Part shown: positions 1 through 64,000 of the stretch, in pieces | Position numbering within the stretch: position 1 is the first letter of the stretch | Layout of the letters: every line of letters starts with the position of its first letter | Virus record (IMG/VR): IMGVR_UViG_3300037400_003300 | Location: 16,273 to 80,272 of that record | Reading direction: 5' to 3' (one strand) | Source of the DNA: a virus | Lineage: Duplodnaviria; Heunggongvirae; Uroviricota; Caudoviricetes | DNA: 64,000 bases | The notes under the pieces: generated by a model | The model's database searches: none | The model's input: the letters and a program-made list of their open reading frames with translations, nothing else | Told to the model about the DNA's origin: nothing | Made by a program: the position numbers and the translations under genes

Positions 1-23
1 TGCAAAGCAGAAAGTGAGAAAAC

Positions 24-209
24 ATGAGCCTACATATTACAAATAAGGAAGTACAAAAACAAATTAAACAGCTTGGATATAAAGGATGTAAAAATTGCCA
101 ACATCAAATAGAACCATTAAGAATGTGTAAATGGGCTGAACAGGGCGGTGATGGACGTATTCATTTGATTTGCCCTATGTGGGATAAGGAAGAAAGTGAG
201 GATAAATGA
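24..209 (+). CDS. hypothetical small Cys-rich protein
   Basis: ORF track; CxxC...C motifs; GAAAGTGAG RBS-like motif upstream. Confidence 0.35.
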   Translation: MSLHITNKEVQKQIKQLGYKGCKNCQHQIEPLRMCKWAEQGGDGRIHLICPMWDKEESEDK

Positions 210-364
210 GTATTGAAGATAAAATCAGAAATGCTAAATCTAATGATTGGCTAACAGAAGGCATTCCCAAATGGCAAATATGGTTGATTGTAAGATGGGC
301 AGTATTCAAAGCGAGATTTGAACTGTTTTTGAGAAAAGTGAGGATTATAGATGGCAAAGCGTGA
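206..364 (+). CDS. hypothetical small protein
   Basis: ATGA overlap with upstream stop; 52 aa; hand-translated. Confidence 0.25.
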   Translation: MSIEDKIRNAKSNDWLTEGIPKWQIWLIVRWAVFKARFELFLRKVRIIDGKA

Positions 365-857
365 ATTGATAGATAGAAGCAACCTTGAGATTACACCAAT
401 CGCGACAGATGATTATGGCGGAAATAAAGTTGTAGCCGCAGTGCTGCTGGAAGATGTTGAAAAGGCACACGTAATCACCGAACAGGAGATAATAAAGCCC
501 TATATCGAGAAGCTGAAAGCAGATGTCGAGGCCCTCAACGCAATTAACCTTGACCTTGCAGCTGAGAACGAGGACTTGGTAGAGAGAATCGGAAAACTCA
601 TCGGATATATAGATTTCTTGAGGAACACAGCACAGGGGAAGAAGAAAAGCCTCAATCTCTTGGAGAAGGTTGTTAAAGGCGAGTTGGAAGAGATTCGAGC
701 AGAGGGAGAGAATTTTGTTAAGCTGAGAACGGGCTATATACCTATTGATGATGTAATGTCAGTGTTTGATGATTTTATGTGCGGCGAGGTGGATGAAGAG
801 GGCACAGAAACATTTTTGGAAATGCTGAAAGACAAGGCAGAAAGTGAGGAAAAATGA
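351..857 (+). CDS. hypothetical protein (paralog of 3122..3427)
   Basis: shares MAKRE...EQEI[IV]KPY[IF]EKL segment with ORF 3122. Confidence 0.45.
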   Translation: MAKRELIDRSNLEITPIATDDYGGNKVVAAVLLEDVEKAHVITEQEIIKPYIEKLKADVEALNAINLDLAAENEDLVERIGKLIGYIDFLRNTAQGKKKSLNLLEKVVKGELEEIRAEGENFVKLRTGYIPIDDVMSVFDDFMCGEVDEEGTETFLEMLKDKAESEEK

Positions 858-1387
858 AAAGATACATAGCTGCTTTAGAGATTGAAGATGATGAAGAGAT
901 TATTGATGCAAGCGTGTCTTACAGTTACAGAAGTAATGGCATGAATTACAAAGCAACAGAAAGAATGCAGCTTAAAGAAGAAAGCGAGGATGCAAGGAAT
1001 AAAACATATGAAGATGGATTAAATGATGCATGGGAAGCGGCAAGAACCGTTGTTGATTGCAAAGTGCCTTTTGATTTTTGGGAATTGTCAAGCGGGCAAT
1101 CAATGTTGGCAGTATTTAGACGATATTCGGTAAAAGAAGCGATAGAAAAGATTCGAGAATACGAGGAAGAACAGAAAAAGGCGGCTGAGATTAAGATAGG
1201 CGACAAAGTAACTGATGATGACGGATGGGAGGGCGTAGTGACGTGGATAAGCCCCGATGGCGAGTACCTATTGATAATACAGAAAGATGGAACCGCACTT
1301 CATTGGAAGAAAGAGAGTTTCAAAAAGACAGGGCGGCACTTTTCACAGATAGAAGAAGTATTAAAGCGGTTGCAGGAGGGCGAATGA
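854..1387 (+). CDS. hypothetical protein
   Basis: ORF track; start codon overlaps preceding stop (translational coupling). Confidence 0.45.
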   Translation: MKRYIAALEIEDDEEIIDASVSYSYRSNGMNYKATERMQLKEESEDARNKTYEDGLNDAWEAARTVVDCKVPFDFWELSSGQSMLAVFRRYSVKEAIEKIREYEEEQKKAAEIKIGDKVTDDDGWEGVVTWISPDGEYLLIIQKDGTALHWKKESFKKTGRHFSQIEEVLKRLQEGE

Positions 1388-1544
1388 TACAGAGACAGAA
1401 AGTGAGGAGCCATGAAACATAAGATTGATTATATGTTACAGATTATACAGTTATATTCTTACAAATTACCCACATGTAAGATTGGTAATGCTATTATGGA
1501 TTTTCGGCTAAAATACATACTGAACAGAAAGTGAGGGATAAAGA

Positions 1545-1742
1545 ATGGCTAATGCAAAGAAATGTGATATTTGCGGAGACCTGTATGAGTCTCCTATATG
1601 TAATGATGTAGTTAGAATCCATTTAGATTTCGGACATATGGGTGACCGCTATGTTGATTTATGTGATGTTTGCTACAGAAATGTTTGTAATTTTGTTAAA
1701 CCAACTCTTCCGAAAGATTGCTCAGTTGAAAGAAGAAAGTGA
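1545..1742 (+). CDS. hypothetical zinc-ribbon-like small protein
   Basis: CDICG...C...CDVC motifs. Confidence 0.4.
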   Translation: MANAKKCDICGDLYESPICNDVVRIHLDFGHMGDRYVDLCDVCYRNVCNFVKPTLPKDCSVERRK

Positions 1743-1751
1743 GAAGTAAAG

Positions 1752-1903
1752 ATGGCAACATATGAAATCACGGCAGAAATGAATTTGAAAAAGATTATCG
1801 CCGAATCAAAGGAAGTCGCACAAGCCTTAAATGACTTCGCTGATAATCTTGAACGGATTGAAAAGAAGTATGCAGAGTCGCAGAAAAGTGAGGGCGAAAA
1901 GTG
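1752..1903 (+). CDS. hypothetical small protein
   Basis: hand-translated 50-aa ORF with GAAAGTGAG motif upstream. Confidence 0.3.
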
Positions 1904-2065
1904 AAGAAACCTGCATTTGTTGAAATGGCAGAAAAAGACATGAAATTTGAAGCGGATTACGTAGTAAAAAATCTTATAGATTATGCAGAGCGAAACTGTA
2001 TTGAATATGATTTTATTTGCGAAACATTCCTAAAGGCGTTTCACAAAAGAGCAAAAGAAAAGTGA
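1901..2065 (+). CDS. hypothetical small protein
   Basis: GTG start after GAAAAGTGAGGG motif; 54 aa. Confidence 0.3.
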   Translation: MKKPAFVEMAEKDMKFEADYVVKNLIDYAERNCIEYDFICETFLKAFHKRAKEK

Positions 2066-2075
2066 GGGATAAGAA

Positions 2076-2598
2076 ATGAGTTTTTCACAACAAGTTAAAC
2101 AAAGCATAAACGGAGATGAATATTATACCCCACAAAAAGCGGTGGATATGATTATTCCATATATTCTAAGGGGGGTATAAAACAATATGGTGCCCGTTTG
2201 ATAAGGCGGATAGTAAGTTTGTAATGACTTTTAAGGATAAAGGCTTTGATGTCAGTTATGGACATATAGAAACAGGACAGGACTTTTTTGAATATCAAAA
2301 ACCAAAGGGAGATATAGTTGTATCTAATCCACCATTCAGCAAGCGAGACAAGATATTTCAAAGGTTGTATGAATGGGATATACCGTTTGCTTTGATTATC
2401 AACTTTAACGGATTGTTTGATAGCAAAAAAAGAGCAGATATTTTTAGAAAACATAAGGTTGAAGTGCTTGTGCCAAGAGGAAGAATGAAATTTTACCACA
2501 GGGATAAAGGGCTATTAAATAGTCCGAATTTTCAAAGCATATATGTCTGTAATCGGTTATTAGATAATCAGATTGTTTTTGACGAAACTACGTTTTGA
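2076..2598 (+). pseudogene. DNA N6-adenine methyltransferase (phage Dam family), frameshifted at G6 tract
   Basis: N-part MSFSQQ...DEYYTP...ILRG ends at 2180. The downstream frame opens at 2170 and gives YKTIWCPFDKADSKFV...VVSNPPFS (NPPF motif IV). One fewer G in GGGGGG (2170-2175) restores one ORF. Confidence 0.65.
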
Positions 2599-2623
2599 AC
2601 CACAGGAAAGTGAGGAATAAGGA

Positions 2624-2923
2624 ATGGCAGATATAGAGTTGGTAATTAAGATACCAGAGGAAACTGTAAATGGAATAAAGGATAATGCTATGTTCGCTAA
2701 AGATATAGCAGATCGTATTAAGTGGGATATAACAAGTGCAGTAGTCAAGGGTGTTCCACTTCCTAAAGGGCATGGGAGAATAGGAGATTTAGATGCTTTA
2801 CGATGTGAAAACACTGATTTTGATACATATAAAGACTATTGCACAATGTTTGATGAAATTGACGCGGCAGAAACAATCATAGAAGCAGATAGGAGAGAGG
2901 TAGAAGATGGGAATAACGATTGA
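2624..2923 (+). CDS. hypothetical protein
   Basis: ORF track; RBS-like motif. Confidence 0.4.
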   Translation: MADIELVIKIPEETVNGIKDNAMFAKDIADRIKWDITSAVVKGVPLPKGHGRIGDLDALRCENTDFDTYKDYCTMFDEIDAAETIIEADRREVEDGNND

Positions 2924-3098
2924 TGAAGATATGGCAAACAAAGTGATAGATAAGTTGCCCTCTGCAATACCACTATCCGAACATGAAAAGTTTATATTAT
3001 CTCAAATGGTTAATTCTGATGCAAAAACCATTGAAGAGATTGGTCTAATGTATCAAAAACAGTTAGCTGAAATATATCAACAACAGGATTTTACTTGA
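2907..3098 (+). CDS. hypothetical protein
   Basis: ORF track. Confidence 0.35.
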   Translation: MGITIDEDMANKVIDKLPSAIPLSEHEKFILSQMVNSDAKTIEEIGLMYQKQLAEIYQQQDFT

Positions 3099-3121
3099 AT
3101 CGTTAAAGGAGGACAGGAGTA

Positions 3122-3427
3122 ATGGCGAAGCGTGAATTTATATCAAGAGAAGAAGCGTTATCACATCCGTTCGCTAATGGCAAATACGACCATAAAAACG
3201 CAGATATAAACTTTATATTAGGACACGAAAGCTATAAAGAATGGTTGGAAACCTTTCCTGTGTTTACCGAGCAGGAGATAGTTAAGCCTTATTTTGAGAA
3301 GTTGACAACTAAAATACAGCAACTAAGAGGTTGCTCATGTTCAAATTCAGATGGAGTTATTGATGATATAGAAGATATAATAGACAACCTATTATCAGAA
3401 CAGGAGGTGCAGGAAGATGGCAAATAG
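3122..3427 (+). CDS. hypothetical protein (paralog of 351..857)
   Basis: AGGAGG RBS; shared motif with ORF 351. Confidence 0.45.
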   Translation: MAKREFISREEALSHPFANGKYDHKNADINFILGHESYKEWLETFPVFTEQEIVKPYFEKLTTKIQQLRGCSCSNSDGVIDDIEDIIDNLLSEQEVQEDGK

Positions 3428-3668
3428 GTGTTTATTAGCAAAGACTAGATTAGAAGAGTTTAAGCAATGGCTAATTGCTAAAGGATGGCAAATACAGGAG
3501 CCAAAAGGAGAATATGAAGTATTGAGAGCTGTTAATAAAGAAATACGCAAAAAGCCACTTATAATCTTTACCAGAATTGATGCCAAGGTGCATTACAGCA
3601 TTCAGGATAGTGACACGGGTATTATAAGAGAATTTTTAGCTGAGGGCAGAGAGAATGACGTTAACTGA
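3417..3668 (+). CDS. hypothetical protein
   Basis: ORF track. Confidence 0.4.
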   Translation: MANRCLLAKTRLEEFKQWLIAKGWQIQEPKGEYEVLRAVNKEIRKKPLIIFTRIDAKVHYSIQDSDTGIIREFLAEGRENDVN

Positions 3669-3915
3669 TTACATGAAAGAAAAGTATGATAACCGGGAAG
3701 ATAAAGATAATATATTTGGCGTTGGTATAACAGATGCAGAGTTCATACATTTTGCGATAGAGTATCTTCTTGGCGAAAATTGGTACGTTGTAGATCCTTT
3801 GGGAAAGAATCAGATTAACGAAATTGCCTTATATGAAATTCTTGAGAAGTATTCAAAGAGATATAAAAAAGAGATTAGAGCAAATGAACGAAGAAAGAAA
3901 ATGCAAGGAATGTAA
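3655..3915 (+). CDS. hypothetical protein
   Basis: ORF track. Confidence 0.4.
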   Translation: MTLTDYMKEKYDNREDKDNIFGVGITDAEFIHFAIEYLLGENWYVVDPLGKNQINEIALYEILEKYSKRYKKEIRANERRKKMQGM

Positions 3916-4033
3916 GCATTTTAAGCTTGTTAGCCATTCGCATATTATGGACAAAGATAGATTTCCTATTTGGTCATGTGAGAAGTGGGATTGCGAATTT
4001 GAAAAGGAAGAAAAAGATGAAGATAACAATTGA
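3884..4033 (+). CDS. hypothetical Cys-rich small protein
   Basis: CKECKHF...WSCEKWDC; likely internal start of ORF 3824. Confidence 0.3.
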   Translation: MNEERKCKECKHFKLVSHSHIMDKDRFPIWSCEKWDCEFEKEEKDEDNN

Positions 4034-4196
4034 TTGGTCTATCAGAGTCCCAAATTTTATTGCACCGTACATACCAAACATTGTTTATAAATTTTGTGAT
4101 GTAATAGTAAAGGTCAGAACCGGAGAGCCACTTAGTAATAAAAGCGTAAGAACGTATCTTGTAAAAAAACAAAAAAAGAAAGATATGCACGCATAA
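4018..4196 (+). CDS. hypothetical small basic protein
   Basis: internal ATG of ORF 3927; ends in a K-rich tail. Confidence 0.3.
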
Positions 4197-4223
4197 CTTA
4201 TCACGGTCAATTATGGGAAAGGA

Positions 4224-4409
4224 TTGGATAAAAATATGGGCGGAAAATATTCTATTCATGCAAGAAATTATAAAGATAAAGTATGGATGATTGGATTGTT
4301 CACTGATAATTTACTACAAGCTATTTTTACCTGGATTAAAGCATTATTTCTCTATGATCTAGTTGATTTTACAACAAGGAGAGAACGTGATGAGAAAAAT
4401 AGTGATTGA
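4224..4409 (+). CDS. hypothetical protein
   Basis: ORF track. Confidence 0.3.
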   Translation: MDKNMGGKYSIHARNYKDKVWMIGLFTDNLLQAIFTWIKALFLYDLVDFTTRRERDEKNSD

Positions 4410-4654
4410 TATATCAGATAAAGCATACGCTCATACATAAAATCTAGGATGTATATGGCACCAAGATAATAAGGAGATTGCAAATGCAATAAATGATGGC
4501 AAAGTGCTACCGACATTTAAAACTAAAGGAGATATGGTCATATATATGCTAGGCCGATTTGTTTATTCTTGTAACCTTGATAATGGTTTTATTGAAGTAT
4601 GCTTACAAAAAGGTGACGAGGAGATTATTATAACCTGTAGCGAAGCGTGGTGGA

Positions 4655-4951
4655 ATGCACCATATGAAGAATGACATAGGAGATGATAACTTGATTAAAG
4701 AATTAATGCAGGAATGGATACTAGAACGCAATGTAGTAATAAGAAGCTTAGATGTTGAAAAATTTAAAGCATTTTGGAAAAAATGGAGTGCAAGAGGATT
4801 TTATAGAAATGGGCTTCCGCTTCCGGATGATGAAGTAATCGAAATATCACTTTATAAGATGCTCTATAATTTAGAAAGCGCAACAGAAGAAGAAAAAAAT
4901 AAAGCAAAAGAGTGGCTTGAAAGTAGGGGCTATGACATATATGTAATGTAG
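4655..4951 (+). CDS. hypothetical protein
   Basis: ORF track. Confidence 0.4.
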   Translation: MHHMKNDIGDDNLIKELMQEWILERNVVIRSLDVEKFKAFWKKWSARGFYRNGLPLPDDEVIEISLYKMLYNLESATEEEKNKAKEWLESRGYDIYVM

Positions 4952-4961
4952 GGGAGAAAAA

Positions 4962-5294
4962 ATGACAATATTAAATGAAAGGGAATACCGTATTTTCTTA
5001 TCAGCTATGAGTAGAGAAGAAAAGGTATGTAGACTCTTAGATGATAAAGACGGGTATCAGAATAAAGGAATAAAGTTAGTTCCGATATGCAAAAGTATAA
5101 AACATAAAGTTAAATCTGCGGTTCCGGCCAAGTATGCATATTGGGAAAATGCAAGGACTGAAGGTAAATATAAATGTTCTGCATGTAAAGGAAAACACAT
5201 AGATCCTGAAGAGGGTGAATGGGAAGAAGTATTTGATTATAGATATAAGTATTGCCCAAATTGCGGAGCACAAATGGATATTGGAAGGGATTAG
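4962..5294 (+). CDS. hypothetical zinc-ribbon protein
   Basis: CSACKGKH...CPNCGAQM. Confidence 0.45.
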   Translation: MTILNEREYRIFLSAMSREEKVCRLLDDKDGYQNKGIKLVPICKSIKHKVKSAVPAKYAYWENARTEGKYKCSACKGKHIDPEEGEWEEVFDYRYKYCPNCGAQMDIGRD

Positions 5295-5339
5295 ATGCTA
5301 TGTATTGTCATGCATAGAAAATGATAAAAGGGGGTATAA

Positions 5340-5762
5340 ATGACATTTTATGAAGCTTGTAAAGAGATTGAAAACATATCATTTGTAGATCCTGAAATAA
5401 TTAATAGTTCGCGTAGCCAATCATTGAAAGATCGAAAGCAAACATTAGCAGCTCTTACAATTTTAGAGTTAGCACAAAAAGGTAAACTATTTTCTAAAGA
5501 ATATGTAGATCAGGTGTTGTGGGAAAGAGATATAGCCACAACGCAGCTTGACGAAATAGGAAAAAGCCTTGGTGAAAAAATGGATGATGTAAAAACTGTA
5601 ATTACTGCAAGATGGATAGAAAAAAGACACGGATACTTTGAATGTTTAAATTGTCATTGTGATACCAACAGACTTGATAAACATGGCTACCCTATAGGAC
5701 AAGACGTAAAACATAATAGACCAAAATATTGTCCACATTGCGGAGCAATTATGGAGGAATGA
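5340..5762 (+). CDS. hypothetical protein with C-terminal zinc ribbon
   Basis: CLNCHC...CPHCGAIM. Confidence 0.45.
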   Translation: MTFYEACKEIENISFVDPEIINSSRSQSLKDRKQTLAALTILELAQKGKLFSKEYVDQVLWERDIATTQLDEIGKSLGEKMDDVKTVITARWIEKRHGYFECLNCHCDTNRLDKHGYPIGQDVKHNRPKYCPHCGAIMEE

Positions 5763-5765
5763 ATT

Positions 5766-5984
5766 ATGAAGATTACGCTTGGCATATCAGTAATATTGAT
5801 CGTTTATTATTTAGGATATTCCATAGGTTTTAAATCCGGTGTTAGAGCATTTGTAGAAGAACTTAATAAGATGTCAAAAGAGTTTTTAGATAAGACAAAT
5901 GAACTTAAGAAGGAAGTTAATAAGACAAAGGAACTTGAAAAAGAATTTGAAAAAGAAAACAATATTATAAAGGAATGTGAATGA
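5766..5984 (+). CDS. small membrane / coiled-coil protein
   Basis: N-terminal TM helix, KE-rich C-terminus. Confidence 0.4.
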   Translation: MKITLGISVILIVYYLGYSIGFKSGVRAFVEELNKMSKEFLDKTNELKKEVNKTKELEKEFEKENNIIKECE

Positions 5985-6421
5985 TGACTAATTATAATGA
6001 TCTGAACATTTTTGAGAAAGCTAATCTTGCCAGGGATTTAAACATGGATACTGTTGACCAAGTAGCTGCAATGATAAATGCTAAGACAACCAATAGAAGT
6101 CAAAGAAGAAGGCTTGAAAAATCCTTAAAGAGAGTAAATACAATTTACAGTCACGTTCAAAATAGAGTTGATAGAAGCGCTTATACACAGTATCAAAAAG
6201 CAGTTGACGAAAATTTTCTTCACTTCTACTCTATTCTAGCTCTTACGATGAAAGAAGATTATCACTGGAGAGAAGATGAAACACACGATCAGATAAGCTC
6301 ACTTTTGGAAAAAGTAGATAATAAGATAAATAAGTATGCTGAAAAGGGATATAATACAAAAGATTTAGTTAAACTTTTAGATGAAACATGTGATATTAAA
6401 CTCATAGCTGATACTCATTAA
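5981..6421 (+). CDS. hypothetical protein
   Basis: ORF track. Confidence 0.45.
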   Translation: MMTNYNDLNIFEKANLARDLNMDTVDQVAAMINAKTTNRSQRRRLEKSLKRVNTIYSHVQNRVDRSAYTQYQKAVDENFLHFYSILALTMKEDYHWREDETHDQISSLLEKVDNKINKYAEKGYNTKDLVKLLDETCDIKLIADTH

Positions 6422-6426
6422 AAAAA

Positions 6427-6483
6427 TTTTCGGAATCCGAAATTATTGACAAAACTTTAACAGTTTTTTCGGAATCCGAAAAT
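6427..6483. promoter_or_regulatory. two copies of 17-bp palindrome TTTTCGGAATCCGAAAA (parS-like / ParB operator) downstream of parB
   Basis: perfect palindromes at ~6427-6443 and ~6466-6482; third copy at 8581. Confidence 0.5.
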
Positions 6484-6503
6484 TTTTAAGTGGAGGCAAA
6501 TTA

Positions 6504-7757
6504 TTATATTTTCTGTGCCTGAATGGTACTTATCTGATTAACAATATCATCAAGATTACCGGCCTTGTCATATGCTATAGCAAGCTTTTTAAGCTGTCCC
6601 GGATTTAACCTCATTAGATCATTATCATCAATCTTTGTATCTGCGAAAACTTCCACTCCTTTATATTTTCCTGCCATAAGTTCAGCAAAAATATAAGCGT
6701 TTTCTAAAATCAGTCTAATATCATTATATTCAGCCATAAGACTATTTATCTCTTTTGGCTTTAGATCATCTAACTGATTGCTTTGAATTGTTTTTCTAAA
6801 AGCAGAAAACTTAGAAGAATACTTATCAAATAAAGTAAGATTCTTTTTATCATCTGTTTTAACCGGCGAATCTTTCTCTTCATTTGGTCTTGCAGAAAAT
6901 AAAGCAGCAATAAGCGAAGATACTTTTGCTTGTCTAATAGAATCGTCATAACTTTTATCAAAATCATCGGTACTATGAAGCTGTTTAAGAAGCTTATCAA
7001 CATCTTTTCCAAGAAGCTTATGCCCATTTTTTACAGCGTCCATAATAGCCTTAACAATAATCTTCTGACTATCCTTATCGTAGCTACAGATAGAAGCCGC
7101 CTGCTCGATAAGAATTACACCATCACGTTCTGCTTCTATAAGTTCATCACAAGCCTTTAATAGCGATTTATATTTCCATACAGTGTTTTTCTTGGCATTA
7201 AATTCATCGCAAACAATATTGTCAATCTGAGCCTGACTTTTTATTCCTTGCTTGCGTAAGATGTTTTCAAGATATTTAATCTGATGTGCGATATAAATAT
7301 CTCCACCTTCAGCAGATGCCTTGATAGAGCCTCTTGAGTGTATGTTTGCCCTTAAAAACTGTAATCGTCTGTCAATCTCGTCTTTAGGATATGGATAAAC
7401 GTCACATTTTACCTTTTCCTTTTTTAGATATTTCATCGCGGCTACTCTTCGGTGTCCGGAATAGATCATGAATTTACCTGAATCTTCACCGGAAAGTTCC
7501 CAGACTTCAACAGCAGTCTTAAAGCCAACTTCTTCAATTCCCTTTGCAAGATTAGAAATAGAATCGTCTGTTACCGGGCCAAAAACATAATCATTACCAA
7601 AGCCATCACTATCTATATAATCAACTAAAAGATCAATAGATATTTCCCTATCTGCGTTTTGAGGTTCAATTTTTGATTCTTTGATTATTTCTTTTTCCTG
7701 TTCTTGTTTTAAAGAAACCTTTTTCACATTGGAAAAAAAATCATTTGCCACTACCAA
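6504..7757 (-). CDS. parB: ParB-like partition protein
   Basis: YSGHRRVAAMKYL ParB-box motif; overlaps parA stop. Confidence 0.8.
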   Translation of the reverse strand: MVVANDFFSNVKKVSLKQEQEKEIIKESKIEPQNADREISIDLLVDYIDSDGFGNDYVFGPVTDDSISNLAKGIEEVGFKTAVEVWELSGEDSGKFMIYSGHRRVAAMKYLKKEKVKCDVYPYPKDEIDRRLQFLRANIHSRGSIKASAEGGDIYIAHQIKYLENILRKQGIKSQAQIDNIVCDEFNAKKNTVWKYKSLLKACDELIEAERDGVILIEQAASICSYDKDSQKIIVKAIMDAVKNGHKLLGKDVDKLLKQLHSTDDFDKSYDDSIRQAKVSSLIAALFSARPNEEKDSPVKTDDKKNLTLFDKYSSKFSAFRKTIQSNQLDDLKPKEINSLMAEYNDIRLILENAYIFAELMAGKYKGVEVFADTKIDDNDLMRLNPGQLKKLAIAYDKAGNLDDIVNQISTIQAQKI

Positions 7758-8559
7758 TTACCTCCAAAAGTTCAGCTGCAAATTCTCTATAATCGTCAGC
7801 ACCATTATTTGAGCCGTAGTTATATATTGAGCCTTTTGATAAAGCAACTTTCTTATCTGCAAGCTTAGTAACATCGGATATGTTCATAAAGCCTTGTACT
7901 TTCGGAATTGCCGCTGAGTCACGAATCGTTGTATTGAATGTATGAACAATAGATTCGTCAAGTCCTTTAAATTGTTCCTTGATATTACTCTGAACGGATT
8001 TTTTTCGTTCATATTTCGTGAGAAGAACACCATAAACTTCAAGTGAAGGATTAAGTTCTTCTTGAATTTCACCAATATTCTCTAAAAGAGATGCAAGACC
8101 ATCAATAGCAAAGGTCTCCGGTTCCATTGGAATAATTATGCCATTGGATGCAGTTAATACATTATCCATCATTATGCCTGCTGAGGGACCAGAATCCATG
8201 ACTATAACATCATAATCTTTTTCAATCGGCATGATTGCATTTTTTAATTTAGTTTCCCTTGCTTTAGCATTGATAAGTTCACCGATTGCTAATTTGAGTT
8301 TATTATTTGCCGGGGCTATGTCACCCATAGCATTGCCTTTAACTATGATCTCTGAAAGAGGAACTTTTTTTAAGATAGCATCATAGATAGTAAGCTCGTT
8401 TTCATTTACTTGAAAAACTTTACTAGAATTTCCCTGGGGATCGAAGTCGATAAGTAAGACCTTATAACCAATTTGAGTTAATGCGTCTGTAAGACAGATA
8501 GCAGTAGTTGTTTTACCTACACCACCCTTTTGATTTACAATTCCAATTTTAATAGCCAT
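7741..8559 (-). CDS. parA: ParA/Soj-type partition ATPase
   Basis: deviant Walker A KGGVGKTTT at N-terminus. Confidence 0.85.
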   Translation of the reverse strand: MAIKIGIVNQKGGVGKTTTAICLTDALTQIGYKVLLIDFDPQGNSSKVFQVNENELTIYDAILKKVPLSEIIVKGNAMGDIAPANNKLKLAIGELINAKARETKLKNAIMPIEKDYDVIVMDSGPSAGIMMDNVLTASNGIIIPMEPETFAIDGLASLLENIGEIQEELNPSLEVYGVLLTKYERKKSVQSNIKEQFKGLDESIVHTFNTTIRDSAAIPKVQGFMNISDVTKLADKKVALSKGSIYNYGSNNGADDYREFAAELLEVIGSGK

Positions 8560-8580
8560 TTTTTAACCATCCTCTCTTAA

Positions 8581-8597
8581 TTTTCGGAATCCGAAAA
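8581..8597. promoter_or_regulatory. third TTTTCGGAATCCGAAAA palindrome in parA promoter region
   Basis: identical palindrome 22 bp upstream of parA start codon. Confidence 0.45.
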
Positions 8598-8628
8598 TAT
8601 TGATAAATATTTAACAATGTTTATATAA

Positions 8629-8819
8629 TCAGTTCCAATCTAAGTTAATTTTCTTTTTCTTTTTTGCACAGTAGATTAGATATTGATTGATAAGTGTCTG
8701 ATAGGGAATACCAGATACAGAAGCCTGATCTCTAAAGTATTTGACAGCATCAGCACTTACTTCCATTGTTACCCTTTGTTTTTTGATAAAAGGGATTTCG
8801 GTTTGAGAATCCATCATTG
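8629..8819 (-). CDS. BrnA/CopG-like ribbon-helix-helix protein (orphan antitoxin-like)
   Basis: VTMEVSADAVKYFRDQ...GIPYQTLINQYL motif; GGAGG RBS before MMDSQ; TGTGTATAAT extended -10 upstream. Confidence 0.5.
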
Positions 8820-9077
8820 CATACCTCCATAATAGATTTTCAATTAAAAATCGAATATGCAAATTATACACATTAAAAATACATTTGGCAAGAGTTAATT
8901 TTATTTTGGCAACAACAATCCCTTTTTTGTTGTTGTTTATAAAAGAGTAAATTAATAGATAAAGTATATTAATAATAGATACGTATATTAATAAATATAA
9001 TATATAACAACAATATTCTTTTATTAATTAGGGAAACAAGAAATGGCTTAAATACTGGGTTTGAGGCGCGTTAGTGT

Positions 9078-9244
9078 GTGCAAATATGGGAGTAATTGCG
9101 TGCAAATATGGGAATAATTGCGTCTAAATATGGGAGTAATTGTGTGCAAATAGCGGATTTTTCCAAAAAATAAATTGTGTATTAAAAGCGGAAAAGTTGT
9201 GTGCAAATATGGGAGTAATTGTGTGCAAATTTGGGAGCGGTGAA
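9078..9244. repeat. iterons: 4 tandem + 2 further 22-bp repeats GTGCAAATATGGGAGTAATTG(C/T)
   Basis: direct repeats at 9078, 9100, 9122, 9144 (partial), 9201, 9223; AT-rich surroundings; upstream of rep. Confidence 0.7.
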
Positions 9245-9546
9245 TAGTGATTTTGGTAAAATGCGTACAAAAAGCGGATATGGGTAAAATTACGGCAATT
9301 TTTGTGCATAATACCAAATAAAATATTAATTTGCGATAACCATATTACAATAAAACAACTATAAATCGAATTGTCAAAACATTTAAACCGCATATCTGTG
9401 GGATAAATTAATCATGAACAAAAAGAGGGTGGCAATTTTTGTAAATTGTGCATAAAAAGCGGAAATTTATATTGTAATTCATAATTTTTTATGATAAATT
9501 TGTAATTAAGTGCACAAAAAGAGTAATTTAAGTAATAAGGGAATTA

Positions 9547-10767
9547 ATGAAAAAAAGTAACAACGATTGGCTAATTAAAGTTTATTTTACGAAAAGCAAT
9601 AATCTAATCACATCAAAAAGCCGAATGACAATTATCGGAAGGAAGGTATTAGATGCTGCGATTATGAATGTCCGGGAGACATATGATGAGTATGGGAATC
9701 CTATAATAAAAGCAGACATCGATGGACAGGAACTAAAGAAATTCATTGGAAGAGATTATAACTCAATATATGACACAGTAAAAAGCCTGATTAAACCTAA
9801 ATCACAGAAAGGGGCCGATGCATTAAAACCATCTCTTCTTGATTGGAAAGTCATTATAGCCGATGACGATAGACAACAGATCATTGGAATAAATGTTATC
9901 ACATTAGCGAAGTATACTAATGGAAAATTATCTATAGTTTTTAATAACGCTTTAAAGCAAAATCTTATTGGGCTAAAGAAGAATTATACTATGCTCAATA
10001 GGGATATAATCTCCAAATTTTCAAGTAATTATTCATATCAGCTCTACCAGATTTTCAAAAAGACAATTGATAAAGAATTAAGCAGATTAAAAGAAGATGG
10101 GATTGATAATGGCAATCATCCATTTGAGCTTATTTTTGACATAATTGATCTTAAAGTTCAGCTTGGAGTAATAGAAGCAAGCGAAAACGACATTTTATAT
10201 AAAGCAATAATGAATAATAATGTCTGCACCTATGAAGAGGTTATCAGGATTGATGACGATGAACTTGTAGAAAGACTTACAGAAAGTAGGAACTTCAGAA
10301 GATATGCTGTAGAAAAAGCAAAAAAAGAGATAAATGAAATCTCTGACATAAAGATGGATTATAAGCCGATATACGGAGGCAAAGGCGGAAAGACGGTAGG
10401 CTTTAAATTTTTCATTCAGTATAAAGAAATTGAAAAGGAAAAAGAAGAAAAAGAGCCTGACGAAGTAGATATATTTGAATTTATTGATAAGGTCCGGGAG
10501 ATAATAAAAGAGCCTGTTTTAAGCAGTAAAGAGATAAAGAGTATATCGGATGCAGCTGGGTATGACCTTGATAAGATTAAAAAAGCTTATAACGTATATC
10601 AGCAACAAGACAATGTAAGAAATGTTCCTGGATTTATCATAGATGCGATTAAAAATGATTATAAGGAACTTCCAGGAAAGAAAAAATCACCTGCTCATTT
10701 TGGCATGGAAAGGGAATATACACCGGAATTTTTTAGCGAACTTGAAAAAAGACTTGTAGAAAATTAA
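9547..10767 (+). CDS. rep: iteron-type plasmid replication initiator (Rep_3/RepA-like)
   Basis: N-terminus NNLITSKSRMTIIGRKVLDAAIMNV resembles the Rep_3 N-terminal pattern; sits next to the iterons. Confidence 0.6.
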   Translation: MKKSNNDWLIKVYFTKSNNLITSKSRMTIIGRKVLDAAIMNVRETYDEYGNPIIKADIDGQELKKFIGRDYNSIYDTVKSLIKPKSQKGADALKPSLLDWKVIIADDDRQQIIGINVITLAKYTNGKLSIVFNNALKQNLIGLKKNYTMLNRDIISKFSSNYSYQLYQIFKKTIDKELSRLKEDGIDNGNHPFELIFDIIDLKVQLGVIEASENDILYKAIMNNNVCTYEEVIRIDDDELVERLTESRNFRRYAVEKAKKEINEISDIKMDYKPIYGGKGGKTVGFKFFIQYKEIEKEKEEKEPDEVDIFEFIDKVREIIKEPVLSSKEIKSISDAAGYDLDKIKKAYNVYQQQDNVRNVPGFIIDAIKNDYKELPGKKKSPAHFGMEREYTPEFFSELEKRLVEN

Positions 10768-10778
10768 GGAGTAATGCC

Positions 10779-11114
10779 ATGGAAGTATGCGAAGAAATGC
10801 AGAAATTGCGTGATTGGCTTGATGAGAATGGCATTAATTGGGAGGACAATTCAGAAGATTTACGTAGGCATATGCTAAACGATTTTGCACCCGAATATGA
10901 AATGTGGGTTGTAAGAACTCAGTTTAAAATAAAAAATGACTTCATCTCCGTAATCAACGGGCATGGTACTTATGGTGGATATGGAATAATAAGCGAAGAA
11001 AACCAAGGGCTTTTAGAAGTGATGGGATTGTGGAATGGTATCCGAGGGTGGATGACATGCGAAGAAATAACTGAGAAAATCACGGCGAAATATTTTAAGA
11101 CATCGGAGGAATGA
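10779..11114 (+). CDS. hypothetical protein
   Basis: ORF track. Confidence 0.4.
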   Translation: MEVCEEMQKLRDWLDENGINWEDNSEDLRRHMLNDFAPEYEMWVVRTQFKIKNDFISVINGHGTYGGYGIISEENQGLLEVMGLWNGIRGWMTCEEITEKITAKYFKTSEE

Positions 11115-11115
11115 C

Positions 11116-11664
11116 ATGATTAGCTTAGATTATGTAAAAGAACATATCAGTGAGATTGAATTTGATAACTGGCTTCATCAGTGCAGATTTACAAAGAGGT
11201 TTGTTGACTTTTTACCGACAAGTGAGTGGAAAAAGTTTGGATTTGAGTATCAAGGAAAAGAAGAACATATACCTAAAGAGTGGACAGAGGAAAATGTTAT
11301 TACCCAGCTTAAGTATGACCTTGATTTTGCGATTGAGAAAGCGCTTGGTCAAAGGGGAATGTCAGCAAGCCTTATGAATGATGTTTTAAGGTCATGGTGC
11401 ATAGTCCTTGAGAATGGGCTTGAAAATATAGATTACGGATGGTATGGAGATAGTCTTATCAAAGCAATCGATGAATACTATGATTTTGGGTTATACGAAG
11501 AAACAAAAGAAGGGTTTATTGAAAGCAGATTGCAATGTTTCAAAGATTCAATCTTTAAAATATTGCAAATGGATGGATATAAGATCAAAGTCGATGAAGA
11601 TGTCATGACTGTTGAGCTTGGTGATATCTGCACAGCAAAGATACAGATAACTAAAGGGGATTAA
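11116..11664 (+). CDS. hypothetical protein
   Basis: ORF track. Confidence 0.45.
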   Translation: MISLDYVKEHISEIEFDNWLHQCRFTKRFVDFLPTSEWKKFGFEYQGKEEHIPKEWTEENVITQLKYDLDFAIEKALGQRGMSASLMNDVLRSWCIVLENGLENIDYGWYGDSLIKAIDEYYDFGLYEETKEGFIESRLQCFKDSIFKILQMDGYKIKVDEDVMTVELGDICTAKIQITKGD

Positions 11665-11667
11665 GGC

Positions 11668-12198
11668 ATGGATGATATTATCTTTATGATGGCAAAAGAA
11701 TATTGTGGTGGAAATATTGGCGCTTTATCTTTCTTCTGTGAAGGATTAAAATTTGACACCATGAAAGCAAATGAAGGCTTTGCCAGAATGTATGAAAATG
11801 GGATAACTAATGAAAAACTCTATATGCTCTGGAATGATTGTTGTGATAGGGATACTAAAAGAGCAGTATATATAATGCTTCATGATAATATCGATAGTAT
11901 TCATAAGCATATCAATTATGGTAATGGCAGGGGAATACCGTATACAGAAGCCGAACCTGAACCATATAAGAGAGAAAAAGATGGAGAGTGGTATATATTC
12001 ACTTTCCTAAATGACGGAAAGAAAAATAGTGGGAAATGTGTCAAGATAAAAGGCACTTATGGCGAAGCAAGAGAAAAGATGGTTGATAAATATGGAACTC
12101 ATTTTGCTTTTCAATATCCGGAAGAAGAATGGGAAACAAATTGGAATAACCCGGATAGATTTTATCGAATGGAAGATATTATAGAAATAATAGATTGA
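11668..12198 (+). CDS. hypothetical protein
   Basis: ORF track. Confidence 0.45.
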   Translation: MDDIIFMMAKEYCGGNIGALSFFCEGLKFDTMKANEGFARMYENGITNEKLYMLWNDCCDRDTKRAVYIMLHDNIDSIHKHINYGNGRGIPYTEAEPEPYKREKDGEWYIFTFLNDGKKNSGKCVKIKGTYGEAREKMVDKYGTHFAFQYPEEEWETNWNNPDRFYRMEDIIEIID

Positions 12199-12211
12199 GG
12201 GGGATATTAAA

Positions 12212-12766
12212 ATGGCTTTTATAAAGGCAGTCACGCCAAGAACATTGCACGAAGTATGTGGCGTATATCATGGCAACTGGAATAAAGAAATGGATAGATG
12301 TTGGGAAGATTACGAAAGAGGATACTCGGTGTGTTCAAGAATGATATACACTAAGCAATTTGGCAATGTAGAACATGTTACCATAACAAGACAGCATTCC
12401 GAAGGAAGCCCACTTATTCCAACAGGCGGTGAAATGGCTATTGGTTGGAAAGAAAAAATGATGATCAAGAACGAACTTTTCGGAGAGGACCGCTTTGCAA
12501 TCGAAGTATATCCCAAGCAGGAAAATCTAATCGATGATTCAGACGTGTATCATCTATGGGTATTTAACAAGAAATATGATATGCCTTTTGGAATCCACCC
12601 AAGAGAGCATAAAAAGGCTATCAATCGTGGAGATGCGAAGCTGACAATGGATGAATTTAAAGCCTTAGAAACAGAGATAGAAAAACATAAGCCAAAGGAT
12701 TCAGAGAAAATTGATAATGCTGTCTTGGGGATGTTAGAAATGTTTAGTGGGGAAAATAATGACTGA
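12212..12766 (+). CDS. hypothetical protein
   Basis: ORF track. Confidence 0.45.
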   Translation: MAFIKAVTPRTLHEVCGVYHGNWNKEMDRCWEDYERGYSVCSRMIYTKQFGNVEHVTITRQHSEGSPLIPTGGEMAIGWKEKMMIKNELFGEDRFAIEVYPKQENLIDDSDVYHLWVFNKKYDMPFGIHPREHKKAINRGDAKLTMDEFKALETEIEKHKPKDSEKIDNAVLGMLEMFSGENND

Positions 12767-12922
12767 GAATGAGATAATTTTGCTTGCACTACTGAAATTA
12801 AAAAGAAAAGAAATGGCAATTCTAATTGAACAGCATATTCAGCAAAATGGTTTTCTTAGTGACGAAGCAGGGAAAGAACTTCGGAAGATTCTAATGGGAG
12901 AGCAAGGGCATGGTAAAGATTG
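12761..12922 (+). CDS. small protein (paralog of 14937..15254)
   Basis: hand-translated; shares QxNGFLSxEAGxxLxKxL with ORF 14937. Confidence 0.35.
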
Positions 12923-13082
12923 ATAGTTTCAAAACAGCAAAAGCATATTTGCTGGATATGAGAATTAGGTTTGATAAGACTATGGCACCAGAGATGAAGG
13001 CTGCAATGGAATATACATTCAAAGCGCTAGATGCACAGATCGTTTTGGAAAGTGCGGGTGATAATGATGTCAAGAATTTGTG
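12909..13082 (+). CDS. small protein (paralog of 14198..14358)
   Basis: shares YLxxMRIxFxKTMxP motif. Confidence 0.35.
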
Positions 13083-13246
13083 ATGATACTTGCCCAAACT
13101 GTCTTTATATCTGTGAAGGTGATTTTTTATGTAGCTTAGCAAATGAACTTGTCATTGTTGAATGGACACCTGTGTATGGGGAATGCATCAAAAATAGAAG
13201 AAGCCTATTAAACGACAAGAAAAAGAAAAAAGGGAATACAAAATGA
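13031..13246 (+). CDS. hypothetical Cys-rich protein
   Basis: CDDTCPNCLYICEGDFLC. Confidence 0.3.
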   Translation: MHRSFWKVRVIMMSRICDDTCPNCLYICEGDFLCSLANELVIVEWTPVYGECIKNRRSLLNDKKKKKGNTK

Positions 13247-13584
13247 GAGATGAAAAAGAATATCTTGATAAAGTTTTGTGGGATGACGATCCAGCTCTTT
13301 TACATAGAGGATTAAAGGCAGGGATGATAATTTTCCCAAAAGGACAGAAAGCCAGTGTTGTAGTAGGAAGAAATGAACATGGGATGGAACATGTGAGCAT
13401 AGAGATGTTTGTTGACCGCCTTCCTAAGTGGAATGAGATGTGTTTTATTAAAGATATTTTTTGGGATGAAGAGGAAAAGGTCGTGCAGATACATCCTAAA
13501 AAGAGTGAGTATGTCAATATGACGGAAGCCCTGCATCTATGGAGACCTATTGATGGTGATTTTTCAAGATTAAACAACGGCTAA
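13243..13584 (+). CDS. hypothetical protein
   Basis: ORF track. Confidence 0.45.
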   Translation: MRDEKEYLDKVLWDDDPALLHRGLKAGMIIFPKGQKASVVVGRNEHGMEHVSIEMFVDRLPKWNEMCFIKDIFWDEEEKVVQIHPKKSEYVNMTEALHLWRPIDGDFSRLNNG

Positions 13585-13604
13585 TTCTGAAAAGAGGGAT
13601 ACAT

Positions 13605-14030
13605 ATGTTTCTATTAGACGAAGAGGATATATGTTCAAAGGAAGAACAGAAACAAGAGGCTCTTTACCGAATGAATAAGCTAAACATTCTTCCGGATGTC
13701 ATTGATACATTTGAAAAGAGCAGCGAGATTAAATGTTCAGATTATGGAAAGATCATTGCAGTCCCCAAGAATATCCTTAAAGATATAAGACGATGGGAAG
13801 CTGACTACGGATGTCTTGCATATCATGTGGTACATAGTAAATTATATGGATTCGAGATATACAATGCGCTTTCTGTATCAAATTATATGGAAGATTGGGT
13901 TTACGAAAGAAGATTGATAGATAGTTATTGTTCAATGGCTTATACGATAAATGTAACCAAGCCGGATTATTCCGAATCCGGTTCAATACAACTATATAAC
14001 TATAATGGGGTATTGGAGAGGATAAACTGA
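13605..14030 (+). CDS. hypothetical protein
   Basis: ORF track. Confidence 0.45.
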   Translation: MFLLDEEDICSKEEQKQEALYRMNKLNILPDVIDTFEKSSEIKCSDYGKIIAVPKNILKDIRRWEADYGCLAYHVVHSKLYGFEIYNALSVSNYMEDWVYERRLIDSYCSMAYTINVTKPDYSESGSIQLYNYNGVLERIN

Positions 14031-14031
14031 T

Positions 14032-14220
14032 ATGAGCGCAAAAGAATACCGAGAAGCATTTAATCATATGACAGATGAAGAACATGAACTTATGTGGGAT
14101 TTATTTATGAGCGGTGAAAACCATGATTGCCATACTTGGGTGACTTTTGGAAATGTTGAAAGAGTTGTAGGCAAAATCATCTTAGGGAGAGTGGAGAATG
14201 AGCGACGAGATGGGGTATAA
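14032..14220 (+). CDS. hypothetical protein
   Basis: ORF track. Confidence 0.35.
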   Translation: MSAKEYREAFNHMTDEEHELMWDLFMSGENHDCHTWVTFGNVERVVGKIILGRVENERRDGV

Positions 14221-14358
14221 AGAAGCAAGAGAGTATCTTCAGAACATGAGAATTTTTTTTGCTAAGACAATGGAACCTAGATTGACACAGGCACTTTTGC
14301 GTGCAGATGAAGCGCTGATAGAGAAAATCGCAGAAATAGAGGGGGCAGAACATGAGCG
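14198..14358 (+). CDS. small protein (paralog of 12909..13082)
   Basis: hand-translated MSDEMGYKEAREYLQNMRIFFAKTMEP... Confidence 0.3.
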
Positions 14359-14705
14359 AATTTGACGAGCTTTTAAAAAAAATAGCACTTGCAACTTTTT
14401 TTGATAAACTTAGTAATATAACGCCTGGGTTAATAGAATATAAAATTGATACACAAGGAGTAGTAGAAGCTCATACAGAAGGTAGATCCATTGAATTAGA
14501 TTTCTTAACCGCAATAATTATTAGGGATAGAATTAAAAAAGTAGCTAAGGATCTTGGCGAAAAATATATAGATACATATTTCGATCTTATGAAAGAAATC
14601 ATTCCTTTAATTGATAAGTTTGAAGAGAAAATAATTGAGCCAGATAAGTCGGACATAGATTCAATTAAAAAGTTTAATGATTTATTTAAGGATCTAGGCT
14701 TATAG
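14352..14705 (+). CDS. hypothetical protein
   Basis: ORF track. Confidence 0.4.
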   Translation: MSEFDELLKKIALATFFDKLSNITPGLIEYKIDTQGVVEAHTEGRSIELDFLTAIIIRDRIKKVAKDLGEKYIDTYFDLMKEIIPLIDKFEEKIIEPDKSDIDSIKKFNDLFKDLGL

Positions 14706-14716
14706 ATTGGAGAAAG

Positions 14717-14950
14717 ATGGAAAAAAGATTAGTTGATTATATCAATAGTACAGATAATTCAATAATATTTGCAGAGATGACAAAAGAGCTTAATCCGGTA
14801 AGTGGATTTTGTGGCCGCAGCGATGAACTTGTTGCACTTAATATAGCGATAACTATAAAACTAATAAGAGGCTGTGATATTGAATTAAATGAATATTTTG
14901 AATTTTTAAAACAAGCATACGAGAAAGGATTTCTGGATGCTGAATCTTAA
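14717..14950 (+). CDS. hypothetical protein
   Basis: ORF track. Confidence 0.4.
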   Translation: MEKRLVDYINSTDNSIIFAEMTKELNPVSGFCGRSDELVALNIAITIKLIRGCDIELNEYFEFLKQAYEKGFLDAES

Positions 14951-15254
14951 TGAAACAATTCTTGTTGAAATAGTAAGAGTAAATACAAAAGAAGTAGCTG
15001 CATTATATCTTCAGGATTATATTCAGAGCAATGGCTTTTTAAGTAATGAAGCTGGGGATATAATCAAAAAGCTATTAAAAGAAAAAGATGATAAACCTAA
15101 GCCTGATGTAAAACCAAATATAGAACAGATGATAAAAGAAATAGAGGAACTTCCTGATACCATTTATAGCGGCAGCATAATGGATGTAACAGGTGTTTCC
15201 TGTAAAAATATGAAGGATAAAGTCATTGAAATCATTAGAAAATACTCCAAATAA
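14937..15254 (+). CDS. hypothetical protein (paralog of 12761)
   Basis: QSNGFLSNEAG motif. Confidence 0.4.
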   Translation: MLNLNETILVEIVRVNTKEVAALYLQDYIQSNGFLSNEAGDIIKKLLKEKDDKPKPDVKPNIEQMIKEIEELPDTIYSGSIMDVTGVSCKNMKDKVIEIIRKYSK

Positions 15255-15576
15255 TCAAATAGGACAACGTATCAAGTATTTGTTAATCCATAATAGAATG
15301 AACCAAAGGGACCTTGCAGATAAAGCAGGCATTACGTATACATCTTTATCTAGGTATATTAACGGCGAGCGCACTCCGAACAGTAAAATCTTGGCAAAGA
15401 TTGCTACTGCGCTTAACATAGATGCAAACTTTTTACTTGGAATAAATAAAGACATAGAAGATCCGGAGAAAGATTTTTATAAGGCCCAAAGATTAACGGC
15501 AAGAAGTGCTGATAAATGGACTAAGAAACAGAAAGCAGAATTAATCCTTGCGATAATGGGAGTTAATAATGATTAA
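15226..15576 (+). CDS. XRE-family helix-turn-helix transcriptional regulator
   Basis: IGQRIKYLLIHNRMNQRDLADKAGITYTSLSRYINGERTP HTH_3 pattern; stop overlaps tnpB-like start. Confidence 0.6.
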   Translation: MKSLENTPNNQIGQRIKYLLIHNRMNQRDLADKAGITYTSLSRYINGERTPNSKILAKIATALNIDANFLLGINKDIEDPEKDFYKAQRLTARSADKWTKKQKAELILAIMGVNND

Positions 15577-16735
15577 ATCAATCAAAGTAATGCTACTTCC
15601 TAATAATTTTCAAAAAACAAGGTTTCATCAACACGCGGGAGCAGCAAGATTTCTTTATAACTGGGCACTTGCAAAAGAAGAAGAGAATTACGAAGCAGGC
15701 GGAAAGTTTATTTCTTATTATGAACTTGCAAAAGAGCTTACAGAGATTAAGAAAACAGATGAATATGCATGGCTAAATGATATATCTGCTTGTACTTGTC
15801 AGGCTGCGATTAAAGATGCTTGTGACGCTTATAATAATTTCTTTAAAAAACGAGCCAGGCATCCAAAATTCAAATCAAAGAATAAATCGGCCCCTAGTTT
15901 TGCACAAACAGATCAGGCTATAGAGTTTACTTCTACACATGTTAGACTTAGCAGTTTATCTAAAAGTCTTAAAAGGAATAGAAAAAAACTAAACTGGGTA
16001 AGGCTTGCCGAACATGGCAAGATACCAATAAATGTAAAGCATAGCAATCCAAGGATAACTTTTGATGGCATAAATTGGTGGATTAGTGTAGGAATAGACT
16101 ATCCGGAAAATGATGTTAAATTATCTGAGGAGGGATTAGGTGTTGATCTGGGAATAAGGAACCTTGCTGTATGTTCTGATGATAACATTTATCCTAACAT
16201 CAATAAGACCAAGGCGATCAAAGATTTAGAGAAAAGAAAACGAAGATTGCAACGAAGTATATCCAGGAAATATGAGATGAACAAAAAGGGGGATGAATTT
16301 GTTAAGACAAAAAATATAATAAAAGATGAGAAAAAGTTATTAAAGATGCATCAAAGGTTGAGTAATATCAGGAAAAATTATCTGCATCATACATCCAAAG
16401 AGATTGTCGGAAAGAATCCTAAATTTATTTGCATTGATGATCTTAATATTCAAAGCATGATGAAAAACAAGTATCTTGCAAAAGCTTTTCAAGAACAGTC
16501 TCTTTACGAATTTAGCAGGCAGCTTGAATATAAGAGCAATTTTAAAGGAATTAAATTTATACGAGCAGATAGGGACTATCCATCATCAAAGAAATGTAGC
16601 ATTTGTGGAAGGATAAAGAAGAATTTAAAGCCTTATCAAAAGTTATATAAGTGTGAATGTGGAAATGTAATTGATATTCATAAGCAAGCTGCATTAAATC
16701 TTAAATCTTATGGTGAAGATATTATTGCAGAATAA
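15569..16735 (+). CDS. tnpB: TnpB-like (IS200/IS605 OrfB family) RuvC-fold protein; Cas12/TldR-like candidate
   Basis: OrfB N-terminus; RuvC-I GVDLGIRNLAV (D193); RuvC-II ICIDDLNIQSM (D290 in place of the canonical E); zinc finger CSICG...CECG; RuvC-III region DIHKQAALNL (H371 in place of D). No tnpA nearby. Confidence 0.8.
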   Translation: MIKSIKVMLLPNNFQKTRFHQHAGAARFLYNWALAKEEENYEAGGKFISYYELAKELTEIKKTDEYAWLNDISACTCQAAIKDACDAYNNFFKKRARHPKFKSKNKSAPSFAQTDQAIEFTSTHVRLSSLSKSLKRNRKKLNWVRLAEHGKIPINVKHSNPRITFDGINWWISVGIDYPENDVKLSEEGLGVDLGIRNLAVCSDDNIYPNINKTKAIKDLEKRKRRLQRSISRKYEMNKKGDEFVKTKNIIKDEKKLLKMHQRLSNIRKNYLHHTSKEIVGKNPKFICIDDLNIQSMMKNKYLAKAFQEQSLYEFSRQLEYKSNFKGIKFIRADRDYPSSKKCSICGRIKKNLKPYQKLYKCECGNVIDIHKQAALNLKSYGEDIIAE

Positions 16736-16910
16736 TAATATTGTACCGGAAGCTGGTCCGGGAATTTACGCCTACGGAGTGTACTTGAACTTGTTAGTAG
16801 ACAGCACCACCGTCGAAAGCATACACGATGAAGTAGGAATGGAACATATAAGTATATCTTATTATAAGTTTTCAGCCGGGAGTAATCCCTTGCATCTTAA
16901 TAATTTGACC
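16736..16910 (+). other. leader / possible scaffold-RNA region between the tnpB-like gene and the array
   Basis: non-coding; CCGGAAGCTGGTCCGG and CAGCCGGGAGTAATCCC hairpin potential. Confidence 0.3.
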
Positions 16911-17338
16911 TTTTAGAAGTATGTAATTTTGCATAGATGTAAAGCCTGGCACTAAAGAAAGACATAGAGGTATGTCTTTTAGAAGTATGTAATTTTGCAT
17001 AGGTGTAAAGCACAGCTTTCAGACATATCTTTATAGCCAAAACTTTTAGAAGTATGTAATTTTGCATAGATGTAAAGCTAGACATGCTGAGATAGTTTGC
17101 TGTGATTACTTTTAGAAGTATGCAATTTTGCATAGGTGCAAAGCTACTGTGATGAAGACTACGTTGCTTTTAACTAGAAGTATGTAATTTTGCATAGGTG
17201 TAAAGCACCATCTTTCCATCAGCATATCCATCGCCTCTTTTAGAAGTATTCAATTTTGCATAGGTGTAAAGCTGATTTCATAAAAAAGACATATGAGGAT
17301 TTCTTTTAGAAGTATGCTTTTCCATGTAGATGCAAAGC
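16911..17338 (+). CRISPR. CRISPR-like array: 7 repeats of 35 nt (TTTTAGAAGTATGTAATTTTGCATAGGTGTAAAGC) with 6 spacers of 23-32 nt
   Basis: repeats at ~16911, 16977, 17044, 17110, 17168, 17238, 17304; internal hairpin UAUGUAA-UU-UUGCAUA with a compensatory C/G change in repeats 4/6; period ~66 nt. Confidence 0.55.
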
Positions 17339-17835
17339 GGGCCACATCGCATCACGATTTAAAGATATGCAATATTACATAGATGCAAAGCTGGCAGTAT
17401 CTTATAAGAAGCTATTTAAACTTCTAAAGGTATCTAAATTTGCATGGATGCAAAGCGTTTACGATATTGGAAGGGAATTAGTTTGCATTGATGCAAAGCA
17501 GCAAATAATTCTGATGTAAAGCCTACGTTCTCATGACAAGAGAAATCAATTATTACTTCTAAATAATTGCAAAGCAAATATGGTTATATTTTTAATGCAA
17601 AGCAAATGTATTTATGTTTTTGATGCAAAGCCAGATCGTTTTTTGGGTTGATAATATTTTTAGAAGCTTGACAAACCATACACCAAACTCATTAAAGCAA
17701 GCTTCTTTAAATTTATCAAGATGCAAAGCGACGGATAGATACATTGATATGAAAGGTCAATAGCAAAGTGAAGAATGTGTTTGAAGAAGAAGCAAAGCGG
17801 GCGCGAGATGATTTTCTAAAGGTGTAAAGCTAAGG
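17339..17835 (+). repeat. degenerate distal repeat relics of the array
   Basis: more than 10 units ending ...GATGCAAAGC / GTAAAGC with decaying similarity. Confidence 0.5.
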
Positions 17836-17867
17836 ATGTTCATAAGCGGTAGAAAGAGGGAAGCAAA

Positions 17868-18077
17868 ATGAGTCCAGAAGTAACTAGAATAGTTTTATGT
17901 ATGCTTAGTATAAATGTTATGATTTTATCGTATTTAACACTAAAAATAACCATACAGCAGCGGCACACACTCTTATTGATTGAAGATATTATAAAAGATA
18001 TGAAAAATAATAAATACAGTGAAACACTTGCAGATATAAAAAATTATACCGGAGGAAAAAGAAGTGAAAACAAATGA
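17868..18077 (+). CDS. small membrane protein
   Basis: hydrophobic N-terminus. Confidence 0.35.
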   Translation: MSPEVTRIVLCMLSINVMILSYLTLKITIQQRHTLLLIEDIIKDMKNNKYSETLADIKNYTGGKRSENK

Positions 18078-18264
18078 GTTAGATCAGAGAATTGAAAAAG
18101 CAAGAAAGAGAGTAAAAGAAAGTAAGGCTGCATATGACAGGGCATCTAAGGAATTAAAGAATCTATTGGAAAAAAAGAAATTGATACAAGCAGATGAGAT
18201 CATGGATGCAATAGCGAAAAGCGGTAAAACATACGAAGAAGTTCTTCAATCAATTACTGCATAA
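18064..18264 (+). CDS. small coiled-coil protein
   Basis: ORF track. Confidence 0.35.
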   Translation: MKTNELDQRIEKARKRVKESKAAYDRASKELKNLLEKKKLIQADEIMDAIAKSGKTYEEVLQSITA

Positions 18265-18377
18265 TCAGCAAGATAGTGTTCAAGATATGCAATGTTTAAC
18301 TGTGTAAAATATGCTACTATTATTTCAGGTGGTAGCGGTTCCCTTGATAGTAATTGATAGGGAGGAACGGCATCGAT

Positions 18378-18494
18378 ATGGATTATATCAAGTTAGTAAC
18401 AGCTATTGTAGCAGTGATTAACTGCTTGATTAACATTATCGAGCTTGTTCTCAAATTTATAGAGAATAAGAAAAATAATAAAAACCGCTCCTGA
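18378..18494 (+). CDS. 38-aa hydrophobic peptide MDYIKLVTAIVAVINCLINIIELVLKFIENKKNNKNRS
   Basis: GGGAGG RBS; conserved in copy 2; basic C-terminus. Confidence 0.4.
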   Translation: MDYIKLVTAIVAVINCLINIIELVLKFIENKKNNKNRS

Positions 18495-18516
18495 CCTGCG
18501 AAGTCGAGCGGTTTTT
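18482..18516 (+). terminator. rho-independent terminator overlapping the peptide stop codon
   Basis: AACCGCTCCTGACCTGCGAAGTCGAGCGGTTTTT. Confidence 0.5.
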
Positions 18517-18601
18517 AAATTGACTTAACTTCAAGGGCATCGCTACCACTTGTTTAATCTATTATAACACGTAGTAATATTTTATCAACAGGAGAAAATT
18601 A

Positions 18602-18805
18602 ATGCCAAGAAGCGAAGCAAAAAGACGAGCTGATAATAAATACAATCTGGCTCATTATACGGTGCTTGGTTGCAAGATGAAGATAACAGAGGCAGAAGAG
18701 TTTAAAACGGCCTGCAAGGGCTCAGGAACAACCCCTAATGCTGTCTTTAGAAAAGCAATAGAAAACTTTATGAAGAATTATAATAGCGGGGTAAAAGATG
18801 TCTGA
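18602..18805 (+). CDS. small DNA-binding protein (RHH/excisionase-like) upstream of recombinase
   Basis: position and size; basic N-terminus. Confidence 0.35.
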   Translation: MPRSEAKRRADNKYNLAHYTVLGCKMKITEAEEFKTACKGSGTTPNAVFRKAIENFMKNYNSGVKDV

Positions 18806-19814
18806 GAATAAGAGTCAATACACTGATAAGATCAATAAGCTTTTAAATGAAATGCCTGATTTTGTTTCAGATTTTATTTATAACTTTGGCCGGGTTGAGA
18901 ACTATGCGACTAAACTTGAATATTGCCGGGACATAAAGATTTATCTTGAATTTATTGCTAATTATCTTAATGACAATTGCGAAAAGAGTATCAGGGAACT
19001 GTCAATAAAGGATGTTTCTAATATAGAGATCCTTGATATAAATAGATTTCTAACAACACTTTCAGGAAATCACAAGGAATCAACCGTAAAAAGGAAACGT
19101 GCCTCATTATCAAGTATGTACGGATTTTTTGTAGCTACAGGTAAAATGTCTCGCAATCCAATTGCAGCTACTAAGACAATAAAGGTTCCAAGTAAAGAGG
19201 TTGTTTATTTAACTAACGATGAACAACGGATATTTCTCAATACTGTAAGGCATGGAACTAAGCTTCGGGACTCAATTGCAAAGGTCCATTATATCTATGC
19301 TGATAGAGATTCGGCCATGTTTATATTACTTCTGGATACCGGCCTTCGTGTTTCCGAGATGCTTGATACGGATATTATTGATTATAATCTTGAAGAGTGC
19401 AGCGTTGTTGTTACAAGGAAAGGTGGCGATACTCAGATAGTATATTATTCCGATGAGTGCAGAGATTATCTTAAAAAATACTTTGATGCTCAAAAGGCTA
19501 AATATGGATTATCAGAAAAGAATTTAAAATTTCCCGCTTTCACTACTTCTACCGGCAATAGATTGGGAGTACGTGCGGTTGAGATCCTTGTAAAGAAATA
19601 TGTATCTGTATGCCTTCCGGACAAAACAAAGATAATATCACCACACAAATTAAGATCGAGTTTTGCTATGAGTTTCTATGCTGCAAGTGACAATGATATT
19701 CTACTTCTAAAAAAGAAAATGAACCATAAAAGCATACAGACAACAAACATATATGCAAAAGCCTCTGATACAGCCATGAAGGAATCAAGGTCATTGCTGC
19801 AGGGATTAAGATAA
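18798..19814 (+). CDS. tyrosine site-specific recombinase / integrase (XerC/D-like)
   Basis: LLLDTGLRVSE (R), HKLRSSFA (HxxR), TTNIYA (Y). Confidence 0.8.
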   Translation: MSENKSQYTDKINKLLNEMPDFVSDFIYNFGRVENYATKLEYCRDIKIYLEFIANYLNDNCEKSIRELSIKDVSNIEILDINRFLTTLSGNHKESTVKRKRASLSSMYGFFVATGKMSRNPIAATKTIKVPSKEVVYLTNDEQRIFLNTVRHGTKLRDSIAKVHYIYADRDSAMFILLLDTGLRVSEMLDTDIIDYNLEECSVVVTRKGGDTQIVYYSDECRDYLKKYFDAQKAKYGLSEKNLKFPAFTTSTGNRLGVRAVEILVKKYVSVCLPDKTKIISPHKLRSSFAMSFYAASDNDILLLKKKMNHKSIQTTNIYAKASDTAMKESRSLLQGLR

Positions 19815-19819
19815 AATAA

Positions 19820-19856
19820 AAGCTGCTTGAGTAAATCTCAAACAGCTTTTTATATT
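19820..19856. terminator. bidirectional terminator between convergent genes
   Basis: AGCTGCTTGAG-TAAAT-CTCAAACAGCT hairpin followed by a T-run. Confidence 0.45.
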
Positions 19857-20985
19857 AAACATATTGCTTCTCATGTTGATGACTTGCGATCACATTAGCA
19901 AGCCCGGCCTTATCAGAATCACTAACAAAACATCCCTGTGCACGTATTGGCTTGTTACCACCTTTTTTAATAAGCATATCGCCCCTTCCGAAAAGTTTTT
20001 CTGCACCTGTTTGATCTAAGATAATACGGGACTCCATAGAACTAGAAGTGTTAAGCGCAATTCTAAATGGGAAGTTAGCTTTAATAAGGCCCGTAACAAC
20101 GTCATGTCTAGGCGACTGAGTTCCTATGATAAGATGTATACCGCAGCCCCTTGCTTTCTGGGCAAGCCTTACAATGTATTCTTCAACCTCTCTGTTTTTC
20201 AGAATAAGATCGGCAAACTCGTCAATAATACATATTTCTCTTGATAATTCATGGCCTTTTGAATGGTATTCATCTATATCATCACAGCCATTTTTAGCAA
20301 GAAAAGCGTAGCGACTTTCCATAGAAGCACATAGCCTTGATAGAAGAGAATATGCTTCATGTTCATTACTAACAAGGTTGATATAGGTATCTTTATATTT
20401 ATTAAATTCAGTTCCCTTCATATCAATAACGTCAATGATATTACTTGTTACATCATTTGATCTTGACGTTGCATAAATGCTATGCATTAGAAGGGAAGCA
20501 AGTATAGAGTGGATAGTCTCAGATTTACCGCTTCCGGTTGTACCCGCTATTAGAATATGCGGGGCCTTGGCAATGTCTGTATAAACAGCTTTTCCATTAA
20601 GATCCTGGCCAAGTACAACGGAAGTCATACTTGTACTATCATGGAATTTATCTGTATATAGGCTGCCAAAAGGAATAACATTAAACGTCCCTTGTCTCTC
20701 AATAACAATTGTATCAGCAGTCTGATAGTAGGATATATTATCTGATCTAAGGGCGGCTGCAAGCGTAGATTCAATAGCTTTCTTGGCCCTGAGTATCTTT
20801 CCATTTAGTGTAACATCCAAAGGAAGGTTGATAATATACCTAACTACCTGTGCGCTTTCTTTAACGTCATTAACTCTAAGGCCATACTGTTCAAATATCC
20901 TGTTAATGTTTGAAATATCCTGTGATTTTAATGGATAGCTATTATTTGAACATACTGTATTTAGATTTAGATTTCTGAATGCCAT
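19855..20985 (-). CDS. FtsK/SpoIIIE-family DNA translocase ATPase
   Basis: Walker A GTTGSGKSE, Walker B ICIIDEFADL. Confidence 0.75.
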   Translation of the reverse strand: MAFRNLNLNTVCSNNSYPLKSQDISNINRIFEQYGLRVNDVKESAQVVRYIINLPLDVTLNGKILRAKKAIESTLAAALRSDNISYYQTADTIVIERQGTFNVIPFGSLYTDKFHDSTSMTSVVLGQDLNGKAVYTDIAKAPHILIAGTTGSGKSETIHSILASLLMHSIYATSRSNDVTSNIIDVIDMKGTEFNKYKDTYINLVSNEHEAYSLLSRLCASMESRYAFLAKNGCDDIDEYHSKGHELSREICIIDEFADLILKNREVEEYIVRLAQKARGCGIHLIIGTQSPRHDVVTGLIKANFPFRIALNTSSSMESRIILDQTGAEKLFGRGDMLIKKGGNKPIRAQGCFVSDSDKAGLANVIASHQHEKQYV

Positions 20986-21003
20986 GTTTTAACCTTCTCT
21001 CAA

Positions 21004-21342
21004 TTACTTTATGTATATTGCAACGGTATGATTTTCTTCATTCTCATTAAAATCATCAACGATACAATCATAGTGATCTTGATTTAATTCGTATCTTGTC
21101 TCATTCTTATAGATATACACTCTTTTCTTAAGTTCATCATATGAATATGCTTCGAAATAATTGAATTCGAGATAATGTACAAGTACAGTCCTGACATCAA
21201 TAGTACCAAAACGAAAAGTCATATTATCACCGTCTCCATAGTATACATCAAAGTTGGGAAGATGATCTTTTAATGTTTTGATAATAACATCCCAAGACTT
21301 ATCGTTACAGTTTTCAGCTTCAAAATTTACTTCATTTATCAT
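21004..21342 (-). CDS. hypothetical protein
   Basis: ORF track; conserved AGAGGTTTAAAAAT-ATG start context. Confidence 0.4.
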   Translation of the reverse strand: MINEVNFEAENCNDKSWDVIIKTLKDHLPNFDVYYGDGDNMTFRFGTIDVRTVLVHYLEFNYFEAYSYDELKKRVYIYKNETRYELNQDHYDCIVDDFNENEENHTVAIYIK

Positions 21343-21372
21343 ATTTTTAAACCTCTCTTTTTCTATAAAAAT

Positions 21373-21663
21373 TTATTCGCTATCATTTGATTCGATAATT
21401 TCTGCATCAAGTCCGTAATATTGGGACTTTTCATGGAGTTCTTTTTCGGCTTCTGCTTTTGTTTCAAAACCTTCGCTATAGATATATCTAGCTTTATTGA
21501 ACACATAATATTTTTTCATTTTTGTATCGTCAACAATATTCCAGCCTTCTTTTTCTATTTCTTCATTCGTGAAATATGCATGGAGTTGTTGTTCTGCTTC
21601 CTGAATGTTTTTCGCATAGGAAAATTCCATGTATTCACTATTATCATTTATTGCATAGAACAT
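21373..21663 (-). CDS. hypothetical protein
   Basis: ORF track. Confidence 0.4.
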   Translation of the reverse strand: MFYAINDNSEYMEFSYAKNIQEAEQQLHAYFTNEEIEKEGWNIVDDTKMKKYYVFNKARYIYSEGFETKAEAEKELHEKSQYYGLDAEIIESNDSE

Positions 21664-21672
21664 ATTTTAACC

Positions 21673-22005
21673 TCATATTTTTACTGAAATAGCATTATTA
21701 AGATTATTAGCAATTTCCATTAGAGTATCTTTTGCCTCTTGGCAGTCATCAAGTAATTCCCTGATCGAACTAGGGACACCGTTTTCGCCTCGCATATTGA
21801 CATAAATTTCAACCTCAGCATCAACATCATAATTCTCTGCGTATGCAGTAAACTTATCAACAAGGTTTTCAACAGTCCCGTCATAATCAATTTCAACCGG
21901 AATATCCTGGCCGGCTGTATCGGTCCAAAATTCAATAAGTGCAGAATCCTTTTTTATTTCATAAGATATTCCCATATTATCTAAAACTTCTTCAATTCTT
22001 TTCAT
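21673..22005 (-). CDS. hypothetical acidic protein
   Basis: ORF track. Confidence 0.4.
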   Translation of the reverse strand: MKRIEEVLDNMGISYEIKKDSALIEFWTDTAGQDIPVEIDYDGTVENLVDKFTAYAENYDVDAEVEIYVNMRGENGVPSSIRELLDDCQEAKDTLMEIANNLNNAISVKI

Positions 22006-22039
22006 ATTATTTACCCTTGTTTTTAACCTCTCTCTTTAT

Positions 22040-22336
22040 TTAACAACCTATAACTTGTCTTACAACATTCTTAAGCATAACCTCATACTTGTGCCAGTCA
22101 TCATCTGTGGGTTGAATAGTGGAATACTTCACAAAATCCATTCCAAAAATACCTAATGCGTTCTGATCTAACCAATGCCATAGACTGTTTCTATTAGCAT
22201 TGGTAAGTTTTATTCGCAGATCGGTTGTAAAACCATTACAAAATCTAATTGCTTTTATTGCCTCATTATCAAGTGTAATTTTAAAATTATCCTTATCAAC
22301 ACTAGCTTTCATTAGTAACCTCATTTCTTTATACAA
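22040..22336 (-). CDS. hypothetical protein
   Basis: ORF track. Confidence 0.4.
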   Translation of the reverse strand: MYKEMRLLMKASVDKDNFKITLDNEAIKAIRFCNGFTTDLRIKLTNANRNSLWHWLDQNALGIFGMDFVKYSTIQPTDDDWHKYEVMLKNVVRQVIGC

Positions 22337-22566
22337 TCTCTATTTGCTGCCACTTCATCTGGATAAAAGATTTCTACAATGGTGGTGTACGACTCATTAA
22401 GCAAGTTAGCAAGCTTGAAAATAAAAGCTATTTCTATTTTCTGGCGTATGCCATTAACTCTTTTATTCATGTTAGGATAATCGATTTTACTTTGAAGGCA
22501 AAAATCGCGTAGTGAAGTGTAACCTTTTTTCTTTAATAAAGCATTGAACATTTCTTTTGTTGACAT
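22321..22566 (-). CDS. XRE/Cro-like HTH regulator
   Basis: KGYTSLRDFCLQSKIDYPNMNKRVNG...IEIAFIFKLANLLNES. Confidence 0.5.
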   Translation of the reverse strand: MSTKEMFNALLKKKGYTSLRDFCLQSKIDYPNMNKRVNGIRQKIEIAFIFKLANLLNESYTTIVEIFYPDEVAANRDCIKK

Positions 22567-22614
22567 TGTTTTACCTCGCTATGTTATTTTGTACCATTGT
22601 ATCACCTATCAGAA

Positions 22615-22833
22615 TTAATTTCTACATTCATTTGATCGAATTAAATCAATTAATTCAGTTGCTTTTTTATATTCTGCGGACTCAATATCCCAGTTCCAGT
22701 CTTTTCGCATTTCTATAAGATTATAGAGAATATCTGAAATAGACATATCACTATGAATACTATCACGGTCCGCAGTCTCAAAAGGATCTACAAAGTCCAA
22801 AAACTCAATATACTTTGTATAAATACTTGCCAT
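22615..22833 (-). CDS. hypothetical protein
   Basis: ORF track. Confidence 0.35.
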   Translation of the reverse strand: MASIYTKYIEFLDFVDPFETADRDSIHSDMSISDILYNLIEMRKDWNWDIESAEYKKATELIDLIRSNECRN

Positions 22834-22837
22834 ATCT

Positions 22838-23296
22838 TTAACCCCATTCCGCTTCTTTCATTTCCGGCATACGCCACACAATGTTATTTGTTATAGCTAT
22901 TTCAAGTTCCTTTAATGCCTTAAATAAATCAGTCTTAATAGTAGAATCCTCGCTAACCTGATAAATATAGCAAGAGAGTGTCTTTAAAAGCTGATATTCC
23001 CAAGGCTGCGGCGCTTTTTCAGTATCAATCGGATGATATAATGTCTTATAATCTTTTGGCATTTCAACATCAATATCACAGTCGGCCTCATAACGGTTAT
23101 TAAATGCAGCCACATTAAATGCATAAAGCTTTTTGAATATTTCCTTTGTAGGTGTAGAATGGTAGCCAAGGTTAAGGGCCTCATTTAACAATCTTGGAAT
23201 AGAATATCCAAAATAATCATAACCAAAATCATTTAATGTCTTGATATAGTCCGCAAGGCCGGCGATCACTTCTTCTTTCATAATAAAACAACTCAT
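22838..23296 (-). CDS. hypothetical protein
   Basis: ORF track. Confidence 0.45.
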   Translation of the reverse strand: MSCFIMKEEVIAGLADYIKTLNDFGYDYFGYSIPRLLNEALNLGYHSTPTKEIFKKLYAFNVAAFNNRYEADCDIDVEMPKDYKTLYHPIDTEKAPQPWEYQLLKTLSCYIYQVSEDSTIKTDLFKALKELEIAITNNIVWRMPEMKEAEWG

Positions 23297-23347
23297 TTTT
23301 AACCTCTTTTCTTATGTTTCCAGGGGCCTTGCCCCCGGAAAATATAT

Positions 23348-24280
23348 TTATTTTACGATTTCTTTTATTTCTGCATAGGAAACTTGGCCTTGTATTGGCG
23401 TTCCGTCTGCATATACCATATGCTTTTCCAAAAATTCAAATGTTATATTTTTGCTGCCGCCTCTCAAATAGCGTACATTGCCCCACTTTTCAACATTGAC
23501 GATCATTCCTTTTTTCAATGATTTACGATCAATTATTCCGCCTTGCTGCTGGATAAGCGCGTCATAATATGCGGCCTTCTCAATGTTTGTTTCAATTATT
23601 TCCATAGCATTGTCAATATACTTGTTATATTTGTCGCTATCGTCGGGATACTTTTCGATCATTTCTTTATAGTATTCAACATTGCGATTTTGTGCGCGAA
23701 TAGTCTTTTCCGCATCGTCAATACGACGTTGACAAAATCCCTTGGAAGGAATCTCTTTTGCCTGCCTTGCAATTTCCGCACGCTGCAAATAATATTCAGA
23801 CTTGCGAAATTCCTCAAAACCTTTTTCATAGCTTGCCCACATTCTATTGCGTTTATTAGTAAAGGCCCGGCCAGCAGATGTATTAATGTTCGGTTGCGTA
23901 AAAAATGCTATATCACCATGCATACTATTTATCGGCGCTTGCAATTGTTCGGCGCGTTGTTCGGCTTTTTCTGCCTTGTATTTGTAGCGATCGGCCCGGC
24001 GTTCTGCCTTCTCAATGCGCCTGTTTTCTTGGTCCTCAAATGACAATCTTTCGCCGATGGTTCCTTTATTCTCTAAACCTAAATTCAATGCGATTTCGCG
24101 CGGTCTATAAAGATGTGGGAACTTGCAACGACTAATCCATGCAGCAGATCGACGACTAAAAAGGAAATTACTTTTAATTGCTGATTTGTCGTCATTAGAT
24201 AATGACATATATTTTTCCTTGTCGAAATGCAATTCAATTTTTCCAGTTTCCTTGTTTTCAATAAAATAATTTTCAGACAT
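23348..24280 (-). CDS. hypothetical coiled-coil protein (start of CpG-rich island)
   Basis: ORF track; KAEKAEQRAEQLQ coiled coil. Confidence 0.45.
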   Translation of the reverse strand: MSENYFIENKETGKIELHFDKEKYMSLSNDDKSAIKSNFLFSRRSAAWISRCKFPHLYRPREIALNLGLENKGTIGERLSFEDQENRRIEKAERRADRYKYKAEKAEQRAEQLQAPINSMHGDIAFFTQPNINTSAGRAFTNKRNRMWASYEKGFEEFRKSEYYLQRAEIARQAKEIPSKGFCQRRIDDAEKTIRAQNRNVEYYKEMIEKYPDDSDKYNKYIDNAMEIIETNIEKAAYYDALIQQQGGIIDRKSLKKGMIVNVEKWGNVRYLRGGSKNITFEFLEKHMVYADGTPIQGQVSYAEIKEIVK

Positions 24281-24295
24281 AATAAACCTCTTTTC

Positions 24296-24505
24296 TCATA
24301 GATATGAATAAATAAAATTATCAATAGCAACAGAGTCTTTTTTATTTAAAAGATCCTGTAATATATTTGCTTCTTTTGCGGTTATAAGTCTTTTCACACG
24401 TTTAAAGCCATTGGCATATACGTTATTAAATCTATTATATTCCGCATATATTCCAGTCTTTTCTTTTATCAATTTAAGATTTCGATCAATAACTTTTCCT
24501 GGCAT
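24296..24505 (-). CDS. hypothetical protein
   Basis: ORF track. Confidence 0.35.
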   Translation of the reverse strand: MPGKVIDRNLKLIKEKTGIYAEYNRFNNVYANGFKRVKRLITAKEANILQDLLNKKDSVAIDNFIYSYL

Positions 24506-24511
24506 ACGTTT

Positions 24512-24874
24512 TCACCCCTCTATATATTCTTTTCGATAGCTATTCCATGTATCCAATAGCCATTTAATATCACTACCAAAAGTACATTCATTGTCTATTA
24601 CGTCACCCGCGGCGTCAATAGGGCAATTCCAGTCCATATCATAGTCGCACTGCATTATAGAATTGCGCGGCTGCATTGCGATCTTACCAAACAATGTATA
24701 ATCGCCGGTATTTTCATAGTCCATGTAAGCAAAACAAACTGCATACAGATTGTCATTATCCCTAAATAGCGGGCAAAACCACGTACCGGAATAGTCTTTT
24801 GTCGTCAATGCTTCTTTTGCGACGTTCATAACATTATCAATCATTGCTTTTTCTTTTAATTCTCTATAAATCAT
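24512..24874 (-). CDS. hypothetical protein
   Basis: ORF track. Confidence 0.4.
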   Translation of the reverse strand: MIYRELKEKAMIDNVMNVAKEALTTKDYSGTWFCPLFRDNDNLYAVCFAYMDYENTGDYTLFGKIAMQPRNSIMQCDYDMDWNCPIDAAGDVIDNECTFGSDIKWLLDTWNSYRKEYIEG

Positions 24875-24890
24875 TTTTCAAAACCTCTTT

Positions 24891-25631
24891 TCATGCCGGT
24901 ACTTTGTCAATACCATTTACTTTTAATAGGTTGATAAAGTCCGGAAATGTTTTATTTTCCAGTATTTTTTCAACCCGTGTTTTTAGTTCGAGATCGACAA
25001 TTTCAATAGCCTCTTTAAAACTTCCATTAAAAGAAGCACAAGGCAGGCCGCAACATGGTACAATAATATGCTTTAATCCTTTTATTTTGGCGTCGGCCGA
25101 TACAATCCAGGTTAATCCGAACTTATTAAAGGCTTTAGCGTTATAATCAATAGCAAGTTGATCGCGTTTAATCATTTTATATGCAATTGCTTTTTCAAGT
25201 TTTATTTGTGTTTCAATATCCAGACGACTGACATTAAAGTTATCAATTAAAATATCATTCAATTTATTTAGACGTGTAAACGCGTCAGAAACACCGGATA
25301 AAACCTTTTTATCGTATGAATAAACCTTTTTTGTATGATTAAGATCGTCTACCATAGCAACAAATATAGAATGCAATTTTTCCGCTTTTTCTTTTCCATT
25401 AAGATCGTCAATTAGCATAGATACGACTTTTTTATAATCAATTAGCGAAAATTTACATATCAAGTTATAAAGTTTTATTTTGAAATATCCTTTTCCGGAC
25501 TTGTATTCTATTTCAATATATTTATCATTTGCATTTTCCAGGCAATCAATTAATAATTCGTTGTTTGCGTAGGTGTATGCAATTTCTAATTGTGTTCTAC
25601 TCATGTTTAATACCTTCTTTCCAGTGCTCAA
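24891..25631 (-). CDS. hypothetical protein
   Basis: ORF track. Confidence 0.45.
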   Translation of the reverse strand: MSTGKKVLNMSRTQLEIAYTYANNELLIDCLENANDKYIEIEYKSGKGYFKIKLYNLICKFSLIDYKKVVSMLIDDLNGKEKAEKLHSIFVAMVDDLNHTKKVYSYDKKVLSGVSDAFTRLNKLNDILIDNFNVSRLDIETQIKLEKAIAYKMIKRDQLAIDYNAKAFNKFGLTWIVSADAKIKGLKHIIVPCCGLPCASFNGSFKEAIEIVDLELKTRVEKILENKTFPDFINLLKVNGIDKVPA

Positions 25632-25885
25632 AAATCATAAATAAATGAATACATGACTTCCATATCTGAAATACACGGTGTTTTATTCATTTCATTTATA
25701 AAATTTATGTGTTCTGAAAAATCATTATCTGAAAGTTTGCAAGCTTCTTTTGCTTGTAAAACAATCAAGTCATTTAAACTTTTTCCATGTTTTTGTAATG
25801 CGAGATTATTTAATTCTTTTTTCAGATCGTCGTTTACGTCAAAAAATTTAATGTATGCATTTAATAAAGAATTGTATTTATCCAT
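25628..25885 (-). CDS. hypothetical protein
   Basis: ORF track. Confidence 0.35.
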   Translation of the reverse strand: MDKYNSLLNAYIKFFDVNDDLKKELNNLALQKHGKSLNDLIVLQAKEACKLSDNDFSEHINFINEMNKTPCISDMEVMYSFIYDF

Positions 25886-25904
25886 TTTTTCACTAAACCT
25901 TTTT

Positions 25905-26378
25905 TTATATTGAAATTTTTAGTAATGAATCATTGTATTGATCGCCGTATTTATCAATTATCTTTTTCAGCTTGTAATTAAGCATTTTATGCATAGAATC
26001 ATAAATACCTTTTACATGATATTCATGTATTAAATTTTCACATTCTGTTATAGATTGATCGCGGTAAAAATAATAATTTTCCGCAGCGGCTTTATTTTCT
26101 GACGTTCTAATTGCCAAATAGTAGTTGTATTTATTAGTTACGTAATTAAAGCGGATATTAGAACGGTGAAAAATATCAAGGTTATAACGCTTTACATATT
26201 TTTGTATTTTGTCAATTTCTGCGCGCAGCGGATTAATATCTGTATTTTCCAGCATTATTTCTGCGGCTGTATATGTATAGCCGGGCGCGTTGTAAAAATA
26301 GTGTTCGTCGCCATATATATTCAATTTGTATGTATAGTTATTCTTTTTTAGATAATTGCACAATGTTTCAATAGTCAT
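25905..26378 (-). CDS. hypothetical protein
   Basis: ORF track. Confidence 0.4.
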   Translation of the reverse strand: MTIETLCNYLKKNNYTYKLNIYGDEHYFYNAPGYTYTAAEIMLENTDINPLRAEIDKIQKYVKRYNLDIFHRSNIRFNYVTNKYNYYLAIRTSENKAAAENYYFYRDQSITECENLIHEYHVKGIYDSMHKMLNYKLKKIIDKYGDQYNDSLLKISI

Positions 26379-26393
26379 GTTTTTAACCTCTTT

Positions 26394-26810
26394 TTAAAAA
26401 TTCAATAGATAATATTCTTTTATTAGCTCGATTTTTTCCGGCGTCTTTTTCCCGGCTAAACTATTAATCAATTCAATTTGTTTTTGATATGATGTATAAT
26501 TAAATATTTCATCCAAAATACGCGAGTAGTTATGATTAAAATCATATCGATCAATAGTTAATGCAATATTCAATCTATCAATTGTTTTTTGTTTGTGATT
26601 CCTGGCGATATTTTCAATTTTTATCATTGCATCGGCTGGAATATATCCGGGCCGGACAAATAATTTTATATTTCCGGCCGGTGATATATGCGCAACTTTT
26701 TTATAGTCGCCGTGATCATACACGGCGCTATTACATACCGTTGCGCCGTTTCCGAAATAACCAACGAATAGTTCAAATTTTTCCATGTTTAAAACCTCTT
26801 TAAATCGCAT
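26394..26810 (-). CDS. hypothetical protein
   Basis: ORF track. Confidence 0.4.
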   Translation of the reverse strand: MRFKEVLNMEKFELFVGYFGNGATVCNSAVYDHGDYKKVAHISPAGNIKLFVRPGYIPADAMIKIENIARNHKQKTIDRLNIALTIDRYDFNHNYSRILDEIFNYTSYQKQIELINSLAGKKTPEKIELIKEYYLLNF

Positions 26811-27735
26811 TTAATCGCGTGTAAATGTCGTTATACTCATTCATAAAGTTATCAATAGACTTGTATTCTTTATTTTTATCGCTATTTTCCAGACGTTCAA
26901 AACTTCTAAAAATGCCTTCTATACCGTGAAAATAATCAAGTTTTTTATTTACACTAGCAATATCCGCCGCCGTTGTTGCTTCCACTAACATATTAATGAC
27001 ATTGTTCTTTTTATCCAGAATTGCAGCTTTTAAAGCTTTTATTTTGTCGGTATTATCAATACATATATATGCATTTTTTGCTTTTTCTGCGCGTAAAATT
27101 GCAGCCCTGCGGCGTAAAGTCTCGCGACGATACATAAGTAAATAGCCGGATTTATCTATTAAAGAATTAATATCCATAGTATTGTATCTATATGTATCAA
27201 GTTGATAGGTTAATCCGTCATTGTCGGTTGTCTGCATGTTTAATGAATAAATGCATTTTTCTGTGCTATTATAAGGTGTGTTAACTTGTGCTTTTAAAAG
27301 CTTTAAACGCTGCATAGAATCTATATTTTTACGCGCTGGAATGCTTAAAAAGTCCCTATTTTGACATATTACAATAGTGTGTGTGGCGTTTTTACGGACC
27401 GATTCAAAATCCGACTTTGTATAAAATGTATCAAGTGATACAAATTTATTGTTATTGTATCCAGTTGAATTAATGTCTTTTTCCATATTTCCACTAGGAT
27501 CAAGGACCGCAACGCGATAATTTGTACAATACGCCGTGTTGGACCGGGTAAGCATTACAAAAATATCTTTTTTAGGTGTATAGCCGGCAGCGGCTTTTAT
27601 AATCTGATTTATTGTAAATTTTCCCGCTATGTCAAAAATATAATAGGGCTTTATAAAATCCAGGCCTATGCAGGCATGCAAACTTTGCAAAATTCTTTTA
27701 TTTTCTTTTAATAAGCTATGTAATAATGTATTCAT
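26800..27735 (-). CDS. hypothetical protein
   Basis: ORF track. Confidence 0.45.
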   Translation of the reverse strand: MNTLLHSLLKENKRILQSLHACIGLDFIKPYYIFDIAGKFTINQIIKAAAGYTPKKDIFVMLTRSNTAYCTNYRVAVLDPSGNMEKDINSTGYNNNKFVSLDTFYTKSDFESVRKNATHTIVICQNRDFLSIPARKNIDSMQRLKLLKAQVNTPYNSTEKCIYSLNMQTTDNDGLTYQLDTYRYNTMDINSLIDKSGYLLMYRRETLRRRAAILRAEKAKNAYICIDNTDKIKALKAAILDKKNNVINMLVEATTAADIASVNKKLDYFHGIEGIFRSFERLENSDKNKEYKSIDNFMNEYNDIYTRLNAI

Positions 27736-27739
27736 ATGT

Positions 27740-27949
27740 TTAAATCCCTTCTTTTTTTAATATTTTGGTTGTACGATCTTTTAAAATTTGATTGTATTTA
27801 TTTATTGCGTTACCGCGTCTAAAATACCACGGGCTTATTTGTTGCGAAAATCCGCAACCGGTCCGGACCATAACGCAAAATTGATTAATTTGTTGATTGT
27901 CTTTTATAACGAAATATGGAAAAGACTCTTTTATAATTTCTATGCGCAT
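27740..27949 (-). CDS. hypothetical protein
   Basis: ORF track. Confidence 0.3.
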   Translation of the reverse strand: MRIEIIKESFPYFVIKDNQQINQFCVMVRTGCGFSQQISPWYFRRGNAINKYNQILKDRTTKILKKEGI

Positions 27950-27952
27950 TTT

Positions 27953-28273
27953 TTAGCCCCCCATTATTAAATCTAAAAAACTTTTTTCAAGTTCTGCGGC
28001 GGCTGTATAACGCGCAGTAACATTAAATATATATTTATAGTCACTTAAATCAGCAAAAATTTTACTATAGAGACGGGCCCCGGCGACGGCGACGGGATAA
28101 AAAGCATTAATAGCTTTTTCCCTAGAATAATTTCCGCGTTTAAAATATCTATTTAAGTTTTTACAAATAGGAATAATATATTGATCGTATAAATCCGCGT
28201 TGTTTTCGATAAAAAGTGATAACTCGCGGGATTCCGTTGTGTTATTGATATACATGTTTTTTGTCTTTTTCAT
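27953..28273 (-). CDS. hypothetical protein
   Basis: ORF track. Confidence 0.4.
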   Translation of the reverse strand: MKKTKNMYINNTTESRELSLFIENNADLYDQYIIPICKNLNRYFKRGNYSREKAINAFYPVAVAGARLYSKIFADLSDYKYIFNVTARYTAAAELEKSFLDLIMGG

Positions 28274-28276
28274 AAT

Positions 28277-28471
28277 TTACCCCTTTATAAATCCAGTATT
28301 TAATATTGTTAATAGTTCCTTTTTTGATACATTTGTAAGTTTGATTTTTTTAACTGGATAATTCCAGTTAACAGCGTTAAAGACTGGAATATATCCGAAT
28401 ATTTCAAAATTTTGAATTATAAAATCCGTGTTATATCTCTTTAAAATAGTGGCTATTTCGTAAAGATTCAT
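28277..28471 (-). CDS. hypothetical protein
   Basis: ORF track. Confidence 0.35.
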   Translation of the reverse strand: MNLYEIATILKRYNTDFIIQNFEIFGYIPVFNAVNWNYPVKKIKLTNVSKKELLTILNTGFIKG

Positions 28472-28762
28472 GTTTTTAACCTCTCTATAATTGTTATATT
28501 GTACGTTGTTGTTTTGTACTTGATAATGTAATTATATTACTATATAAAATTGTTGTCAAGTACCATTTTTAAATTTTTTAAATTGTTTTTTAATCCAGTA
28601 TTTATGCGGGTTTACAAGGATCTTTACAAATTGACGATAAAAATATTATTGATTGACGTTTAAAAAGTGTGTACACTATTATTAATAAGTAAATATTGAA
28701 TGTTAAGGGATAAACGGCCCGCATTCTTTTTCTATTGTGAAAAGTTTGCGAGTCGTTTTTAA

Positions 28763-29479
28763 ATGCCAGGGACCGGAAAAATGAATATTGAAAATATAGT
28801 AAAGAATACAATTAAAAATACAGATACCGCCGGCGGCGGGAAAATTGACGATCTTTTGCAGCATGAAATATTAACCGATGATATAAAAAATGAAATTTTT
28901 GAATGCTGGAAAAATGATCTTGATATCTATATTGACAACTACGCACAGACAAGTCCAGATATTAACGCGAATAAAGGCATGTTTAAATGTAGCTTGGAAA
29001 CTTGGCAAGCATGCGCTAGTGATATAGGCCGGAATTACTTCTTTAAAAATAGATACTTAATAGATAAAAAGAAAATAGCCGCGCAGGGCGGCGGGACAAT
29101 ATACCGTGATGATCTTTTATTAATCGGCCTGGAATTATATGAATATTACTGTAATTTGTTTAGAAAACAATTTTTTATTTATGATTGCACGCGGTTTTTA
29201 GGAATATCAAAAGAAGTGTTATATAGATTAAATACATTGCACAGTGACTTGCTAAAAAGGGCCCACACAATTCAAGAATCCAGCATGCGCACAGCATTGG
29301 CAAGCGGCCGCAGCAATGTTACTGCTATAGCAATACTATTAAATCACGATTACAACTATACAAGGACAACCGAAATAATACATAGTAGCGATAGAATTAA
29401 ATCAGCCGATACATTGCCAGTGCTTAAAATTGACGATATACCAAACAATGAAATTAAAAGATCGAGTGAAAACATGTAA
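28763..29479 (+). CDS. hypothetical protein
   Basis: ORF track; divergent from the minus-strand cluster. Confidence 0.45.
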   Translation: MPGTGKMNIENIVKNTIKNTDTAGGGKIDDLLQHEILTDDIKNEIFECWKNDLDIYIDNYAQTSPDINANKGMFKCSLETWQACASDIGRNYFFKNRYLIDKKKIAAQGGGTIYRDDLLLIGLELYEYYCNLFRKQFFIYDCTRFLGISKEVLYRLNTLHSDLLKRAHTIQESSMRTALASGRSNVTAIAILLNHDYNYTRTTEIIHSSDRIKSADTLPVLKIDDIPNNEIKRSSENM

Positions 29480-29527
29480 AAAGTGCACTGTTACGGCGTT
29501 TTCAGGGCTGCAAACATCCGTTTACAA

Positions 29528-29553
29528 TTGCGTAAAATTGTAATTTTGCGAAA
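29528..29553. promoter_or_regulatory. imperfect inverted repeat TTGCGTAAAATT-GT-AATTTTGCGAA upstream of RHH operon (possible operator)
   Basis: dyad symmetry ~190 bp upstream of the first RHH gene. Confidence 0.25.
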
Positions 29554-29746
29554 AAGAGTCAATCAACACGGCGTAGGGGTTCCGGGCCGATGAAGGCCAC
29601 CCCCAGGCTTAGCCCCTCAGTCACCGAAAAAACAAAAGAGGGTAATACAAACCGCACAACCATGCAGGTTAACCAATTTTCATCATGAAATAAAAAATAG
29701 GCCAAAAATGCTGCAAACCTAGTTAACTTCTAAAGGAGAGGGGATT

Positions 29747-30118
29747 ATGGCAGAGAAAAAGGTAATAGGAATAAAAGTTGGAGCAGAAGATTATAGAAGA
29801 TTAGAAATCATTGCAGACCGAGAGAACATGAGCATTTCAGCGATTTTAAAACTTTGTGTGAATGCAATTATCAATAATGAGATAGAGCTAGAGAAAGGTG
29901 AGCTAAAGCTAGGAGTTAACTACGTTTGCGAGGATTTAGACACACCATTTGGGGAGAAAGTAGAGCGAAAATTAAACAAACTACGTGAGAGGGAGTATCC
30001 GGAGTGGTATATCGAAGCGCTGAAAGAGCAGATGTTAACTAGCTTTGACGCACAAATAGAGATGTTACCGAAGAAATTCAACCCAAAAAGAATGCGAAGT
30101 GATGATTGGGGGTGCTGA
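29747..30118 (+). CDS. ribbon-helix-helix DNA-binding protein
   Basis: IGIKVGAEDYRRLEIIADRENMSISAILKLCV RHH pattern; AGGAGAGGGG RBS. Confidence 0.5.
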   Translation: MAEKKVIGIKVGAEDYRRLEIIADRENMSISAILKLCVNAIINNEIELEKGELKLGVNYVCEDLDTPFGEKVERKLNKLREREYPEWYIEALKEQMLTSFDAQIEMLPKKFNPKRMRSDDWGC

Positions 30119-30120
30119 AG

Positions 30121-30372
30121 ATGCCAACGAAAGATTCCATGATAAAGACCGCAAGGATCACGCAGGAAACCTGGAGAAAGATGGAAGCATACATGGAGAG
30201 GGAAGATGTGACCTTCTCAGGAGCAATAAGAAAGCTGGTCGAGGAAGCGGACATACCGAAGCAGCGTAGGGAGTTTGTAGACACGAAAGAGCTGGTAGAC
30301 CTCTGTGAAAGAAGGAATATCGAACCACAGACACTAATAGATGGGCTTGTAAGGGAGTTAAAGAGGGGATGA
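30121..30372 (+). CDS. ribbon-helix-helix DNA-binding protein
   Basis: KTARITQETWRKMEAYM...SGAIRKLVE. Confidence 0.5.
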   Translation: MPTKDSMIKTARITQETWRKMEAYMEREDVTFSGAIRKLVEEADIPKQRREFVDTKELVDLCERRNIEPQTLIDGLVRELKRG

Positions 30373-30539
30373 GTAGTAGTAAGACACAGACAAGAACCAT
30401 AAGGATAAAGAATGAGACAGCGGATTTCTTCAGAGACAAGCCACTTAACAAAGTAGTTGAGAACGTGCATGACCTGGCACTAAAGAAAGACATAGAGGTA
30501 TGTGAGAATGGGAAAATTTCTATACTCAGTGGACGGTGA
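30369..30539 (+). CDS. ribbon-helix-helix-like small protein (contains the protospacer)
   Basis: RTIRIKNETADFFRDKPLNKVVENVHDLALKK; hand-translated. Confidence 0.4.
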   Translation: MSSSKTQTRTIRIKNETADFFRDKPLNKVVENVHDLALKKDIEVCENGKISILSGR

Positions 30540-30864
30540 GCATTTTGAGGAACTTGGGCATGTATCGGATATAGAGCTTAGTGCTGAAGAGGAAGAGGTA
30601 GCCGAGAGATTTTTTACGCCAGATACGATTGAATTAACTATGCAAGCGCCAGAGTTAAATATGGACGGATTGGTTCGCAGCATGCTTGGCCAAAGTGCGT
30701 ATAACTCGATAAAACTTAGGCAAGACGGGTATTTAAGCCCTGAGAACGGGTGGTTCACACCAGTTGAGAGTCCGGCGATAAAACTTATTGAAAAAATAGA
30801 CAAAGAGAGGAGAAGGCATGACAAAGAAAGAGAGAGAAGCACTAAATCAGGCATTGAAGAATGA
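30502..30864 (+). CDS. hypothetical acidic protein (the gene whose RBS/start region matches spacer 1)
   Basis: ORF track; GTG 30502 or ATG 30508 start after AGAGG. Confidence 0.45.
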   Translation: MRMGKFLYSVDGEHFEELGHVSDIELSAEEEEVAERFFTPDTIELTMQAPELNMDGLVRSMLGQSAYNSIKLRQDGYLSPENGWFTPVESPAIKLIEKIDKERRRHDKERERSTKSGIEE

Positions 30865-31012
30865 GTTTTTAGATCAGGACGAAGCTGAGATGCGAAAAGG
30901 GTACAGAGAATTTGCAAGGCAGCTTCAATTAGCGCAGGAAGAAATGGGGCTTACAAGATATGAGGCAATAATATTCCTGTCAACCTTGATAGGGAATAGT
31001 ATGCATAAATGA
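30818..31012 (+). CDS. hypothetical protein
   Basis: ORF track. Confidence 0.35.
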   Translation: MTKKEREALNQALKNEFLDQDEAEMRKGYREFARQLQLAQEEMGLTRYEAIIFLSTLIGNSMHK

Positions 31013-31139
31013 AAAATAACAGCGCCAAGAATTTTCGTAGCTACAGGATGTGAAGCCCTTACGAGGGAGCAACCTCATGGAGAGGAGATATGTTGTAGTG
31101 AGCTTTAGACGGATGGCGCACCTAAATAGGAGGATGTAT

Positions 31140-31547
31140 ATGGACACAAGAACTATCAACGAGCATTATGCCGAGATAGGTGCTGAGCTTATTGAGAAGG
31201 AAGAAGCACTTGAAGGCATAAGAAACAGCACTGCGACCATCATTTATCTGTCTAGTGAACACAAAAAGACGGGAAATGGGAAGGTGGTCAAGGCACAGTG
31301 CGAAAAAATCTCCGACAAGTACAAATGGGGGATTCCATGTGACTTCACGATAACGGTTTTTGAGCCAAATTGTGAAGGAATGACCGAGGAACAGATGAAA
31401 ATGCTTATTTTCCATGAGTTATTGCATGTAAAGATAAGCTACAAGGATGACGGAACGGAAGTTTTTGGTATTAATCCACATGATCTTGAGGATTTTAAGC
31501 TGATTATTGACAGGTTTGGCACAGAGTGGGCGGAGGTAAAGGAATGA
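31140..31547 (+). CDS. HExxH (SprT-like) putative metallopeptidase-domain protein
   Basis: AGGAGG RBS then ATG at ~31140; FHELLHV motif. Confidence 0.45.
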   Translation: MDTRTINEHYAEIGAELIEKEEALEGIRNSTATIIYLSSEHKKTGNGKVVKAQCEKISDKYKWGIPCDFTITVFEPNCEGMTEEQMKMLIFHELLHVKISYKDDGTEVFGINPHDLEDFKLIIDRFGTEWAEVKE

Positions 31548-32494
31548 TAGCATTTGTTATTGGTATTATTGCTACTATCGTGGCATTTTTCATACTTGGA
31601 ATTGATTTTGATGAAGTAGATTTTATGTGGGAGCCAAAGAAAAGGCAGGTGTTTTCGCTTATAGGACTGATTATATGTCTTTTAGGCTTTATAAAGACGG
31701 TTCCGACAGGTTCAACCGGTATCGTAACAACATTTGGTAGGATCGAGAACATTACTTTGGATGCGGGCATACATTTTATGGCACCTTGGAAGAAAGTAGT
31801 TAACATGGACAACCGGACACAGAAACAGTCCATAGAGATGCAGTGCTTTAGTTCAGATATTCAGGAAGTAAGCGTTATATACACGGTAAATTACCAGATA
31901 AACAAAGCAAATGCGCAGGAAATCTACAGGACGATAGGAAAAGAGTATTTTGACAAGATAGTAATGCCAAAAGCACTTGAAGCAGTAAAGTCAGTATTTG
32001 CCAAGTATACGGCTGAGGCGCTTGTAGCATCAAGAGCAGGGCTTTCAAAAGAGATTGAAGCAGTGCTTGTGGATGATCTTAGCAAGCAGAATATACAGAT
32101 CACTGCAACATCTATTGAGAACATTGATTTTACCGATGCTTTTACAAATGCAGTTGAAGCAAAGCAGGTAGCTGAGCAGAACAAGTTAAAAGCACAGACA
32201 GAACAGGCGCAGGCAACACTTGAAGCACAGGCACAGGCTGAAAGACAGGTAATAAAAGCCCAGGCAGATGCAGATGCGTCAATTCTTGCAGCAAAAGCAG
32301 ATGCAGAGGTTGCAAAGATCAGTTCTGACAGCGCACTTTACCAAGGCGAGAAGGAAGCATCCATTTTACAGAGAGTTGGAGAGCAGCTTGCGAAATATCC
32401 TGACCTTGTAAAGTACAAATACATTGAAGGCTGGGATGGCAAGATGCCACAGACAATACTTGGAAACTCAGATGTGATCATGGATATGAGGTAA
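31526..32494 (+). CDS. SPFH/Band-7 (stomatin/prohibitin-like) membrane protein
   Basis: N-terminal TM helix, SPFH core, Ala/Gln-rich coiled-coil tail. Confidence 0.65.
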   Translation: MGGGKGMIAFVIGIIATIVAFFILGIDFDEVDFMWEPKKRQVFSLIGLIICLLGFIKTVPTGSTGIVTTFGRIENITLDAGIHFMAPWKKVVNMDNRTQKQSIEMQCFSSDIQEVSVIYTVNYQINKANAQEIYRTIGKEYFDKIVMPKALEAVKSVFAKYTAEALVASRAGLSKEIEAVLVDDLSKQNIQITATSIENIDFTDAFTNAVEAKQVAEQNKLKAQTEQAQATLEAQAQAERQVIKAQADADASILAAKADAEVAKISSDSALYQGEKEASILQRVGEQLAKYPDLVKYKYIEGWDGKMPQTILGNSDVIMDMR

Positions 32495-32498
32495 AAAA

Positions 32499-32813
32499 AT
32501 GGCAATACCGACGTATGGACCGGGCGTACACAGATTAAAGATTGAGCCAATGGACATAGGACATGCAAGGGTAAGCATTGATGACACGGTAGTACGCGCA
32601 AGCAAGGTAGACGTACATATGGAAGTTGGTTCGATGCATCAGGCGGAGATAACACTTCTTGGTCAGCCTGAGATGGACATTGACTCGTTAATTACCTTTG
32701 ATTTTAGTCCAAAAACTGTGAAAAGAGCAGTTGATGTGCTTAAGATAGCGCTTAGAAAGAATGACTTTATCGCAAGATTAGGTCTTGAAGAGTTAAATAA
32801 TTTAGAGCGGTGA
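32499..32813 (+). CDS. hypothetical protein
   Basis: ORF track. Confidence 0.4.
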   Translation: MAIPTYGPGVHRLKIEPMDIGHARVSIDDTVVRASKVDVHMEVGSMHQAEITLLGQPEMDIDSLITFDFSPKTVKRAVDVLKIALRKNDFIARLGLEELNNLER

Positions 32814-32923
32814 GAAGGATAAAACCTTTTCATCGTATTAGCCGGGAGGCAGAGTTCGACGGAGCAAGGAACACCACTCTCTGACAAAAGTGGGCGGATC
32901 TGCAATAAAAAGAAAGGGAAGGT

Positions 32924-34687
32924 ATGGCTTCTAATGACCTTATCAGAGCATTTGAAGGCTATAAAACATATTATGACAATCATGGCGCAGATGAAGCGCT
33001 TATAAATGCCTGTGTAGAAGCTGCAAAGACCGCTTTTTTTATTGAAAAAGATGAAAAATACGGGTTAGGCATTACAGGAACGACTAAAAACTACATAAAT
33101 GAGCTAGTTCTGACTAAGACTGGCGCGGGATTCTTTGATCTTGAGAGATATGCGATAGCAAATGATACAGAGTATACCATCATCAATACCGGTTACGACA
33201 TCTATAGGCTAGAGTCTTTCTCAAGATTTGAATCGTACATGCACTACATCGAAAGGGACAGGAGACAAGAAAAACGTTTTTACCTTCCGAGAAGATGTAC
33301 TTTAGGGATAGTAGCAAATGATATGCAGCGTTTGGAAGATGATGAACTTGATGTTTATGGACTTAGTTTACCATCAAGAACCGGTAAGAGTTCAATCTGT
33401 ATCTTCTTTCTTACATGGGTAGGAGTACGAAAACCAAACAGCCATAATGCGATGGGTGGGCATTCTGGACAGCTTGCAAAGAGATTCTACAGAGGTCTTG
33501 ATAACATAATCGAAACACCGGATTACCGATACGATGAAGTGTTTCATTTATGGAATCCTGAATACCGAGCAGTCTTACAGGCAAAATCATCAGATCCAGC
33601 AGAATTTACACTTAATCTGGGTTCACCTGATGAGTTTTCAACCTTTACATGCCGAGGAATAGACGGAACATGGACGGGTGCTATCGATGTATCTTCAGAT
33701 GGTTACTTATACGTGGATGACCTCATAAGAGACAGAGAACATTCACTTAGTCCATCACGAGTTGAAAATACTTATCAAGAGTATCAGAACAAGATGCTTG
33801 ACCGTATGAATGACGGTGCGAAAAAGATGCTTGTCGGTACTTTATGGACAGTAAATGATCCGCTTGAGCGTGAGAGAAAGGTAAATGATGGCAATCCAAG
33901 GGCATTGTTCAGGAAGATACCTGCTCTTAACGAAAATGATGAGAGTAATTTCCAATACACGGTCAAAGGATTTTCTACTGAGTATTACAAGAACATGCGA
34001 GACAGGCTTGATAAGGCTGAATGGATGGCAAAATTCCAGCAACAGCCATTTGTCAGAGAAGGTCTTACGTATCCTATCGAGGAACTGCGGTTTTTTGATG
34101 GATTTTTACCGGTTGGAAACTGTTCGACTATCGCACACATAGACGTTGCTTTTGGTGGTGGAGACAGGTTATCAATGCCGATATGTAAGGATTTTGGCGA
34201 AGAAAAGAAGTATATCGTGGGCTGGATACATGATAGCCGTTCACCAGGATTTACGGTTCCAAGAGTAGTTGATGCGATTGACAGATACTACATAACAAAG
34301 CTTTACATAGAGAAAAACTCAGGTGGACAGCTCTATGCAGATAAAGTCTCAGAAGAAATGAAGAACAGAGGAATAAACCACTGTAAGATTGAGCTTTATT
34401 CCGCACCTAATAAGATTTCAAAGAATGACAAGATAAGCGGATATTCAGATTATGTAAAACGCAATTTCTTGTTCTTATCGGCTAAAAGCCGTGATATTTA
34501 CGAGGAAGATATAGATTTTTATAAGCAAGATGCCGACTACCGCAAGGCATTGGACGAGATGACAACATTCAGTATTGAGGGAAAGGGAAAGCAGTTTGAT
34601 GATTCACCGGATTCCATCTCTTCACTTGCTATGAAGATGGATAACAGGCGGTCAACAAAAGCAAGGATAATGAGTTCACCATTATGA
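32924..34687 (+). CDS. terL: terminase large subunit
   Basis: Walker A-like LPSRTGKSS; VDDL; C-terminal nuclease-like IDVAFGGGDR; 587 aa. Confidence 0.8.
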   Translation: MASNDLIRAFEGYKTYYDNHGADEALINACVEAAKTAFFIEKDEKYGLGITGTTKNYINELVLTKTGAGFFDLERYAIANDTEYTIINTGYDIYRLESFSRFESYMHYIERDRRQEKRFYLPRRCTLGIVANDMQRLEDDELDVYGLSLPSRTGKSSICIFFLTWVGVRKPNSHNAMGGHSGQLAKRFYRGLDNIIETPDYRYDEVFHLWNPEYRAVLQAKSSDPAEFTLNLGSPDEFSTFTCRGIDGTWTGAIDVSSDGYLYVDDLIRDREHSLSPSRVENTYQEYQNKMLDRMNDGAKKMLVGTLWTVNDPLERERKVNDGNPRALFRKIPALNENDESNFQYTVKGFSTEYYKNMRDRLDKAEWMAKFQQQPFVREGLTYPIEELRFFDGFLPVGNCSTIAHIDVAFGGGDRLSMPICKDFGEEKKYIVGWIHDSRSPGFTVPRVVDAIDRYYITKLYIEKNSGGQLYADKVSEEMKNRGINHCKIELYSAPNKISKNDKISGYSDYVKRNFLFLSAKSRDIYEEDIDFYKQDADYRKALDEMTTFSIEGKGKQFDDSPDSISSLAMKMDNRRSTKARIMSSPL

Positions 34688-35055
34688 GTTTAAATGAGAA
34701 AACAGTTGATGAAAAGACATTTAAAGAGTGTTGTGATCTGATGCTGAGCGGTAGGATGCATCCGGAAGTGGCTGCATATCTCACGGGATTATCAAGACCA
34801 ACGTTTTATAAGAGAGTCAATCAATATTATGATCCTGAGAGATATGGGGAGTTGCCTGAAGATTTCTTTTCCGGCAGAAAATCAGTCTGGAAGGAAAACA
34901 CCGGATGGATAAAGAATAGTGTAGCGGTTCAAAGGTACATTGAGAATCAGAAAGAGAAGCAAAGACGCAGGATTGAAAGGCGGCAGAGGTTAAGGGAAGA
35001 GTTAAACAGAAATAAAGCAGTAAAAGCTGACAAACTTCCCAGATTGGAGGACTGA
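34684..35055 (+). CDS. HTH-containing basic protein (DNA-binding; possibly terminase small-subunit-like)
   Basis: LTGLSRPTFYKRV HTH; Arg-rich C-terminus. Confidence 0.35.
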   Translation: MSLNEKTVDEKTFKECCDLMLSGRMHPEVAAYLTGLSRPTFYKRVNQYYDPERYGELPEDFFSGRKSVWKENTGWIKNSVAVQRYIENQKEKQRRRIERRQRLREELNRNKAVKADKLPRLED

Positions 35056-35210
35056 TGGCAATTGTATTTAAAACGGCTGTAAGTGTAATTTCACTTGCAA
35101 TGATGGGGATTCTTATAGCGATAGGAATGAAAAGTGATGATACAGGAAAGACAGTTTCAAATGTATTGATGCTTATCTATGGACTCTGTATTGTGGCTAT
35201 GTGGGTGTAA
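35055..35210 (+). CDS. small membrane peptide
   Basis: 51-aa two-TM ORF, hand-translated. Confidence 0.3.
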   Translation: MAIVFKTAVSVISLAMMGILIAIGMKSDDTGKTVSNVLMLIYGLCIVAMWV

Positions 35211-35213
35211 AGT

Positions 35214-35624
35214 ATGAATAAGAGAAAATTGGACAAATATAATATAAATAAATTCAGATACAGGGAATTATGTGCTTTTTGTTTGCAATATCAGGATTGG
35301 AAAGATGAACTTAGCAACAATGTCTACTTTTCGGCCATAAAATATGACGGAGCAAAACCATCTAACCATCAAGCTTCCGATACTACAGCCAAACACGCCC
35401 TTAGAATGCTCAAGCTTAAGAGAAATTGTGATCTTATAGAGAAATGTGCGAAAGAAGCCACAGCAAAAACAGGTGGAGAGATATGGAGATACATCATAAA
35501 AAATGTTTGCTTTGAAGTTTCGTACAGGTATATGAAAACATACGATGAAATTCCTATCGAAAGAGCGACATTTTTCTCATATAAGAGGTATTTTTTCTAT
35601 TTATTAGATCAGGAAAAGGATTGA
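35214..35624 (+). CDS. hypothetical protein (possible late-gene regulator)
   Basis: ORF track. Confidence 0.35.
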   Translation: MNKRKLDKYNINKFRYRELCAFCLQYQDWKDELSNNVYFSAIKYDGAKPSNHQASDTTAKHALRMLKLKRNCDLIEKCAKEATAKTGGEIWRYIIKNVCFEVSYRYMKTYDEIPIERATFFSYKRYFFYLLDQEKD

Positions 35625-35652
35625 ATGTTGAATAAATTATCAATTTTGATAT

Positions 35653-35872
35653 AATAAAGAAGAGTGGTAGCGATACCCCTTGATTAAGCAAATAAAAAAG
35701 TCCGCTTAACTTGTGAGGTTAGGAGCGGTCTTTTTTATTGTTCTTTTTGTTCTTTAGAATATCGAACAATAGCCTTATGATATTCAATAGAAAATTGCAC
35801 AATGCAATAATCTCTGAGATAGTCATAGGCATCACGTTCCTTTCCCTTATATTTCAAGGGAAACCGCTACCA
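35653..35872 (-). mobile_element. MITE-like cassette copy 2 (inverted relative to copy 1)
   Basis: TIRs AGTGGTAGCGATACCCC / GGGAAACCGCTACCACT; the internal sequence is recognisably homologous to copy 1 (not scored). Confidence 0.5.
35717..35827 (-). CDS. 36-aa hydrophobic peptide MTISEIIALCNFLLNIIRLLFDILKNKKNNKKDRS
   Basis: homolog of the copy-1 peptide; terminator hairpin CCGCTCCTAACCTCACAAGTTAAGCGG downstream. Confidence 0.4.
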
Positions 35873-36048
35873 CTAAGAGATACTATACCACAGAAGCCCA
35901 ATAAAATAAACTTTATATAAAAATGTAGACTTTTTTATATAACTTTGGTTGTAAAATGGTAGTGTAAAATAATATAAACAGAGCCTATAGGGCATTTAAA
36001 ATACAGCAAGCCTTACCTTCGGGTGGGGCTTTTTTATATGGTGAAAAT

Positions 36049-37599
36049 ATGGGCGGTAGGAAAAAGATAATGACCGATGTTCCGGTCGTTACTGCTGAAA
36101 ATATAATATCGATTATTCAAAAAGCAATCGGAGACCATAAAGAAAACGCTGCTAAGATACAGGAATTATTTGATTTTGAAGAGGGCTTTCAGCCACTTCA
36201 AAGAGTGAAGGTGTATCGAAGCGATATTGATATAGATGTGACTGATAACGTAGCTAATGAGATTGTTGAGTTTAAAGTTGCTCTAAACTATGGAAATCCT
36301 ATTTCTTTTAAGAAACGTGGATCTGTAGATGGGATGATTGAAGCAATCGAGATGTGGAATGACCAGTATTTCCTTACGGATTCAGATTCAAGCAATCAGG
36401 AACTTGCAAGAGATTTTGAAATCTGCGGTATTGGAAATGTTTTTATTGATATAAATACTGATTATGAGGAAGGCGATTCTTACTACACAAGAACAATCTT
36501 AAATCCAAGGACTTCATTTGTTATTTACTCATCATATTACTATGACCGCAGACCGATGGTAGGTGTAACGTTCCGTAAAGATTCAGATGGAGTAACGCAT
36601 TACACGGCATTTTCTAAGGATTTCAGATTTGAGATAAAGTATTGGATAATCCAGAATCCGGGGAAAGAAGATGAACCGGTCTGGGCGCATGAGGATAGGA
36701 GTGGAGAAGTAAATCCACTTCATGCGATACCTATTATCGAATATTTTAGAAGTTATGACAGAATGGGATGCTTTGAAAGGCAGATTCCCGCAATGAACAA
36801 CCTTAACCTGCTTGTTTCTGACTTCTCGAATGACGTAGACCAGAACACACAGGTTGTATGGTGGGCAAATGATTGTGAGTTTGAGACCATACAGGTTGTA
36901 AATGAGGATGGGACTGTTACTGAGCAGGTAAAACATCCAAAATCTAACGAATGGCTTCAGACATTTACAACAAGAGATGGCAAGATACCGAAAGTTCAGC
37001 CACTTATCGTTAATTACGATTACGCGGGAATGCTGAATAATTATATGTCTCAGAGAGCATTGATACTCCAGAAGTGTAATGTGCCTCAGAGAAATGATAA
37101 TTCCGGAGGAAGCACAGGTGTTGCAATGAGTGATGCTACCGGATGGAGTGCAGCTGATATTGCGGCAAATAAAGAGGAAATGATTATCTCTAAGAGTATC
37201 AGACGGGAGATAAAAGTTATCTGTGCTGCGATAAGAGAAAGCGCATGTCCTTTGGACAGTCCACTTAGAAAGATTAAGCCATCCGATATTGAGCCAAGCA
37301 TAAAGAGACAGAAGAATTATGAACTTTCAGTAAAGACAACGGCAATATCTAATCTGATTAATATTGGATTCAGTCTTGAAGATACGCTTGATGCTGTACC
37401 ACTGTTTCCAGATCCGGCACAGGTTATTGAGCGAAGTAAAGAAGGTGTGGAAGCATATCAGAAAACAAAACTTAAGCAATCCGAAAAGAGTGAAGAAAAA
37501 GAAGCAACGCCCGGTTCAGACGATCCCATATATCAGATTGAGAACAGCCCTAATATAGATGGAATGAACACAGATAATGGCGAAGAGGATGAAAATTGA
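36049..37599 (+). CDS. portal protein
   Basis: 516 aa; position between terminase and head-morphogenesis genes. Confidence 0.65.
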   Translation: MGGRKKIMTDVPVVTAENIISIIQKAIGDHKENAAKIQELFDFEEGFQPLQRVKVYRSDIDIDVTDNVANEIVEFKVALNYGNPISFKKRGSVDGMIEAIEMWNDQYFLTDSDSSNQELARDFEICGIGNVFIDINTDYEEGDSYYTRTILNPRTSFVIYSSYYYDRRPMVGVTFRKDSDGVTHYTAFSKDFRFEIKYWIIQNPGKEDEPVWAHEDRSGEVNPLHAIPIIEYFRSYDRMGCFERQIPAMNNLNLLVSDFSNDVDQNTQVVWWANDCEFETIQVVNEDGTVTEQVKHPKSNEWLQTFTTRDGKIPKVQPLIVNYDYAGMLNNYMSQRALILQKCNVPQRNDNSGGSTGVAMSDATGWSAADIAANKEEMIISKSIRREIKVICAAIRESACPLDSPLRKIKPSDIEPSIKRQKNYELSVKTTAISNLINIGFSLEDTLDAVPLFPDPAQVIERSKEGVEAYQKTKLKQSEKSEEKEATPGSDDPIYQIENSPNIDGMNTDNGEEDEN

Positions 37600-38233
37600 T
37601 GAACTTAATATCTTAAGCAGTGAGAATACGCATGAAGAGGAGTCTTTTGATTATAAAGATTATATGGAGCATTACTTTGATACTATGCAAATCTCCGAGA
37701 AGCAAAAGAGAGAGCGTATTGAAGAAGCAAAAGAGATACTTGATGCAATCTTACTGTTTTTGATATGGTGCGAAGAAAATCCTGAGAACGTGCAAAGAGA
37801 AGATACAAAGCGCGATATGGAAAATCTTTACAAAGAAGTCATCTTTCAGAAAGTCGAGCCTGATGATTTTGTTGATATGTACGTTCTGTTCTTTATAAAC
37901 AATCTGGTAGAAGTAACAACGGAGAATGAAGGTGATGAATACTTCACATCTGTTGAAAGAGCTACAAAGATTGCATGTAATGAAGCAAACAGCGTTATCA
38001 ACTATTCAGAACTGCAAAGAGCCATTGAACAGGGATACACTTATAAGCAATGGCACACAGAGCTTGATGAGAAGGTTCGTGAGACTCATCAGGAGATGGA
38101 AGGTGTTACGATTCCTATAAACGAGCCGTTTTTTGTTGGTAATTCCAGGATGATGATGCCACATGACATAACAATGGGAGCGGATGCGAGAGAGATAGTT
38201 AATTGTAGGTGTTCACTTTCATTTTTGGATTAA
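37577..38233 (+). CDS. head morphogenesis protein (SPP1 gp7 / Mu F family)
   Basis: C-terminal REIVNCRCSL motif. Confidence 0.7.
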   Translation: MAKRMKIDELNILSSENTHEEESFDYKDYMEHYFDTMQISEKQKRERIEEAKEILDAILLFLIWCEENPENVQREDTKRDMENLYKEVIFQKVEPDDFVDMYVLFFINNLVEVTTENEGDEYFTSVERATKIACNEANSVINYSELQRAIEQGYTYKQWHTELDEKVRETHQEMEGVTIPINEPFFVGNSRMMMPHDITMGADAREIVNCRCSLSFLD

Positions 38234-38409
38234 TATGGTTCGGGACAGAGACGTTAAACCTGTTCGAGAAGTCGTAGAGCGCGACTATAAATAAGGCTCA
38301 ATCGTATGAATACCGAGAGCGGCGGTCATAATACCGCTTATAAAATGTAAACCTTTGAAAGCTATGATGCATATCATGGCTTTTTTTATTGCTCAAAAAG
38401 GAGAAGGTC

Positions 38410-38598
38410 ATGATTACAAGTATTCAAGCAAATAGCGCAAACGGTGTAGGACATTTAGCATGTGATACAGAAGCAGACCTTGCTAATCTTCCGGATTACG
38501 CAAAATCAAATAACTTGAAACAGGGGACTGACTGCATTGTTATTGATACATCCAACGTATACATGATGAAGTCGGATTATACCTTTAAGCAGATTTAA
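38410..38598 (+). CDS. hypothetical small protein
   Basis: RBS AAAGGAGAAGG. Confidence 0.35.
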   Translation: MITSIQANSANGVGHLACDTEADLANLPDYAKSNNLKQGTDCIVIDTSNVYMMKSDYTFKQI

Positions 38599-38609
38599 GG
38601 AGGAAAACT

Positions 38610-39032
38610 ATGGATGTTATATCGTATGTTCTCTCCAAACGAATAGCTGAAGGCGCAGTATCGGGCGTGGCAGAAATGACTGTTGATGGGCAGACCTTAA
38701 ATATAGAATGTACGGATGGAACACACCTGGAAATGGATTTTCCTATGCCTGCTGATGGTGCATCTATAACAGATGTTGAGATCATCTCAAATGGACATCT
38801 TATCTGCACGTTATCTAATGGGAATACGATTGATGCAGGGAAAGTCCCAGACGTACTTACAAGAATCGAGTCTGTCAGCGACATAGACGATGTTGAGCTT
38901 GACGCTCTTGCAGATGGGCAAGTTCTTTCGTGGGATGAAACAAGTGGCAAATGGACTAATAAGGATACTGGCGGTTCAGTAGATGAACTGACACAGGAAC
39001 AGGTAGAAAACCTGCTCTCAATAATACAATAA
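38610..39032 (+). CDS. tail-fibre-associated protein
   Basis: AGGAGG RBS; in tail-fibre-like module. Confidence 0.4.
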   Translation: MDVISYVLSKRIAEGAVSGVAEMTVDGQTLNIECTDGTHLEMDFPMPADGASITDVEIISNGHLICTLSNGNTIDAGKVPDVLTRIESVSDIDDVELDALADGQVLSWDETSGKWTNKDTGGSVDELTQEQVENLLSIIQ

Positions 39033-39042
39033 AGGAGAAAAT

Positions 39043-39702
39043 GTGATGGCAAATTTTGTTTCTAATGACAATATGACCGAATTGATGAATGGTATTGCAA
39101 CAAAGTTTAATAGTCTTGGAGGAGCATGGAAGTTCAGAGGTTCTGTTACATTCGCTAATCTTCCATCAACTATCACCCCTGCAATGGCAGGTTATCTTTA
39201 CAACGTGACCAATGACTTTACAACAGATGCTAGATTCGTTGAGGGTGCAGGCAAGAAATACAAAGCAGGAACCAATGTAGCAGTTGCAGATTTGACTACA
39301 TATTCAGCTGTAACACCGGTTGGTTCAGAAGATCCTTCATCGGAAGGCTGGTATGAGCTTATCAATGGAAAATACATTCTTTCAACAGATACAGTAGTTG
39401 ATAGTGAAAAGACATATTACAGTGCTGTAGTAGATGTGAAGTTTGATGTAGCGGGTTCTTTTGAAGATTTAGAGAATGTCTACAACATGATCGCAGGTAC
39501 ATTTGATGATACAGAGCCTTACAGCACTGGCGATGTTGTAATTTATGAGGGTGGCCTTTACAAATTTAAAGCGGATCATGCAGCAGGGGCTTGGGATGTT
39601 TCTGAGGTTGATAGTACAAAAGTTGCAGACCTTGTTACAGCAGCAGAACCAGACAGCCTTACGCCTGCACAAATCAATGCGTTGTTAGCACTTCTTGATT
39701 AA
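39043..39702 (+). CDS. tail fibre-like protein (paralog of 59552..61003 N-terminal region)
   Basis: shared FxxLPS...G.LYNVTxxFTT...EGAGxxYxAGTNV and ...GKTYY segments. Confidence 0.5.
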   Translation: MMANFVSNDNMTELMNGIATKFNSLGGAWKFRGSVTFANLPSTITPAMAGYLYNVTNDFTTDARFVEGAGKKYKAGTNVAVADLTTYSAVTPVGSEDPSSEGWYELINGKYILSTDTVVDSEKTYYSAVVDVKFDVAGSFEDLENVYNMIAGTFDDTEPYSTGDVVIYEGGLYKFKADHAAGAWDVSEVDSTKVADLVTAAEPDSLTPAQINALLALLD

Positions 39703-39713
39703 GAGGGAAAGAT

Positions 39714-40166
39714 ATGAGTCTAAAAAACTATATGGCTTATGGGGATGCTGAAACCATCCTCACAAGCTATGCAAATAGAATAAAGCAAAGTCCTACGACA
39801 TTTGTTGGAACAACGGCAGAGTGGAATGCACTATCAGCTTCAGAAAAAGCAGAATATGTCCTTGTAGACATTACTGACGATGAGAGTTCACTTTCAGGAA
39901 TGCCAAGATTTCCAGATTATTCTAATCAGATTACAGTTGATGGAAGCCCTTGGACAGCTACAGAAGATTGTTATATTACTTATACATTATGCAATAGTGT
40001 ATACAGTACAGATAACAGGCTTCAGATTGATGGAAATGTTGTTAGTACCTATAGTAGCGCAGGTGGAACTTATGTACATCAATTCAATGGTTATGTTAGA
40101 GAAGGTCAGATAATATCTGCGGATGACGTTTATAGTCTTAGAGTATTTCCGCTACTAGGAGATTAA
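39714..40166 (+). CDS. hypothetical structural protein
   Basis: ORF track. Confidence 0.4.
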   Translation: MSLKNYMAYGDAETILTSYANRIKQSPTTFVGTTAEWNALSASEKAEYVLVDITDDESSLSGMPRFPDYSNQITVDGSPWTATEDCYITYTLCNSVYSTDNRLQIDGNVVSTYSSAGGTYVHQFNGYVREGQIISADDVYSLRVFPLLGD

Positions 40167-40180
40167 GGAAGGAAAAGACA

Positions 40181-42142
40181 ATGGGATTATATAAGAATAA
40201 TAATGGTGTTTTAATTCCCATAGCAGGGCGCGGAAAAGCGGAATATGGAGCAAGCACTACAAGAAGAAATACTTGGACAAATAGCGAAGCTATAAATCCG
40301 GATTCAAGTATTGCCTTTTCTGTATCATTCGATGTACCGATGCCTGATGATAATTATGAGGTCGATTGGACTTGCAGTGCAAGCGCATTACACCCTGTTA
40401 TAGAAGGAAAGACAGCAAGTGGTTTTACAGGTCATGCATATAGGCTTATATCTCCTGCGGTAGAAATCGGGAATGGTGTTATCAATTTTACAGCATTCAG
40501 ACTATATACGGATCTTGAATACAACGAACTTTTAGATGATACTTCCGGGTTAATAAAAAACACCTCAGAGATGGGAGCTGTCAACCTATTTGAGACCACT
40601 TTAAAAAGTCAGAGGTACAATAAGGTAATCTATTCAGTTAATGCCGATGGAACAATTGGCATTGAGGTACTTGAAAGACCTACAGGAAGTACCGGAAATA
40701 TTATTGGGTGGATTGAGGTAAAGGCAGGAGAGACTTATAAGCTCACAGGTGGAATATCTGAAACCGAAAGACTTGAACTTAGGAATGCCGATTATAGTGC
40801 GTGGACAAATAATACAGCAGGTAAGACTGTTTCTTCTCCGGTTGTAGCCACAAACATTGATACATTTATGCCTAATGATGATGCTACTATAATGGTTTAT
40901 TGCCGCATAGATGAAACAGGCAACACCGGAAATGTCGGCACTTTAGAGCCTATGATAAGATTTGCTTCCTTTTTGGAGGACACTTTCTTACCGTATGCAA
41001 AGACCAATAGGCTTTTGACAGTAGAAACAGATGAATTATTCGATAACGCCTCTATGCTCAAAGGCATGACAGCAATAACAGTTCAGACGGATCTTGATGA
41101 TGTTACTACTTTAGGCAATTACTATAAATCAAGCACATCTATATATGTGACTAATGCTCCGACAGGAATCGATTCAGAGACAAGTGCGATATTCAGGCTT
41201 AATGTTGAGAACGGTTCTGATTCTACAGATAAATACATACAGACAATCATCAAGAATGATGGGACAACCTACAAAAGAGGTTATGACGGAACGAATTGGA
41301 GCAGCTGGATAGAGTTTGCTTCAAGTGCCACTGTTTCAAGCATAAATACAAGGCTTACCGCAGCTGAAACAGATATAGACAACCTTGAATCAAGTAGATT
41401 AAAGACATATACGTCTGATGCAACGGCATGGGACACGGTGCCTACATCTTTAAGCGTAAAGCCTGTTACAAGTGGCGGCATAAAGACTGCGCTTGATAAT
41501 AAGCTTGCTACATATGCAGGTGATGATACAGCTTGGGACACAACCCCTACAGCGAACAGCACAAACCCTGTTACAAGTGGCGGCGTAAAGACTCAGATTG
41601 ACACTATCAACGGCAACAAGGCTAATCAGACTGTCATAGCAACAAGGCAGGCTAATCTTGTCGCTTCAAGAAGGTACGAGATCGGAGATCAGTTCATTTA
41701 CAATAACACTCTGTATAAAGCTACACAGGTTATTGAGCCAAACACAAATATCAATATCGCGGCAGGTGGAAATGCTACAACGGCAGACAATATTAGTTCG
41801 CAAATTAGCAATTTAGGGAATTACTCAACAACTGAACATTTAACAGGCAAATATTGGGTAGGTGGGAAACCGATATATAGAAAAGTAGTTAATTTTGGTA
41901 TGTTACCGAATAATACAGTTAAAACAGTAAATCATAATGTTTCTGGTATTTCTGATTGGGTATCTTTTTATGGTATAACATGGAACAATGCGAAAACTAG
42001 CATGGTATTACCTCATGTTGATTTTGATTCTTCATATTCTGTTGCGCTTTGGGTTACTTCAACAGCTATTACAATAAAAACAGGGCAAAATAGAAATGAA
42101 TTTTCAGAATGCTATGTGATACTTGAATATACCAAAACGTAA
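40181..42142 (+). CDS. tail fibre / receptor-binding protein with invertible C-terminal segment
   Basis: AWDTxPTxxSxxPVTSGG(I/V)KT repeats; inverted repeat at 41797 lies inside the gene. Confidence 0.6.
   Translation: MGLYKNNNGVLIPIAGRGKAEYGASTTRRNTWTNSEAINPDSSIAFSVSFDVPMPDDNYEVDWTCSASALHPVIEGKTASGFTGHAYRLISPAVEIGNGVINFTAFRLYTDLEYNELLDDTSGLIKNTSEMGAVNLFETTLKSQRYNKVIYSVNADGTIGIEVLERPTGSTGNIIGWIEVKAGETYKLTGGISETERLELRNADYSAWTNNTAGKTVSSPVVATNIDTFMPNDDATIMVYCRIDETGNTGNVGTLEPMIRFASFLEDTFLPYAKTNRLLTVETDELFDNASMLKGMTAITVQTDLDDVTTLGNYYKSSTSIYVTNAPTGIDSETSAIFRLNVENGSDSTDKYIQTIIKNDGTTYKRGYDGTNWSSWIEFASSATVSSINTRLTAAETDIDNLESSRLKTYTSDATAWDTVPTSLSVKPVTSGGIKTALDNKLATYAGDDTAWDTTPTANSTNPVTSGGVKTQIDTINGNKANQTVIATRQANLVASRRYEIGDQFIYNNTLYKATQVIEPNTNINIAAGGNATTADNISSQISNLGNYSTTEHLTGKYWVGGKPIYRKVVNFGMLPNNTVKTVNHNVSGISDWVSFYGITWNNAKTSMVLPHVDFDSSYSVALWVTSTAITIKTGQNRNEFSECYVILEYTKT
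41797..41814. repeat. inversion site IR1-L TTCGCAAATTAGCAATTT
   Basis: 18/18 match to the reverse complement of 42399-42416. Confidence 0.7.
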
Positions 42143-42400
42143 TTAAACTTTTATGCAAACAATACCAGCACTCATTGTTACATTGTTAGCCCCACTTACC
42201 ACCTTTGTACATTGAACATCAACATAATTACTCACTACATGTATTGCAGAAAAAACAACTGTCCAGTCGTTTGTGCTAAAAGCAAGCAATGAATGATAGG
42301 CGTAACCACTTGGAACATATAATCTTACAGATATGGTGTTTCCTAGATTCATGTTGTTGTATGTGGTATCGCCTATTACGGTTTTAAAGCGATTGGTCAA
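42143..42400 (-). CDS. alternative tail-fibre C-terminal cassette (promoterless, inverted)
   Basis: no own N-terminus; the IR encodes SQISNL in the same frame as in the + gene. Confidence 0.55.
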   Translation of the reverse strand: MTNRFKTVIGDTTYNNMNLGNTISVRLYVPSGYAYHSLLAFSTNDWTVVFSAIHVVSNYVDVQCTKVVSGANNVTMSAGIVCIKV

Positions 42401-42416
42401 ATTGCTAATTTGCGAA
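42399..42416. repeat. inversion site IR1-R (reverse complement of IR1-L)
   Basis: AAATTGCTAATTTGCGAA. Confidence 0.7.
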
Positions 42417-42483
42417 ATAAATAAAAATCGAATTAGATAAAAAAATGCATTCTAAAATAAAGACTTTTATAAAGGAGAAAAAA

Positions 42484-42747
42484 ATGAAAACAAAATTTTA
42501 TACTCTTATTATCAAGACTTATGATAATGGAGCCGATGACAAAACATCGTTGTATACGTATGACACATTCGATGAAGCGATTTCCGCAGCTCATACTCAG
42601 TGGGGACAGAACGTCGGTGCTGACACGATAGCAAGAGTTATGGCAAAGGTAACTAGCAGTTACGGAGTAGATTATCCTCTTCATACGCTGTATTGGGAGA
42701 AGCCCCAGCCCCAGCCTGAAGAAGAGGAAGAGGAAACTTCAGAGTGA
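42484..42747 (+). CDS. hypothetical protein with acidic PQPQPEEEEEE tail
   Basis: AAAGGAGAAAAA RBS. Confidence 0.4.
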   Translation: MKTKFYTLIIKTYDNGADDKTSLYTYDTFDEAISAAHTQWGQNVGADTIARVMAKVTSSYGVDYPLHTLYWEKPQPQPEEEEEETSE

Positions 42748-42880
42748 TTCTTATAAAAAGGTAAAGAATTTATAAGAAACCTCTGCTATGTATATGCTAA
42801 TAATTTGCAGAACAGAAAACTCATTTCATTATGAAAAAAATATGATGCCCCTTGTCGATATAATAAGGCAGGAGGTGCTT

Positions 42881-43867
42881 ATGGAAGAAGTAATTAATAA
42901 AATCGTAAATGCAATGGATGATTTAACACCAGAGCAGATCAGAAAATTAAGGAATGTGTTGGTTATTAATTTGAATAATCAACCAAGTCAAAAAAATGAA
43001 GTGAGTATAGGGATTGAGAATTGGGAGCAGATTATTAAGAATTATCTAGGATGTAAAAAACTTGAAAACTGTGCAGATGGAACCATTATGAACTATCGAA
43101 GAATTTTAAGGATAATGTATTCTGAGATTGGAAAATCAATAAAAGATATAACGTCTAATGATTTGAGATTTTTTATGGCTAAGTATATAGAAGAAAGAAA
43201 AATCTCGATGCAATATTCAGAGAACATTAGGCATATTTTGAATGGATTCTTCAGATGGTGTCAAGATGAAGAAATAATCCAGTCGAATCCGGCGAGAAAG
43301 CTTCAAAGGATAAAAGTTCCAAAGCTAATAAAGAAACCTTATACAGCAGAGGAAAGACTTAAACTTACAAGAACAGCAAAGTGCATGAGAGACATGGCAA
43401 TCATGGAAGTTTTGTATAGCACTGCGGGCAGACTTGGAGAAATCCTTGCTTTGAATAGAGAGGATGTAAAGTTTATTGGTAACAAAGCGGAAATCATAAT
43501 ATATGGACAGAAAGGCAAGGCAGAGAGAAAAGTCTTTCTTACAGAGCAAAGTGTTTATTATCTGAAGAGTTACCTTGAAAGTCGAACAGATAATGATCCT
43601 GCATTATTTGTATCTTTAAGAAAGCCATTCCATAGGATTGATGAAAGAGCAGTTCAGTTAATGATTAAGAATCTCGGAGAACGATGCGGAGTTGTTGCAC
43701 ATCCACATAAGTTCAGAAGGACTCTATTAACTGATATGAGTAAACGTGGAGCAAATATTCAGGACATAAAGGAATATGCCGGACATGTGAAGATTGAAAC
43801 GACCATGCTCTATGTTTCGACCAATGAAGAGTCAGTAAAAGCAGCATTTGATAGATGCATAAGCTAA
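42881..43867 (+). CDS. tyrosine recombinase (candidate invertase for the flanking invertible segments)
   Basis: GGAGGTG RBS; ...STAGRLGE (R), HKFRRT (HxxR), TTMLYV (Y). Confidence 0.75.
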   Translation: MEEVINKIVNAMDDLTPEQIRKLRNVLVINLNNQPSQKNEVSIGIENWEQIIKNYLGCKKLENCADGTIMNYRRILRIMYSEIGKSIKDITSNDLRFFMAKYIEERKISMQYSENIRHILNGFFRWCQDEEIIQSNPARKLQRIKVPKLIKKPYTAEERLKLTRTAKCMRDMAIMEVLYSTAGRLGEILALNREDVKFIGNKAEIIIYGQKGKAERKVFLTEQSVYYLKSYLESRTDNDPALFVSLRKPFHRIDERAVQLMIKNLGERCGVVAHPHKFRRTLLTDMSKRGANIQDIKEYAGHVKIETTMLYVSTNEESVKAAFDRCIS

Positions 43868-43912
43868 TGTAATGAACTCTTTTAGGCTGTCCGGAAGGAT
43901 GGCTTATTTTTC

Positions 43913-44254
43913 ATGCATTTTTTTAATGTGGTAAGGGACGTTAGAAAACATGCGCAATTTAGCAAATTTGCGAACGCTGGGGCGAAAGGAACTTATTTTA
44001 TTCTTGCTCTTAACGCAACATACACAGCAGGTTCCGATGGCTATTTGCAAATGTCTGCCAGTGCTCCTGCGGGTTCGGCAGTAATCGTTGAATTTTACGA
44101 TAGAAGTGGTGTCCATATGTTTACTGTGTTTGAGGTAACACCAGTCCAAAATATGGGCTCAAGCTCTGCTATATATGTTAAGAAAGGAATGATGTTTAAA
44201 GCCACAAGAATTGATGCTGGCGCACAGGCTATCTTCAATCCATTTAGTTATTGA
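43913..44254 (+). CDS. 113-aa protein with invertible C-terminal segment
   Basis: IR2-L at 43956 lies in codons AQFSKFAN. Confidence 0.5.
   Translation: MHFFNVVRDVRKHAQFSKFANAGAKGTYFILALNATYTAGSDGYLQMSASAPAGSAVIVEFYDRSGVHMFTVFEVTPVQNMGSSSAIYVKKGMMFKATRIDAGAQAIFNPFSY
43956..43975. repeat. inversion site IR2-L AATTTAGCAAATTTGCGAAC
   Basis: 20/20 reverse complement of 44493-44512. Confidence 0.7.
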
Positions 44255-44264
44255 TAACGTTTAT

Positions 44265-44492
44265 TTAAAGCCAAACCAAAAACCTCACTGCTATATTTGC
44301 GCTCTCGTTATTGAACGCTTGGCAAATTGAGCTTGCCCCTGAAGTATTTGAATTGTAATTAATAAAATACCTTGCTGTTTGCTGGCAAACACAAGTCATT
44401 CTGGATTTAGTACCGAAAAATTTTCCTGATGGGAGAAAATATTGCCCCCATGATTGAGGCGGCACTACAATCCAGTCTGAATCATAATCTGG
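44265..44492 (-). CDS. alternative C-terminal cassette for gene 43913 (inverted, promoterless)
   Basis: frame through the IR reads EFSKFAN, same as the + gene. Confidence 0.5.
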   Translation of the reverse strand, partial: PDYDSDWIVVPPQSWGQYFLPSGKFFGTKSRMTCVCQQTARYFINYNSNTSGASSICQAFNNESANIAVRFLVWL

Positions 44493-44512
44493 GTTCGCAA
44501 ATTTGCTAAATT
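44493..44512. repeat. inversion site IR2-R GTTCGCAAATTTGCTAAATT
   Basis: shares TTCGCAAATT core with IR1. Confidence 0.7.
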
Positions 44513-44595
44513 CCGTAATTAAAGTATTTATATAAAGAGCATAAAGATTGCTTTTAATTTTTTTAAAATCAAATGGATTAAAACAGGAATTAAAA

Positions 44596-44721
44596 TGCCA
44601 GTAAAGAAAGTAAAAGGTGGTTACAAATGGGGCGATAGCGGAAAAGTATACAAGAAAAAAGAAGATGCTTTAAAGCAAGGACGCGCCATAGAAGCCAATA
44701 AAAAGAAGAAAAAGCGTTGAA
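44596..44721 (+). CDS. small lysine-rich protein
   Basis: 41-aa ORF MPVKKVKGGYKWGDSGKVYKKKEDALKQGRAIEANKKKKKR. Confidence 0.3.
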
Positions 44722-44904
44722 CCTTTCAAGGTCAGATGGTACAGTATAGAAAAAGGTGCTACCCACGATAACGGTTAACCCGAAATAATGGTAATAATAC
44801 CCGCTAGTTTCTCAGGCTGGGCGGTTATTTTATTGCCTGATAATTTTTGAATATTAACAGGGATAAGACATTCCATTACGGAGTGTCTTTTTTGAGGGCA
44901 AAAT

Positions 44905-45243
44905 ATGTTTACAACAGGGCAGATTTGGGCTTTTTTTGTAGTACTTATAGGACTTATCCTTACGATATTAAACATCATAGAGAAAGTAATCCTTTTAAAA
45001 GCAAGGTCAAAAGAACCACAGGCTAAGTTAGAGAGCAGATTAGTGGCTCTTGAAACATGGAAATCAGAAGTGAATCAGAGACTTGATAAGGATGAAGAAC
45101 ACTTTGACAAGATTGACGAAGGTAACAAGGTAACACAGCAGGCTTTACTTGCGCTGATGGATGCCGCTTTGTCAGATGATGGAAGTAAAGGTGAACTGAA
45201 ATCAGCAAGAAAAGACCTCTATGAATATCTGTCAAAGAAATGA
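44905..45243 (+). CDS. membrane-anchored coiled-coil protein
   Basis: N-terminal TM helix. Confidence 0.4.
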   Translation: MFTTGQIWAFFVVLIGLILTILNIIEKVILLKARSKEPQAKLESRLVALETWKSEVNQRLDKDEEHFDKIDEGNKVTQQALLALMDAALSDDGSKGELKSARKDLYEYLSKK

Positions 45244-45455
45244 AAGGAGACACCATGAAACTTAGTGATTTCTTGGCTGCTTTAAAAAATCCTAATGTTC
45301 AGGTTGCAGTTACCGACTTGCAGGATGCTGAGATATGCAAGATTTTTGCTTCTTCTTATCCAGCGCTTGATGAATCGGTCAGCGAGAGAACAATAAACAG
45401 ATGGTCAATCAAAACAGCAACAAGTATAGAGATTGTGCTGAATGATGCTCCATAA
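45240..45455 (+). CDS. hypothetical protein
   Basis: ORF track. Confidence 0.35.
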   Translation: MKGDTMKLSDFLAALKNPNVQVAVTDLQDAEICKIFASSYPALDESVSERTINRWSIKTATSIEIVLNDAP

Positions 45456-46192
45456 AATTATTGGACTTCAACTTTAAATGTGATAGAATAGCATGGATGC
45501 TACCAAAAGCGGTAGGCGGTTGGCTCTTTGCCAGGTTATACCTGAGAACTCCCTTATTAAAGGAGGTGTTTTATGGGAAATCTGCTATGGAGCTTTGATG
45601 CTAAGACTATTGCTTATTACTTTGAGCATGGACTTAGTGATAATGGGAACTATAATCCTCATTGTTGCAATCATATCAAAGTTCAAGAAATAAATTTTTC
45701 CATCAAAAAAGACCGCTGAACACTTTGACCGAGTAGAAAGCGATCTCTTTTGATTGCAACTATTAATCAGAGCTAACCGTCTATCGGTAGCATCTTTCTA
45801 CAGACATAATAACATAAATCCTATAAAAAGCAAAATTCCATAATGCTTGCTAGCCAAATCATCCCCCATGATTGGCTTTATCTCCTCCTACAAGGCATCT
45901 ATGTTTCATCGCATAGATGTCTTTTTTGTCTGCAAAGGCATAATTTTTCCTTTTACTAGGGCGTATGACAGTCAAATGTCATGCGCCTTTTTCTTTGTCT
46001 GCCAAGATGAAGACTCGTTATTAAACCTCCGGGGTGCCTATCTGTCAAAGGATTCGTGCCCTATCACGCTCAGAGTAATCTGGGCGTTTTTTTGTGTCAA
46101 GGAAAAGACTTAGAAACCCTGAGAGAACAGCAAACACGCCATGAGGTTAGAGAAAACCTCACCAAAAAACACGAAAAGGAGAAAACAAAGAT

Positions 46193-46858
46193 ATGAAGAA
46201 CAGAACCATCGGAACCAATGAATTGTTGCCTATGAACTTACAGTTTTTTGCTGAGGATGCGGGTGAGGGGGCAGACGAAAGCTCCGGTTCGACGGACAAC
46301 GGAGAAACAAAGCCTGAACCCGATGAGGGCGAACCATCCAAGAGTTATGAGGATGCGTTAAGTGAGATTGCCGCAGCTAAAGCGGAAGCAAAGAAGTTAA
46401 AGGCAGAAAGGGACGCGGCACTTAAGAAAAGTGGTGAGATTTCCAAACAGCTTAGAGCAAAGATGTCTGAAGATGAACTGAAAGCAGAACAGGATGCACA
46501 GGCTAAAGAGGAATACGAAGCTCATGTAAAAGAACTTGAGCAGTACAAAGCCGAGAACGAAGCACTTAAGCGTTATAGGCTTCAAGGCATGACTGATGAT
46601 CTTGCAGCCAAAGCTGCAAAAGCAGAAATCGAGGGTGACATGGATGCTCTTGCGGATGTTCAGAAACAGCATACGCAGTCTCTTATCAAAGCAAAGGAAG
46701 CTGAATGGAAAGCGTCACGCCCAAGAGTAAACGTTGGCGATGATGAGGATTCTTCTATGACAAAGGAAGAGATTTTAGCAATTCAGGACAGAGATGAACG
46801 TACCAGGATGATTGCTAAGCATCTTTCTTTGTTTGAACAAAAAAACAAAGGAGAATAA
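46193..46858 (+). CDS. scaffolding protein
   Basis: acidic, coiled-coil; N-terminal MNLQFFA motif; upstream of the capsid gene. Confidence 0.55.
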   Translation: MKNRTIGTNELLPMNLQFFAEDAGEGADESSGSTDNGETKPEPDEGEPSKSYEDALSEIAAAKAEAKKLKAERDAALKKSGEISKQLRAKMSEDELKAEQDAQAKEEYEAHVKELEQYKAENEALKRYRLQGMTDDLAAKAAKAEIEGDMDALADVQKQHTQSLIKAKEAEWKASRPRVNVGDDEDSSMTKEEILAIQDRDERTRMIAKHLSLFEQKNKGE

Positions 46859-46861
46859 AAG

Positions 46862-48007
46862 ATGGCAGCTGAAAAAAATCTAATCAAAAAAGCCGATCTT
46901 GCTAGAGCAAGAGAAGTCGATTTCGTCTATCGCTTTACCGACAGTATCAATAAGCTTGTTGAAGCTCTTGGTGTAACAAGAAAGGAAAAAAAGGTTGCAG
47001 GTACTTTTCTTAAGGCTTACAAAGCAACCGGAACTCTTCAGGACGGACTTGTAGCAGAAGGTGATCTTATTCCTCTTAGCCACTACAAGACTATACCTGT
47101 TAACTTCGGTGAGATTCCTTTCAAGAAATGGAGAAAGGCTACATCCGCTGAAGCTATTATCGAAAAAGGCTACGAACAGGCTGTAACAATGACAACAGAC
47201 GAGATGCTCAAGGATGCTCAGAAGGGTATCAAGAAGTATTTCTTCAACTTCTTGTCACAGGGCACAGGTCTTGCATCAGGAACAACTTTCCAGTCAACAC
47301 TTGCAGCTATTTGGGGACAGCTTCAGGTACTTTTTGAAGATACAGAGATTGCAGCTGTATACTTCATGAACCCACTTGATGTTGCTGATTATCTTGGAAC
47401 AGCTCAGATCACATTGCAGACAGCTTTCGGTATGTCTTATATCGAGAACTTCCTTGGACTTGGAACAGTTATCCTTAATTCCAATATTCCAAAGGGAACT
47501 ATCTATGGAACTGCTAAGGAAAACATAGTTCTTTACTACATTCCTGTAAATGGTGCTGATCTTGGAGAGGTATTCCAGTTCACATCTGATGAGCTTGGAT
47601 ATATCGGTATCCATGAAACATCTGATTATGACAACATGACAGCAAAAGATACTGTTGTTTCCGGTATCGTTTTGTTTGCTGAGAGAATCGATGGTATTGT
47701 TGTTGGTTTTATCGGTGGTTCTATCACACCTACAATCACAACTGACGTTGATGAGATCACAATTCCTGTTGGCGGAATGGATACAATCCATGCTAAGGTT
47801 GCACCTGCTGGAACATCCTTCACATGGACATCTGATGACACAACAGAAACATATGTTAAGGTTACTCCTGGACTTGACAATGCAGATGTTGTTATCACAG
47901 GTGTTGCAACAACAATTTCCGGTGGAACAGATTCACCCGTTACACTTACATGCACAGCAGGCGGCGTAACAAAGACTGTAACTGTTACTGTTTCAGCTAG
48001 TGCTTGA
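46862..48007 (+). CDS. major capsid protein with C-terminal Ig-like (Big_2-type) domain
   Basis: position and size; the C-terminal ~90 aa is rich in T/V and G, like an Ig-like decoration domain. Confidence 0.55.
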   Translation: MAAEKNLIKKADLARAREVDFVYRFTDSINKLVEALGVTRKEKKVAGTFLKAYKATGTLQDGLVAEGDLIPLSHYKTIPVNFGEIPFKKWRKATSAEAIIEKGYEQAVTMTTDEMLKDAQKGIKKYFFNFLSQGTGLASGTTFQSTLAAIWGQLQVLFEDTEIAAVYFMNPLDVADYLGTAQITLQTAFGMSYIENFLGLGTVILNSNIPKGTIYGTAKENIVLYYIPVNGADLGEVFQFTSDELGYIGIHETSDYDNMTAKDTVVSGIVLFAERIDGIVVGFIGGSITPTITTDVDEITIPVGGMDTIHAKVAPAGTSFTWTSDDTTETYVKVTPGLDNADVVITGVATTISGGTDSPVTLTCTAGGVTKTVTVTVSASA

Positions 48008-48026
48008 TGAAAGAAGGGGAAGGCGT

Positions 48027-48371
48027 ATGCAGTATGAAGTAATTAGATACTTTACTGATGCGCAGGATAACGAGCATGCTTACCGCGAGGGAGATATCTT
48101 CCCTCGCGAGGGGCATACCGTATCAAATGCGCGTATTAGTGATTTGCTTAGTGGAAATAACTTTCAGAGAGTACCTCTTATTAAGCGCGTGACAAACACA
48201 AGCGTTAAGAAAGAGAAGAAGGTTGAGGAAGCTAAGGAATACACAGCAGAGGACATCATGAAAATGCCTTACATGAAGCTCAAATCTCTTGCAAGGCAGA
48301 ATGATGTTGATGTTAAGGACAGGGAAGCTGTTGATATAAGAAATGATCTTATTGAAAAACTGGGGTTGTGA
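48027..48371 (+). CDS. head-tail connector region protein
   Basis: gene order. Confidence 0.35.
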   Translation: MQYEVIRYFTDAQDNEHAYREGDIFPREGHTVSNARISDLLSGNNFQRVPLIKRVTNTSVKKEKKVEEAKEYTAEDIMKMPYMKLKSLARQNDVDVKDREAVDIRNDLIEKLGL

Positions 48372-48715
48372 TTATGACAAAGAATGAGATGCTTGATGAG
48401 ATTTTTGAAAACTTAAAAGTGGAGATAAATGCAGATGATTCTCAATCTGATAAGGTAAACGAGCCTCTTTTAAGATTGAAAGTCGAAGGGGCATATCGTG
48501 ATGTCAAAAGGGCGAGGAATTATCCAAGTCACTATGCCGAAGCATGGGTTGAAAATGATATGCTAAATTATTATACCAACATAGAATCGGTTGCAAGATA
48601 CGATTACAACAAGGTAGGCGCTGAGGGACAGTCTACTTATAGTGCTGATGGAACAAGCATTCAGTATCTTAGCAGAGACAGTCTTTTCAGAGGCGTTTAT
48701 CCTATCTCAAGATAA
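48368..48715 (+). CDS. head-tail connector (gp6-like) protein
   Basis: size and position. Confidence 0.4.
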   Translation: MIMTKNEMLDEIFENLKVEINADDSQSDKVNEPLLRLKVEGAYRDVKRARNYPSHYAEAWVENDMLNYYTNIESVARYDYNKVGAEGQSTYSADGTSIQYLSRDSLFRGVYPISR

Positions 48716-48726
48716 GGAGGGCAATA

Positions 48727-49160
48727 TGAGAGTTGCAAGAAGAATAAAGCAGCGTATGTATTATGCACTTCTTATAGGGAAAGAGCCTATCTATGAACGG
48801 GATGATAATGGGAATATTATATATAGAATCCATGCCGGAGAGCGAATACCTGTTGAAACGGGTGAATTTAAGGATAAATATTCTGAGCCTATAATGTTTT
48901 TTAACTCAATCTCAGGACAGCTTACAGAGAATGAACTACAGGCGTTTGGAACGCAGAACATGGCAGATGCAAAGATGACTTATAAAAGAGGACAATATCC
49001 ATTTAGGACCGGCACTCTTATCTGGAAGCAGTCAGAGATAAAGTACATCGGTGATGAGATTGATCCGGCATCTGCTGATTTTAGAGTTATGGGCGTTATG
49101 AATGAAGGACAGCTCTTTTGGAAAGCAATGATGCAAGCGGTATCTAACAATGAAAGTTGA
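48727..49160 (+). CDS. head closure / head-tail adaptor protein
   Basis: AGGAGG RBS; gene order. Confidence 0.4.
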
Positions 49161-49701
49161 AATATCTCTTAATGAAAAAAGCGTAAATCATGCTATAGGG
49201 CAATTAAAAGCATATCGAGATAGCTTGGCTACAAAGAATGAGCAGTTTGTTTATGAACTTCTTAATCTTGGTATCAGTGTAGCTGAGGAACACGCAGGGG
49301 GATATGGCAAATATATTACTTTTTCAAAGGAAGGAAAAGGTGGCATAACAACCATAGGTTATCTTGTCGGTGAAGATGCACAGAAGATAATCGCTGAATG
49401 GGATTATTATGGCGAAAGGAAAACTGCTGTGCTTAGTCCTATTCTTCTTGCTGAGTTTGGTAGCGCAACATATGCAGAGGCCCTTTTTGATGTAGAGGGT
49501 GTAGGTCAAGGAACTTTCCCCGGACAAACACATGCTTTTGAAAATTCATGGTGGTACAAAGAGTGGGATGAGAATGGTAAAGGTGAATGGAAGAGAGGAC
49601 GAGGCGTAACGCCTACTCATCCAATGTATCACGCCAAGATGAAGATGTATGAGCAGATTTATAACGTAGCAAGAAAGGTATTCAGAACTGATGGTAGATG
49701 A
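49150..49701 (+). CDS. head-tail joining protein
   Basis: gene order. Confidence 0.35.
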   Translation: MKVEISLNEKSVNHAIGQLKAYRDSLATKNEQFVYELLNLGISVAEEHAGGYGKYITFSKEGKGGITTIGYLVGEDAQKIIAEWDYYGERKTAVLSPILLAEFGSATYAEALFDVEGVGQGTFPGQTHAFENSWWYKEWDENGKGEWKRGRGVTPTHPMYHAKMKMYEQIYNVARKVFRTDGR

Positions 49702-50128
49702 AATATGGTATTCCAAAATTGAATCTTATATATTGACTATTCTTAAGTATGAGCTTGTACAGAAACTTTTGGCACCATTTCCGAATCTTACTTGCACTAC
49801 TTCCAATCAGGAAGAATCGCTTGAATTTGTTGGTGATTTCCCTACTATGTACGTTCACATGTTACCTCCGTATGAAGAAGGTAGGGATTTAACCAATGAG
49901 ACAGTTAATGGCATCAATTGTACTTTTGAACTTGTCGTTTATTCCGACAAGTCTGAAAAAGAATGTCGCAACATCATAACCGCAGGTATTCAGCAGATGA
50001 AAAAGTTGCATTTCAACGTTGAAACGTTTCCTGATCCTAGAACGTCAGATAAGAAGTATATTGCGATTACAAGACTTAACAGAGTAATTGCAAGCGGTGA
50101 TAAGGAATTAGTACCGCAAGATGAATGA
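49691..50128 (+). CDS. tail completion protein
   Basis: gene order. Confidence 0.35.
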   Translation: MVDEIWYSKIESYILTILKYELVQKLLAPFPNLTCTTSNQEESLEFVGDFPTMYVHMLPPYEEGRDLTNETVNGINCTFELVVYSDKSEKECRNIITAGIQQMKKLHFNVETFPDPRTSDKKYIAITRLNRVIASGDKELVPQDE

Positions 50129-50216
50129 TTTAGCTCAACAGAGCTTTTCATAGATAAAACGAAGAGAGGAGCAATCCTCTTTTTTTTAATGCCATTTATG
50201 GCAGAAAGGAGATAAT

Positions 50217-50702
50217 ATGGCAGTTCAAGAGGCAGGTCTGTCCACATTAGGAGTTAAATTTGGATACGCCGTTGAGACTGTTGCAGGAACACAGCCCGCA
50301 GCATTCATACAGCTTGAAAGATGTAATGCGATTGCTGGTATCGAATTGTCTACTGAGACTATCGATGCCTCAGCTCTTGAAGATTATATCACAAAGTATA
50401 TCGCCGGACGTCAGGATTCAGGCGGTGAGTGGACAATTACATTTAACTACACAGCTGAAGTAGCAACACAGCTTCAGACAATGATCTCAGCTTACAACAC
50501 AGCAAAGGCATCTAACCTTAAGACATGGTTTGAGGTTTGGATTCCTAATGCTACAAATGGATTCTATGTAGTTGCACAGCCCCCTCAGAGACTTCCCATG
50601 CCGGAGTTCTCACAGAATGAGCTTCTGACAATCGAAGTTGGCTTTGCGGTTGAGGATTATAAGGGCGAGCTTACAGCTATCGAGCCAGCAGCGGCGGGGT
50701 AA
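50217..50702 (+). CDS. major tail protein
   Basis: 161 aa immediately upstream of the chaperone pair and tape measure. Confidence 0.65.
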   Translation: MAVQEAGLSTLGVKFGYAVETVAGTQPAAFIQLERCNAIAGIELSTETIDASALEDYITKYIAGRQDSGGEWTITFNYTAEVATQLQTMISAYNTAKASNLKTWFEVWIPNATNGFYVVAQPPQRLPMPEFSQNELLTIEVGFAVEDYKGELTAIEPAAAG

Positions 50703-51034
50703 ATAGCTCTGGTGGAAGTGGCAATCAGAGCGGTAACTCTAGTCAGACCACTGGTTATCTTGATGCAACAGCACTCGGCGCAATGTCTGATTCTGATATC
50801 CTTGCTCTTGCAACAGAGAGAGGTTACACAATAGGAGCAGAATCGGATACTACTGAAGAGATTATCAATGACTTCCTGGACGAGCAGGAACTTAAGTATC
50901 CATTCACTCAGGCAGAACTTGAGGAACTTACAGTTAATGAAATCGAGGCTATTGCATCAGCAAGAGGTTACACGATAACCGAGACACTTAAAGCAGACAT
51001 TATTACTGAGTTTTTGTCTTTGCAAAATGCTTAA
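50663..51034 (+). CDS. -1-frame C-terminal extension of major tail protein (putative frameshift fusion)
   Basis: frame -1 opens at 50663 and overlaps the MTP end. It encodes Gly/Ser linker NSSGGSGNQSGNSSQTTG with no start codon, then two ~30-aa ARGYTI...EFL repeats. GGGG at 50696-50699 lies just before the TAA stop. Confidence 0.5.
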   Translation, partial: GRAYSYRASSGGVNSSGGSGNQSGNSSQTTGYLDATALGAMSDSDILALATERGYTIGAESDTTEEIINDFLDEQELKYPFTQAELEELTVNEIEAIASARGYTITETLKADIITEFLSLQNA

Positions 51035-51100
51035 CGGAACATGGGGCGGCTTTCGGGCTGCCCCTTTCCCTTTAAGCAGATGGGAAAGGAAAAGGATTAT

Positions 51101-51505
51101 ATGAGAACTTTTTTGATTAACGACAAAAGATATGTAGCAAAAGAATTTACTTTCGGCGCAGTAAGACAGCTTGAAGGTTATGGACTTTCGCTTACTGATG
51201 TACAGAATAAGCCAATGACTCTTGCGGCAGCTTACCTTGCATTCTGTGCGAATATCAACATGGATGCAGCTGATAATGAGATCCAGGAGCATGTTATCAA
51301 TGGTGGAAACCTTGATGGTATTTTTGAGGCTGTTACTGAAGCCATGAATGAATCACGTTTTTTTCAGGCGCTCAACAAAAAGGCGGAAGCAGAACAGGAA
51401 GTTCAGAATATTCCGGAAGTTCCAGTAGTTCCGGTAGTACCTCTTCAGGAAATTCCGGTTCAGGCAGTAACAGCAACACAGGTGGGAGAAGCAAGAATAC
51501 AGTAA
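51101..51505 (+). CDS. tail assembly chaperone (gpG-like)
   Basis: position before the tape measure; the -1 partner follows. Confidence 0.6.
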   Translation: MRTFLINDKRYVAKEFTFGAVRQLEGYGLSLTDVQNKPMTLAAAYLAFCANINMDAADNEIQEHVINGGNLDGIFEAVTEAMNESRFFQALNKKAEAEQEVQNIPEVPVVPVVPLQEIPVQAVTATQVGEARIQ

Positions 51506-51909
51506 AATATAAGACTCTTACCGAAGAATATGAGAAAGAACTTTTACCTTCAGTATTGGCAATGGGGTATTCATATTGGGATTTCTGGAATATGAATCCA
51601 AGGATATTAGAGCCAATACTTGAAGGTTATAAACTTAAACGAAAGATAATAGATGAAAATCAATGGCTTATGGGTGGCTATGTTTTTGAAGCGGTCTCTA
51701 TAGCTATAGGAAATATGGCAAAGAAGAAAGGCCAGAAGCCAAATAATTATTTTGAAGAAATAAAAAAGCCAGCGTTGCAGGCAATTAATTCTGATAATGG
51801 AGAATTGACAGAAGAAGAGAAGCAAAGAAGGCTTGATCTTCTCATGGCAGGACTCAGAGTTAAACAGGCAAACTTTGAATTGGCAAAACAGCAAAAGAAG
51901 GGGCAGTGA
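51352..51909 (+). CDS. tail assembly chaperone GT-type -1 frameshift extension
   Basis: T7 slippery site at 51358-51364 lies 6 nt after the -1 frame opens; Ser/Gly-rich linker; canonical G/GT arrangement. Confidence 0.6.
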   Translation: MTFFSGAQQKGGSRTGSSEYSGSSSSSGSTSSGNSGSGSNSNTGGRSKNTVKYKTLTEEYEKELLPSVLAMGYSYWDFWNMNPRILEPILEGYKLKRKIIDENQWLMGGYVFEAVSIAIGNMAKKKGQKPNNYFEEIKKPALQAINSDNGELTEEEKQRRLDLLMAGLRVKQANFELAKQQKKGQ

Positions 51910-51930
51910 TTTAGGTCGCTGCCTTTTTCT

Positions 51931-54900
51931 ATGAGGATGAATACTATGAATGTAGATTCATTAAATATACAAATCAAATCTAGCGCAACTGATGCAAAAA
52001 AGTCTTTAGATAGTCTTATTACTTCACTTAAAAACTTAAACAAACAACTTGGACTTAAAGAGGGCACAAAACTTGCGACCACATTAAAGACTATCTCCAA
52101 CTCTGCTGTTTCTGCGTCTGCCGAAATTAATAAGATTAGTGGAACCGGACTTGAAAAGGTTTCTAAAGAAGCAGCCGTAGCGCAGAAGTCAATTCAGAAA
52201 CTCGCAAAAGAAGGCGAAAATGTAAAGAAAACAATTGAAGGGTTTAAATTTCCTGATTTTGATAGATACTTCGGTGTGATGAATGACAAGTTTGAAGTAT
52301 CTGAATCTATGGAAAAAGGAACCAATAATGCGATTAAGAACATTAAAAATCTTGGATTCGTTATAAAAAACTTGGATGATTCTGCTCCGGAACGTGTAGT
52401 TGAGGATGTACAAGAAAAACTTCTTCCTGCAACAACAAGAGTTAATGACCAGATAAAAGAATTAGCGAAGAATTTTAATGAAGTAAGCGAGATAAAAGTT
52501 TTTGATGTTGCAACAAAGAAAACAGAAGCAACATCATATCAGATTGGGAAATTACTCGCTTCCGTAAGAGAATATAAGAAAATTATATCCGAAATGGAGA
52601 GCGGAAAACGTGCATTTGATCCTAAAATGTACAGTGATGCAGTAATAGGTCTTAATCAAGCAAAGAAATCTATTGATGCATACAAAAAATCATTATCTAC
52701 TACTGAAGAAGTGGCAGATGCTTTATCAAGAAAAATGGAATTGATTAGTTCCAGGTCGGCAGGTGCATCTATTCCAAAGGATTTTAAAGCAATTTATGAT
52801 AATGCATTAAAGTCAGCGCAAGCAGCAGATGAACTGGCAAAGGGAACTCAGAAAGCCAAAACAGAGATTGAACATTTACTTGAGAAGTATAGGGAATATA
52901 AAAAGATTATCTCTGAAATGGAAAGTGGGAAAAGACCTGTTGATGAGAAAGAATATAAAGAAGCAGTCATAGGTTATTCCAAAGCCAAAGAAGCAATCGA
53001 TGAGTATAAAAAATCTCTTGATAAAATACCAGACAGGCCAAAACTGTCATTTTTCAAGGATGTAATACCGCAATTGCTTGTGCTAGAGCGTGGGTTTGGC
53101 AATTTATCGAATAAATTTAATGCATTGGCTGACAAGAGTACGAAGTTGTTCAAAATAATGATTACCCCTTTGAAACTTGCAGCTAGAGAGTATACTGAGA
53201 AATTTCAAGGAATCAAACATGCTGTAACAGGATTTCGCGAACATTTTATTTCAAACATGACTAAGGTTTCTCAGTTTTGGGCAAAAACAATGCGAACATT
53301 TACTTTCATGCTTGTTCGTAAAGCAATAACTGCTATTATTTCCGAAGTAAATAATGCAATAAAATCGCTAGCTCAGTTCTCTAATACGATGGGAACTCAG
53401 TTTAATCAAAGCATTTCAAACCTTGTGGCTGATTTTCAATATCTTGGCCGTTCTATTGTAAGTGTATTCGCTCCTCTTCTTGAGATGATTACGCCTATTA
53501 TCGATGCCATTGTTGAAAAAATCGCAACATTGCTTTCATATATAGGAATGCTATTTGCTGCTTTAGGAGGAAAGTCTTCTTTTACTAAGGCAAAAAAAGA
53601 GGTGACGAATTATGGTGCAGCTGTAGGGAAAGCCGCTAAGTCTGTTAGTACTCTTACAATGGGTATTGATGAACTTAATATCTTGTCTGAAAACAAAGGC
53701 GGTGGAGGTGGCGGAGCTGGTTCACCTCTGGCGGGTTGGGAAGAAGTGGAAATTCCCAACTGGATAAATGGCTTTGCCAATAAAGTGAAGAAAACATTTG
53801 GTGATCTATTTGAACCAATGTTAAAGGCTTGGAGAGCAGCAAAAAATTATATACTTTCTGGTTGGGAGTATATGACGGATGAGATGAAGAAGCTTTTAGC
53901 ATCGATATGGCGAGATTTTATAAGAGTATGGAAAAGCGATGTAGTAACCAATATCTTCTATCAGCTTTTAATGATGGTTGGAGATATTGAAAGAGTAATA
54001 GGTAATCTTGCTAAGAGATTTAGAGAAGCATGGGATAATGCGGATGCAGGTTACAATATCTTGATGAATATTGCCAAAGCCATATATAAAATTGTTGAAC
54101 ATGCTCGCAATGTCACTCTATATATGGTGAGATGGAGCGATGAATTAACGTTTGATCCCCTTATACAATCTTTAGTAAGACTAACTGATAGTTTTATTAG
54201 ATTGGCAGACTTTATTGGCGGTGTATTTGAAGATGTCATGAAAAACGTTGTTCTCGAATATATCGGGTGGTTAATTGAAGAAGGGCTTCCACATCTAAAT
54301 AATACAATAGCAGAAGTTATTGATGCCTTCAATTTTGATAAGATAAGGCAAGACCTCGAACCATTTGAAAAAGCTTTTATAACGGTGCTTGAAAATATTC
54401 ATACCGGAACAACAAACGCTTTAGGAAATCTTGGCAAGCAATTAGCAGACTTTACTGATTCAAAGGAATTTACGGATTTTCTGGTACGTTTATCTGAAAT
54501 TATGGGAATGATTTCAGCAGAAGATGTTGAAAAACTTCTTACAGGAATTGGAAAAGGCATTTTAGATATTGCTGAGTCCGTTGTGAAATTTGTTAATTCA
54601 GATACTTTCATGAATTTCATGGAGAGTATTGATGAATGGTTCGAGAATCTTTCGGCGGATGATATTGCAGATGGTCTTACCAAAATAGCTCATGCAATTC
54701 TTCTTTTTAAGTTTGGAGCTTTTGCGGCTGAAGGTGTCGCAGCTTTCTTAAAAGTAATATTGACATTACAGGCGTTTAGCAATATTTCAAAAATCGCAAC
54801 TGGATTAACTGCAACAGGCGCAGGAGCAACAGCTGCCGCTGGAGGATTTAGTGCATTTACAGCAGCAGCGCTTCCAGTTGTAGGAATACTTGCCGCGATT

Positions 54901-56850
54901 GTTTTAGTTGTTGCTTCTCTTATTGCTGCATATGGTGGACTAGGTGGAGCATTACAAGAAATAAAAAGAAGATTTGATGAAGTAGTTACTGTTCTAAAAT
55001 TAGTTGCCGAAAAGATTGGAATTACTGATGTTATAAATCAGTTAAAGGAATCTCTACAGAGACTTGGGGAGAAACTTGCAAAATTAAAAGATCTTTGGGA
55101 TGTTCTTTTAACAATCATTCAAATAGTTGCTGTTGTATTAGGTACTGTGCTTCTTGTGGCATTTGGAGTAGTGATAGGTGCTGTAAACTTTTTGATTGAT
55201 TGTCTAGGCGCTTTGGTTGATGTTCTTAGTGGCGTAGGAACAATGATTAAAGGTCTTTTCACGGGCGATTGGAGTGCTGTAAAGGAAGGTGCGGTTAGAG
55301 CAGGAAAAGCAATTGTAGGTGAACCTTTTGGTGAAAGCATTATTGATACAATAAGCGGATACAAAGATAAAATTAAAGGCAGCGTGACAGGTGCAATAAA
55401 TGATGGATTAGCAGATGTTCCTTCTCTTACAAAGAGTACGTCTGAAAATATCGGAAAATCTATTGCTGACAATGAAACTTCATCGCTTATTCAAAGTATC
55501 AATAATTCTCAATCAGCGGTAAACGGAGCTAATGTTGGATTACTTGCAGGAGTATTAAATACAGTAAATACGGCTGATTATGCTACAGCTGGTAATACAT
55601 TTGCATCTTCTGAATACTCGGCATATCAAGATAGTATCTCTGCATTAGATTTTTCAAATCTTGGAATTGAATGGAACACTAAGACAAGTGATGCTTTAAA
55701 AAATAGCGGAGAATTATTCTCAAATGCCAATAAAGAGACCTCTGAAGCAGGCGCAAATGAATTTAGCCAGAGCTATGTAGATGCTATAACTAATCAGAGT
55801 GGCATGGGCGAGAGTCTAAATAAATATGGAAAGTCTATCGGAGCTGAATTTACTAATGGAATGGGTGATGGAATAAATGAACAGGTTAGTGCAATCTGTG
55901 AAAGGATAGTATCACTTTTCCAGACAACGCTTACACCAGATAAGTTCGTTTTTATGGGCACATCTATCTCAAATGCTATCGCTCTGGGAATAAACCAGGG
56001 AATGCCTGTAATAAGCACAGCGCTTGTCAATATTCTTTCGTATATGACGTTGACAATACAAAATTATGTCAATCTCATGGGTACGACTATTCCTAGTCTT
56101 ATCTTACCGGCTCTGACTTCTGCATTCGAGATATTTAGGGCATGGTTTAACGAGTCAATGACTGCATGGTGGAACGATGATGTTGTTCCCTTATTTGCTG
56201 ATGCAAAATGGGATGAAGAGATATTTACACCACTGGCTGATAACATCCATGAACATTTTGATTTATTTAGCACATGGTGGAACACTACGCTACTTGCATG
56301 GTGGGAAGACCAAGTTGTTCCTTGGTTTGAAGAAAAAAAATGGGGTGAACAATTTGAACATATCCTTAAAGTAGCGATTGAAGTCTTTGCTAAAGTTCGA
56401 GAAGCAATTAAAACGCATATAGAGAATGCGGAATATGATGTTAAATTTGCTTGTGAGAATATGAAAGACTCAATCCAAAGTGTTATTGATGAGATTGATG
56501 ACCTTATTGAAAAACTCAAAGAGGTTCCTAGTGAAGTTACATTCCATGCGCCACATGGCTATGCAGAAGGTGGTTTTCCGTCTTCAGGTTCATTATTCTT
56601 TGCCAATGAAGCAGGCCCGGAACTTGTGGGTACTATTCACGGAAATACTGCGGTAGCAAATAATAATGAGATTACAGGAATCAGGGAAGCAGTACTTGCA
56701 AGCGGCAATCAGGAATCAGAACTTCTTGCCAGACTTATCACAATAACGCAGGCACTTCTTGATAAAGAGCCTGTCGTTATTGATGATAGGAATATAGCAA
56801 GAATGGCTACAAGCGGCCAGGGAAGGCTTGGAATGAATATAATAACGTAA
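51931..56850 (+). CDS. tail tape measure protein
   Basis: 1639 aa, coiled-coil, internal duplication (EYKKIISEMESGKR x2), Gly8 tract, hydrophobic segments. Confidence 0.85.
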   Translation: MRMNTMNVDSLNIQIKSSATDAKKSLDSLITSLKNLNKQLGLKEGTKLATTLKTISNSAVSASAEINKISGTGLEKVSKEAAVAQKSIQKLAKEGENVKKTIEGFKFPDFDRYFGVMNDKFEVSESMEKGTNNAIKNIKNLGFVIKNLDDSAPERVVEDVQEKLLPATTRVNDQIKELAKNFNEVSEIKVFDVATKKTEATSYQIGKLLASVREYKKIISEMESGKRAFDPKMYSDAVIGLNQAKKSIDAYKKSLSTTEEVADALSRKMELISSRSAGASIPKDFKAIYDNALKSAQAADELAKGTQKAKTEIEHLLEKYREYKKIISEMESGKRPVDEKEYKEAVIGYSKAKEAIDEYKKSLDKIPDRPKLSFFKDVIPQLLVLERGFGNLSNKFNALADKSTKLFKIMITPLKLAAREYTEKFQGIKHAVTGFREHFISNMTKVSQFWAKTMRTFTFMLVRKAITAIISEVNNAIKSLAQFSNTMGTQFNQSISNLVADFQYLGRSIVSVFAPLLEMITPIIDAIVEKIATLLSYIGMLFAALGGKSSFTKAKKEVTNYGAAVGKAAKSVSTLTMGIDELNILSENKGGGGGGAGSPLAGWEEVEIPNWINGFANKVKKTFGDLFEPMLKAWRAAKNYILSGWEYMTDEMKKLLASIWRDFIRVWKSDVVTNIFYQLLMMVGDIERVIGNLAKRFREAWDNADAGYNILMNIAKAIYKIVEHARNVTLYMVRWSDELTFDPLIQSLVRLTDSFIRLADFIGGVFEDVMKNVVLEYIGWLIEEGLPHLNNTIAEVIDAFNFDKIRQDLEPFEKAFITVLENIHTGTTNALGNLGKQLADFTDSKEFTDFLVRLSEIMGMISAEDVEKLLTGIGKGILDIAESVVKFVNSDTFMNFMESIDEWFENLSADDIADGLTKIAHAILLFKFGAFAAEGVAAFLKVILTLQAFSNISKIATGLTATGAGATAAAGGFSAFTAAALPVVGILAAIVLVVASLIAAYGGLGGALQEIKRRFDEVVTVLKLVAEKIGITDVINQLKESLQRLGEKLAKLKDLWDVLLTIIQIVAVVLGTVLLVAFGVVIGAVNFLIDCLGALVDVLSGVGTMIKGLFTGDWSAVKEGAVRAGKAIVGEPFGESIIDTISGYKDKIKGSVTGAINDGLADVPSLTKSTSENIGKSIADNETSSLIQSINNSQSAVNGANVGLLAGVLNTVNTADYATAGNTFASSEYSAYQDSISALDFSNLGIEWNTKTSDALKNSGELFSNANKETSEAGANEFSQSYVDAITNQSGMGESLNKYGKSIGAEFTNGMGDGINEQVSAICERIVSLFQTTLTPDKFVFMGTSISNAIALGINQGMPVISTALVNILSYMTLTIQNYVNLMGTTIPSLILPALTSAFEIFRAWFNESMTAWWNDDVVPLFADAKWDEEIFTPLADNIHEHFDLFSTWWNTTLLAWWEDQVVPWFEEKKWGEQFEHILKVAIEVFAKVREAIKTHIENAEYDVKFACENMKDSIQSVIDEIDDLIEKLKEVPSEVTFHAPHGYAEGGFPSSGSLFFANEAGPELVGTIHGNTAVANNNEITGIREAVLASGNQESELLARLITITQALLDKEPVVIDDRNIARMATSGQGRLGMNIIT

Positions 56851-56904
56851 GTGTAAGGCGGTTGTCTGTCAAAGGGCATCCGCCTATTTTAATGGAGGTG
56901 CAGT

Positions 56905-57288
56905 ATGGCATTTCTTGAAGTTAATGGAATTGAATTACCTTGTCCGAGCGTAGGACTTGAGATTATTTTAAGTGATGCTGTTAATTCAGGTCGAAATGCT
57001 AACGCGGAGGTTATTGCAGAAAAAGTAGGAAAGACAAACCTTAAATACAATAATCTTATGTGGAAATGGCTTACGCCTGATCAATGGAGTTTAATATGTA
57101 ATCTTTTTTCAAATTTCTTTGTTACTGCAAAGGTATGGAGTCCACTAGAAAATGATTTTGTGATATTGAAGATGTATCCGGGCGATAGATCAGCACAGGT
57201 CTATTGGCTTGATGAAGACCATACCACTCCAAGAAATTTTATGGACTGCAAGGTGAATATCATTGATTGCGGACTTATAGGACGATGA
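56905..57288 (+). CDS. tail protein (distal tail region)
   Basis: gene order. Confidence 0.35.
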   Translation: MAFLEVNGIELPCPSVGLEIILSDAVNSGRNANAEVIAEKVGKTNLKYNNLMWKWLTPDQWSLICNLFSNFFVTAKVWSPLENDFVILKMYPGDRSAQVYWLDEDHTTPRNFMDCKVNIIDCGLIGR

Positions 57289-57298
57289 GGGCTAATAG

Positions 57299-59542
57299 AT
57301 GCAAGCAGTAAGTTCAGCATATAGAGCAGAGCAAAAAGAATATTTAAGAGAAGAAGGATATATCTGGGTATATCTTGGTGTTATATCAAAAGAAGCTCAG
57401 GCACATGCAAAGCCAAATGGAACGTTTACGCTATATTCATCTCCACAGCTTGTTAATTCTACGGTGCCATTTGAGGGATATTATGCGATTCCGGAAGAAA
57501 ACTTTATCAGAGCAGATGGAACACAGTACTTTCTTCCAAGAAATAAGAACTCTTTTGCATTATATCAAGGATTAGTAACTCAGGAGATGTGTGATTCAGT
57601 TACATTTACCTTTGGAAAGTACACTCATCTTGATATTAAGGGACTTACTATTGACTTTGGTGATTATTATCCTACTAGCTTTGAAATCACAAATGGTACA
57701 TATACATATTCATATACAAACGATAAGCCTGGCGAATGGGTTACAGAAGATATATTCAGAGATACAGACCACATTACTATAACACCTAATGAGATTGTAG
57801 GCGGACAAAAGAGATTTAGGATAATTTCTATATTGTTTGGTATTGGACTTATGTTCGATAACAATTCGCTTATATCAACATCATGGAAATCTGAATGCTC
57901 TCATGTATCGAATGAGTTGCCTACAAAAGCATTTTCATTTGCTATTGATAATACTAATAAGAGGTTTGCAGCGGATGATCCTAACTCATATCTTGCTTTC
58001 CTTGAGGAACAGCAGGAGGTTGAGTTTGAATATGGACGAAATCTAAAAGATGGAACGCTATATGCGATTCCAGGAGGAAAGCTAAGACTTAAAACATGGT
58101 CTAGTGATGATACTCGGGCGAGCTTTAGCGCAGTAGGATTTCTTGATTACACAGAGAGCAAATATTACAAAGGCAAATACTATCCTAATGGTATTTCATT
58201 ATATGATCTTGCAATTGAAGTATGTCAGGATGCAGGCATAGAGAAATACACAATTGATAATTATCTTCAGACAATGCATACAAAAAATCCTCTACCTATT
58301 GAAAAACATAAAAATTTGCTTCAGCTCATAGCAAATGCATCTCGTTCTATCATGCGTGAGACAAGAGATGGAGGAATAGAGATAAAGAGTTCGTTTACAC
58401 CGGATATTGTGAGTGTAACGACAAATGGCCAGACCATCTATTCAAATGCTGAGAATGTATTTAAAGAGGATATCACGGTCAGCGATTATGCAACCTCTGA
58501 GAAAAATTTCTCACGTTTGGATGGGCTTCATTATTTCTTGCCAAGGACTTCGAGAGTATATGCTGCAACAGGTTATATTTCTTCTCATGTATCAAATGCA
58601 AATGGCACTTTCTCGACTAATCCAGAGATAACAATAGAGTGGGAGGCAGCTTGGACATTCTTTGGAATGAGTTTAGCGTTCTATAATGCAAAGCCAAGCA
58701 GTTTTACTATCTATTCATATAACTACAATGAGCTTGTTAGCAGTAAAGAATATGATGAGATAGATTATTTGACTGTTATTGAAGATGATTTTGTTGGAAT
58801 AAGCAGGATGCGCATTGTTTTTAACAAAACAAGTCCTTACCAAAGGATTCACCTCTCGCATGTTTCTTTTGGAGATATAACGGATTATGTGCTTGATTAC
58901 TCTGATATGACATCTTCTCCGACTGCATCAGTGGCAGAGAAGGTAAAGAATGTAAATGTTACTTACTATGAATACAGCTATGGAAGCTCACAAAAGAAAA
59001 TAAGTTCTACTATGGCTGTTGCGGGTAATAACGTAGTCACATTTAAAAATCCTGCATACAATTACTCATTAAGTTATGCAAGCGTTCAGCCGGGCACGTT
59101 AACCATTATAAGCAGTGGTGCATATTATGTTGAGTTTACTTCTTCTATTGCAGCTGAAGTAAATATAACCGGTATTGAATTTGTAGTATCAACAAAGGAA
59201 GTAACACAGGAAGTCAGGCAGATAGGTACAGATAAGACAGCATCGAATGTACTTATCGACAATGCAATTGATGCGCAAAACGAAGCGGAGTGGCTTGCAG
59301 ACTACTTTGCAAATGATATTGATTATATTATTTCTTATCGTGGTGAGCCTGCGTTAGATCCAGATGACCTTATTTACACAGAGAATAGAAGTATTGAGAA
59401 AAACCTAGTAAGAATAACAAGTACACAAATTGATACAAGCACCGGAATGAGTATGAGTTGCAAGTTAAACGCAAGGCGAGTAAGTTATGTACTTCCTGCG
59501 GTTGTTGGTTCTGCAATTGTTGGCGAGAGTGCTGTACATTAA
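57299..59542 (+). CDS. tail-associated structural protein (Dit/Tal-like)
   Basis: 747 aa after the tape measure. Confidence 0.45.
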   Translation: MQAVSSAYRAEQKEYLREEGYIWVYLGVISKEAQAHAKPNGTFTLYSSPQLVNSTVPFEGYYAIPEENFIRADGTQYFLPRNKNSFALYQGLVTQEMCDSVTFTFGKYTHLDIKGLTIDFGDYYPTSFEITNGTYTYSYTNDKPGEWVTEDIFRDTDHITITPNEIVGGQKRFRIISILFGIGLMFDNNSLISTSWKSECSHVSNELPTKAFSFAIDNTNKRFAADDPNSYLAFLEEQQEVEFEYGRNLKDGTLYAIPGGKLRLKTWSSDDTRASFSAVGFLDYTESKYYKGKYYPNGISLYDLAIEVCQDAGIEKYTIDNYLQTMHTKNPLPIEKHKNLLQLIANASRSIMRETRDGGIEIKSSFTPDIVSVTTNGQTIYSNAENVFKEDITVSDYATSEKNFSRLDGLHYFLPRTSRVYAATGYISSHVSNANGTFSTNPEITIEWEAAWTFFGMSLAFYNAKPSSFTIYSYNYNELVSSKEYDEIDYLTVIEDDFVGISRMRIVFNKTSPYQRIHLSHVSFGDITDYVLDYSDMTSSPTASVAEKVKNVNVTYYEYSYGSSQKKISSTMAVAGNNVVTFKNPAYNYSLSYASVQPGTLTIISSGAYYVEFTSSIAAEVNITGIEFVVSTKEVTQEVRQIGTDKTASNVLIDNAIDAQNEAEWLADYFANDIDYIISYRGEPALDPDDLIYTENRSIEKNLVRITSTQIDTSTGMSMSCKLNARRVSYVLPAVVGSAIVGESAVH

Positions 59543-59551
59543 GGAGGAACT

Positions 59552-61003
59552 ATGGCATATCCTAAACATATTTGGAGAAAAGGAGAGATTATTAACGCTG
59601 AGCCTCTAAATAACATTGAGAATGGTATTGCAAATGAAGAGACAAGGGCAACAGATTCGGAAGTAATCTTAGATAATAAAATAGAGGCAAATAAGTCTGC
59701 TTCTGATGATGCAATTGCTACAGAATCAATAAGAGCTTCCACCGCAGAGGATGAACTATCTCAGCGTATAAATGCTTTAAATCTAAACTTTGCTGATTTA
59801 CAAAATTATGTAAATAAAATGAGTTCAGCCACATATAAGGCAAGCGGTTCAATATTATTTTCTGAATTGCCAGAACTAAGTGGAAATAACGTAGGTAATG
59901 TTTATAACATTAAGGAATCTTTTACGACTACATCTGATTTCTACGAGGGAGCAGGGCATACTTACGGGGCAGGTACAAATGTATCGATTATTCAAGTAGA
60001 AGACTCAGATTATCAGGTCACTCAAGTCAGCGTTGGGGATAATCCATTAGAACTTGGCTTGTATGAATATGATACTCAAACTGATACTTATATTCTTACT
60101 ACGGACACTTCGCCTGAAAGTGGGAAAACATATTATATAAGAAATGTGACAATTAATTATTTTTATGACGTAATGACAGCATCTATTGACACATCAGAGT
60201 TTGTCAAATACACAGACATAGCAACTAATAGTAGATTGGGAATTTGCAAGCCTGATGGAAGTAGTATTCATATGAATGATAGAGGTACTTTCTATCTTAA
60301 TGTCAGAAATCCCGAAGATGTGACTAGTCATGTAGATAATTTATCACTTGCCATTCATCATGCAGAACTTGCTAGATATGGTTTCTTTGTTGGTGATTGG
60401 TTTGATGGGACGAATTATAGATATTTCATTGCAGGATATAATCCTTTTCGCGGTAATCGTTCAAGCGCTGCTGACCCAGCAAGTTCAATATGCTTAGATG
60501 TTGACCATGTGGCACTTGTTTTTTCTGTTGGGCAGCTTAAATGGCATGATTCTGGAACATCTGTTATGAACGTTGGTTATGCGGGTTCAGATTATCAGAA
60601 TTACTTAGAAACAACAGTAATGAATAATGTCAAAAACGACATGATAGAGCTACTTGGAGGTGAAACAGGACTTGAATATTTGAGAGAGCAGACTAAGTAT
60701 TTTAGAAGAAATGATGATGAACCCGCTCTTTCGAGAGATAGACACAAGTATATATCTGCTTTAACAGAGAGACAGGTTTATGGTTCAGCTCTTTATTCTA
60801 AAGACCAGTTACAGACAGGTGAAGCATATCATCAGCTTGAAATCTTCCAAAAATATCTTCCTGTCATGAGCCTTGAAGGAGGCTTTTGGCTGAGAGATAT
60901 TGCATCGAGTGCATCTGCATGTTGTGTAGATGACAATGGAATGCCTAGTACTGATTCATTTAGAAATACAAGAAATGGTGCGGCAATGATCTTATTTAGA
61001 TAA
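59552..61003 (+). CDS. tail fibre protein (paralog of 39043..39702)
   Basis: shared segments with ORF 39043. Confidence 0.5.
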   Translation: MAYPKHIWRKGEIINAEPLNNIENGIANEETRATDSEVILDNKIEANKSASDDAIATESIRASTAEDELSQRINALNLNFADLQNYVNKMSSATYKASGSILFSELPELSGNNVGNVYNIKESFTTTSDFYEGAGHTYGAGTNVSIIQVEDSDYQVTQVSVGDNPLELGLYEYDTQTDTYILTTDTSPESGKTYYIRNVTINYFYDVMTASIDTSEFVKYTDIATNSRLGICKPDGSSIHMNDRGTFYLNVRNPEDVTSHVDNLSLAIHHAELARYGFFVGDWFDGTNYRYFIAGYNPFRGNRSSAADPASSICLDVDHVALVFSVGQLKWHDSGTSVMNVGYAGSDYQNYLETTVMNNVKNDMIELLGGETGLEYLREQTKYFRRNDDEPALSRDRHKYISALTERQVYGSALYSKDQLQTGEAYHQLEIFQKYLPVMSLEGGFWLRDIASSASACCVDDNGMPSTDSFRNTRNGAAMILFR

Positions 61004-61012
61004 GGAGTTATT

Positions 61013-61477
61013 ATGGCTTGGACAACACCAAAAACAGATTGGAAAACTGAATATAGCAATATAAATATATATTTAGGCGACTTTTTTAATGTCGAAGATT
61101 ACAATCGTATCAAAAATAATCTTCAATACATTGACGATAGAGCTAAAGAACTATTTTATAATGTCCCCGTGATAAATCTTGGTGCTGATAAGCATTTTCC
61201 AATACCCGGAAGTCCTGATTTTAACAATGACAATATATTTGCTGACGAAATAAATGCTATTGAAAATGGGCTGCAAGGGATACAGGATGCTATAAATTTA
61301 TTTGATTATGGTAAGGCAAAGCTTTTCTATGAGAATGGAGCATTTATTGATTATAAGGAACTCAACAGATTAGAAAGCGCTTTTCTTGACCTTTATGACC
61401 ATATCGAAAGTTCAATCGCAGGTAAAATGAGACTTTCTTTCAGGCTTGGACAGTCTGGAAGCACAATAAAAGTTTAA
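61013..61477 (+). CDS. hypothetical tail-fibre-associated protein
   Basis: gene order. Confidence 0.35.
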   Translation: MAWTTPKTDWKTEYSNINIYLGDFFNVEDYNRIKNNLQYIDDRAKELFYNVPVINLGADKHFPIPGSPDFNNDNIFADEINAIENGLQGIQDAINLFDYGKAKLFYENGAFIDYKELNRLESAFLDLYDHIESSIAGKMRLSFRLGQSGSTIKV

Positions 61478-61492
61478 GGGAAAGGAGTAATC

Positions 61493-61723
61493 ATGGATAA
61501 ACTTACAAGCAGAAAATTTTGGATCTGTGTTGCTGCATTCTTAGCAAGCGTAGCAACATCAATCTCCGGCATCTCTACAAGTAATGAGACTATCACGATT
61601 ATCGGAACTGTTTGCGGTATTTTTTCAGCAGCCATTTATGCTTTTTGTGAAGCATGGGTAGATGCAAAGTCACTTGATGTTGACATAAGTAAGATGCCTC
61701 TTGATGATGATGAGGATGAGTGA
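61493..61723 (+). CDS. holin
   Basis: 76 aa, two TM helices, acidic C-terminus, directly upstream of the endolysin. Confidence 0.55.
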   Translation: MDKLTSRKFWICVAAFLASVATSISGISTSNETITIIGTVCGIFSAAIYAFCEAWVDAKSLDVDISKMPLDDDEDE

Positions 61724-62427
61724 TGAATACGGTAGATAAGGTTCTTAAAATTGCAGCTGAAGAAGTTGGATATTTGGAAAAATCGAAGCTTGCATATCAA
61801 AAGAACCCAGATATTATTTACCAAAAGACCGCAGGTGCAGGAAATGACAATATAACTAAATATGGATATGAAATGAACAAAATATATCCTGCTACTATGG
61901 ATAAGTTTTCTTTATGGTGTGATGCTTTTGTTGATTGGTGTTTCTATAAGGCATATGGAGTAACAACAGCTAAATCGCTTCTTAATGGCAACTTCGATGA
62001 TTATACTGTTGCATCATGCCGAATGTATGAGAAACATAAAGCACTTGATAAAGTACCTACTATCGGAGATCAGGTTTTTTTTACAAAGAATGGTAAATCA
62101 AGCGGATGCTATCATACAGGAATTGTTTATGATTTAGATAATAATTTCTTTTATACTATTGAAGGCAATACTTCAAATGCCAATGCTGTAGTAAGTAATG
62201 GTGGCGGAGTATCTAAAAAGAAGTATAATAGATTCAACTATGCAGGAAGAGTCCTTTTCGGACATCCAAAGTATGATACAATACCCAAGAAGTCACTTGA
62301 TGAGATTGCAAAAGAAGTAATAATCGGTAAATGGGGTAATGGTGAAGAAAGAAAAAAGCGATTGACTGAAGCGGGATATGATTATGAAACCATAAGAGTG
62401 CTAGTTAATAAATCTGTAAAAATATAA
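61720..62427 (+). CDS. endolysin: CHAP domain + CW_7 (Cpl-7-like) cell-wall-binding repeat
   Basis: Cys in WCDAFVDWC, His in CYHTGIVYD; C-terminal IIGKWGNGEERKKRLTEAGYDYETIRVLVN. Confidence 0.65.
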   Translation: MMNTVDKVLKIAAEEVGYLEKSKLAYQKNPDIIYQKTAGAGNDNITKYGYEMNKIYPATMDKFSLWCDAFVDWCFYKAYGVTTAKSLLNGNFDDYTVASCRMYEKHKALDKVPTIGDQVFFTKNGKSSGCYHTGIVYDLDNNFFYTIEGNTSNANAVVSNGGGVSKKKYNRFNYAGRVLFGHPKYDTIPKKSLDEIAKEVIIGKWGNGEERKKRLTEAGYDYETIRVLVNKSVKI

Positions 62428-62479
62428 CAAGATGATGTATAATATTTTCTGAAGTACTACTGAAAGGACATGTTTTATT

Positions 62480-62806
62480 ATGAAAAGTGCGGCTGATAAT
62501 TTAAAAAACGAATTGGGGATTGACCTTGACAAACCAATTCCTGCATCTTTCAATGTGCCTTATTATGTCCATCAGGACGATATGAACAGGCAAGACCAAA
62601 GCCACAAGATTGAAAATAATTGGAAAAATGCAATCATTTGTGGACTTATCTTTGTCTATGCTATTACTATCTTTGGCTTTCTTATTTATGAATCGAATAA
62701 GTCAAGCGTACCGGTAACAGTCACTCAGACTACACCAAGCGGAAATAATAGTTCTTATATAGGCAGAGACAATATGAGTGTAAACACACCCGAAATGACG
62801 GAATGA
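62480..62806 (+). CDS. single-TM membrane protein
   Basis: central hydrophobic helix. Confidence 0.4.
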   Translation: MKSAADNLKNELGIDLDKPIPASFNVPYYVHQDDMNRQDQSHKIENNWKNAIICGLIFVYAITIFGFLIYESNKSSVPVTVTQTTPSGNNSSYIGRDNMSVNTPEMTE

Positions 62807-62876
62807 TATATAGCTAGTTTTTTGAGGAAGTTCTTTATTAGAACTTCCTTTTTTTATTGCAGAAAGGAGCAGAATA

Positions 62877-63559
62877 TGGCACTAAGAACTGATTATAGAG
62901 ACGATATTTTTAGCGGCAATCGAAAATATTCTCAAATAGATAACGGCGATGGTACTATATCATTTACTGATGAAACTCAGTATGATCAAGTAGGTGATTC
63001 ATTTGGTGCAACTCAGATAAATGAGATTGACGGGAAAATAAATGGACACGATACAAATATTAGCAACATAAATACTAATGTATCAAATATAAATACTAGA
63101 TTAACTAATTTGAGCAACGATTTAGTTGCTCAAGGAACAAGATTTTATTTTGATACCAAAAATGGAAAGTGGGGATGGAACTCAAGCCCATCACGAGGTG
63201 CTGATACATTCCACCCTTTTAATCAGATTCAAGCAATTTCTATTCCTTTTGTTTCTACAATTGGTACAAGTGAGAATGCAAATCATTTAGTAAGAACTAC
63301 TGTAGATATTAGAGAAGTTGCAAGAATGACTGTTGAAAATTGGTATACAAATTCTTATCAATATGGAAGGCAAAGAGCTACTATAGCATTAAGTGTTGAT
63401 GGTGTGAACTTTTATAATATATGGGATGTGACTCCGACTGCTACAAGTGTTCCATGCGGAACTTGGGAGGTAACGAATTATAATTTTGTAAAATTTGAAG
63501 CGAACGCGTATGGAGCGGGAATTGAAAGTGGCTTTCATAATATTTCATTATATAATTAA
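62877..63559 (+). CDS. hypothetical protein
   Basis: AGGAGCAGAAT RBS then ATG 62877. Confidence 0.4.
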
Positions 63560-63618
63560 AATTCATGCATTGAGTTTACGTAATGATGCTTTAAAGCAGA
63601 ATTTATTAAGAGGAATCA

Positions 63619-63858
63619 ATGGAGTATAAGAATCATAAATTAAAAGAAATGAAAAAATCGACCATAGAAGAAATTGTCAATGAGCATGTTGTAGGATTCA
63701 AAGCAAAGCGTAATCGCAGATTGCTCATATTAAGATGGTGTGATGGACTAACATATGAGGAATTAGCAGAAGAACTGGATATGTCTGTAAGCCAAGTAAA
63801 GAAGATAACATACGATTATGAGAAAGTTCTTTGTAAACATTTGAGGGTAGAAGAATAA
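63619..63858 (+). CDS. small sigma-70 region-4-like HTH protein
   Basis: RRLLILRWCDGLTYEELAEELDMSVSQVKK. Confidence 0.45.
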   Translation: MEYKNHKLKEMKKSTIEEIVNEHVVGFKAKRNRRLLILRWCDGLTYEELAEELDMSVSQVKKITYDYEKVLCKHLRVEE

Positions 63859-63864
63859 ACATTG

Positions 63865-63899
63865 AGGCTCCGGGGTTTCGCTTGGAGCCTCTTTTTTAT
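63865..63899 (+). terminator. rho-independent terminator
   Basis: GAGGCTCCGGGGTTTCGCTTGGAGCCTC + TTTTTT. Confidence 0.6.
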
Positions 63900-64000
63900 T
63901 TGTTTTTGGCTTTCATTTCACGTCTATATTCATCTGCGATATAATCCGGGCCATTCATCCACATATCTGTGTCTTCGTCAAAAAGCATATCACCTGTTTC

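Follow-up and report, generated by a model that had tools for sequence, protein, structure and literature searches.

The newest spacer of a CRISPR-like array on a phage-plasmid is identical to a site at the head of that element's own late operon, and the identity represents a real and recently acquired spacer-protospacer pair. The array adjoins a TnpB-derived protein that, judging from its catalytic residues, is apparently nuclease-dead. The window (the whole stretch of DNA analyzed, 64,000 nucleotides) is a phage-plasmid, as Rep3 and ParA are encoded alongside terminase, portal, and tail genes. The explanation favored here, held with somewhat better than even confidence, is a binding-only system resembling Cas12m and TldR that serves competition between related elements, with the self-match as tolerated collateral. 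The features on which the argument draws are listed below.

15226-15576, plus strand: Cro/CI-type HTH gene, 116 aa (Pfam HTH_3, 1.3e-13; PHROG transcriptional repressor/regulator families)
15569-16735, plus strand: TnpB-derived effector, 388 aa, with D / D / H in the RuvC site and a predicted binding-only action
16746-16909, plus strand: reRNA/omegaRNA-type scaffold, doubling as the array leader
16910-17338, plus strand: CRISPR-like array, seven well-formed 36-nt repeats (CTTTTAGAAGTATGTAATTTTGCATAGATGTAAAGC), spacers of 26-31 nt
16946-16975, plus strand: spacer 1, the self-matching guide, newest and leader-proximal; missing from L013/L094, whose array and backbone are otherwise the same
17012-17042, plus strand: spacer 2, matching related phage-plasmids and not the window
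17207-17236, plus strand: spacer 5, matching L003 at 61-90 on the minus strand with 3 mismatches, in DNA absent from the window
17339-17838, plus strand: decayed trailer of about 10 degenerate repeat remnants (...GATGCAAAGC), kept in relatives
28763-34687, plus strand: head of the rightward late/packaging operon, containing the target
30474-30503, plus strand: protospacer of spacer 1, in the third small RHH-like ORF (30369-30539) and covering the AGAGG RBS of ORF 30508-30864

The sequence CTGGCACTAAAGAAAGACATAGAGGTATGT occurs as two exact copies within the window, at 16946-16975 and 30474-30503 on the same (plus) strand. No further copy with up to 3 mismatches was found in the window, and none of 100 dinucleotide shuffles produced two matches. 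The identity lengthens to 31 nt if the last repeat base, C16945, is counted with C30473, one base to the left; otherwise similarity ends immediately on either side. The spacer copy is enclosed by the 36-nt repeats of the array, and the target copy lies within ordinary coding DNA whose flanks are kept in more than 10 relatives that lack such a spacer, indicating that the target is ancestral and the spacer derived. Segmental duplication as the source of the identity was therefore rejected. The initial annotation had read the identity as a spacer-protospacer relation involving an array attached to a TnpB-like gene, and this is borne out. Its coordinates need adjusting, since spacer 1 starts at 16946 as given but position 16976, taken as its end, is the first base of repeat 2. 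Likewise, the AGAGG and one of the two proposed starts, the GTG, are inside the target, but the ATG is not: the protospacer comprises codons 36-45 of the 56-codon ORF 30369-30539, AGAGG at 30494-30498, and GTG 30502, and the start chosen by gene callers in relatives is ATG 30508, 5 nt beyond the match.

The crRNA of spacer 1 has the sense of the mRNA, and its predicted pairing partner is the template (minus) DNA strand; blocking is thus possible at the DNA level only. Occlusion of the RBS at the RNA level, and with it the suggested block of translation, was therefore rejected.

The age of the match is indicated by L094, an independent assembly from another sample that shows 99.985% identity to the window across 13.6 kb (2 mismatches). 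It has the same target and lacks spacers 1 and 2; its spacers 3-8 and the array flanks on either side agree fully with those of the window. It follows that spacer 1 is the newest and that the array is still gaining spacers. Across the family, 60 unique spacers were collected from 13 distinct arrays, in which spacers at the trailer end are common to related arrays and those at the leader (gene-proximal) end are unique. None of the 12 other arrays contains a spacer against the site of spacer 1, even though three of these loci (L032, L045, and L047) have the array and the homologous site together. No other self-match was found among the 60 spacers, most relatives being represented by 20-34 kb, and exact-protein look-ups of spurious ORFs running through spacer 1 recovered no other contig with the same array. 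The self-match is therefore neither conserved across related elements nor seen to co-vary with its target. The idea of a conserved or selected self-regulation is not sustained by this pattern, and the initial annotation's own alternative, that absence of the match elsewhere would mean a recent acquisition, describes what was found. Its premise of a stably maintained replicon is unsupported. A Logan contig, L095, is 100% identical to the window and ends at 30502, where a 31-mer shared with spacer 1 would begin, which hints at a variant bearing spacer 1 in a second dataset. Samples containing this strain are ENA ERZ27256908 and SRA SRR12668996 and SRR9036511.

The effector contains the Pfam domains HTH_OrfB_IS605, OrfB_IS605, and Cas12f1-like_TNB, all over cut-off, and its residues 1-379 match ISFba1 TnpB (8iaz_A) at 1.7e-67 among PDB sequences, a full-length match that assigns it to the IS607/RAGATH-18 TnpB lineage. 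The 13 PDB sequences matched at E <= 0.01 included no Cas12m chain, the best being TnpBs, in a sequence set that presumably contains Cas12m chains. The effector lacks an intact RuvC D-E-D triad; in alignment with ISDra2/ISFba1 TnpB, E278/E290 is replaced by D in RuvC-II and D361/D371 by H in RuvC-III. In some RNase H-fold enzymes (Argonaute PIWI), D-D-H works as a triad. All 15 full-length clusters of the clade (P0001-P0015, 77-99% identity) have a substituted RuvC-III residue, H in 13 and N in 2, and the Arg preceding it is also lost, while D/E/D is intact in the nearest relatives beyond them, at 62% identity or less. At RuvC-II, 4 clusters have E and the others D; no member has lost the RuvC-I Asp, and the RuvC-III His still has an Asp two positions before it (ID-I-H). 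Selection on the gene is strongly purifying (dN/dS 0.04-0.10). In ISFba1 TnpB, the D371A mutation abolishes cleavage and interference (PMC11061315), and Cas12m proteins with H-D-D or N-D-D triads bind DNA and do not cut it (PMC11013384). The whole clade lacks the Asp that ISFba1 TnpB needs for cleavage, which makes the non-destructive targeting raised by the initial annotation plausible and predicts an inactive nuclease. A PLSDB search with the effector protein returned canonical IS607 TnpBs and nothing else, none above 53% identity.

Downstream of the effector gene, the scaffold begins with a 5' hairpin (16746-16761, loop AGCTGG), followed by a RAGATH-18 core at 16771-16839 (Rfam RF03064, 64.7 bits where the gathering score is 44.9), a 3' part, and a clade-specific 33-nt extension (16877-16909) made up of a hairpin with GGGA and TCCC arms, TTGCATCT, and AATTTGAC. 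RAGATH-18 is also present in L001-L003 and in canonical relatives; in the alignment, canonical IS copies stop at ...TTTTCAGTAACGG, and the dead clade runs on into the conserved extension and the array. Rfam at permissive thresholds gave RAGATH-18 alone and no CRISPR-DR family. Pairing between repeat and scaffold (RNAduplex) was no better than for shuffled repeats. The element TTGCATCT (16890-16897) is complementary over 8 nt to AGATGYAA in the 3' part of the repeat, a pairing kept in most variants through wobble pairs only, with the leader side invariant; as a hypothesis from the sequences, this could be a leader-repeat contact. The repeat itself is predicted to form a hairpin in which columns 11-16 pair with 21-26 (92% pairing over 11 variants, with both partners changed in 3 pairs), a score equalled in none of 500 shuffles.

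The locus has a TnpB/Cas12-family effector adjoining regular repeats with variable spacers and polarized spacer turnover, rather than the organization of a transposon with one guide at its right end. No MerR-resolvase or IS607 serine recombinase associated with the effector was found upstream in the window, where the neighboring gene is the Cro/CI-type HTH gene. Its last 8 nt are shared with the start of the TnpB-like gene, which makes co-transcription of the two probable; the same arrangement is present in L014, L030, and L031, and in L032 a 91-aa ORF without a Pfam match stands in place of the HTH gene. The effector locus has a fixed syntenic position across the phage-plasmid family, and in the window it lies near the Rep3/ParA/recombinase module. 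A nearby tyrosine recombinase was considered as a recruited partner and rejected, as it is not adjacent in L032. Adaptation genes, optional in many V-U, V-F, and V-M loci, are missing from the effector locus: neither Cas1/Cas2 nor any other Cas family was found in the window ORFs scanned, a scan that covered the small ORFs in part, and none is present in the precomputed Pfam lists of L030, L032, and L045-L054.

The target lies in the first part of the late operon, which runs through a 238-aa ORF (with a weak GP3_package match in relatives), three RHH-like ORFs, a phage metallopeptidase, a Band_7 protein, and the large terminase (TerL, 32924-34687; phrog_38, 1.4e-40). A block of about 900 bp (29607-30507) is 93-100% identical across 10 relatives, with the protospacer at its 3' edge, and the spacer 1 target is exact in three relatives (L017, L047, and L051). 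Targets were found for 3 of the 60 spacers (1, 2, and 5), and all are phage-plasmid DNA. Spacer 2 matches over 31 nt a leftward gene absent from the window, with 1 mismatch in L048, L049, and L054 and 2 in L047, which thus combines the exact spacer 1 site with a spacer 2 target. Other searches were negative within their scope. Twenty-one concatenated spacers had no match in INPHARED, exact IMG/VR scans for spacer 6, spacer 2, and L001 spacer 1 yielded no protospacers, and anchored seed matches of 19 repeat-adjacent guides, decayed ones included, recovered only spacer 1 and one chance-level 11-mer in addition. BLAST against INPHARED phages returned only distant TnpB matches for the array/effector region and none for the target region.

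Under the favored explanation, a TnpB would have been domesticated in the maintenance region of the element, keeping its scaffold and losing the RuvC-III Asp, and a CRISPR array would have been gained where the single transposon guide formerly sat. New 30-nt spacers would be inserted at the scaffold-proximal end by machinery acting in trans, as is presumed from the lack of Cas1/Cas2 on the element. The guides may then bring the effector to DNA of related phage-plasmids, where binding without cutting would block the competitors' transcription or replication, by analogy with Cas12m and type IV systems; that relatives are the opponents is suggested by the 3 of 60 spacers with known targets. Spacer 1 would derive from the core of about 900 bp at the head of the late operon, and because this core is near-identical across the family, the spacer matches the carrier as well as some competitors. 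Such a self-match would persist since no cleavage is expected from the effector. Binding at the self site might amount, at most, to a CRISPRi-type roadblock in the carrier's late operon, which would be silent anyway in the plasmid-prophage state. The self-match is thus most likely a side effect of targeting close relatives and not a built-in regulator.

The absence of damage could also be explained by the site rather than by the protein, if the effector were still a nuclease, or the site were not engaged, and the self-match were harmless only through a missing TAM. The self-site has the 5' flank CATGAC (wider flank GTGCATGAC), in which AGGAG and GAGGG, the TAMs of the ISFba1-type TnpB lineage that are read by Lys83 (PMC11061315), do not occur, and an active enzyme would suit the RuvC-I Asp, which every member keeps, and the RuvC-II Glu, which four clusters keep. 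Lys83 is however Gln throughout the clade, so that the ancestral TAM is unlikely to apply; the 5' flanks of the three protospacers (ATGAC, GGCCC, and CGTAT) have no common motif; and the replacement of the RuvC-III Asp by H or N everywhere, with loss of the preceding Arg, makes this account quite improbable. A cutting effector supplied by the host is more doubtful still. Here the array would be an orphan mini-array hijacking a host CRISPR-Cas system, as in some prophages, with the TnpB-like gene a mere neighbor; 36-nt repeats, 30-nt spacers, and the missing cas1/cas2 would suit it, and a loose likeness of the repeat to those of type II-A (GTTTTAGAGCTATG..., with identity at about 23 of 36 positions) offers a lead. 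Yet in all dead-clade loci examined (the window, L001-3, L013, L025-30, L032, L045, L047, and L055) the array begins where the reRNA scaffold ends, and no array follows any of the intact sister TnpBs examined. When the rest of the window was searched for a tracr-like anti-repeat, a chance-level 17/22 match inside the HTH gene was all that emerged. A degenerate repeat pattern had no match in 185,579 species-representative genomes, the pattern requiring a leading C and so missing repeats of the GTTTTAG type, and PLSDB gave chance-level partial matches only. A cutting host effector would moreover make spacer 1 lethal, and we give this possibility very little credence. Nor is it at all probable that spacer and target reside on different molecules, one strain's array having been fused to another's backbone during assembly. 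The window is probably metagenomic, the family is mosaic with related strains co-occurring in samples, and arrays are classic sites of assembly collapse, but L094 joins the array from spacer 3 on, the 13.6-kb backbone, and the target haplotype on one contig with 2 mismatches, and its spacers 3-8 and array flanks equal those of the window, so spacers 1 and 2 could have come only from a donor that is itself a very near variant of this element.

A selected function is unlikely but fits several observations. The self-guide would be an RNA-programmed repressor of the element's own late operon, contributing to lysogeny and superinfection immunity in the manner of CI. The target falls within ~1.7 kb of the start of the rightward operon, with terL 2.4 kb further downstream; by its sense the guide would pair with the template strand, as dCas12a guides do when they form effective roadblocks, and RNA polymerase would reach the TAM-proximal side first. 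The predicted non-cutting effector overlaps the Cro/CI-type HTH gene near the Rep3/ParA/recombinase module, and contig L095 ends exactly at 30502. Against such autoregulation stand the lack of spacer 1 in the 99.985%-identical sister contig with the same target and in 12 other arrays, three of them sharing a locus with the homologous site; its location at the newest rather than a conserved array position; the non-self targets of neighboring spacers 2 and 5; and conserved trailer units without a target in the window. In a related reading, which we likewise doubt, the array would be a programmable immunity region in which the dead TnpB and the newest spacer clamp the late-operon head of both the resident copy and incoming relatives. 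The dead TnpB would be co-expressed with the CI-like repressor in the plasmid-prophage state, the newest, scaffold-proximal spacer would be the sole one transcribed in cis with the reRNA scaffold, and self-targeting would be the working state of an RNA-encoded lysogeny/homoimmunity repressor that spacer acquisition can rewrite. Tolerated collateral of competition remains the preferred reading, and the self-match is probably no designed regulator; it would instead show what binding-only immunity permits.

Among known systems, the closest solved homologue is ISFba1 TnpB (IS607 family, RAGATH-18-derived reRNA; PDB 8IAZ; Cell Res 2024, PMC11061315), with homology over the full length (388 vs 387 aa), a RAGATH-18-core scaffold downstream, and a guide 3' of the scaffold. 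The effector differs from it in the replaced RuvC-III Asp and Lys83 and in the lack of an associated IS607 serine recombinase in the window, and its locus in the 33-nt scaffold extension at the 3' end and the multi-spacer array in place of a single guide. TldRs (Wiegand et al., bioRxiv 10.1101/2023.11.30.569447; later Sternberg-lab papers) are likewise TnpB-sized, with an inactivated RuvC, a retained scaffold, and a location on temperate phages, and a transcription block via DNA binding would be the shared mode of action. However, they arose from independent TnpB lineages and rely on a single fixed guide, itself conserved, that is directed at a conserved host promoter (fliC, oppA), whereas the guides here are many, vary between 99.985%-identical genomes, and are aimed at phage-plasmid DNA; a single conserved guide to the promoter of a host or adjacent gene was not found.

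Type V-M Cas12m (Mol Cell 2022; NAR 2024, PMC11013384) also combines an array with a RuvC-impaired effector in the absence of adaptation genes, is enriched on plasmids and prophages, and interferes by binding as a transcription or replication roadblock. The substitutions run parallel, one catalytic Asp being replaced by H or N and the RuvC-II Glu by D, but the replaced Asp is that of RuvC-I in Cas12m and that of RuvC-III in the clade studied here. The organization on the phage-plasmid is thus that of a V-M locus, without homology to Cas12m, a protein of about 600 aa that contains additional REC elements and works without a long scaffold RNA. TranCs (cited in bioRxiv 10.1101/2025.09.28.678669) are TnpB-sized (300-600 aa), have CRISPR arrays, and represent a TnpB-to-Cas12 transition like that suggested for the effector, but are described as active nucleases; LaTranC (PDB 9JFO) matches the C-terminal third of the effector only (2.9e-13). 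In its proposed mode of life, the system resembles plasmid type IV-A3 (bioRxiv 10.1101/2023.06.23.546257; review PMC11656645), which acquires spacers in trans and silences competitors. Both would be borne by mobile elements, nuclease-free, without an adaptation module of their own, and supplied with spacers against related elements, and in IV-A3 matches to self or host are tolerated, the targets being repressed and not cut. The IV-A3 effector is a multi-subunit class 1 complex with DinG and is unrelated in sequence.

If this account is correct, an IS607/RAGATH-18 TnpB lineage has independently moved from a single guide to an adaptive array on phage-plasmids, a TnpB-sized protein of this lineage is a CRISPR effector, and its array grows without cas1/cas2 on the element. 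A live TnpB-to-type-V transition would be combined with loss of the nuclease, of which TranC, TldR, and Cas12m each show part only. The protein would be a natural 388-aa binding-only, RNA-guided member of the well-characterized and editable ISFba1-like TnpB lineage, and a compact natural dCas-like scaffold. Genomes that are 99.985% identical and two fresh spacers apart make both acquisition without on-element cas1/cas2 and the cost of non-cutting self-targeting directly testable.

A minor observation concerns spacer 6, which has the 9-mer AAAGACATA in register with spacer 1, together with GAGG, and initially resembled a second match to the same site. A homologous target site carrying the spacer 6 sequence was not found, and its part ATATGAGGATTT resembles a decayed repeat of L002 and L055.

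The 30-mer CTGGCACTAAAGAAAGACATAGAGGTATGT is present in two exact copies in the window, at 16946-16975 (+), where it forms the leader-proximal spacer of a repeat array (spacer 1), and at 30474-30503 (+), confirming the identity described in the initial annotation apart from an end coordinate for the spacer that was off by one. The identity extends to 31 nt when the last repeat base is included (C16945 = C30473) and ends abruptly on either side. No additional match to CTGGCACTAAAGAAAGACATAGAGGTATGT at ≤3 mismatches was found in the window, no dinucleotide shuffle contained two copies of it, and spacer 1 is the only one of the eight readable spacers in this array to match the window (≤25% mismatches).

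The genome concerned is a tailed phage that also bears plasmid maintenance genes, its principal features being:

7741-8559 (-), ParA-type ATPase
9547-10767, Rep3 initiator
18798-19814, tyrosine recombinase
19855-20985 (-), FtsK-like ATPase
32924-34687, large terminase
36049-37599, portal
in the window, a Mu-F-like protein and a tape-measure-sized ORF of 1639 aa

A second, distinct tyrosine recombinase (42788-43867; Phage_integrase, 1.4e-28) lies amid the structural genes. The family consists of mosaic phage-plasmids from ruminant and gut metagenomes, on contigs of 60-126 kb; no member was found in INPHARED or PLSDB. Four relatives (L046, L048, L052, and L053) carry a BrnT/BrnA toxin-antitoxin pair, absent from the window, between the terminase region and portal and ~6 kb downstream of the first ribbon-helix-helix (RHH) gene.

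The ORF at 15569-16735 (388 aa) has a complete TnpB architecture and aligns end to end with the TnpBs of ISFba1 (8iaz, 1.7e-67) and ISDra2. In these alignments the RuvC-I Asp is retained (GVDLG), the RuvC-II Glu is replaced by Asp (ICIDDL), and the catalytic Asp of RuvC-III (D361 in ISDra2, D371 in ISFba1) is replaced by His (IDIHKQAALNL). A database search returned 15 full-length clusters at 77-99% identity, which make up a tight clade; ordinary TnpBs come only after a gap, at ≤62%. The RuvC-III residue in this dead clade is His in 13 of the 15 clusters and Asn in two, the preceding Arg is changed to Ile or Val, RuvC-II has Glu in four clusters and Asp in the others, and Gln occupies the equivalent of ISFba1 Lys83 throughout; outgroup TnpBs retain both the D/E/D triad and the Lys. 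Residue roles in ISFba1 TnpB, including TAM reading by Lys83, have been described, and its D371A mutation abolished cleavage and interference (PMC11061315). Cas12m proteins with an H-D-D or N-D-D triad bind DNA without cutting it (PMC11013384). The effector gene is not decaying: six clade members compared in pairs give dN/dS of 0.04-0.10 at dS values reaching ~2. Taken together, the RuvC changes, the D371A and Cas12m precedents and the low dN/dS make it likely that the effector is a domesticated, binding-only TnpB. D-D-H is a working triad in certain other RNase H-fold enzymes; given this, nuclease activity of a D-D-H effector would be formally possible. The sole dead-clade member among species-representative genomes is a 39-kb contig (L055; JAFYHY010000145.1) binned in an ‘Aeriscardovia sp.’ MAG from water-buffalo abomasum, although binning of phage-plasmids is unreliable evidence of host.

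RAGATH-18, the core of the reRNA guiding IS607-type TnpBs (PMC11061315), was detected at 16771-16839 (Rfam; 64.7 bits against a gathering score of 44.9) and likewise in three related loci (L001-L003) and in canonical relatives. The scaffold is common to four canonical IS copies (L004, L005, L035, and L036) as far as ...TTTTCAGTAACGG, beyond which the copies at once differ from one another; this is the start of their single guide. In the dead clade, TAACGG and the guide are replaced by a conserved 33-nt extension (16877-16909), comprising a GGGA-loop-TCCC hairpin of variable loop, TTGCATCT and AATTTGAC, which the first repeat directly adjoins from 16910. In ISFba1, the 5' hairpin loop pairs with guide-adjacent bases (PK2). 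Alignment of the canonical and dead-clade scaffolds gave a canonical loop of UACGUUAG, complementary to the guide-adjacent UAACG, and a dead-clade loop of AGCUGG, for which pairing with UCAGC at 16872-16876 is possible; the change from one loop to the other suggests that the pseudoknot was re-made. The stem of this hairpin (16746-16761), compared together with 16872-16876 between the window and the four canonical copies, is kept by compensatory changes (CCGA/TCGG, CTGA/TCAG, CCGGA/TCCGG, and CCGAA/TTCGG). Two of these copies, L004 and L005, are unrelated large phage contigs with intact homologues that also carry four tRNA hits, a RAGATH-33 RNA and a group I intron (L005 15458-19440, L005 17082-17194, and L004 13421-13773).

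The repeats are 36 nt long, with invariant 5' (CTTTTAGAAG) and 3' (AAAGC) ends and a 6-bp hairpin (columns 11-16 with 21-26) that is 92% paired across 11 variants from six lineages, has three pairs altered on both sides, and reaches a score attained by 0 of 500 shuffles. Guides may be joined to the scaffold in trans, through pairing of TTGCATCT with AGATGYAA, or in cis, which would serve the first spacer only. Past 17338 lie some ten decayed repeat remnants that are conserved among relatives. This trailer (..GATGCAAAGC) has an irregular spacing of 17-90 nt (window 17339-17838, L001 12001-12440, and L003 11541-12090), two units at 17568-17623 having a 28-nt period, and the ‘guides’ adjacent to it have no target in the window bar a chance-level 11-mer (17632 against 13036).

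An array lies 3' of the scaffold at all dead-clade loci examined and at none of the intact homologues. Related arrays have trailer-end spacers in common and differ at the gene-proximal end, and some contain internal duplications; identical spacers or spacer pairs recur within L001 (11379/11773), L027 (3269/3400 and 3335/3466), and L028 (1498/1564), evidence that array units have duplicated or recombined within the array. A sister contig from a different sample (k141_1839334; L013/L094) encodes an identical effector protein, matches window 17043-30614 at 99.985% identity (2 mismatches in 13,572 nt), and has the same target site and flanks, and its array starts at the window's spacer 3. The two genomes are otherwise identical, and spacers 1 and 2 are thus either the most recent gain or the most recent loss; the array is still gaining spacers. 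Cas1/Cas2 families were found neither in the scanned ORFs of the window nor in the precomputed annotations, covering ~20 kb, for ten relatives; on the model of type IV-A3, spacers would be acquired in trans.

When the 60 unique spacers that the 13 distinct arrays contain were compared with ~0.7 Mb of family DNA, protospacers were found for three, all from the window array. Spacer 2 matches a leftward gene that the window lacks (one mismatch in L048, L049, and L054, two in L047), and spacer 5 matches, with three mismatches, DNA of L003 missing from the window. Spacer 1 is exact in the window, L017/L020, L047, and L051, with at least 3-4 differences in other relatives. The 5' flanks of the three protospacers (ATGAC, GGCCC, and CGTAT) and their 3' flanks have no common motif, and neither ancestral AGGAG nor GAGGG occurs in the 5' flanks. 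Spacer 6 (17273-17302, TGATTTCATAAAAAAGACATATGAGGATTT) has the 9-mer AAAGACATA in common with spacer 1, in register, and also GAGG once shifted by 1 nt. It may have been acquired earlier, from a divergent relative's version of the target site; against this, the sequence of its 3' part is like that of a decayed repeat in L002 and L055, and a search for a corresponding site was negative.

Of three small ORFs with RHH-like N termini, only the second has a (weak) Pfam RHH match (E 0.006); the third holds the target, which spans the following ORF's AGAGG Shine-Dalgarno. Gene callers start that ORF in relatives at the ATG equivalent to 30508; GTG 30502 is too near the RBS. The cluster is 1.7 kb into a rightward operon that begins after the divergent intergenic region 28472-28762 and reaches terL. 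That region also holds a perfect sigma-70 consensus (TTGACA-17-TATAAT) at 28531-28559 (-), directed toward the leftward genes. Block 29607-30507, with the spacer 1 site at its 3' edge, is 93-100% identical in 10 of 10 aligned relatives, and a competitor-derived spacer from so near-identical a block would often fit its carrier too. From 30507, right after the protospacer, family identity (L045-L054 alignment) drops to 55-90%, with alternative versions, the switch being a recombination junction at the 3' end of the target.

The best-supported reading is of a binding-only, type V-like system employed by phage-plasmids in conflict with their own relatives, and having an independent origin in the IS607/RAGATH-18 TnpB lineage. 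Spacer 1 is its newest spacer, with a target in the family-conserved core, and the self-match, although real, is probably incidental, tolerated because nothing is cut. Of the less likely possibilities, the most interesting is a functional consequence for the carrier, the self-match silencing its own late operon during the plasmid state, which the location of the target, the orientation of the guide and the position of the effector in an operon with a CI-like HTH would favor. Occlusion of the RBS on the mRNA, as first proposed, fails, since the array shares its + strand transcription with the gene and scaffold, giving the crRNA the same sense as the mRNA; DNA invasion with template-strand pairing alone is possible. 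Because the guide would pair with the template strand, the TAM-proximal side (for Cas12-type proteins) would face the oncoming RNA polymerase, the orientation in which dCas12a roadblocks are effective. Spacer 2 lies in the opposite orientation to its own target gene, so that no rule for the strand is apparent. Conserved autoregulation is contradicted by the absence of spacer 1 from the sister strain and all other arrays, and the comparison that the initial annotation had itself proposed yielded three loci with an array and the homologous site and no matching spacer.

An assembly chimera is an unlikely explanation for the linkage of spacer 1 to its target, given that L094 independently joins array, backbone and target, although one limited to the segment with spacers 1 and 2 is possible. 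A Logan contig (L095; SRR12668996_63839) is 100% identical to window 18967-30502 and ends one base short of completing the 31-mer in common with spacer 1; L014, from the same sample, ends at 16939, after the first 30 nt of repeat 1. The two contig ends have the appearance of breaks in a de Bruijn graph at repeats. Logan contigs come from a k=31 assembly graph, which would end L095 at this point if the sample contained spacer-1 arrays; their presence there is therefore suggested, a hint that they persist.

Every separate ingredient of the system is already known. In protein state it resembles TldR, which with the inactivated TnpBs of PMC10691335 provides precedent for nuclease-dead TnpB derivatives; TnpB-sized effectors with arrays are known from TranC. 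Functionally it resembles Cas12m, a binding-only type V immunity of plasmids and prophages, and type IV systems, with acquisition in trans and tolerated self-targets. No published description was found of this clade, in which the maintenance module of a phage-plasmid unites a reRNA-scaffolded, RuvC-III-dead 388-aa protein and an array whose spacers turn over. The system itself is of clear interest. The V-U24 group, with its non-canonical RuvC-I and HTH neighbor (PMC10691335), could be related. Canonical IS607 elements invade the same phage-plasmids, as seen from an extra 418-aa TnpB (OrfB_IS605) at L047 1522-2778, ~0.9 kb downstream of the L047 array, and from IS607-type MerR and TnpB insertions past the portal/Mu-F genes in L050 and L052.

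Follow-up and report, generated by a model that had tools for sequence, protein, structure and literature searches.

The window analysed here, a 64,000-nt stretch of viral DNA, harbors at 40181..42142 (+) an ORF for a 653-aa fibre protein. Its constant part (M1-L545, 40181..41815) ends in a site that is read in frame (…ADNISSQISNL), subsequently referred to as site A. The first-pass annotation had reported an exact 18-nt inverted repeat within the codons S-Q-I-S-N-L of this ORF, and we could confirm this description: TTCGCAAATTAGCAATTT lies at 41797-41814 (+) and its exact reverse complement at 42399-42416, with 584 bp between the arms as given before. The ORF on the opposite strand (42143..42400, -) likewise crosses the distal arm, and reading the codons by hand shows both arms in one and the same phase. 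Only the lengths had to be corrected. The N-terminus is shared and ends at the repeat, but its boundary is L545 instead of residue 543; the present C-terminus is encoded on the + strand within the interval, but it comprises 108 aa (G546-T653) and not 109; and the alternative tip, which is start-less, is indeed a - strand cassette, but it has 84 aa after SNL, and 85 only when the Leu is counted. The repeat grows to 22 nt with one mismatch (41793-41814 / 42399-42420), and none of 100 dinucleotide-preserving shuffles equalled the match count of the 18-nt repeat. A match with three mismatches at 29535-29552 was dropped as a chance match, lacking the CG..AA/TAGCAA anatomy described below, and the exact 18-mer gave five single, unrelated and uninformative matches in IMG/VR.

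Site A spans 41796..41821 (+) and consists of the left arm GTTCGCAAAT (41796-41805), the centre TAGCAA (41806-41811) and the right arm TTTAGGGAAT (41812-41821). Two convergent cassettes are enclosed between it and its counterpart, site B. Cassette c1 (41816..42142, +) is the currently expressed tip, 108 aa plus stop, and cassette c2 (42143..42397, -) is the silent alternative, which lacks its own start codon ahead of the site. Their stop codons abut (TAA at 42140-42142; TTA on the + strand at 42143-45). Site B (42392..42417, read on the - strand) has the left arm TTTCGCAAAT, the centre TAGCAA (42402-42407) and the right arm TTTGACCAAT.

A second, related inverted-repeat pair was found at 43953-43975 / 44493-44515 (23 nt, 96%), with two further convergent cassettes inside. 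It had been overlooked by the first-pass annotation, which described too small a system: there are four sites, four cassettes and two segments. Site C (43950..43975, +) is made up of the left arm ATGCGCAATT, the centre TAGCAA (43960-43965) and the right arm ATTTGCGAAC. Cassette c3 (43976..44254, +) is preceded only by a 16-codon leader, which comes after a terminator-like hairpin plus T-run (43883..43906, +, identified by consensus scan only) between the recombinase stop and site C. Cassette c4 (44265..44492, -; …FSKFAN-PDYDSDW…VWL) is without its own start codon. Site D (44493..44518, read on the - strand) has the left arm TTACGGAATT, the centre TAGCAA (44503-44508) and again the right arm ATTTGCGAAC. 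A GGAAGGA sequence before the c3 ATG was considered as a ribosome-binding site and dropped, being 13 nt distant and part of the terminator-like hairpin.

The four sites share a common anatomy: the left arm is conserved (T.CG.AAWW), TAGCAA follows as the 6-bp centre, and the right arm is carried by the cassette. The fuller pattern CGNAAWWTAGCAA has exactly four matches in the 64-kb window, all of them sites A-D, with 0.13 expected by chance. The centre is asymmetric, one arm is degenerate at most sites, and the best right-arm form, ATTTGCGAAC, is an inverted repeat of the left arm. Judged from its sequence, the site is a putative dif/lox-like core on which the neighbouring Xer-like tyrosine recombinase would act. 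A hybrid of the left arm of A, the centre and the right arm of D, GTTCGCAAAT-TAGCAA-ATTTGCGAAC, gives a perfect 10-6-10 core, and protein P0004 carries exactly this A-left/D-right hybrid junction (SQISKFAN). The opposite orientation of the sites, with GTTCGCAAATT common to A(+) and D(+), was rejected, as an A×C fusion would there read SSQIC-stop; centre covariation, reading frame and cassette ORFs alike match the in-frame orientation.

The sites and their layout are kept in relatives. Left arm and centre are common to 42 sites from 14 loci. The T at position -9 is present in 42/42 sites and was not demanded by any search pattern; the invariance of several site positions is partly a product of the search patterns used. 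The left arms are position-specific (S/TQI at A, ISQI/Y/N at B, KHAQF at C, often an in-frame TAA at D) and stay conserved even at non-coding positions, while the right arms vary with the cassette. The centre co-varies within loci: it is TGGTAA in 4/4 sites of L083 and three sites of L084, and TAGTGA in both sites of L013. Right-arm types have been exchanged between segments, since A/B carry SNL and C/D carry SKFAN in the window and the reverse holds in L019. A search of metagenome contigs with a 17-mer of site C returned 53 loci, with a recombinase in only one (L075); this is the same contig as L010, and the remaining loci are chance matches.

Between the two segments, at 42788..43867 (+), lies the gene of an Xer-like tyrosine recombinase, the candidate invertase, with the Pfam domains Phage_int_SAM_4 plus Phage_integrase (PF00589, Phage_integrase, 1.4e-28; PF13495, 3.3e-09). 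Its true start is likely the ATG at 42881, which has AGGAGG upstream and yields 328 aa, as called in relatives. The catalytic set R…K…HxxR…H…Y is complete (TAGRLGE, GKGKAER, HKFRRT, AGHVK, TMLY), and the build is Xer-like, with two domains and without an arm-binding domain. The best NCBIfam matches are XerA/XerC/XerD-like, all of them under the cut-off (XerA 181 bits vs 220, XerC 128 vs 335, XerD 106 vs 330), and NCBIfam gave no Rci-type match. Identity to INPHARED entries is at most 37%, the best matches being unannotated gut phage contigs and Clostridia-phage integrases. The gene is located 380-470 bp from the first segment, a position kept in all relatives examined, and it stands between two cassette pairs in about 15 independent loci. 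In L006 the recombinase is lost, the B-like site is degenerate and the deletion ends in the centre of site D. The earlier suggestion that a tyrosine recombinase drives the switch is supported by this intact and positionally conserved candidate next to the segment, but its catalytic role is a prediction. A second tyrosine recombinase of the Phage_integrase family is encoded at 18798..19814, and the element also encodes ParA and Rep3 (phage-plasmid). No match to the serine resolvase/invertase family was obtained among 20 other ORFs of 165-590 aa that were scanned. The small ORF between site B and the recombinase (42445..42747, +, 100 aa) more likely has 87 aa, starting from the ATG at 42485 with AGGAG upstream. 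It has no family match in Pfam, PHROGs or NCBIfam, and it is present in L006, L008 and L009 and absent in L019, L024 and L078; thus, it is not an obligatory part of the system.

The N-terminal ~545 aa of the fibre are common to dozens of homologues, which diverge directly after (S/T)QI(S/G)(N/K). Among 82 tails, we found at least 38 unrelated tip families after this motif. All four cassettes of the window occur as C-termini of full fibres in relatives: c1 in P0049 (94%) and P0011 (89%), homologues of c2 as tips of P0040, P0057 and P0059, homologues of c3 in P0114 (48%) and P0048 (46%), and c4 as the 94% identical tip of P0064. Homologous cassettes may sit at position B in one phage and at position C in another. 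The dN/dS ratios of c3 (0.22, vs the L018 copy) and c4 (0.09, vs the L015 copy) indicate that cassettes in unexpressed positions are under purifying selection.

Database searches with the fibre itself gave no match in Pfam, PHROG, NCBIfam or among PDB sequences, and neither megablast of the 38-46 kb region nor tblastn of the fibre matched INPHARED phages. Cassettes and neighbouring small ORFs gave only a weak CBM_5_12 match (in 39043..39702) against Pfam, PHROGs and NCBIfam. One relative, P0029, bears the NCBI name 'pyocin knob domain-containing protein', and relatives with the same C-terminal module carry PF10651, PF12789 and PF07921 (Fibritin_C) domains. An AlphaFold2 model of the full fibre (32-sequence alignment) reached a mean pLDDT of 47, with only residues ~294-380 and ~490-540 confident and the tips unmodelled; the fold of the tips is therefore not argued from this model. 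Foldseek of the model against the PDB gave nothing at E<=0.001; the sole suggestive match, a weak one at the level of fold, was to the R2 pyocin fibre 6ct8 (probability 1.00, E 0.05, 91 columns). By analogy, the tips are probably receptor-binding. The fibre gene is flanked by the MuF gene and the scaffold/capsid genes and does not follow the tape-measure gene. The tail-fibre host-range switch that had been proposed stands as an in-frame exchange of tips, but the words 'tail' and 'host range' are to be read as suggestions.

We could also observe natural inversion events. Contig L008 (Logan SRR9036511) stems from another run/sample than the window, so that the two states represent different samples. 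It displays 99.8-100% identity with the window over 17.9 kb and is collinear apart from two inverted blocks (window 41793-42420 and 43953-44512), whose alignments overlap exactly in the repeats. The breakpoints are sites A and B for the first inversion and sites C and D for the second. The fibre of L008 (P0001, 629 aa) is 100% identical to that of the window through SQISNL and then continues with c2, which is the fusion of the constant N-terminus to the alternative tip that had been predicted. Inversion is real, and both segments occur in both orientations among near-identical phages. Taking the receptor-binding role of the tip by analogy, we infer that the difference between L008 and the window is a working host-range switch. 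The L009 contig ends 10 nt beyond site C, a weak hint of coexisting orientations. One relative (L078-L082) recurs in five runs of a single study with 100% identity and an unchanged orientation, which suggests that switching may be infrequent. All inversions seen are short, A×B and C×D only. The A-left/D-right junction predicted for the window phage was found in none of the metagenome or viral contigs; nor did we encounter the intermediate that a long A×D inversion would produce, and the recombinase is co-oriented with the fibre gene in all ~15 loci.

These observations make it quite likely that the locus is a phage-encoded shufflon for the C-terminal fibre tip, which is probably receptor-binding. 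The constant part of the gene (40181-41815) would end in a recombination site that doubles as the codons SQISNL. Four tip cassettes of 78-108 aa would be held ready in two convergent pairs (c1/c2 at 41816-42397, c3/c4 at 43976-44492), bounded by the inverted sites A/B and C/D, respectively, with the recombinase gene between the pairs. Recombination of two inverted sites would flip the intervening DNA and fuse the other cassette in frame to the constant part, and translation would be limited to the cassette at position A. The centre TAGCAA is the proposed strand-exchange region in which the crossover would take place; the variable right arm would travel with the cassette, and the left arm T.CG.AAWW would form the 'fixed-side'. 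The neighbouring recombinase is the presumed catalyst. Cassettes c3 and c4 may get to position A via longer A×D-type inversions or an equivalent exchange, and the tips may bind different receptors. In its most extensive form, to which we would give an even chance, both segments make up a single four-cassette shufflon: the largest invertible unit (A×D) would span 2.7 kb and include the recombinase gene, cassettes would move between one expressed and three silent positions by way of a half-degenerate dif-like site doubling as SQISN, and the rumen phage-plasmid family with this module would share a pool of dozens of unrelated tips.

Alternatively, the locus might comprise two independent binary switches, with A×B flipping c1/c2 and a C×D pair that never reaches the fibre and is a relic or a small, separately expressed ORF. 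This would fit the observation of short A×B and C×D inversions alone, a recombinase that is never inverted in ~15 loci, the negative searches for A×D junctions and the ATG ahead of site C in the window and L024. However, the leader has no ATG in L015, L018, L019, L078, L010 and L083, and in all of these except L010 a stop was noted at most 8 codons upstream. The terminator-like hairpin ahead of site C also speaks against separate expression, and relatives carry c3- and c4-type cassettes, which are under purifying selection, as the tips of full fibres. Moreover, covariation of the centre hexamer extends across the A/B and C/D pairs, and both cassettes and right-arm types changed segment between relatives. 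L015 and L018 have a truncated B cassette of 26-29 codons, which leaves C and D with the sole alternatives there. Two separate switches are thus possible, but rather unlikely.

It seems highly improbable that the two states are fixed strain differences that arose by rare RecA-type homologous recombination, or by repeat misassembly, and not by programmed inversion. The repeats are only 18-23 nt long, far below efficient RecA substrates, and the flip affected two separate segments, in each case breaking exactly within sites that share one anatomy. Sites with a co-varying centre are kept in non-coding flanks although the fibres are only 60-80% identical, and the recombinase gene is always found between the sites. 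Inverted repeats are a known source of misassembly, but misassembly at the repeats would itself need both orientations in the reads. It has to be conceded that the two states come from different samples and that all five runs of one relative display one orientation. Improbable, too, is a programmed inversion by another enzyme, either the recombinase at 18798..19814 or one of the host, with the adjacent gene acting as integrase or dimer resolvase. A second Phage_integrase-family gene is present, an element with ParA and Rep3 would need dimer resolution, and trans-acting invertases are known, e.g. Mpi in Bacteroides, as discussed in PMC6109161. Against this, the cassette pairs of every relative enclose the adjacent recombinase, which lacks an arm-binding domain, like invertases and Xer proteins. 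Its loss in L006 goes along with degeneration of site B and with a deletion whose end falls in the centre of site D.

The phage family carrying the locus was previously undescribed. To our knowledge, the Rin system of Actinobacteria prophages is as yet the only description of fibre-tip switching by a tyrosine recombinase in phages; the window locus would follow the same strategy with a different site, layout and virus type (a ParA/Rep3 phage-plasmid of rumen Firmicutes). Comparison lends unusually clean support: both segments are found inverted in nature, the 10-6-10 core is defined and the centre co-varies. With at least 38 tip families behind one junction, it would be a compact system for host change in phages of uncultured rumen and gut Lachnospiraceae. 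Should the four-cassette shufflon prove true, the locus would amount to a natural plug-in host-range library with a simple, portable site/recombinase pair, and the Xer-like recombinase with its site of roughly 26 bp is a candidate tool for inversion-based engineering. For metagenomics, such loci matter since they break assemblies and make one phage appear as several 'strains' with different receptor-binding proteins.

The first-pass annotation had compared the locus to the Mu G segment or a shufflon. The likeness to Mu G is one of function only, Gin being a serine invertase; the shufflon analogy holds, with the shufflons of R64 and of Rin phages as the proper counterparts. Gin/G of Mu, Cin/C of P1 and Min of p15B employ serine invertases, which act at 2-bp crossover sites and depend on an enhancer bound by Fis. 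What they would share with the window locus is the variation of host range by inverting DNA for the C-terminal part of a tail fibre; P1 and p15B are also phage-plasmids like the window element, and Min has several crossover sites and many cassettes. In contrast to the window segments, theirs carry a gene for a fibre-assembly chaperone (U/U'). Xer/dif and Cre/loxP employ two inverted arms around an asymmetric centre of 6 bp (dif) or 8 bp (lox) that matches between partners. The window site resembles them in its inverted arms and asymmetric 6-bp centre, and XerA/XerC/XerD are the best family matches of the recombinase. The recombinase differs from Xer proteins in falling below every equivalog cut-off, one arm is degenerate at most window sites, and the outcome would be inversion within a gene and not dimer resolution.

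The R64/IncI1 shufflon uses the Rci tyrosine recombinase and sfx sites to exchange the tips of PilV, an adhesin of the conjugative pilus. Both systems combine a tyrosine recombinase, several sites, convergent pairs and a constant N-terminus with alternative tips, and in the sites of both a short conserved centre lies between a conserved arm and one of poor conservation; in R64, multiple inversions occur. However, PilV is not a virion protein, Rci has a distinctive C-terminal domain and is encoded at one end of the shufflon, and sfx bears no relation in sequence to the window sites. Among known systems, the Rin shufflon of Bifidobacterium prophages comes closest. It was described in prophages of Bifidobacterium breve/longum (Mavrich et al. 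2018, PMC6109161) and is also reported from those of Eggerthella lenta (PMC8778435). As portrayed there, it is phage-encoded like the window system, combines a constant N-terminal receptor-binding/fibre part with several start-less C-terminal cassettes and exchanges them by inversion at short repeats at the fusion point. Its site is the 11-bp rix TTCCCTAACCC upstream of each cassette (PMC6109161), which is unrelated to T.CG.AAWW-TAGCAA-(ATTTGCGAAC). The layout given for Rin is Rc, a row of Rv cassettes and rin at the far end, whereas the window recombinase lies between two convergent pairs. Rin is further depicted after the tape-measure gene of integrated Actinobacteria prophages, whereas the window locus occupies the MuF/scaffold interval of a ParA/Rep3 phage-plasmid of rumen Firmicutes.

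The DNA between sites A (41796–41821, + orientation) and B (42392–42417, - orientation) is very probably a programmed invertible switch of the tip of the fibre encoded at 40181–42142 (+ strand, 653 aa). The first-pass annotation had placed an 18-mer (TTCGCAAATTAGCAATTT) at 41797–41814 and its exact reverse complement at 42399–42416, and a sequence search confirmed both; the match count of this 18-mer was reached by no shuffle of the window, and an inverted-repeat scan extends the arms to 22 nt if one mismatch is allowed. The + arm supplies the codons S-Q-I-S-N-L of the fibre frame, and an ORF on the - strand ending at 42143 keeps this codon phase across the distal arm (…ISQISNL-TNRFKTV…IKV), both as originally described. 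The stop codons of the two tip cassettes, c1 on the + strand and c2 on the - strand, abut (42140–42142 and 42143–42145). Only the residue counts need correcting, by one or two: L545 is the last residue of the constant part, and c1 comprises 108 aa and c2 84 aa past the Leu.

The inverted state that had been predicted, a fusion of the constant N-terminus to c2, could be found in a relative. In a protein search, the homologue P0001 (629 aa) was 100% identical to the window fibre through SQISNL and then continued with c2, with 2 substitutions. The contig encoding it (L008, from Logan run SRR9036511) matches window 32181–50070 at 99.8–100%, apart from two reverse-aligned blocks (41793–42420 and 43953–44512), and adjacent alignment blocks overlap by precisely the repeat lengths. 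Since both inversions occur at the repeats, the two segments have been flipped, independently of all else, in an otherwise identical phage. The original reading of the locus was essentially right. Another contig (L009, SRR12668996) matches the window at 100% identity and in the same orientation, and its right end lies 10 nt past site C (window 43985). The assembly may have broken there because C–D orientations were mixed in that sample, a hint at most. One relative, 100% identical and with its four cassettes arranged alike, recurred in five runs of a single study (SRR30328956-68, contigs L078–L082); either switching is infrequent or the assemblies give the majority form only.

A second inverted-repeat pair (43953–43975 and 44493–44515, 23 nt, 96%), absent from the first-pass annotation, lies immediately 3' of a recombinase gene (42788–43867, + strand). 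It encloses two convergent open frames, c3 (…HAQFSKFAN-AGAKGTYF…PFSY, + strand) and c4 (…TEFSKFAN-PDYDSDW…VWL, - strand). This repeat is akin to the A–B repeat and has the identical codon phase (AQFSKF versus SQISNL). The pattern CGNAAWWTAGCAA has exactly 4 matches in the window, where 0.13 are expected, namely A, B and the corresponding sites C (43950–43975) and D (44493–44518).

A set of 42 sites out of 14 loci showed a common organization: T-N-C-G-N-A-A-W-W, a 6-bp centre and then a variable stretch. The T at -9 is present in 42/42 sites and was not demanded by any search pattern; several other invariant positions were, so that their invariance is partly by construction. The left arms are position-specific. 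At A, inside the fibre gene, the arm encodes (S/T)QI; at B it is non-coding and reads ATTTCGCAA(T/A)(A/T); at C, past the recombinase, it reads CATGCGCAATT; and at D it reads TTACG(G/T)AA(A/T)T, in many cases including an in-frame TAA. That the arm is conserved where it does not encode protein speaks for a role at the DNA level. The right arm is variable and moves with the cassette. In its best form it reads ATTTGCGAAC, encodes K-F-A-N and makes a perfect inverted repeat with the left arm GTTCGCAAAT, and therefore A-left, centre and D-right combine to GTTCGCAAAT-TAGCAA-ATTTGCGAAC, a 10-6-10 core like that of dif and lox. This hybrid junction (SQISKFAN) is present in the relatives P0004 and P0030, and the reciprocal type (KHAQF-SNL) at position C of loci L010, L015 and L019. 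The centre is TAGCAA in most loci, TGGTAA at 4/4 sites of L083 and three sites of L084, and TAGTGA at both sites of L013, a locus with a 60% identical recombinase. The overlap region used by Cre, Flp and Xer is expected to be variable yet uniform among partner sites, and by analogy the centre behaves as would be expected for the strand-exchange region of a tyrosine recombinase.

Several lines of sequence evidence indicate that c3 and c4 are real tips. It is unlikely that translation from position C is their purpose, since a terminator-like hairpin precedes site C and, in most relatives, a stop is at most 8 codons away and no ATG precedes the site. In relatives, each of the four cassettes forms the C-terminus of at least one full-length fibre: c1 in P0049 (94%) and P0011, c2 in P0001, P0040, P0057 and P0059, c3 in P0114 and P0048 (46–48%), and c4 in P0064 (94%). 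Judged by their substitutions, cassettes in unexpressed positions are under purifying selection (dN/dS of 0.09 for c4, window D versus L015 C, 0.22 for c3, and 0.19–0.21 for two further cassette pairs). A cassette at B in one phage can have its homologue at C in another (L019 B and L078 C; L019 C and L010 B), and right-arm types are swapped, with SNL at A/B and SKFAN at C/D in the window and the reverse in L019. L015 and L018 have a truncated B cassette, so that intact alternatives exist only at C and D.

Together with the common, co-varying centre, these observations point to communication between the segments. The obvious route would begin with an A×D inversion, a 2.7-kb flip that takes the recombinase gene with it, and continue with A×C and B×C inversions. 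This route predicts genomes with an inverted recombinase; none was seen among ~15 loci, and the predicted A×D junction of the window phage was not found in metagenome or viral contigs. Selection may act against the A×D-inverted states, or they may be uncommon; alternatively, cassettes may be exchanged from one genome copy to another. On balance, we give even or slightly better chances to all four cassettes being in play.

The recombinase probably starts at 42881, which gives 328 aa, the length called in relatives, with AGGAGG just upstream. Pfam detects a SAM-like core-binding domain and a catalytic domain but no arm-binding domain, and the residues R, K, HxxR, H and Y are readable in the sequence. 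Its top NCBIfam matches (XerA, XerC, XerD) are each under the cut-off, so it is classified here as Xer-like and not as a Xer orthologue. All relatives examined (~15 independent loci) have the gene placed between the two cassette pairs, and this candidate invertase is likely to drive the inversion. A second tyrosine recombinase is encoded at 18798–19814 (+). A scan of 20 other larger ORFs of the window gave no serine recombinase. In one relative (L006, IMG/VR 3300037249_000806, 7940–9000, equivalent to window 42798/44503) the recombinase and the C–D block are gone. Through the deletion, the recombinase start region (…ATGTATATGCT) now abuts the site D centre (TGCTAA…; TTGCTA), and the B-like site is degenerate (TCACAAAATAGCAATATG). 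This looks like a once switchable locus that was frozen by a self-inflicted deletion, through recombination at a pseudo-site.

The fibre protein had zero matches in Pfam, PHROGs, NCBIfam and PDB sequences, and its AlphaFold model is poor (mean pLDDT 47). Its designation as a fibre is supported by the NCBI name of the relative P0029 ('pyocin knob domain-containing protein'), by PF10651, PF12789 and PF07921 (Fibritin_C) in distant relatives with the same C-terminal module and motif, and by a weak local fold match of the model to the R2 pyocin fibre 6ct8 (91 columns, rmsd 3.2). The tips are, by analogy, putative receptor binders. Attachment could be to tail, neck or head, because the gene lies between the portal/MuF and scaffold/major capsid genes, and the tape-measure gene and those downstream of it occupy 51931–61003. 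The fibre gene also contains an imperfect 105-nt tandem duplication (41405–41501 and 41510–41606, 73% identity) encoding TY(T/A)xDxTAWDTxPTxxSxxPVTSGG(I/V)KT; relatives have one to three copies, or an 'NYGHVKL' segment instead. Three conserved small genes at 38610–40166 (140, 219 and 150 aa, the 219-aa product with a weak CBM_5_12 match) are always 5' of the fibre gene in relatives and may encode further fibre or adaptor components.

The motif (S/T)QI(S/G)(N/K) followed by a 78–141-aa tail occurs in 78/120 best homologues. They come from rumen and gut metagenomes; the named records point to Lachnospiraceae (Pseudobutyrivibrio sp., Anaerobutyricum, Bilifractor), with one probably mis-binned MAG in addition. 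These tails and the four window cassettes (82 in total) fall into 38 unrelated families, and the motif is attached to at least four N-terminal architectures (~380, 500, 650 and 700 aa). The element itself looks like a phage-plasmid and not an integrating prophage, given genes for ParA (AAA_31, 1e-49; 7741–8559, -), a Rep3-family replication initiator (9547–10767, +), the second tyrosine recombinase (18798–19814, +) and an FtsK/SpoIIIE ATPase (19855–20985, -) beside a full head–tail module. A TnpB/IS605 OrfB-type gene (15569–16735, +; HTH_OrfB_IS605, OrfB_IS605, Cas12f1-like TNB) has a homologue placed elsewhere in the relative L023, between MuF and the fibre module, and appears to be mobile within the phage family. 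Relatives also encode a MuF-like head protein extended by a CdiA_C toxin domain (L083, 1809–2963) and a BrnT/BrnA toxin–antitoxin pair directly 5' of the portal gene (L019, 410–1016; also L020).

A literature search found no paper on this phage family. The Rin shufflon of Bifidobacterium prophages was presented in PMC6109161 as the first example of a tyrosine-family invertase that is encoded by a phage and acts on a receptor-binding protein; Eggerthella lenta prophages were later reported to have it as well (PMC8778435). Its logic is identical to that of the window locus, but site, layout, genomic position and element type differ; a recombinase amid two convergent cassette pairs is not the Rin layout. 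The R64 shufflon has the enzyme class and the design of a site with one good arm in common with the window locus. Mu, P1 and p15B use serine invertases, and the likeness is therefore limited to biological purpose. The principle is thus already known; sequence alone defines the present case unusually well, and the case opens a large, undescribed family.

Follow-up and report, generated by a model that had tools for sequence, protein, structure and literature searches.

A likely four-site inversion system exchanging the C-terminal domain of a fibre protein in a Clostridia phage

The window analysed here is a stretch of 64,000 nucleotides from a caudoviricete virus (IMG/VR record IMGVR_UViG_3300037400_003300, positions 16,273 to 80,272). 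Its carrier appears to be a siphovirus-like phage of rumen or gut Clostridia, which encodes the plasmid functions ParA and Rep3 and is probably a phage-plasmid. The head gene order is interrupted, as a first-pass annotation of this DNA had recognised, by a block lying between a Mu-F-like head morphogenesis gene (37577-38233) and the scaffold gene (46193-46858). Since just 524 bp separate Mu-F from scaffold in relatives with 76%-identical capsid genes, the block from 38.4 to 46.1 kb is an accessory insertion. It contains three small genes, a fibre gene, cassettes for alternative fibre C-termini, two pairs of inverted repeats and, between these pairs, a tyrosine recombinase gene (Table 1). The small genes, all of which are kept upstream of the fibre gene in four related contigs (L013, L015, L035 and L054), probably encode proteins that attach the fibre or have another accessory function in the inserted module. 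The one of 219 aa is paralogous to the N-part of the gene at 59552-61003 in the tail module (E 1e-15, 32% over 138 aa) and has a sub-threshold match to CBM_5_12.

Table 1. Features of the inserted block, in window coordinates
Feature	Position	Strand	Remarks
Three small genes	38610..40166	+	140, 219 and 150 aa; upstream of the fibre gene
Fibre gene, constant part	40181..41805	+	541 codons, ending ...DNISSQ; kept in homologues, which diverge after SSQIS
s1, expression site	41797..41820, core 41806-41811	+	TTCGCAAAT TAGCAA TTTAGGGAA; in frame in the fibre gene, TCG CAA ATT AGC AAT = S Q I S N
Cassette A, now fused to the fibre	41812..42142	+	ISNLGNYSTTEH..., 112 aa counted from I
Cassette B, silent	42143..42401	-	ISNLTNRFKTVIG..., 88 aa
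s2	42393..42416, core 42402-42407	-	TTCGCAAAT TAGCAA TTTGACCAA on the minus strand; IR1 inversion breakpoint in L015; contig L014 starts here
orfX	42484..42747	+	87-aa acidic protein inside the s2-s3 segment
Xer-like tyrosine recombinase (putative invertase)	42881..43867	+	328 aa; PF00589 1.4e-28, PF13495 3.3e-9; between the two repeat pairs
Terminator-like hairpin and T run	43883..43906	+	after the recombinase gene; sequence conserved in related loci
s3	43951..43974, core 43960-43965	+	TGCGCAATT TAGCAA ATTTGCGAA; IR2 inversion breakpoint in L014 and L015; contig L016 ends 10 nt beyond
Cassette C, silent	43966..44254	+	FSKFANAGAKGTYF..., 98 aa; no conserved in-frame start upstream
Cassette D, silent	44265..44502	-	FSKFANPDYDSDW..., 81 aa
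s4	44494..44517, core 44503-44508	-	TACGGAATT TAGCAA ATTTGCGAA on the minus strand; IR2 inversion breakpoint; right end of the natural L054 deletion

The full fibre ORF (40181-42142) encodes 653 aa. In its confident parts the AlphaFold model weakly matches R-type pyocin and phage tail fibres, and a 76% homologue from Pseudobutyrivibrio sp. is named 'pyocin knob domain-containing protein'; over the cassette region the model is unreliable, with pLDDT below 50. The variable C-terminus is presumably the receptor-binding domain, and we infer a receptor-binding role for the cassettes. Because the fibre gene is placed among head genes, the fibre may conceivably be located elsewhere than on the tail. 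Each of the four cassettes encodes, in frame, an uninterrupted fibre C-terminus of 81-112 aa, and in the related loci every one of the four positions likewise holds an open cassette (80-140 aa), its frame being set by the hexamer TAGCAA. Only s1 appears to lie within an expressed gene, and the cassettes at positions 3 and 4 would not be expressible in place: the upstream ATG is not conserved, in-frame stops occur there in two related loci (L004 and L001), and the hairpin behind the recombinase gene would shield both positions from recombinase transcription. The small orfX yielded no family match in profile searches; the P0001 group lacks it at this place, and it is thus not an essential cofactor.

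Both inverted-repeat pairs that the first-pass annotation had described are present, namely IR1 (41793-41814 and 42399-42420; 22 nt, 95% complementary) and IR2 (43953-43975 and 44493-44515; 23 nt, 96% complementary). The 10-mer TTCGCAAATT that they share occurs four times in the 64-kb window, at 41797(+), 42407(-), 43965(-) and 44494(+), and nowhere but in these repeats; 0.40 occurrences are expected by chance, and four were reached in none of 100 shuffles. The perfect palindrome noted in IR2 can also be read from the letters (GCAAATTTGC, 44497-44506). However, the 10-mer is not the crossover core that it had been taken for, but one binding arm of a longer, quasi-palindromic site of 24 bp, in which two 9-bp arms enclose an invariant, asymmetric 6-bp centre (consensus TTCGCAAWW-TAGCAA-WWTTGCGAA). 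In the IR1 sites TTCGCAAATT forms the outer arm, while in the IR2 sites it forms, reverse-complemented, the cassette-side arm; IR1-type and IR2-type sites have in common just 7 bp (TTAGCAA) and parts of the arms. TAGCAA is the element that all sites of all related loci have in common in the same register, and because this centre, not TTCGCAAATT, sets the register, the orientations are forward, reverse, forward, reverse, an order that the reading frame gives as well, instead of the forward, reverse, reverse, forward proposed initially. Two exchanges suggested as inversions (41797 x 43956 and 42399 x 44493) would consequently join direct repeats and delete the DNA between them, and the first, if aligned on the 10-mer, would yield a truncated fibre ending in SSQIC*.

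A set of 48 unique sites was compared, each selected for having TAGCAA at its centre and an outer arm resembling TTCGCAA. In this set the outer half-site is tied to its position and the inner half moves with the cassette; conservation extends over TAGCAA and the outer arm, and the arm facing the cassette is degenerate. In more distant systems the centre covaries within the locus, reading GTAGCAA in L026, TAGTGA in L002, AAACAGTAAT in a Wansuia prophage and TAAATAGTAAGA in the P0088 group. The anatomy of the site is cleanly readable, its 6-bp overlap changing together within each lineage.

Near-identical copies of the window's locus from other samples show inversion of one or the other segment (IR1 or IR2) or of both, the breakpoints lying inside the repeats. 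Contig L015 (SRR9036511), 99.7-100% identical to the window, carries both 41793-42420 and 43953-44515 in inverted orientation, so that cassette A stands at position 2, and L014 (ERZ27256908, a k141 assembly) is 100% identical, cassette C included, with the IR2 segment inverted. Cassette D accordingly occupies position 3 in L014 and L015, as it does in L039. Both segments, s1 x s2 and s3 x s4, hence invert in nature; flipped versions of the same phage exist, and the switch is therefore real. Simulated fibre products measure 653 aa (with A), 629 aa (B), 639 aa (C) and 622 aa (D), and the second is matched exactly by a protein encoded by L015 (P0121, 629 aa), in which cassette B is joined to a 100%-identical constant part. 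It could be argued that assembly across inverted repeats produced these isomers as artefacts and that the repeats themselves arose by chance from the AT-rich composition of the DNA, given that the sequences compared are all metagenomic assemblies and that several contigs end at the repeats (L014 and L016, for example, at s2 and s3). Misassembly is unlikely because the k-mers used in assembly exceed the 22-23 bp of the repeats (the final k-mer of the MEGAHIT contig L014 was 141), and the artefact explanation as a whole is extremely improbable: the same breakpoints come from independent samples and assemblers, the motif count is significant, and a four-site in-frame architecture recurs with different core sequences, also in the finished isolate chromosome of Wansuia hejianensis (CP060635.1), which holds a sister system. 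W. hejianensis is at the same time a cultured host of such a system.

The gene between the repeat pairs encodes a tyrosine recombinase, as had been recognised from its motifs. It is preceded by AGGAGG 7 nt upstream of its ATG, its best solved relative is XerA (4a8e), and alignment to this structure supplies the full catalytic set RKHRHY (R184, K213, H276, R279, H302 and Y311). Together with a SAM-like core-binding domain, these residues place it among the tyrosine site-specific recombinases of the simple Xer-like type (PF00589); SAM_4 and the catalytic domain are the only domains detected, with no arm-type DNA-binding domain. A search with the protein gave thousands of significant matches, and those examined were the closest relatives, at least 50% identical. 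Its nearest annotated relatives, at 38%, sit between inverted hsdS genes; for example, 'xerA' of the Ligilactobacillus salivarius plasmid pR1 is 38% identical over its full length and has oppositely oriented hsdS genes on both sides. The first-pass annotation had named grouping with integrases, combined with a lack of isomers, as the outcome that would overturn its reading; isomers exist, and the nearest annotated relatives are hsdS invertases. Its assignment of both repeat pairs to one recombinase stands; both segments invert, and the four sites form one family. By its sequence, the enzyme appears to be of invertase type.

An alternative identity as a phage integrase or Xer-type dimer-resolution enzyme, with att- or dif-like repeats that flank fibre-like ORFs by chance, could draw on the Xer-like sequence, on database labels ('integrase' or 'XerD') and matches to integrase PHROGs, and on ParA and Rep3, plasmid functions that would profit from a resolvase. 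The enzyme's scores nevertheless fall far under the NCBIfam equivalog cutoffs for the housekeeping enzymes (XerA 182 bits against 220, XerC 128 against 335, XerD 107 against 330), and a lambda-type phage integrase was rejected on the two-domain layout and on the repeats being four core-type sites that read into cassettes. Moreover, the inversion isomers break inside the repeats, the four alternating sites each lead into an open fibre cassette, and in other phages the recombinase accompanies the fibre genes to different places in the genome. Resolution or integration could be carried out by a second tyrosine recombinase (18798-19814), which is 25% identical to the first and adjoins an FtsK-like gene. 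We thus regard this alternative as highly improbable.

Comparison with related loci suggests that cassettes also move between the two segments. In L035 the window's entire A+B segment occupies positions 3 and 4, which puts an allele of cassette A at position 4, and homology breaks at TAGCAA; the segment is just 86% identical, so that the event is old or another allele was involved. Cassettes of the D type and others from positions 3 and 4 form the C-termini of full-length fibres elsewhere (a 91% homologue of D ends the fibre P0184), and P0124 has the hybrid junction SSQISKFAN. In a sister system, the left and right segments of L046 are swapped relative to L047 and L051 at 99.65% identity, with flanks and recombinase 100% identical, and L017 represents a six-site version. 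Among the near-clonal isomers of the window's own lineage no product of s1 x s4 or s2 x s3 was found, the 120 matches listed include no fibre that combines the window's constant part with cassette C or D, and the junction patterns had no match in IMG/VR or JGI contigs. The possibility raised initially that the recombinase gene itself flips is not borne out, as its orientation relative to the fibre gene is inverted in none of more than 40 related contigs. An inversion-only model would predict flipped-recombinase states.

These observations bear on a second alternative, in which one recombinase serves two independent two-site switches: IR1 toggles A and B, IR2 flips alone, IR1 never recombines with IR2, and C and D are kept in silent reserve, joining the fibre gene only when two phages recombine homologously or through a rare accident of evolution. 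Such an arrangement would agree with the purely local flips in near-identical genomes, with the constant orientation of the recombinase, with repeats that are 95-96% identical over 22-23 nt within the pairs but share centre and arm parts only between them, and with the fact that cross-position cassette matches in close lineages are only 86-97% identical. It is unlikely, however. Because the IR2 segment has neither start codon nor promoter and lies behind a terminator, a flip of IR2 alone would be without phenotypic consequence, and yet IR2 is kept and inverts, and its cassettes are open in all lineages. The homology of moved cassettes breaks exactly at TAGCAA, with half-sites reassorted as site-specific exchange predicts; a common core of 7 bp would not suffice for recombination of the RecA type; and the swap in the sister system took place at very high identity.

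We therefore consider it probable that the locus is a four-site multiple-inversion system, or shufflon, which exchanges the C-terminal domain of the fibre by means of the recombinase encoded at 42881-43867 acting on 24-bp TAGCAA sites. Four sites in mixed orientation (+ - + -) lie within or downstream of a single target gene, where a shufflon calls for at least three; each precedes a promoterless 3' end that turns in-frame on inversion, with the B product observed, and single segments invert in L014 and L015 relative to the window. In the proposed mechanism, the dedicated Xer-like enzyme would bind the 9-bp arm TTCGCAAWW and its inverted counterpart on either side of the 6-bp overlap TAGCAA. 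This overlap would span the codons xTT-AGC-AAx (I/F-S-N/K), so that every exchange keeps the frame. Recombination of s1 with s2, which takes place in nature, replaces A by B and shortens the fibre from 653 to 629 aa. Recombination of s1 with s4 (41797 x 44494), followed by s2 x s3 (42393 x 43951), would bring D or C to the expression site for fibres of 622 or 639 aa; these are the pairs expected to invert and flip the recombinase gene, the second event resetting its orientation, and they would be far rarer than the local flips. The proposal of a four-site shufflon in the first-pass annotation thus holds for a single family of sites and, by comparison, for cassette movement, but not for a flipping recombinase. 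Fibre gene, cassettes and recombinase would together form a self-contained accessory module, and of the acquired host-range module suggested before, the insertion and the exchange of the fibre 3' end are upheld, while a change of adsorption specificity or host range by tip exchange would be the expected effect.

If so, programmed tip switching would allow a single phage genotype to spread its bets over different types of host surface, and the locus and its relatives would indicate that rumen and gut Clostridia phages carry a system analogous to those known elsewhere. There are practical consequences as well: such recombinases are routinely annotated 'integrase' or 'XerD', so that their phages are miscalled temperate; assemblies break at the sites; and a single assembled fibre allele leads to incomplete host-range prediction. 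More tentatively, and with doubt still somewhat outweighing confidence, we suggest that phages and phage-plasmids of gut and rumen Clostridia carry a large and so far undescribed family of modules, of which the window would show one, each self-contained and made up of a fibre gene, silent cassettes for its tip and an embedded Xer-like invertase. This family would be tied evolutionarily to the hsdS invertases of Type I R-M systems instead of to Rci or Gin, would occur in 2-, 4- and 6-site forms and at varied insertion places, even between head genes, and its cassettes would cross a recombinase gene whose orientation stays fixed. Such exchange would imply that tyrosine-recombinase shufflons obey a rule of directionality or selection that has gone unrecognised.

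Switching of receptor-binding tips by serine invertases is well studied in coliphages. The Gin, Cin, Pin and Min enzymes of Mu, P1, e14 and p15B are serine invertases that work with Fis-dependent enhancers; chaperone genes for fibre assembly lie in their segments too, and Min is a multi-site shufflon. Inversion swaps the variable tail-fibre C-terminal part there as it does here, but the present segments contain no chaperone gene, and a serine-invertase switch of the Gin/Cin/Min kind was rejected because the block's only recombinase is of the tyrosine family (PF00589).

For tip switching by a tyrosine recombinase, the searchable literature yielded only the Rin shufflon of Actinobacteria prophages, known from Bifidobacterium (Mavrich et al. 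2018, PMC6109161) and also from Eggerthella lenta (PMC8778435). Compared by description only (PMC6109161), Rin resembles the present system in its phage-encoded tyrosine recombinase with an XerD-like two-domain layout lacking an arm-binding domain, in several short asymmetric sites, each before a promoterless C-terminal cassette of a receptor-binding protein, in the fusion of these cassettes to a constant N-terminal part by inversion, and in a separate integrase or recombinase elsewhere in the genome. It differs in its hosts (Actinobacteria, as against Lachnospiraceae-like Clostridia), in its rix site of 11 bp (TTCCCTAACCC) instead of a 24-bp quasi-palindrome centred on TAGCAA, in a recombinase gene at the end of the cassette array instead of mid-array between two invertible segments, and in a location after the tape-measure and Dit genes instead of between head genes.

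The shufflon of R64 and other IncI plasmids employs the recombinase Rci on seven sfx sites to vary the C-termini of pilV, the adhesin of a conjugative pilus, and each sfx site consists of a conserved core and two arms, of which one is well and the other poorly conserved. Rci suppresses deletions. Both systems perform multiple inversion by a tyrosine recombinase at the 3' end of one adhesin-type gene, and here, too, one arm (the outer) is conserved and the other (cassette-side) degenerate. However, the R64 system acts with seven sites on a pilus adhesin, whereas the present one acts on a phage fibre with four sites (two or six in relatives), has its recombinase embedded in the shufflon, and finds its top plasmid matches among hsdS-linked xerA genes, not Rci. 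The R64 shufflon is mentioned in PMC9881135.

The hsdS invertons include the closest annotated relatives of the recombinase, and they also share the position of the recombinase gene between target-gene fragments and the use of one enzyme for several inverted-repeat pairs. Of the three repeat pairs in pneumococcus, two consist of longer pieces of the hsdS coding region, in contrast to the short (about 24 bp), synthetic-looking repeats found here. The target of the Type I R-M invertons with their PsrA/CreX-type tyrosine invertase (PMC4948785, PMC7096588, PMC7672463) is the DNA-specificity subunit HsdS, whereas here it is a 653-aa fibre protein, in a block without R-M genes. The locus would be of a kind already known from the Rin shufflon and the Rci system of R64, and would constitute a previously undescribed Clostridia-phage version of it whose recombinase is closest to the hsdS invertases.

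Both inverted-repeat pairs that the first-pass annotation had placed around a tyrosine recombinase gene were recovered by an inverted-repeat search of the 38-46 kb region, where IR2 and IR1 rank second and fourth by length. The gene between them encodes, as had been claimed, a tyrosine recombinase, with SAM-like core-binding and catalytic domains, the catalytic residues R184, K213, H276, R279, H302 and Y311, and AGGAGG 7 nt upstream. The longest inverted repeat of the region, an AT-rich one just inside s2 and just outside s4, is probably a chance product of AT-rich DNA. Four copies of the 10-mer TTCGCAAATT are present in the 64 kb, every one at an IR1 or IR2 site (chance expectation 0.40; no shuffle gave 4); this 10-mer had been read as the crossover core. 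We compared the window's four sites with the sites of 13 additional loci whose recombinases are 87-100% identical. The site is 24 bp long and in cassette-ward reading follows T-N-C-G-C/G-A-A-W-W, T-A-G-C-A-A, W-N-T-T-G-C-G-A-A, that is, TAGCAA centred symmetrically with a 9-bp arm on each side; in tyrosine-recombinase core sites the overlap region has the same symmetric placement between arms. TAGCAA forms the centre of all cassette-facing sites found in those loci, the hexamer itself having been required by the search. Across the loci compared, each position has its own, well-conserved outer arm. The inner arm moves with the cassette; roughly half the sites have TTGCGAA there, the others a degenerate sequence. 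In more distant systems the centre differs between loci but is uniform within one locus: (G)TAGCAA in the two-site locus L026, TAGTGA in L002 (recombinase 60% identical), AAACAGTAAT in a Wansuia hejianensis prophage (51%) and TAAATAGTAAGA in the P0088 group (50%), which is the behaviour expected of a crossover region.

TTCGCAAATT is therefore an arm and not the core: s1 and s2 have it as their outer arm, and s3 and s4 carry its reverse complement as their inner arm, coding there for K-F-A-N. The order forward, reverse, reverse, forward, formerly assigned to the sites, arose from matching arm to arm; centre and reading frame give forward, reverse, forward, reverse. The inverting pairs are therefore s1xs2, s3xs4, s1xs4 and s2xs3, while s1xs3 and s2xs4 are direct repeats, so that the pairs 41797/43956 and 42399/44493 do not yield the inversions once proposed for them. 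When the sites were aligned on TTCGCAAATT instead, the simulated product of 41797 x 43956 was a fibre ending in SSQIC*.

Features of the shufflon and of the surrounding element (site orientations by centre and reading frame)
Feature	Coordinates	Strand	Remarks
ParA-type ATPase	7741-8559	-	
Rep3-family plasmid replication initiator	9547-10767	+	
IS605-family OrfB/TnpB	15569-16735	+	Cas12f-like TNB domain
Second tyrosine recombinase	18798-19814	+	
FtsK/SpoIIIE-like protein	19855-20985	-	
SPFH/Band-7 family protein	31526-32494	+	
Terminase	32924		
Portal	36049		
Mu-F-like gene	37577-38233		
Terminator-like hairpin	38357-38384		after Mu-F
Neighbour gene of fibre	39043-39702		
Fibre ORF	40181-42142		653 aa
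IR1	41793-41814 / 42399-42420		22 nt, 95%
s1	41797-41820	+	outer arm AGT TTCGCAA; left flank …AATATTAGTTCGCAAAT-TAGCAA
Cassette A		+	112 aa; present C-terminus of fibre
Cassette B		-	88 aa; tail-to-tail with A
s2	42393-42416	-	outer arm AAT TTCGCAA
Longest inverted repeat	42478-42520 / 44522-44564		43 nt, 77%
orfX	42484-42747	+	87 aa
Recombinase	42881-43867		328 aa
Terminator-like hairpin	43883-43906		3' of recombinase gene; conserved
s3	43951-43974	+	outer arm GCA TGCGCAA
IR2	43953-43975 / 44493-44515		23 nt, 96%
Cassette C		+	98 aa; contains ATTTGCGAACGCTGGGG
Cassette D		-	81 aa; contains ATTTGCGAACCCAGATT
s4	44494-44517	-	outer arm AAT TACGG/TAA
Three tandem terminator-like hairpins	45892-46087		before scaffold
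Scaffold	46193		
Capsid	46862		followed by tail genes
ORF with Arc-like repressor match	48000-48371	+	E 5e-20 (PHROGs)
Tape measure	51931		

The left copy of IR1 lies inside the 3' end of the 653-aa ORF, in the frame AGT TCG CAA ATT AGC AAT (S S Q I S N), and each of the four repeats, read outward in one orientation and frame, opens into a cassette; no similarity was detectable among cassettes A, B, C and D. The 653-aa protein is a fibre on four grounds, namely a duplicated WDT-P...PVTSGG-K-T motif, a 76% homologue in Pseudobutyrivibrio sp. named 'pyocin knob domain-containing protein', structural matches, and a neighbour gene that is a paralogue of a tail-module gene. The AlphaFold model of the whole fibre is poor (mean pLDDT 51), and the best Foldseek matches of its confident middle, R1/R2 pyocin fibres and the tail fibres of phi812 and Pa193, are weak (E 0.01-0.14); with pLDDT below 50 in the cassette region, we make no claim on the cassette fold. 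Stand-alone expression of C and D from an ATG at 43913 was considered and rejected. This ATG is not conserved, relatives L004 and L001 having in-frame stops instead, no start was found upstream of s4 on the minus strand, and a terminator-like hairpin follows the recombinase gene; C and D cannot be produced in their present place. Yet IR2 inverts, and the cassettes at positions 3 and 4 are open in every lineage.

Exact look-ups of the window's proteins retrieved four further contigs of this phage, assembled from other samples, and natural isomers were found among these. One of them, L015 (SRR9036511), is 99.7% identical over 36000-41814, carries 41793-42420 inverted, is 100% identical over 42399-43975, carries 43953-44515 inverted and is 99.96% identical beyond. 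It encodes a 629-aa protein (P0121) that matches the window's fibre at 100% over residues 1-541 and continues with cassette B, the exact product of a simulated s1xs2 inversion. L014 (ERZ27256908, MEGAHIT k141) is 100% identical with the IR2 segment inverted, its first base being the first base of IR1-right, and L016 (SRR12668996) is identical to the window and ends 10 nt past IR2-left. An assembly artefact was rejected as the explanation: the repeats are shorter than the assemblers' k-mers, so the isomers are real and not misjoins, and independent samples are concordant. We conclude that local flips are frequent.

Whether the locus is one four-site system or two separate switches, each confined to its own repeat pair, depends on exchange between the segments. 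A 91% homologue of cassette D forms the C-terminus of a full-length fibre (P0184), the position-3 cassettes of the related loci L011 and L013 form those of P0125, P0128, P0164, P0137 and P0172, and P0124 has the hybrid junction SSQISKFAN, as predicted for s1-left joined to an s3/s4-type right half. Among loci with the same recombinase protein, one cassette occupies position 2 of L004-L010 and position 4 of L011 (94%), another position 4 of L017 and position 3 of L019 (97%). In L035, whose recombinase segment including orfX is 99.2% identical to the window's, the complete A+B segment of the window sits in inverted form between positions 3 and 4 (B at 3, A at 4) at 86% identity, with the position-specific outer half-sites kept and homology beginning exactly at TTAGCAA. 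This is the layout that would be expected after s1xs4 and s2xs3, and at only 86% identity the event is not recent. Between L046 and L047/L051, contigs of the sister P0088 system, the left and right segments (L046 4353-4927 and 6097-6680) are exchanged in the same orientation at 99.65% identity, the flanks and the unflipped recombinase being 100% identical, and the C-terminus of the expressed 163-166-aa protein changes accordingly; by inversions alone this swap needs four events. Site number also varies, from two in L026 to six in L017 (+ - + - recombinase + -), and the sister P0088 system, its recombinase 50% identical, has the layout + - recombinase + -. Speaking against frequent cross events, none of more than 40 contigs, all groups included, has the recombinase gene flipped with respect to the fibre, and the window's own lineage yielded no near-clonal cross isomer. 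Exact-pattern scans of IMG/VR and JGI metagenome contigs for the s1 flank, cassette D and the predicted s1-left/s4-right junction gave no match, but this lineage is apparently missing from both collections, so the lack of a match is not evidence of absence. Judging from sequence comparison, cross-segment recombination probably does occur in this phage, and we conclude that it is much rarer than local flips.

Between the Mu-F-like gene and the scaffold gene lie a terminator, three small genes, the fibre with the shufflon, small ORFs and three terminators. Relatives with 76% identical capsid genes (L061, L065-L068) have a gap of only 524 bp here, and L057 carries an unrelated 6.6-kb insert (gap 6617 bp); the block is therefore an accessory insertion, in agreement with its earlier description as an acquired module among the head genes, and the junction suggests an insertion hot spot. 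Terminator-like hairpins bracket the inserted block. The same recombinase type accompanies fibre genes elsewhere in other phages, between tail tube and tape measure in L017 and after baseplate genes in L026, L042 and L046. A 94% relative (L054, IMG/VR 3300037249_000806) is without the recombinase, s3 and cassettes C and D (window 42799-44502 missing); the deletion (L054 5990-6090) stops exactly at the s4 core, with the junction ATGCT|TGCTAAATT and 4-nt microhomology rather than a core-aligned exchange, and L054 is a naturally locked, recombinase-less derivative. The acidic orfX product, whose C-terminus is PQPQPEEEEEE, is encoded in the stretch that separates s2 from the recombinase gene. Within the window's lineage its conservation is 100%, but the P0001 group lacks it, and no family match was found for it.

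The recombinase is Xer-like and scores under the XerA, XerC and XerD cutoffs. Its closest annotated relatives (38% over the full length) are 'xerA' genes of Ligilactobacillus salivarius plasmids, situated between oppositely oriented hsdS genes, the arrangement of phase-variable Type I R-M loci; in pneumococcus such loci are served by PsrA-type invertases (PMC7096588). In an annotated phage collection the best recombinase match was 37% identical, and neither the DNA of 38300-44700 (blastn, distant mode) nor the fibre (tblastn) had a match. Two isolated phages, Clostridium phage phiCp-D (L037, 21639-22616) and Terrisporobacter phage TPELB_ph1 (L038, 17645-18640), encode 30-37% homologues annotated 'integrase' directly after tail-fibre-like genes and before the holin, and the lysogeny module of TPELB_ph1 contains a further integrase. 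Neither homologue showed convincing inverted repeats or cassettes, and both were left out of the analysis. A contig of the Wansuia group with frameshifted cassettes (L043) was likewise left out of the evidence. For a very large number of homologue clusters the only known contigs measure 1.1-1.7 kb, close to the length of the s2-recombinase-s3 segment, and for P0083 the longest contig is below 2 kb in 30 of 46 index blocks, which fits assembly breaks at heterogeneous invertible sites.

The second tyrosine recombinase of the element adjoins the FtsK-like gene and is 25% identical to the shufflon recombinase. Neither a lambda-type integrase nor a tRNA was found in the window, and the gene content of the element suggests a phage-plasmid and not an integrating prophage. 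A TnpB gene lies within the phage genome, and in the six-site relative L017 TnpA and TnpB immediately precede the shufflon. The ORF that immediately follows the major capsid gene has a match to Arc-like repressors, an odd site for a repressor-type fold, and a gene for an SPFH/Band-7 family protein lies a short way upstream of the large terminase. A scan of bacterial genomes gave one close locus only, in a MAG from water-buffalo abomasum labelled Aeriscardovia; this name is probably a binning label, and the MAG was not taken as host evidence.

The mechanism class is already known, its archetype being Rci/sfx of plasmid R64. Rin, described from Bifidobacterium prophages (PMC6109161) and subsequently noted in Eggerthella prophages (PMC8778435), is a shufflon in which a phage-encoded tyrosine invertase acts on a receptor-binding protein. 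No earlier description of the window's locus was found in the literature searched. It differs from the known tyrosine-invertase shufflons in its host clade, in the sequence and structure of its sites, in having the recombinase gene at the centre with an invertible segment on either side, in the kinship of this recombinase to hsdS invertases, and in the location of the module among head genes.
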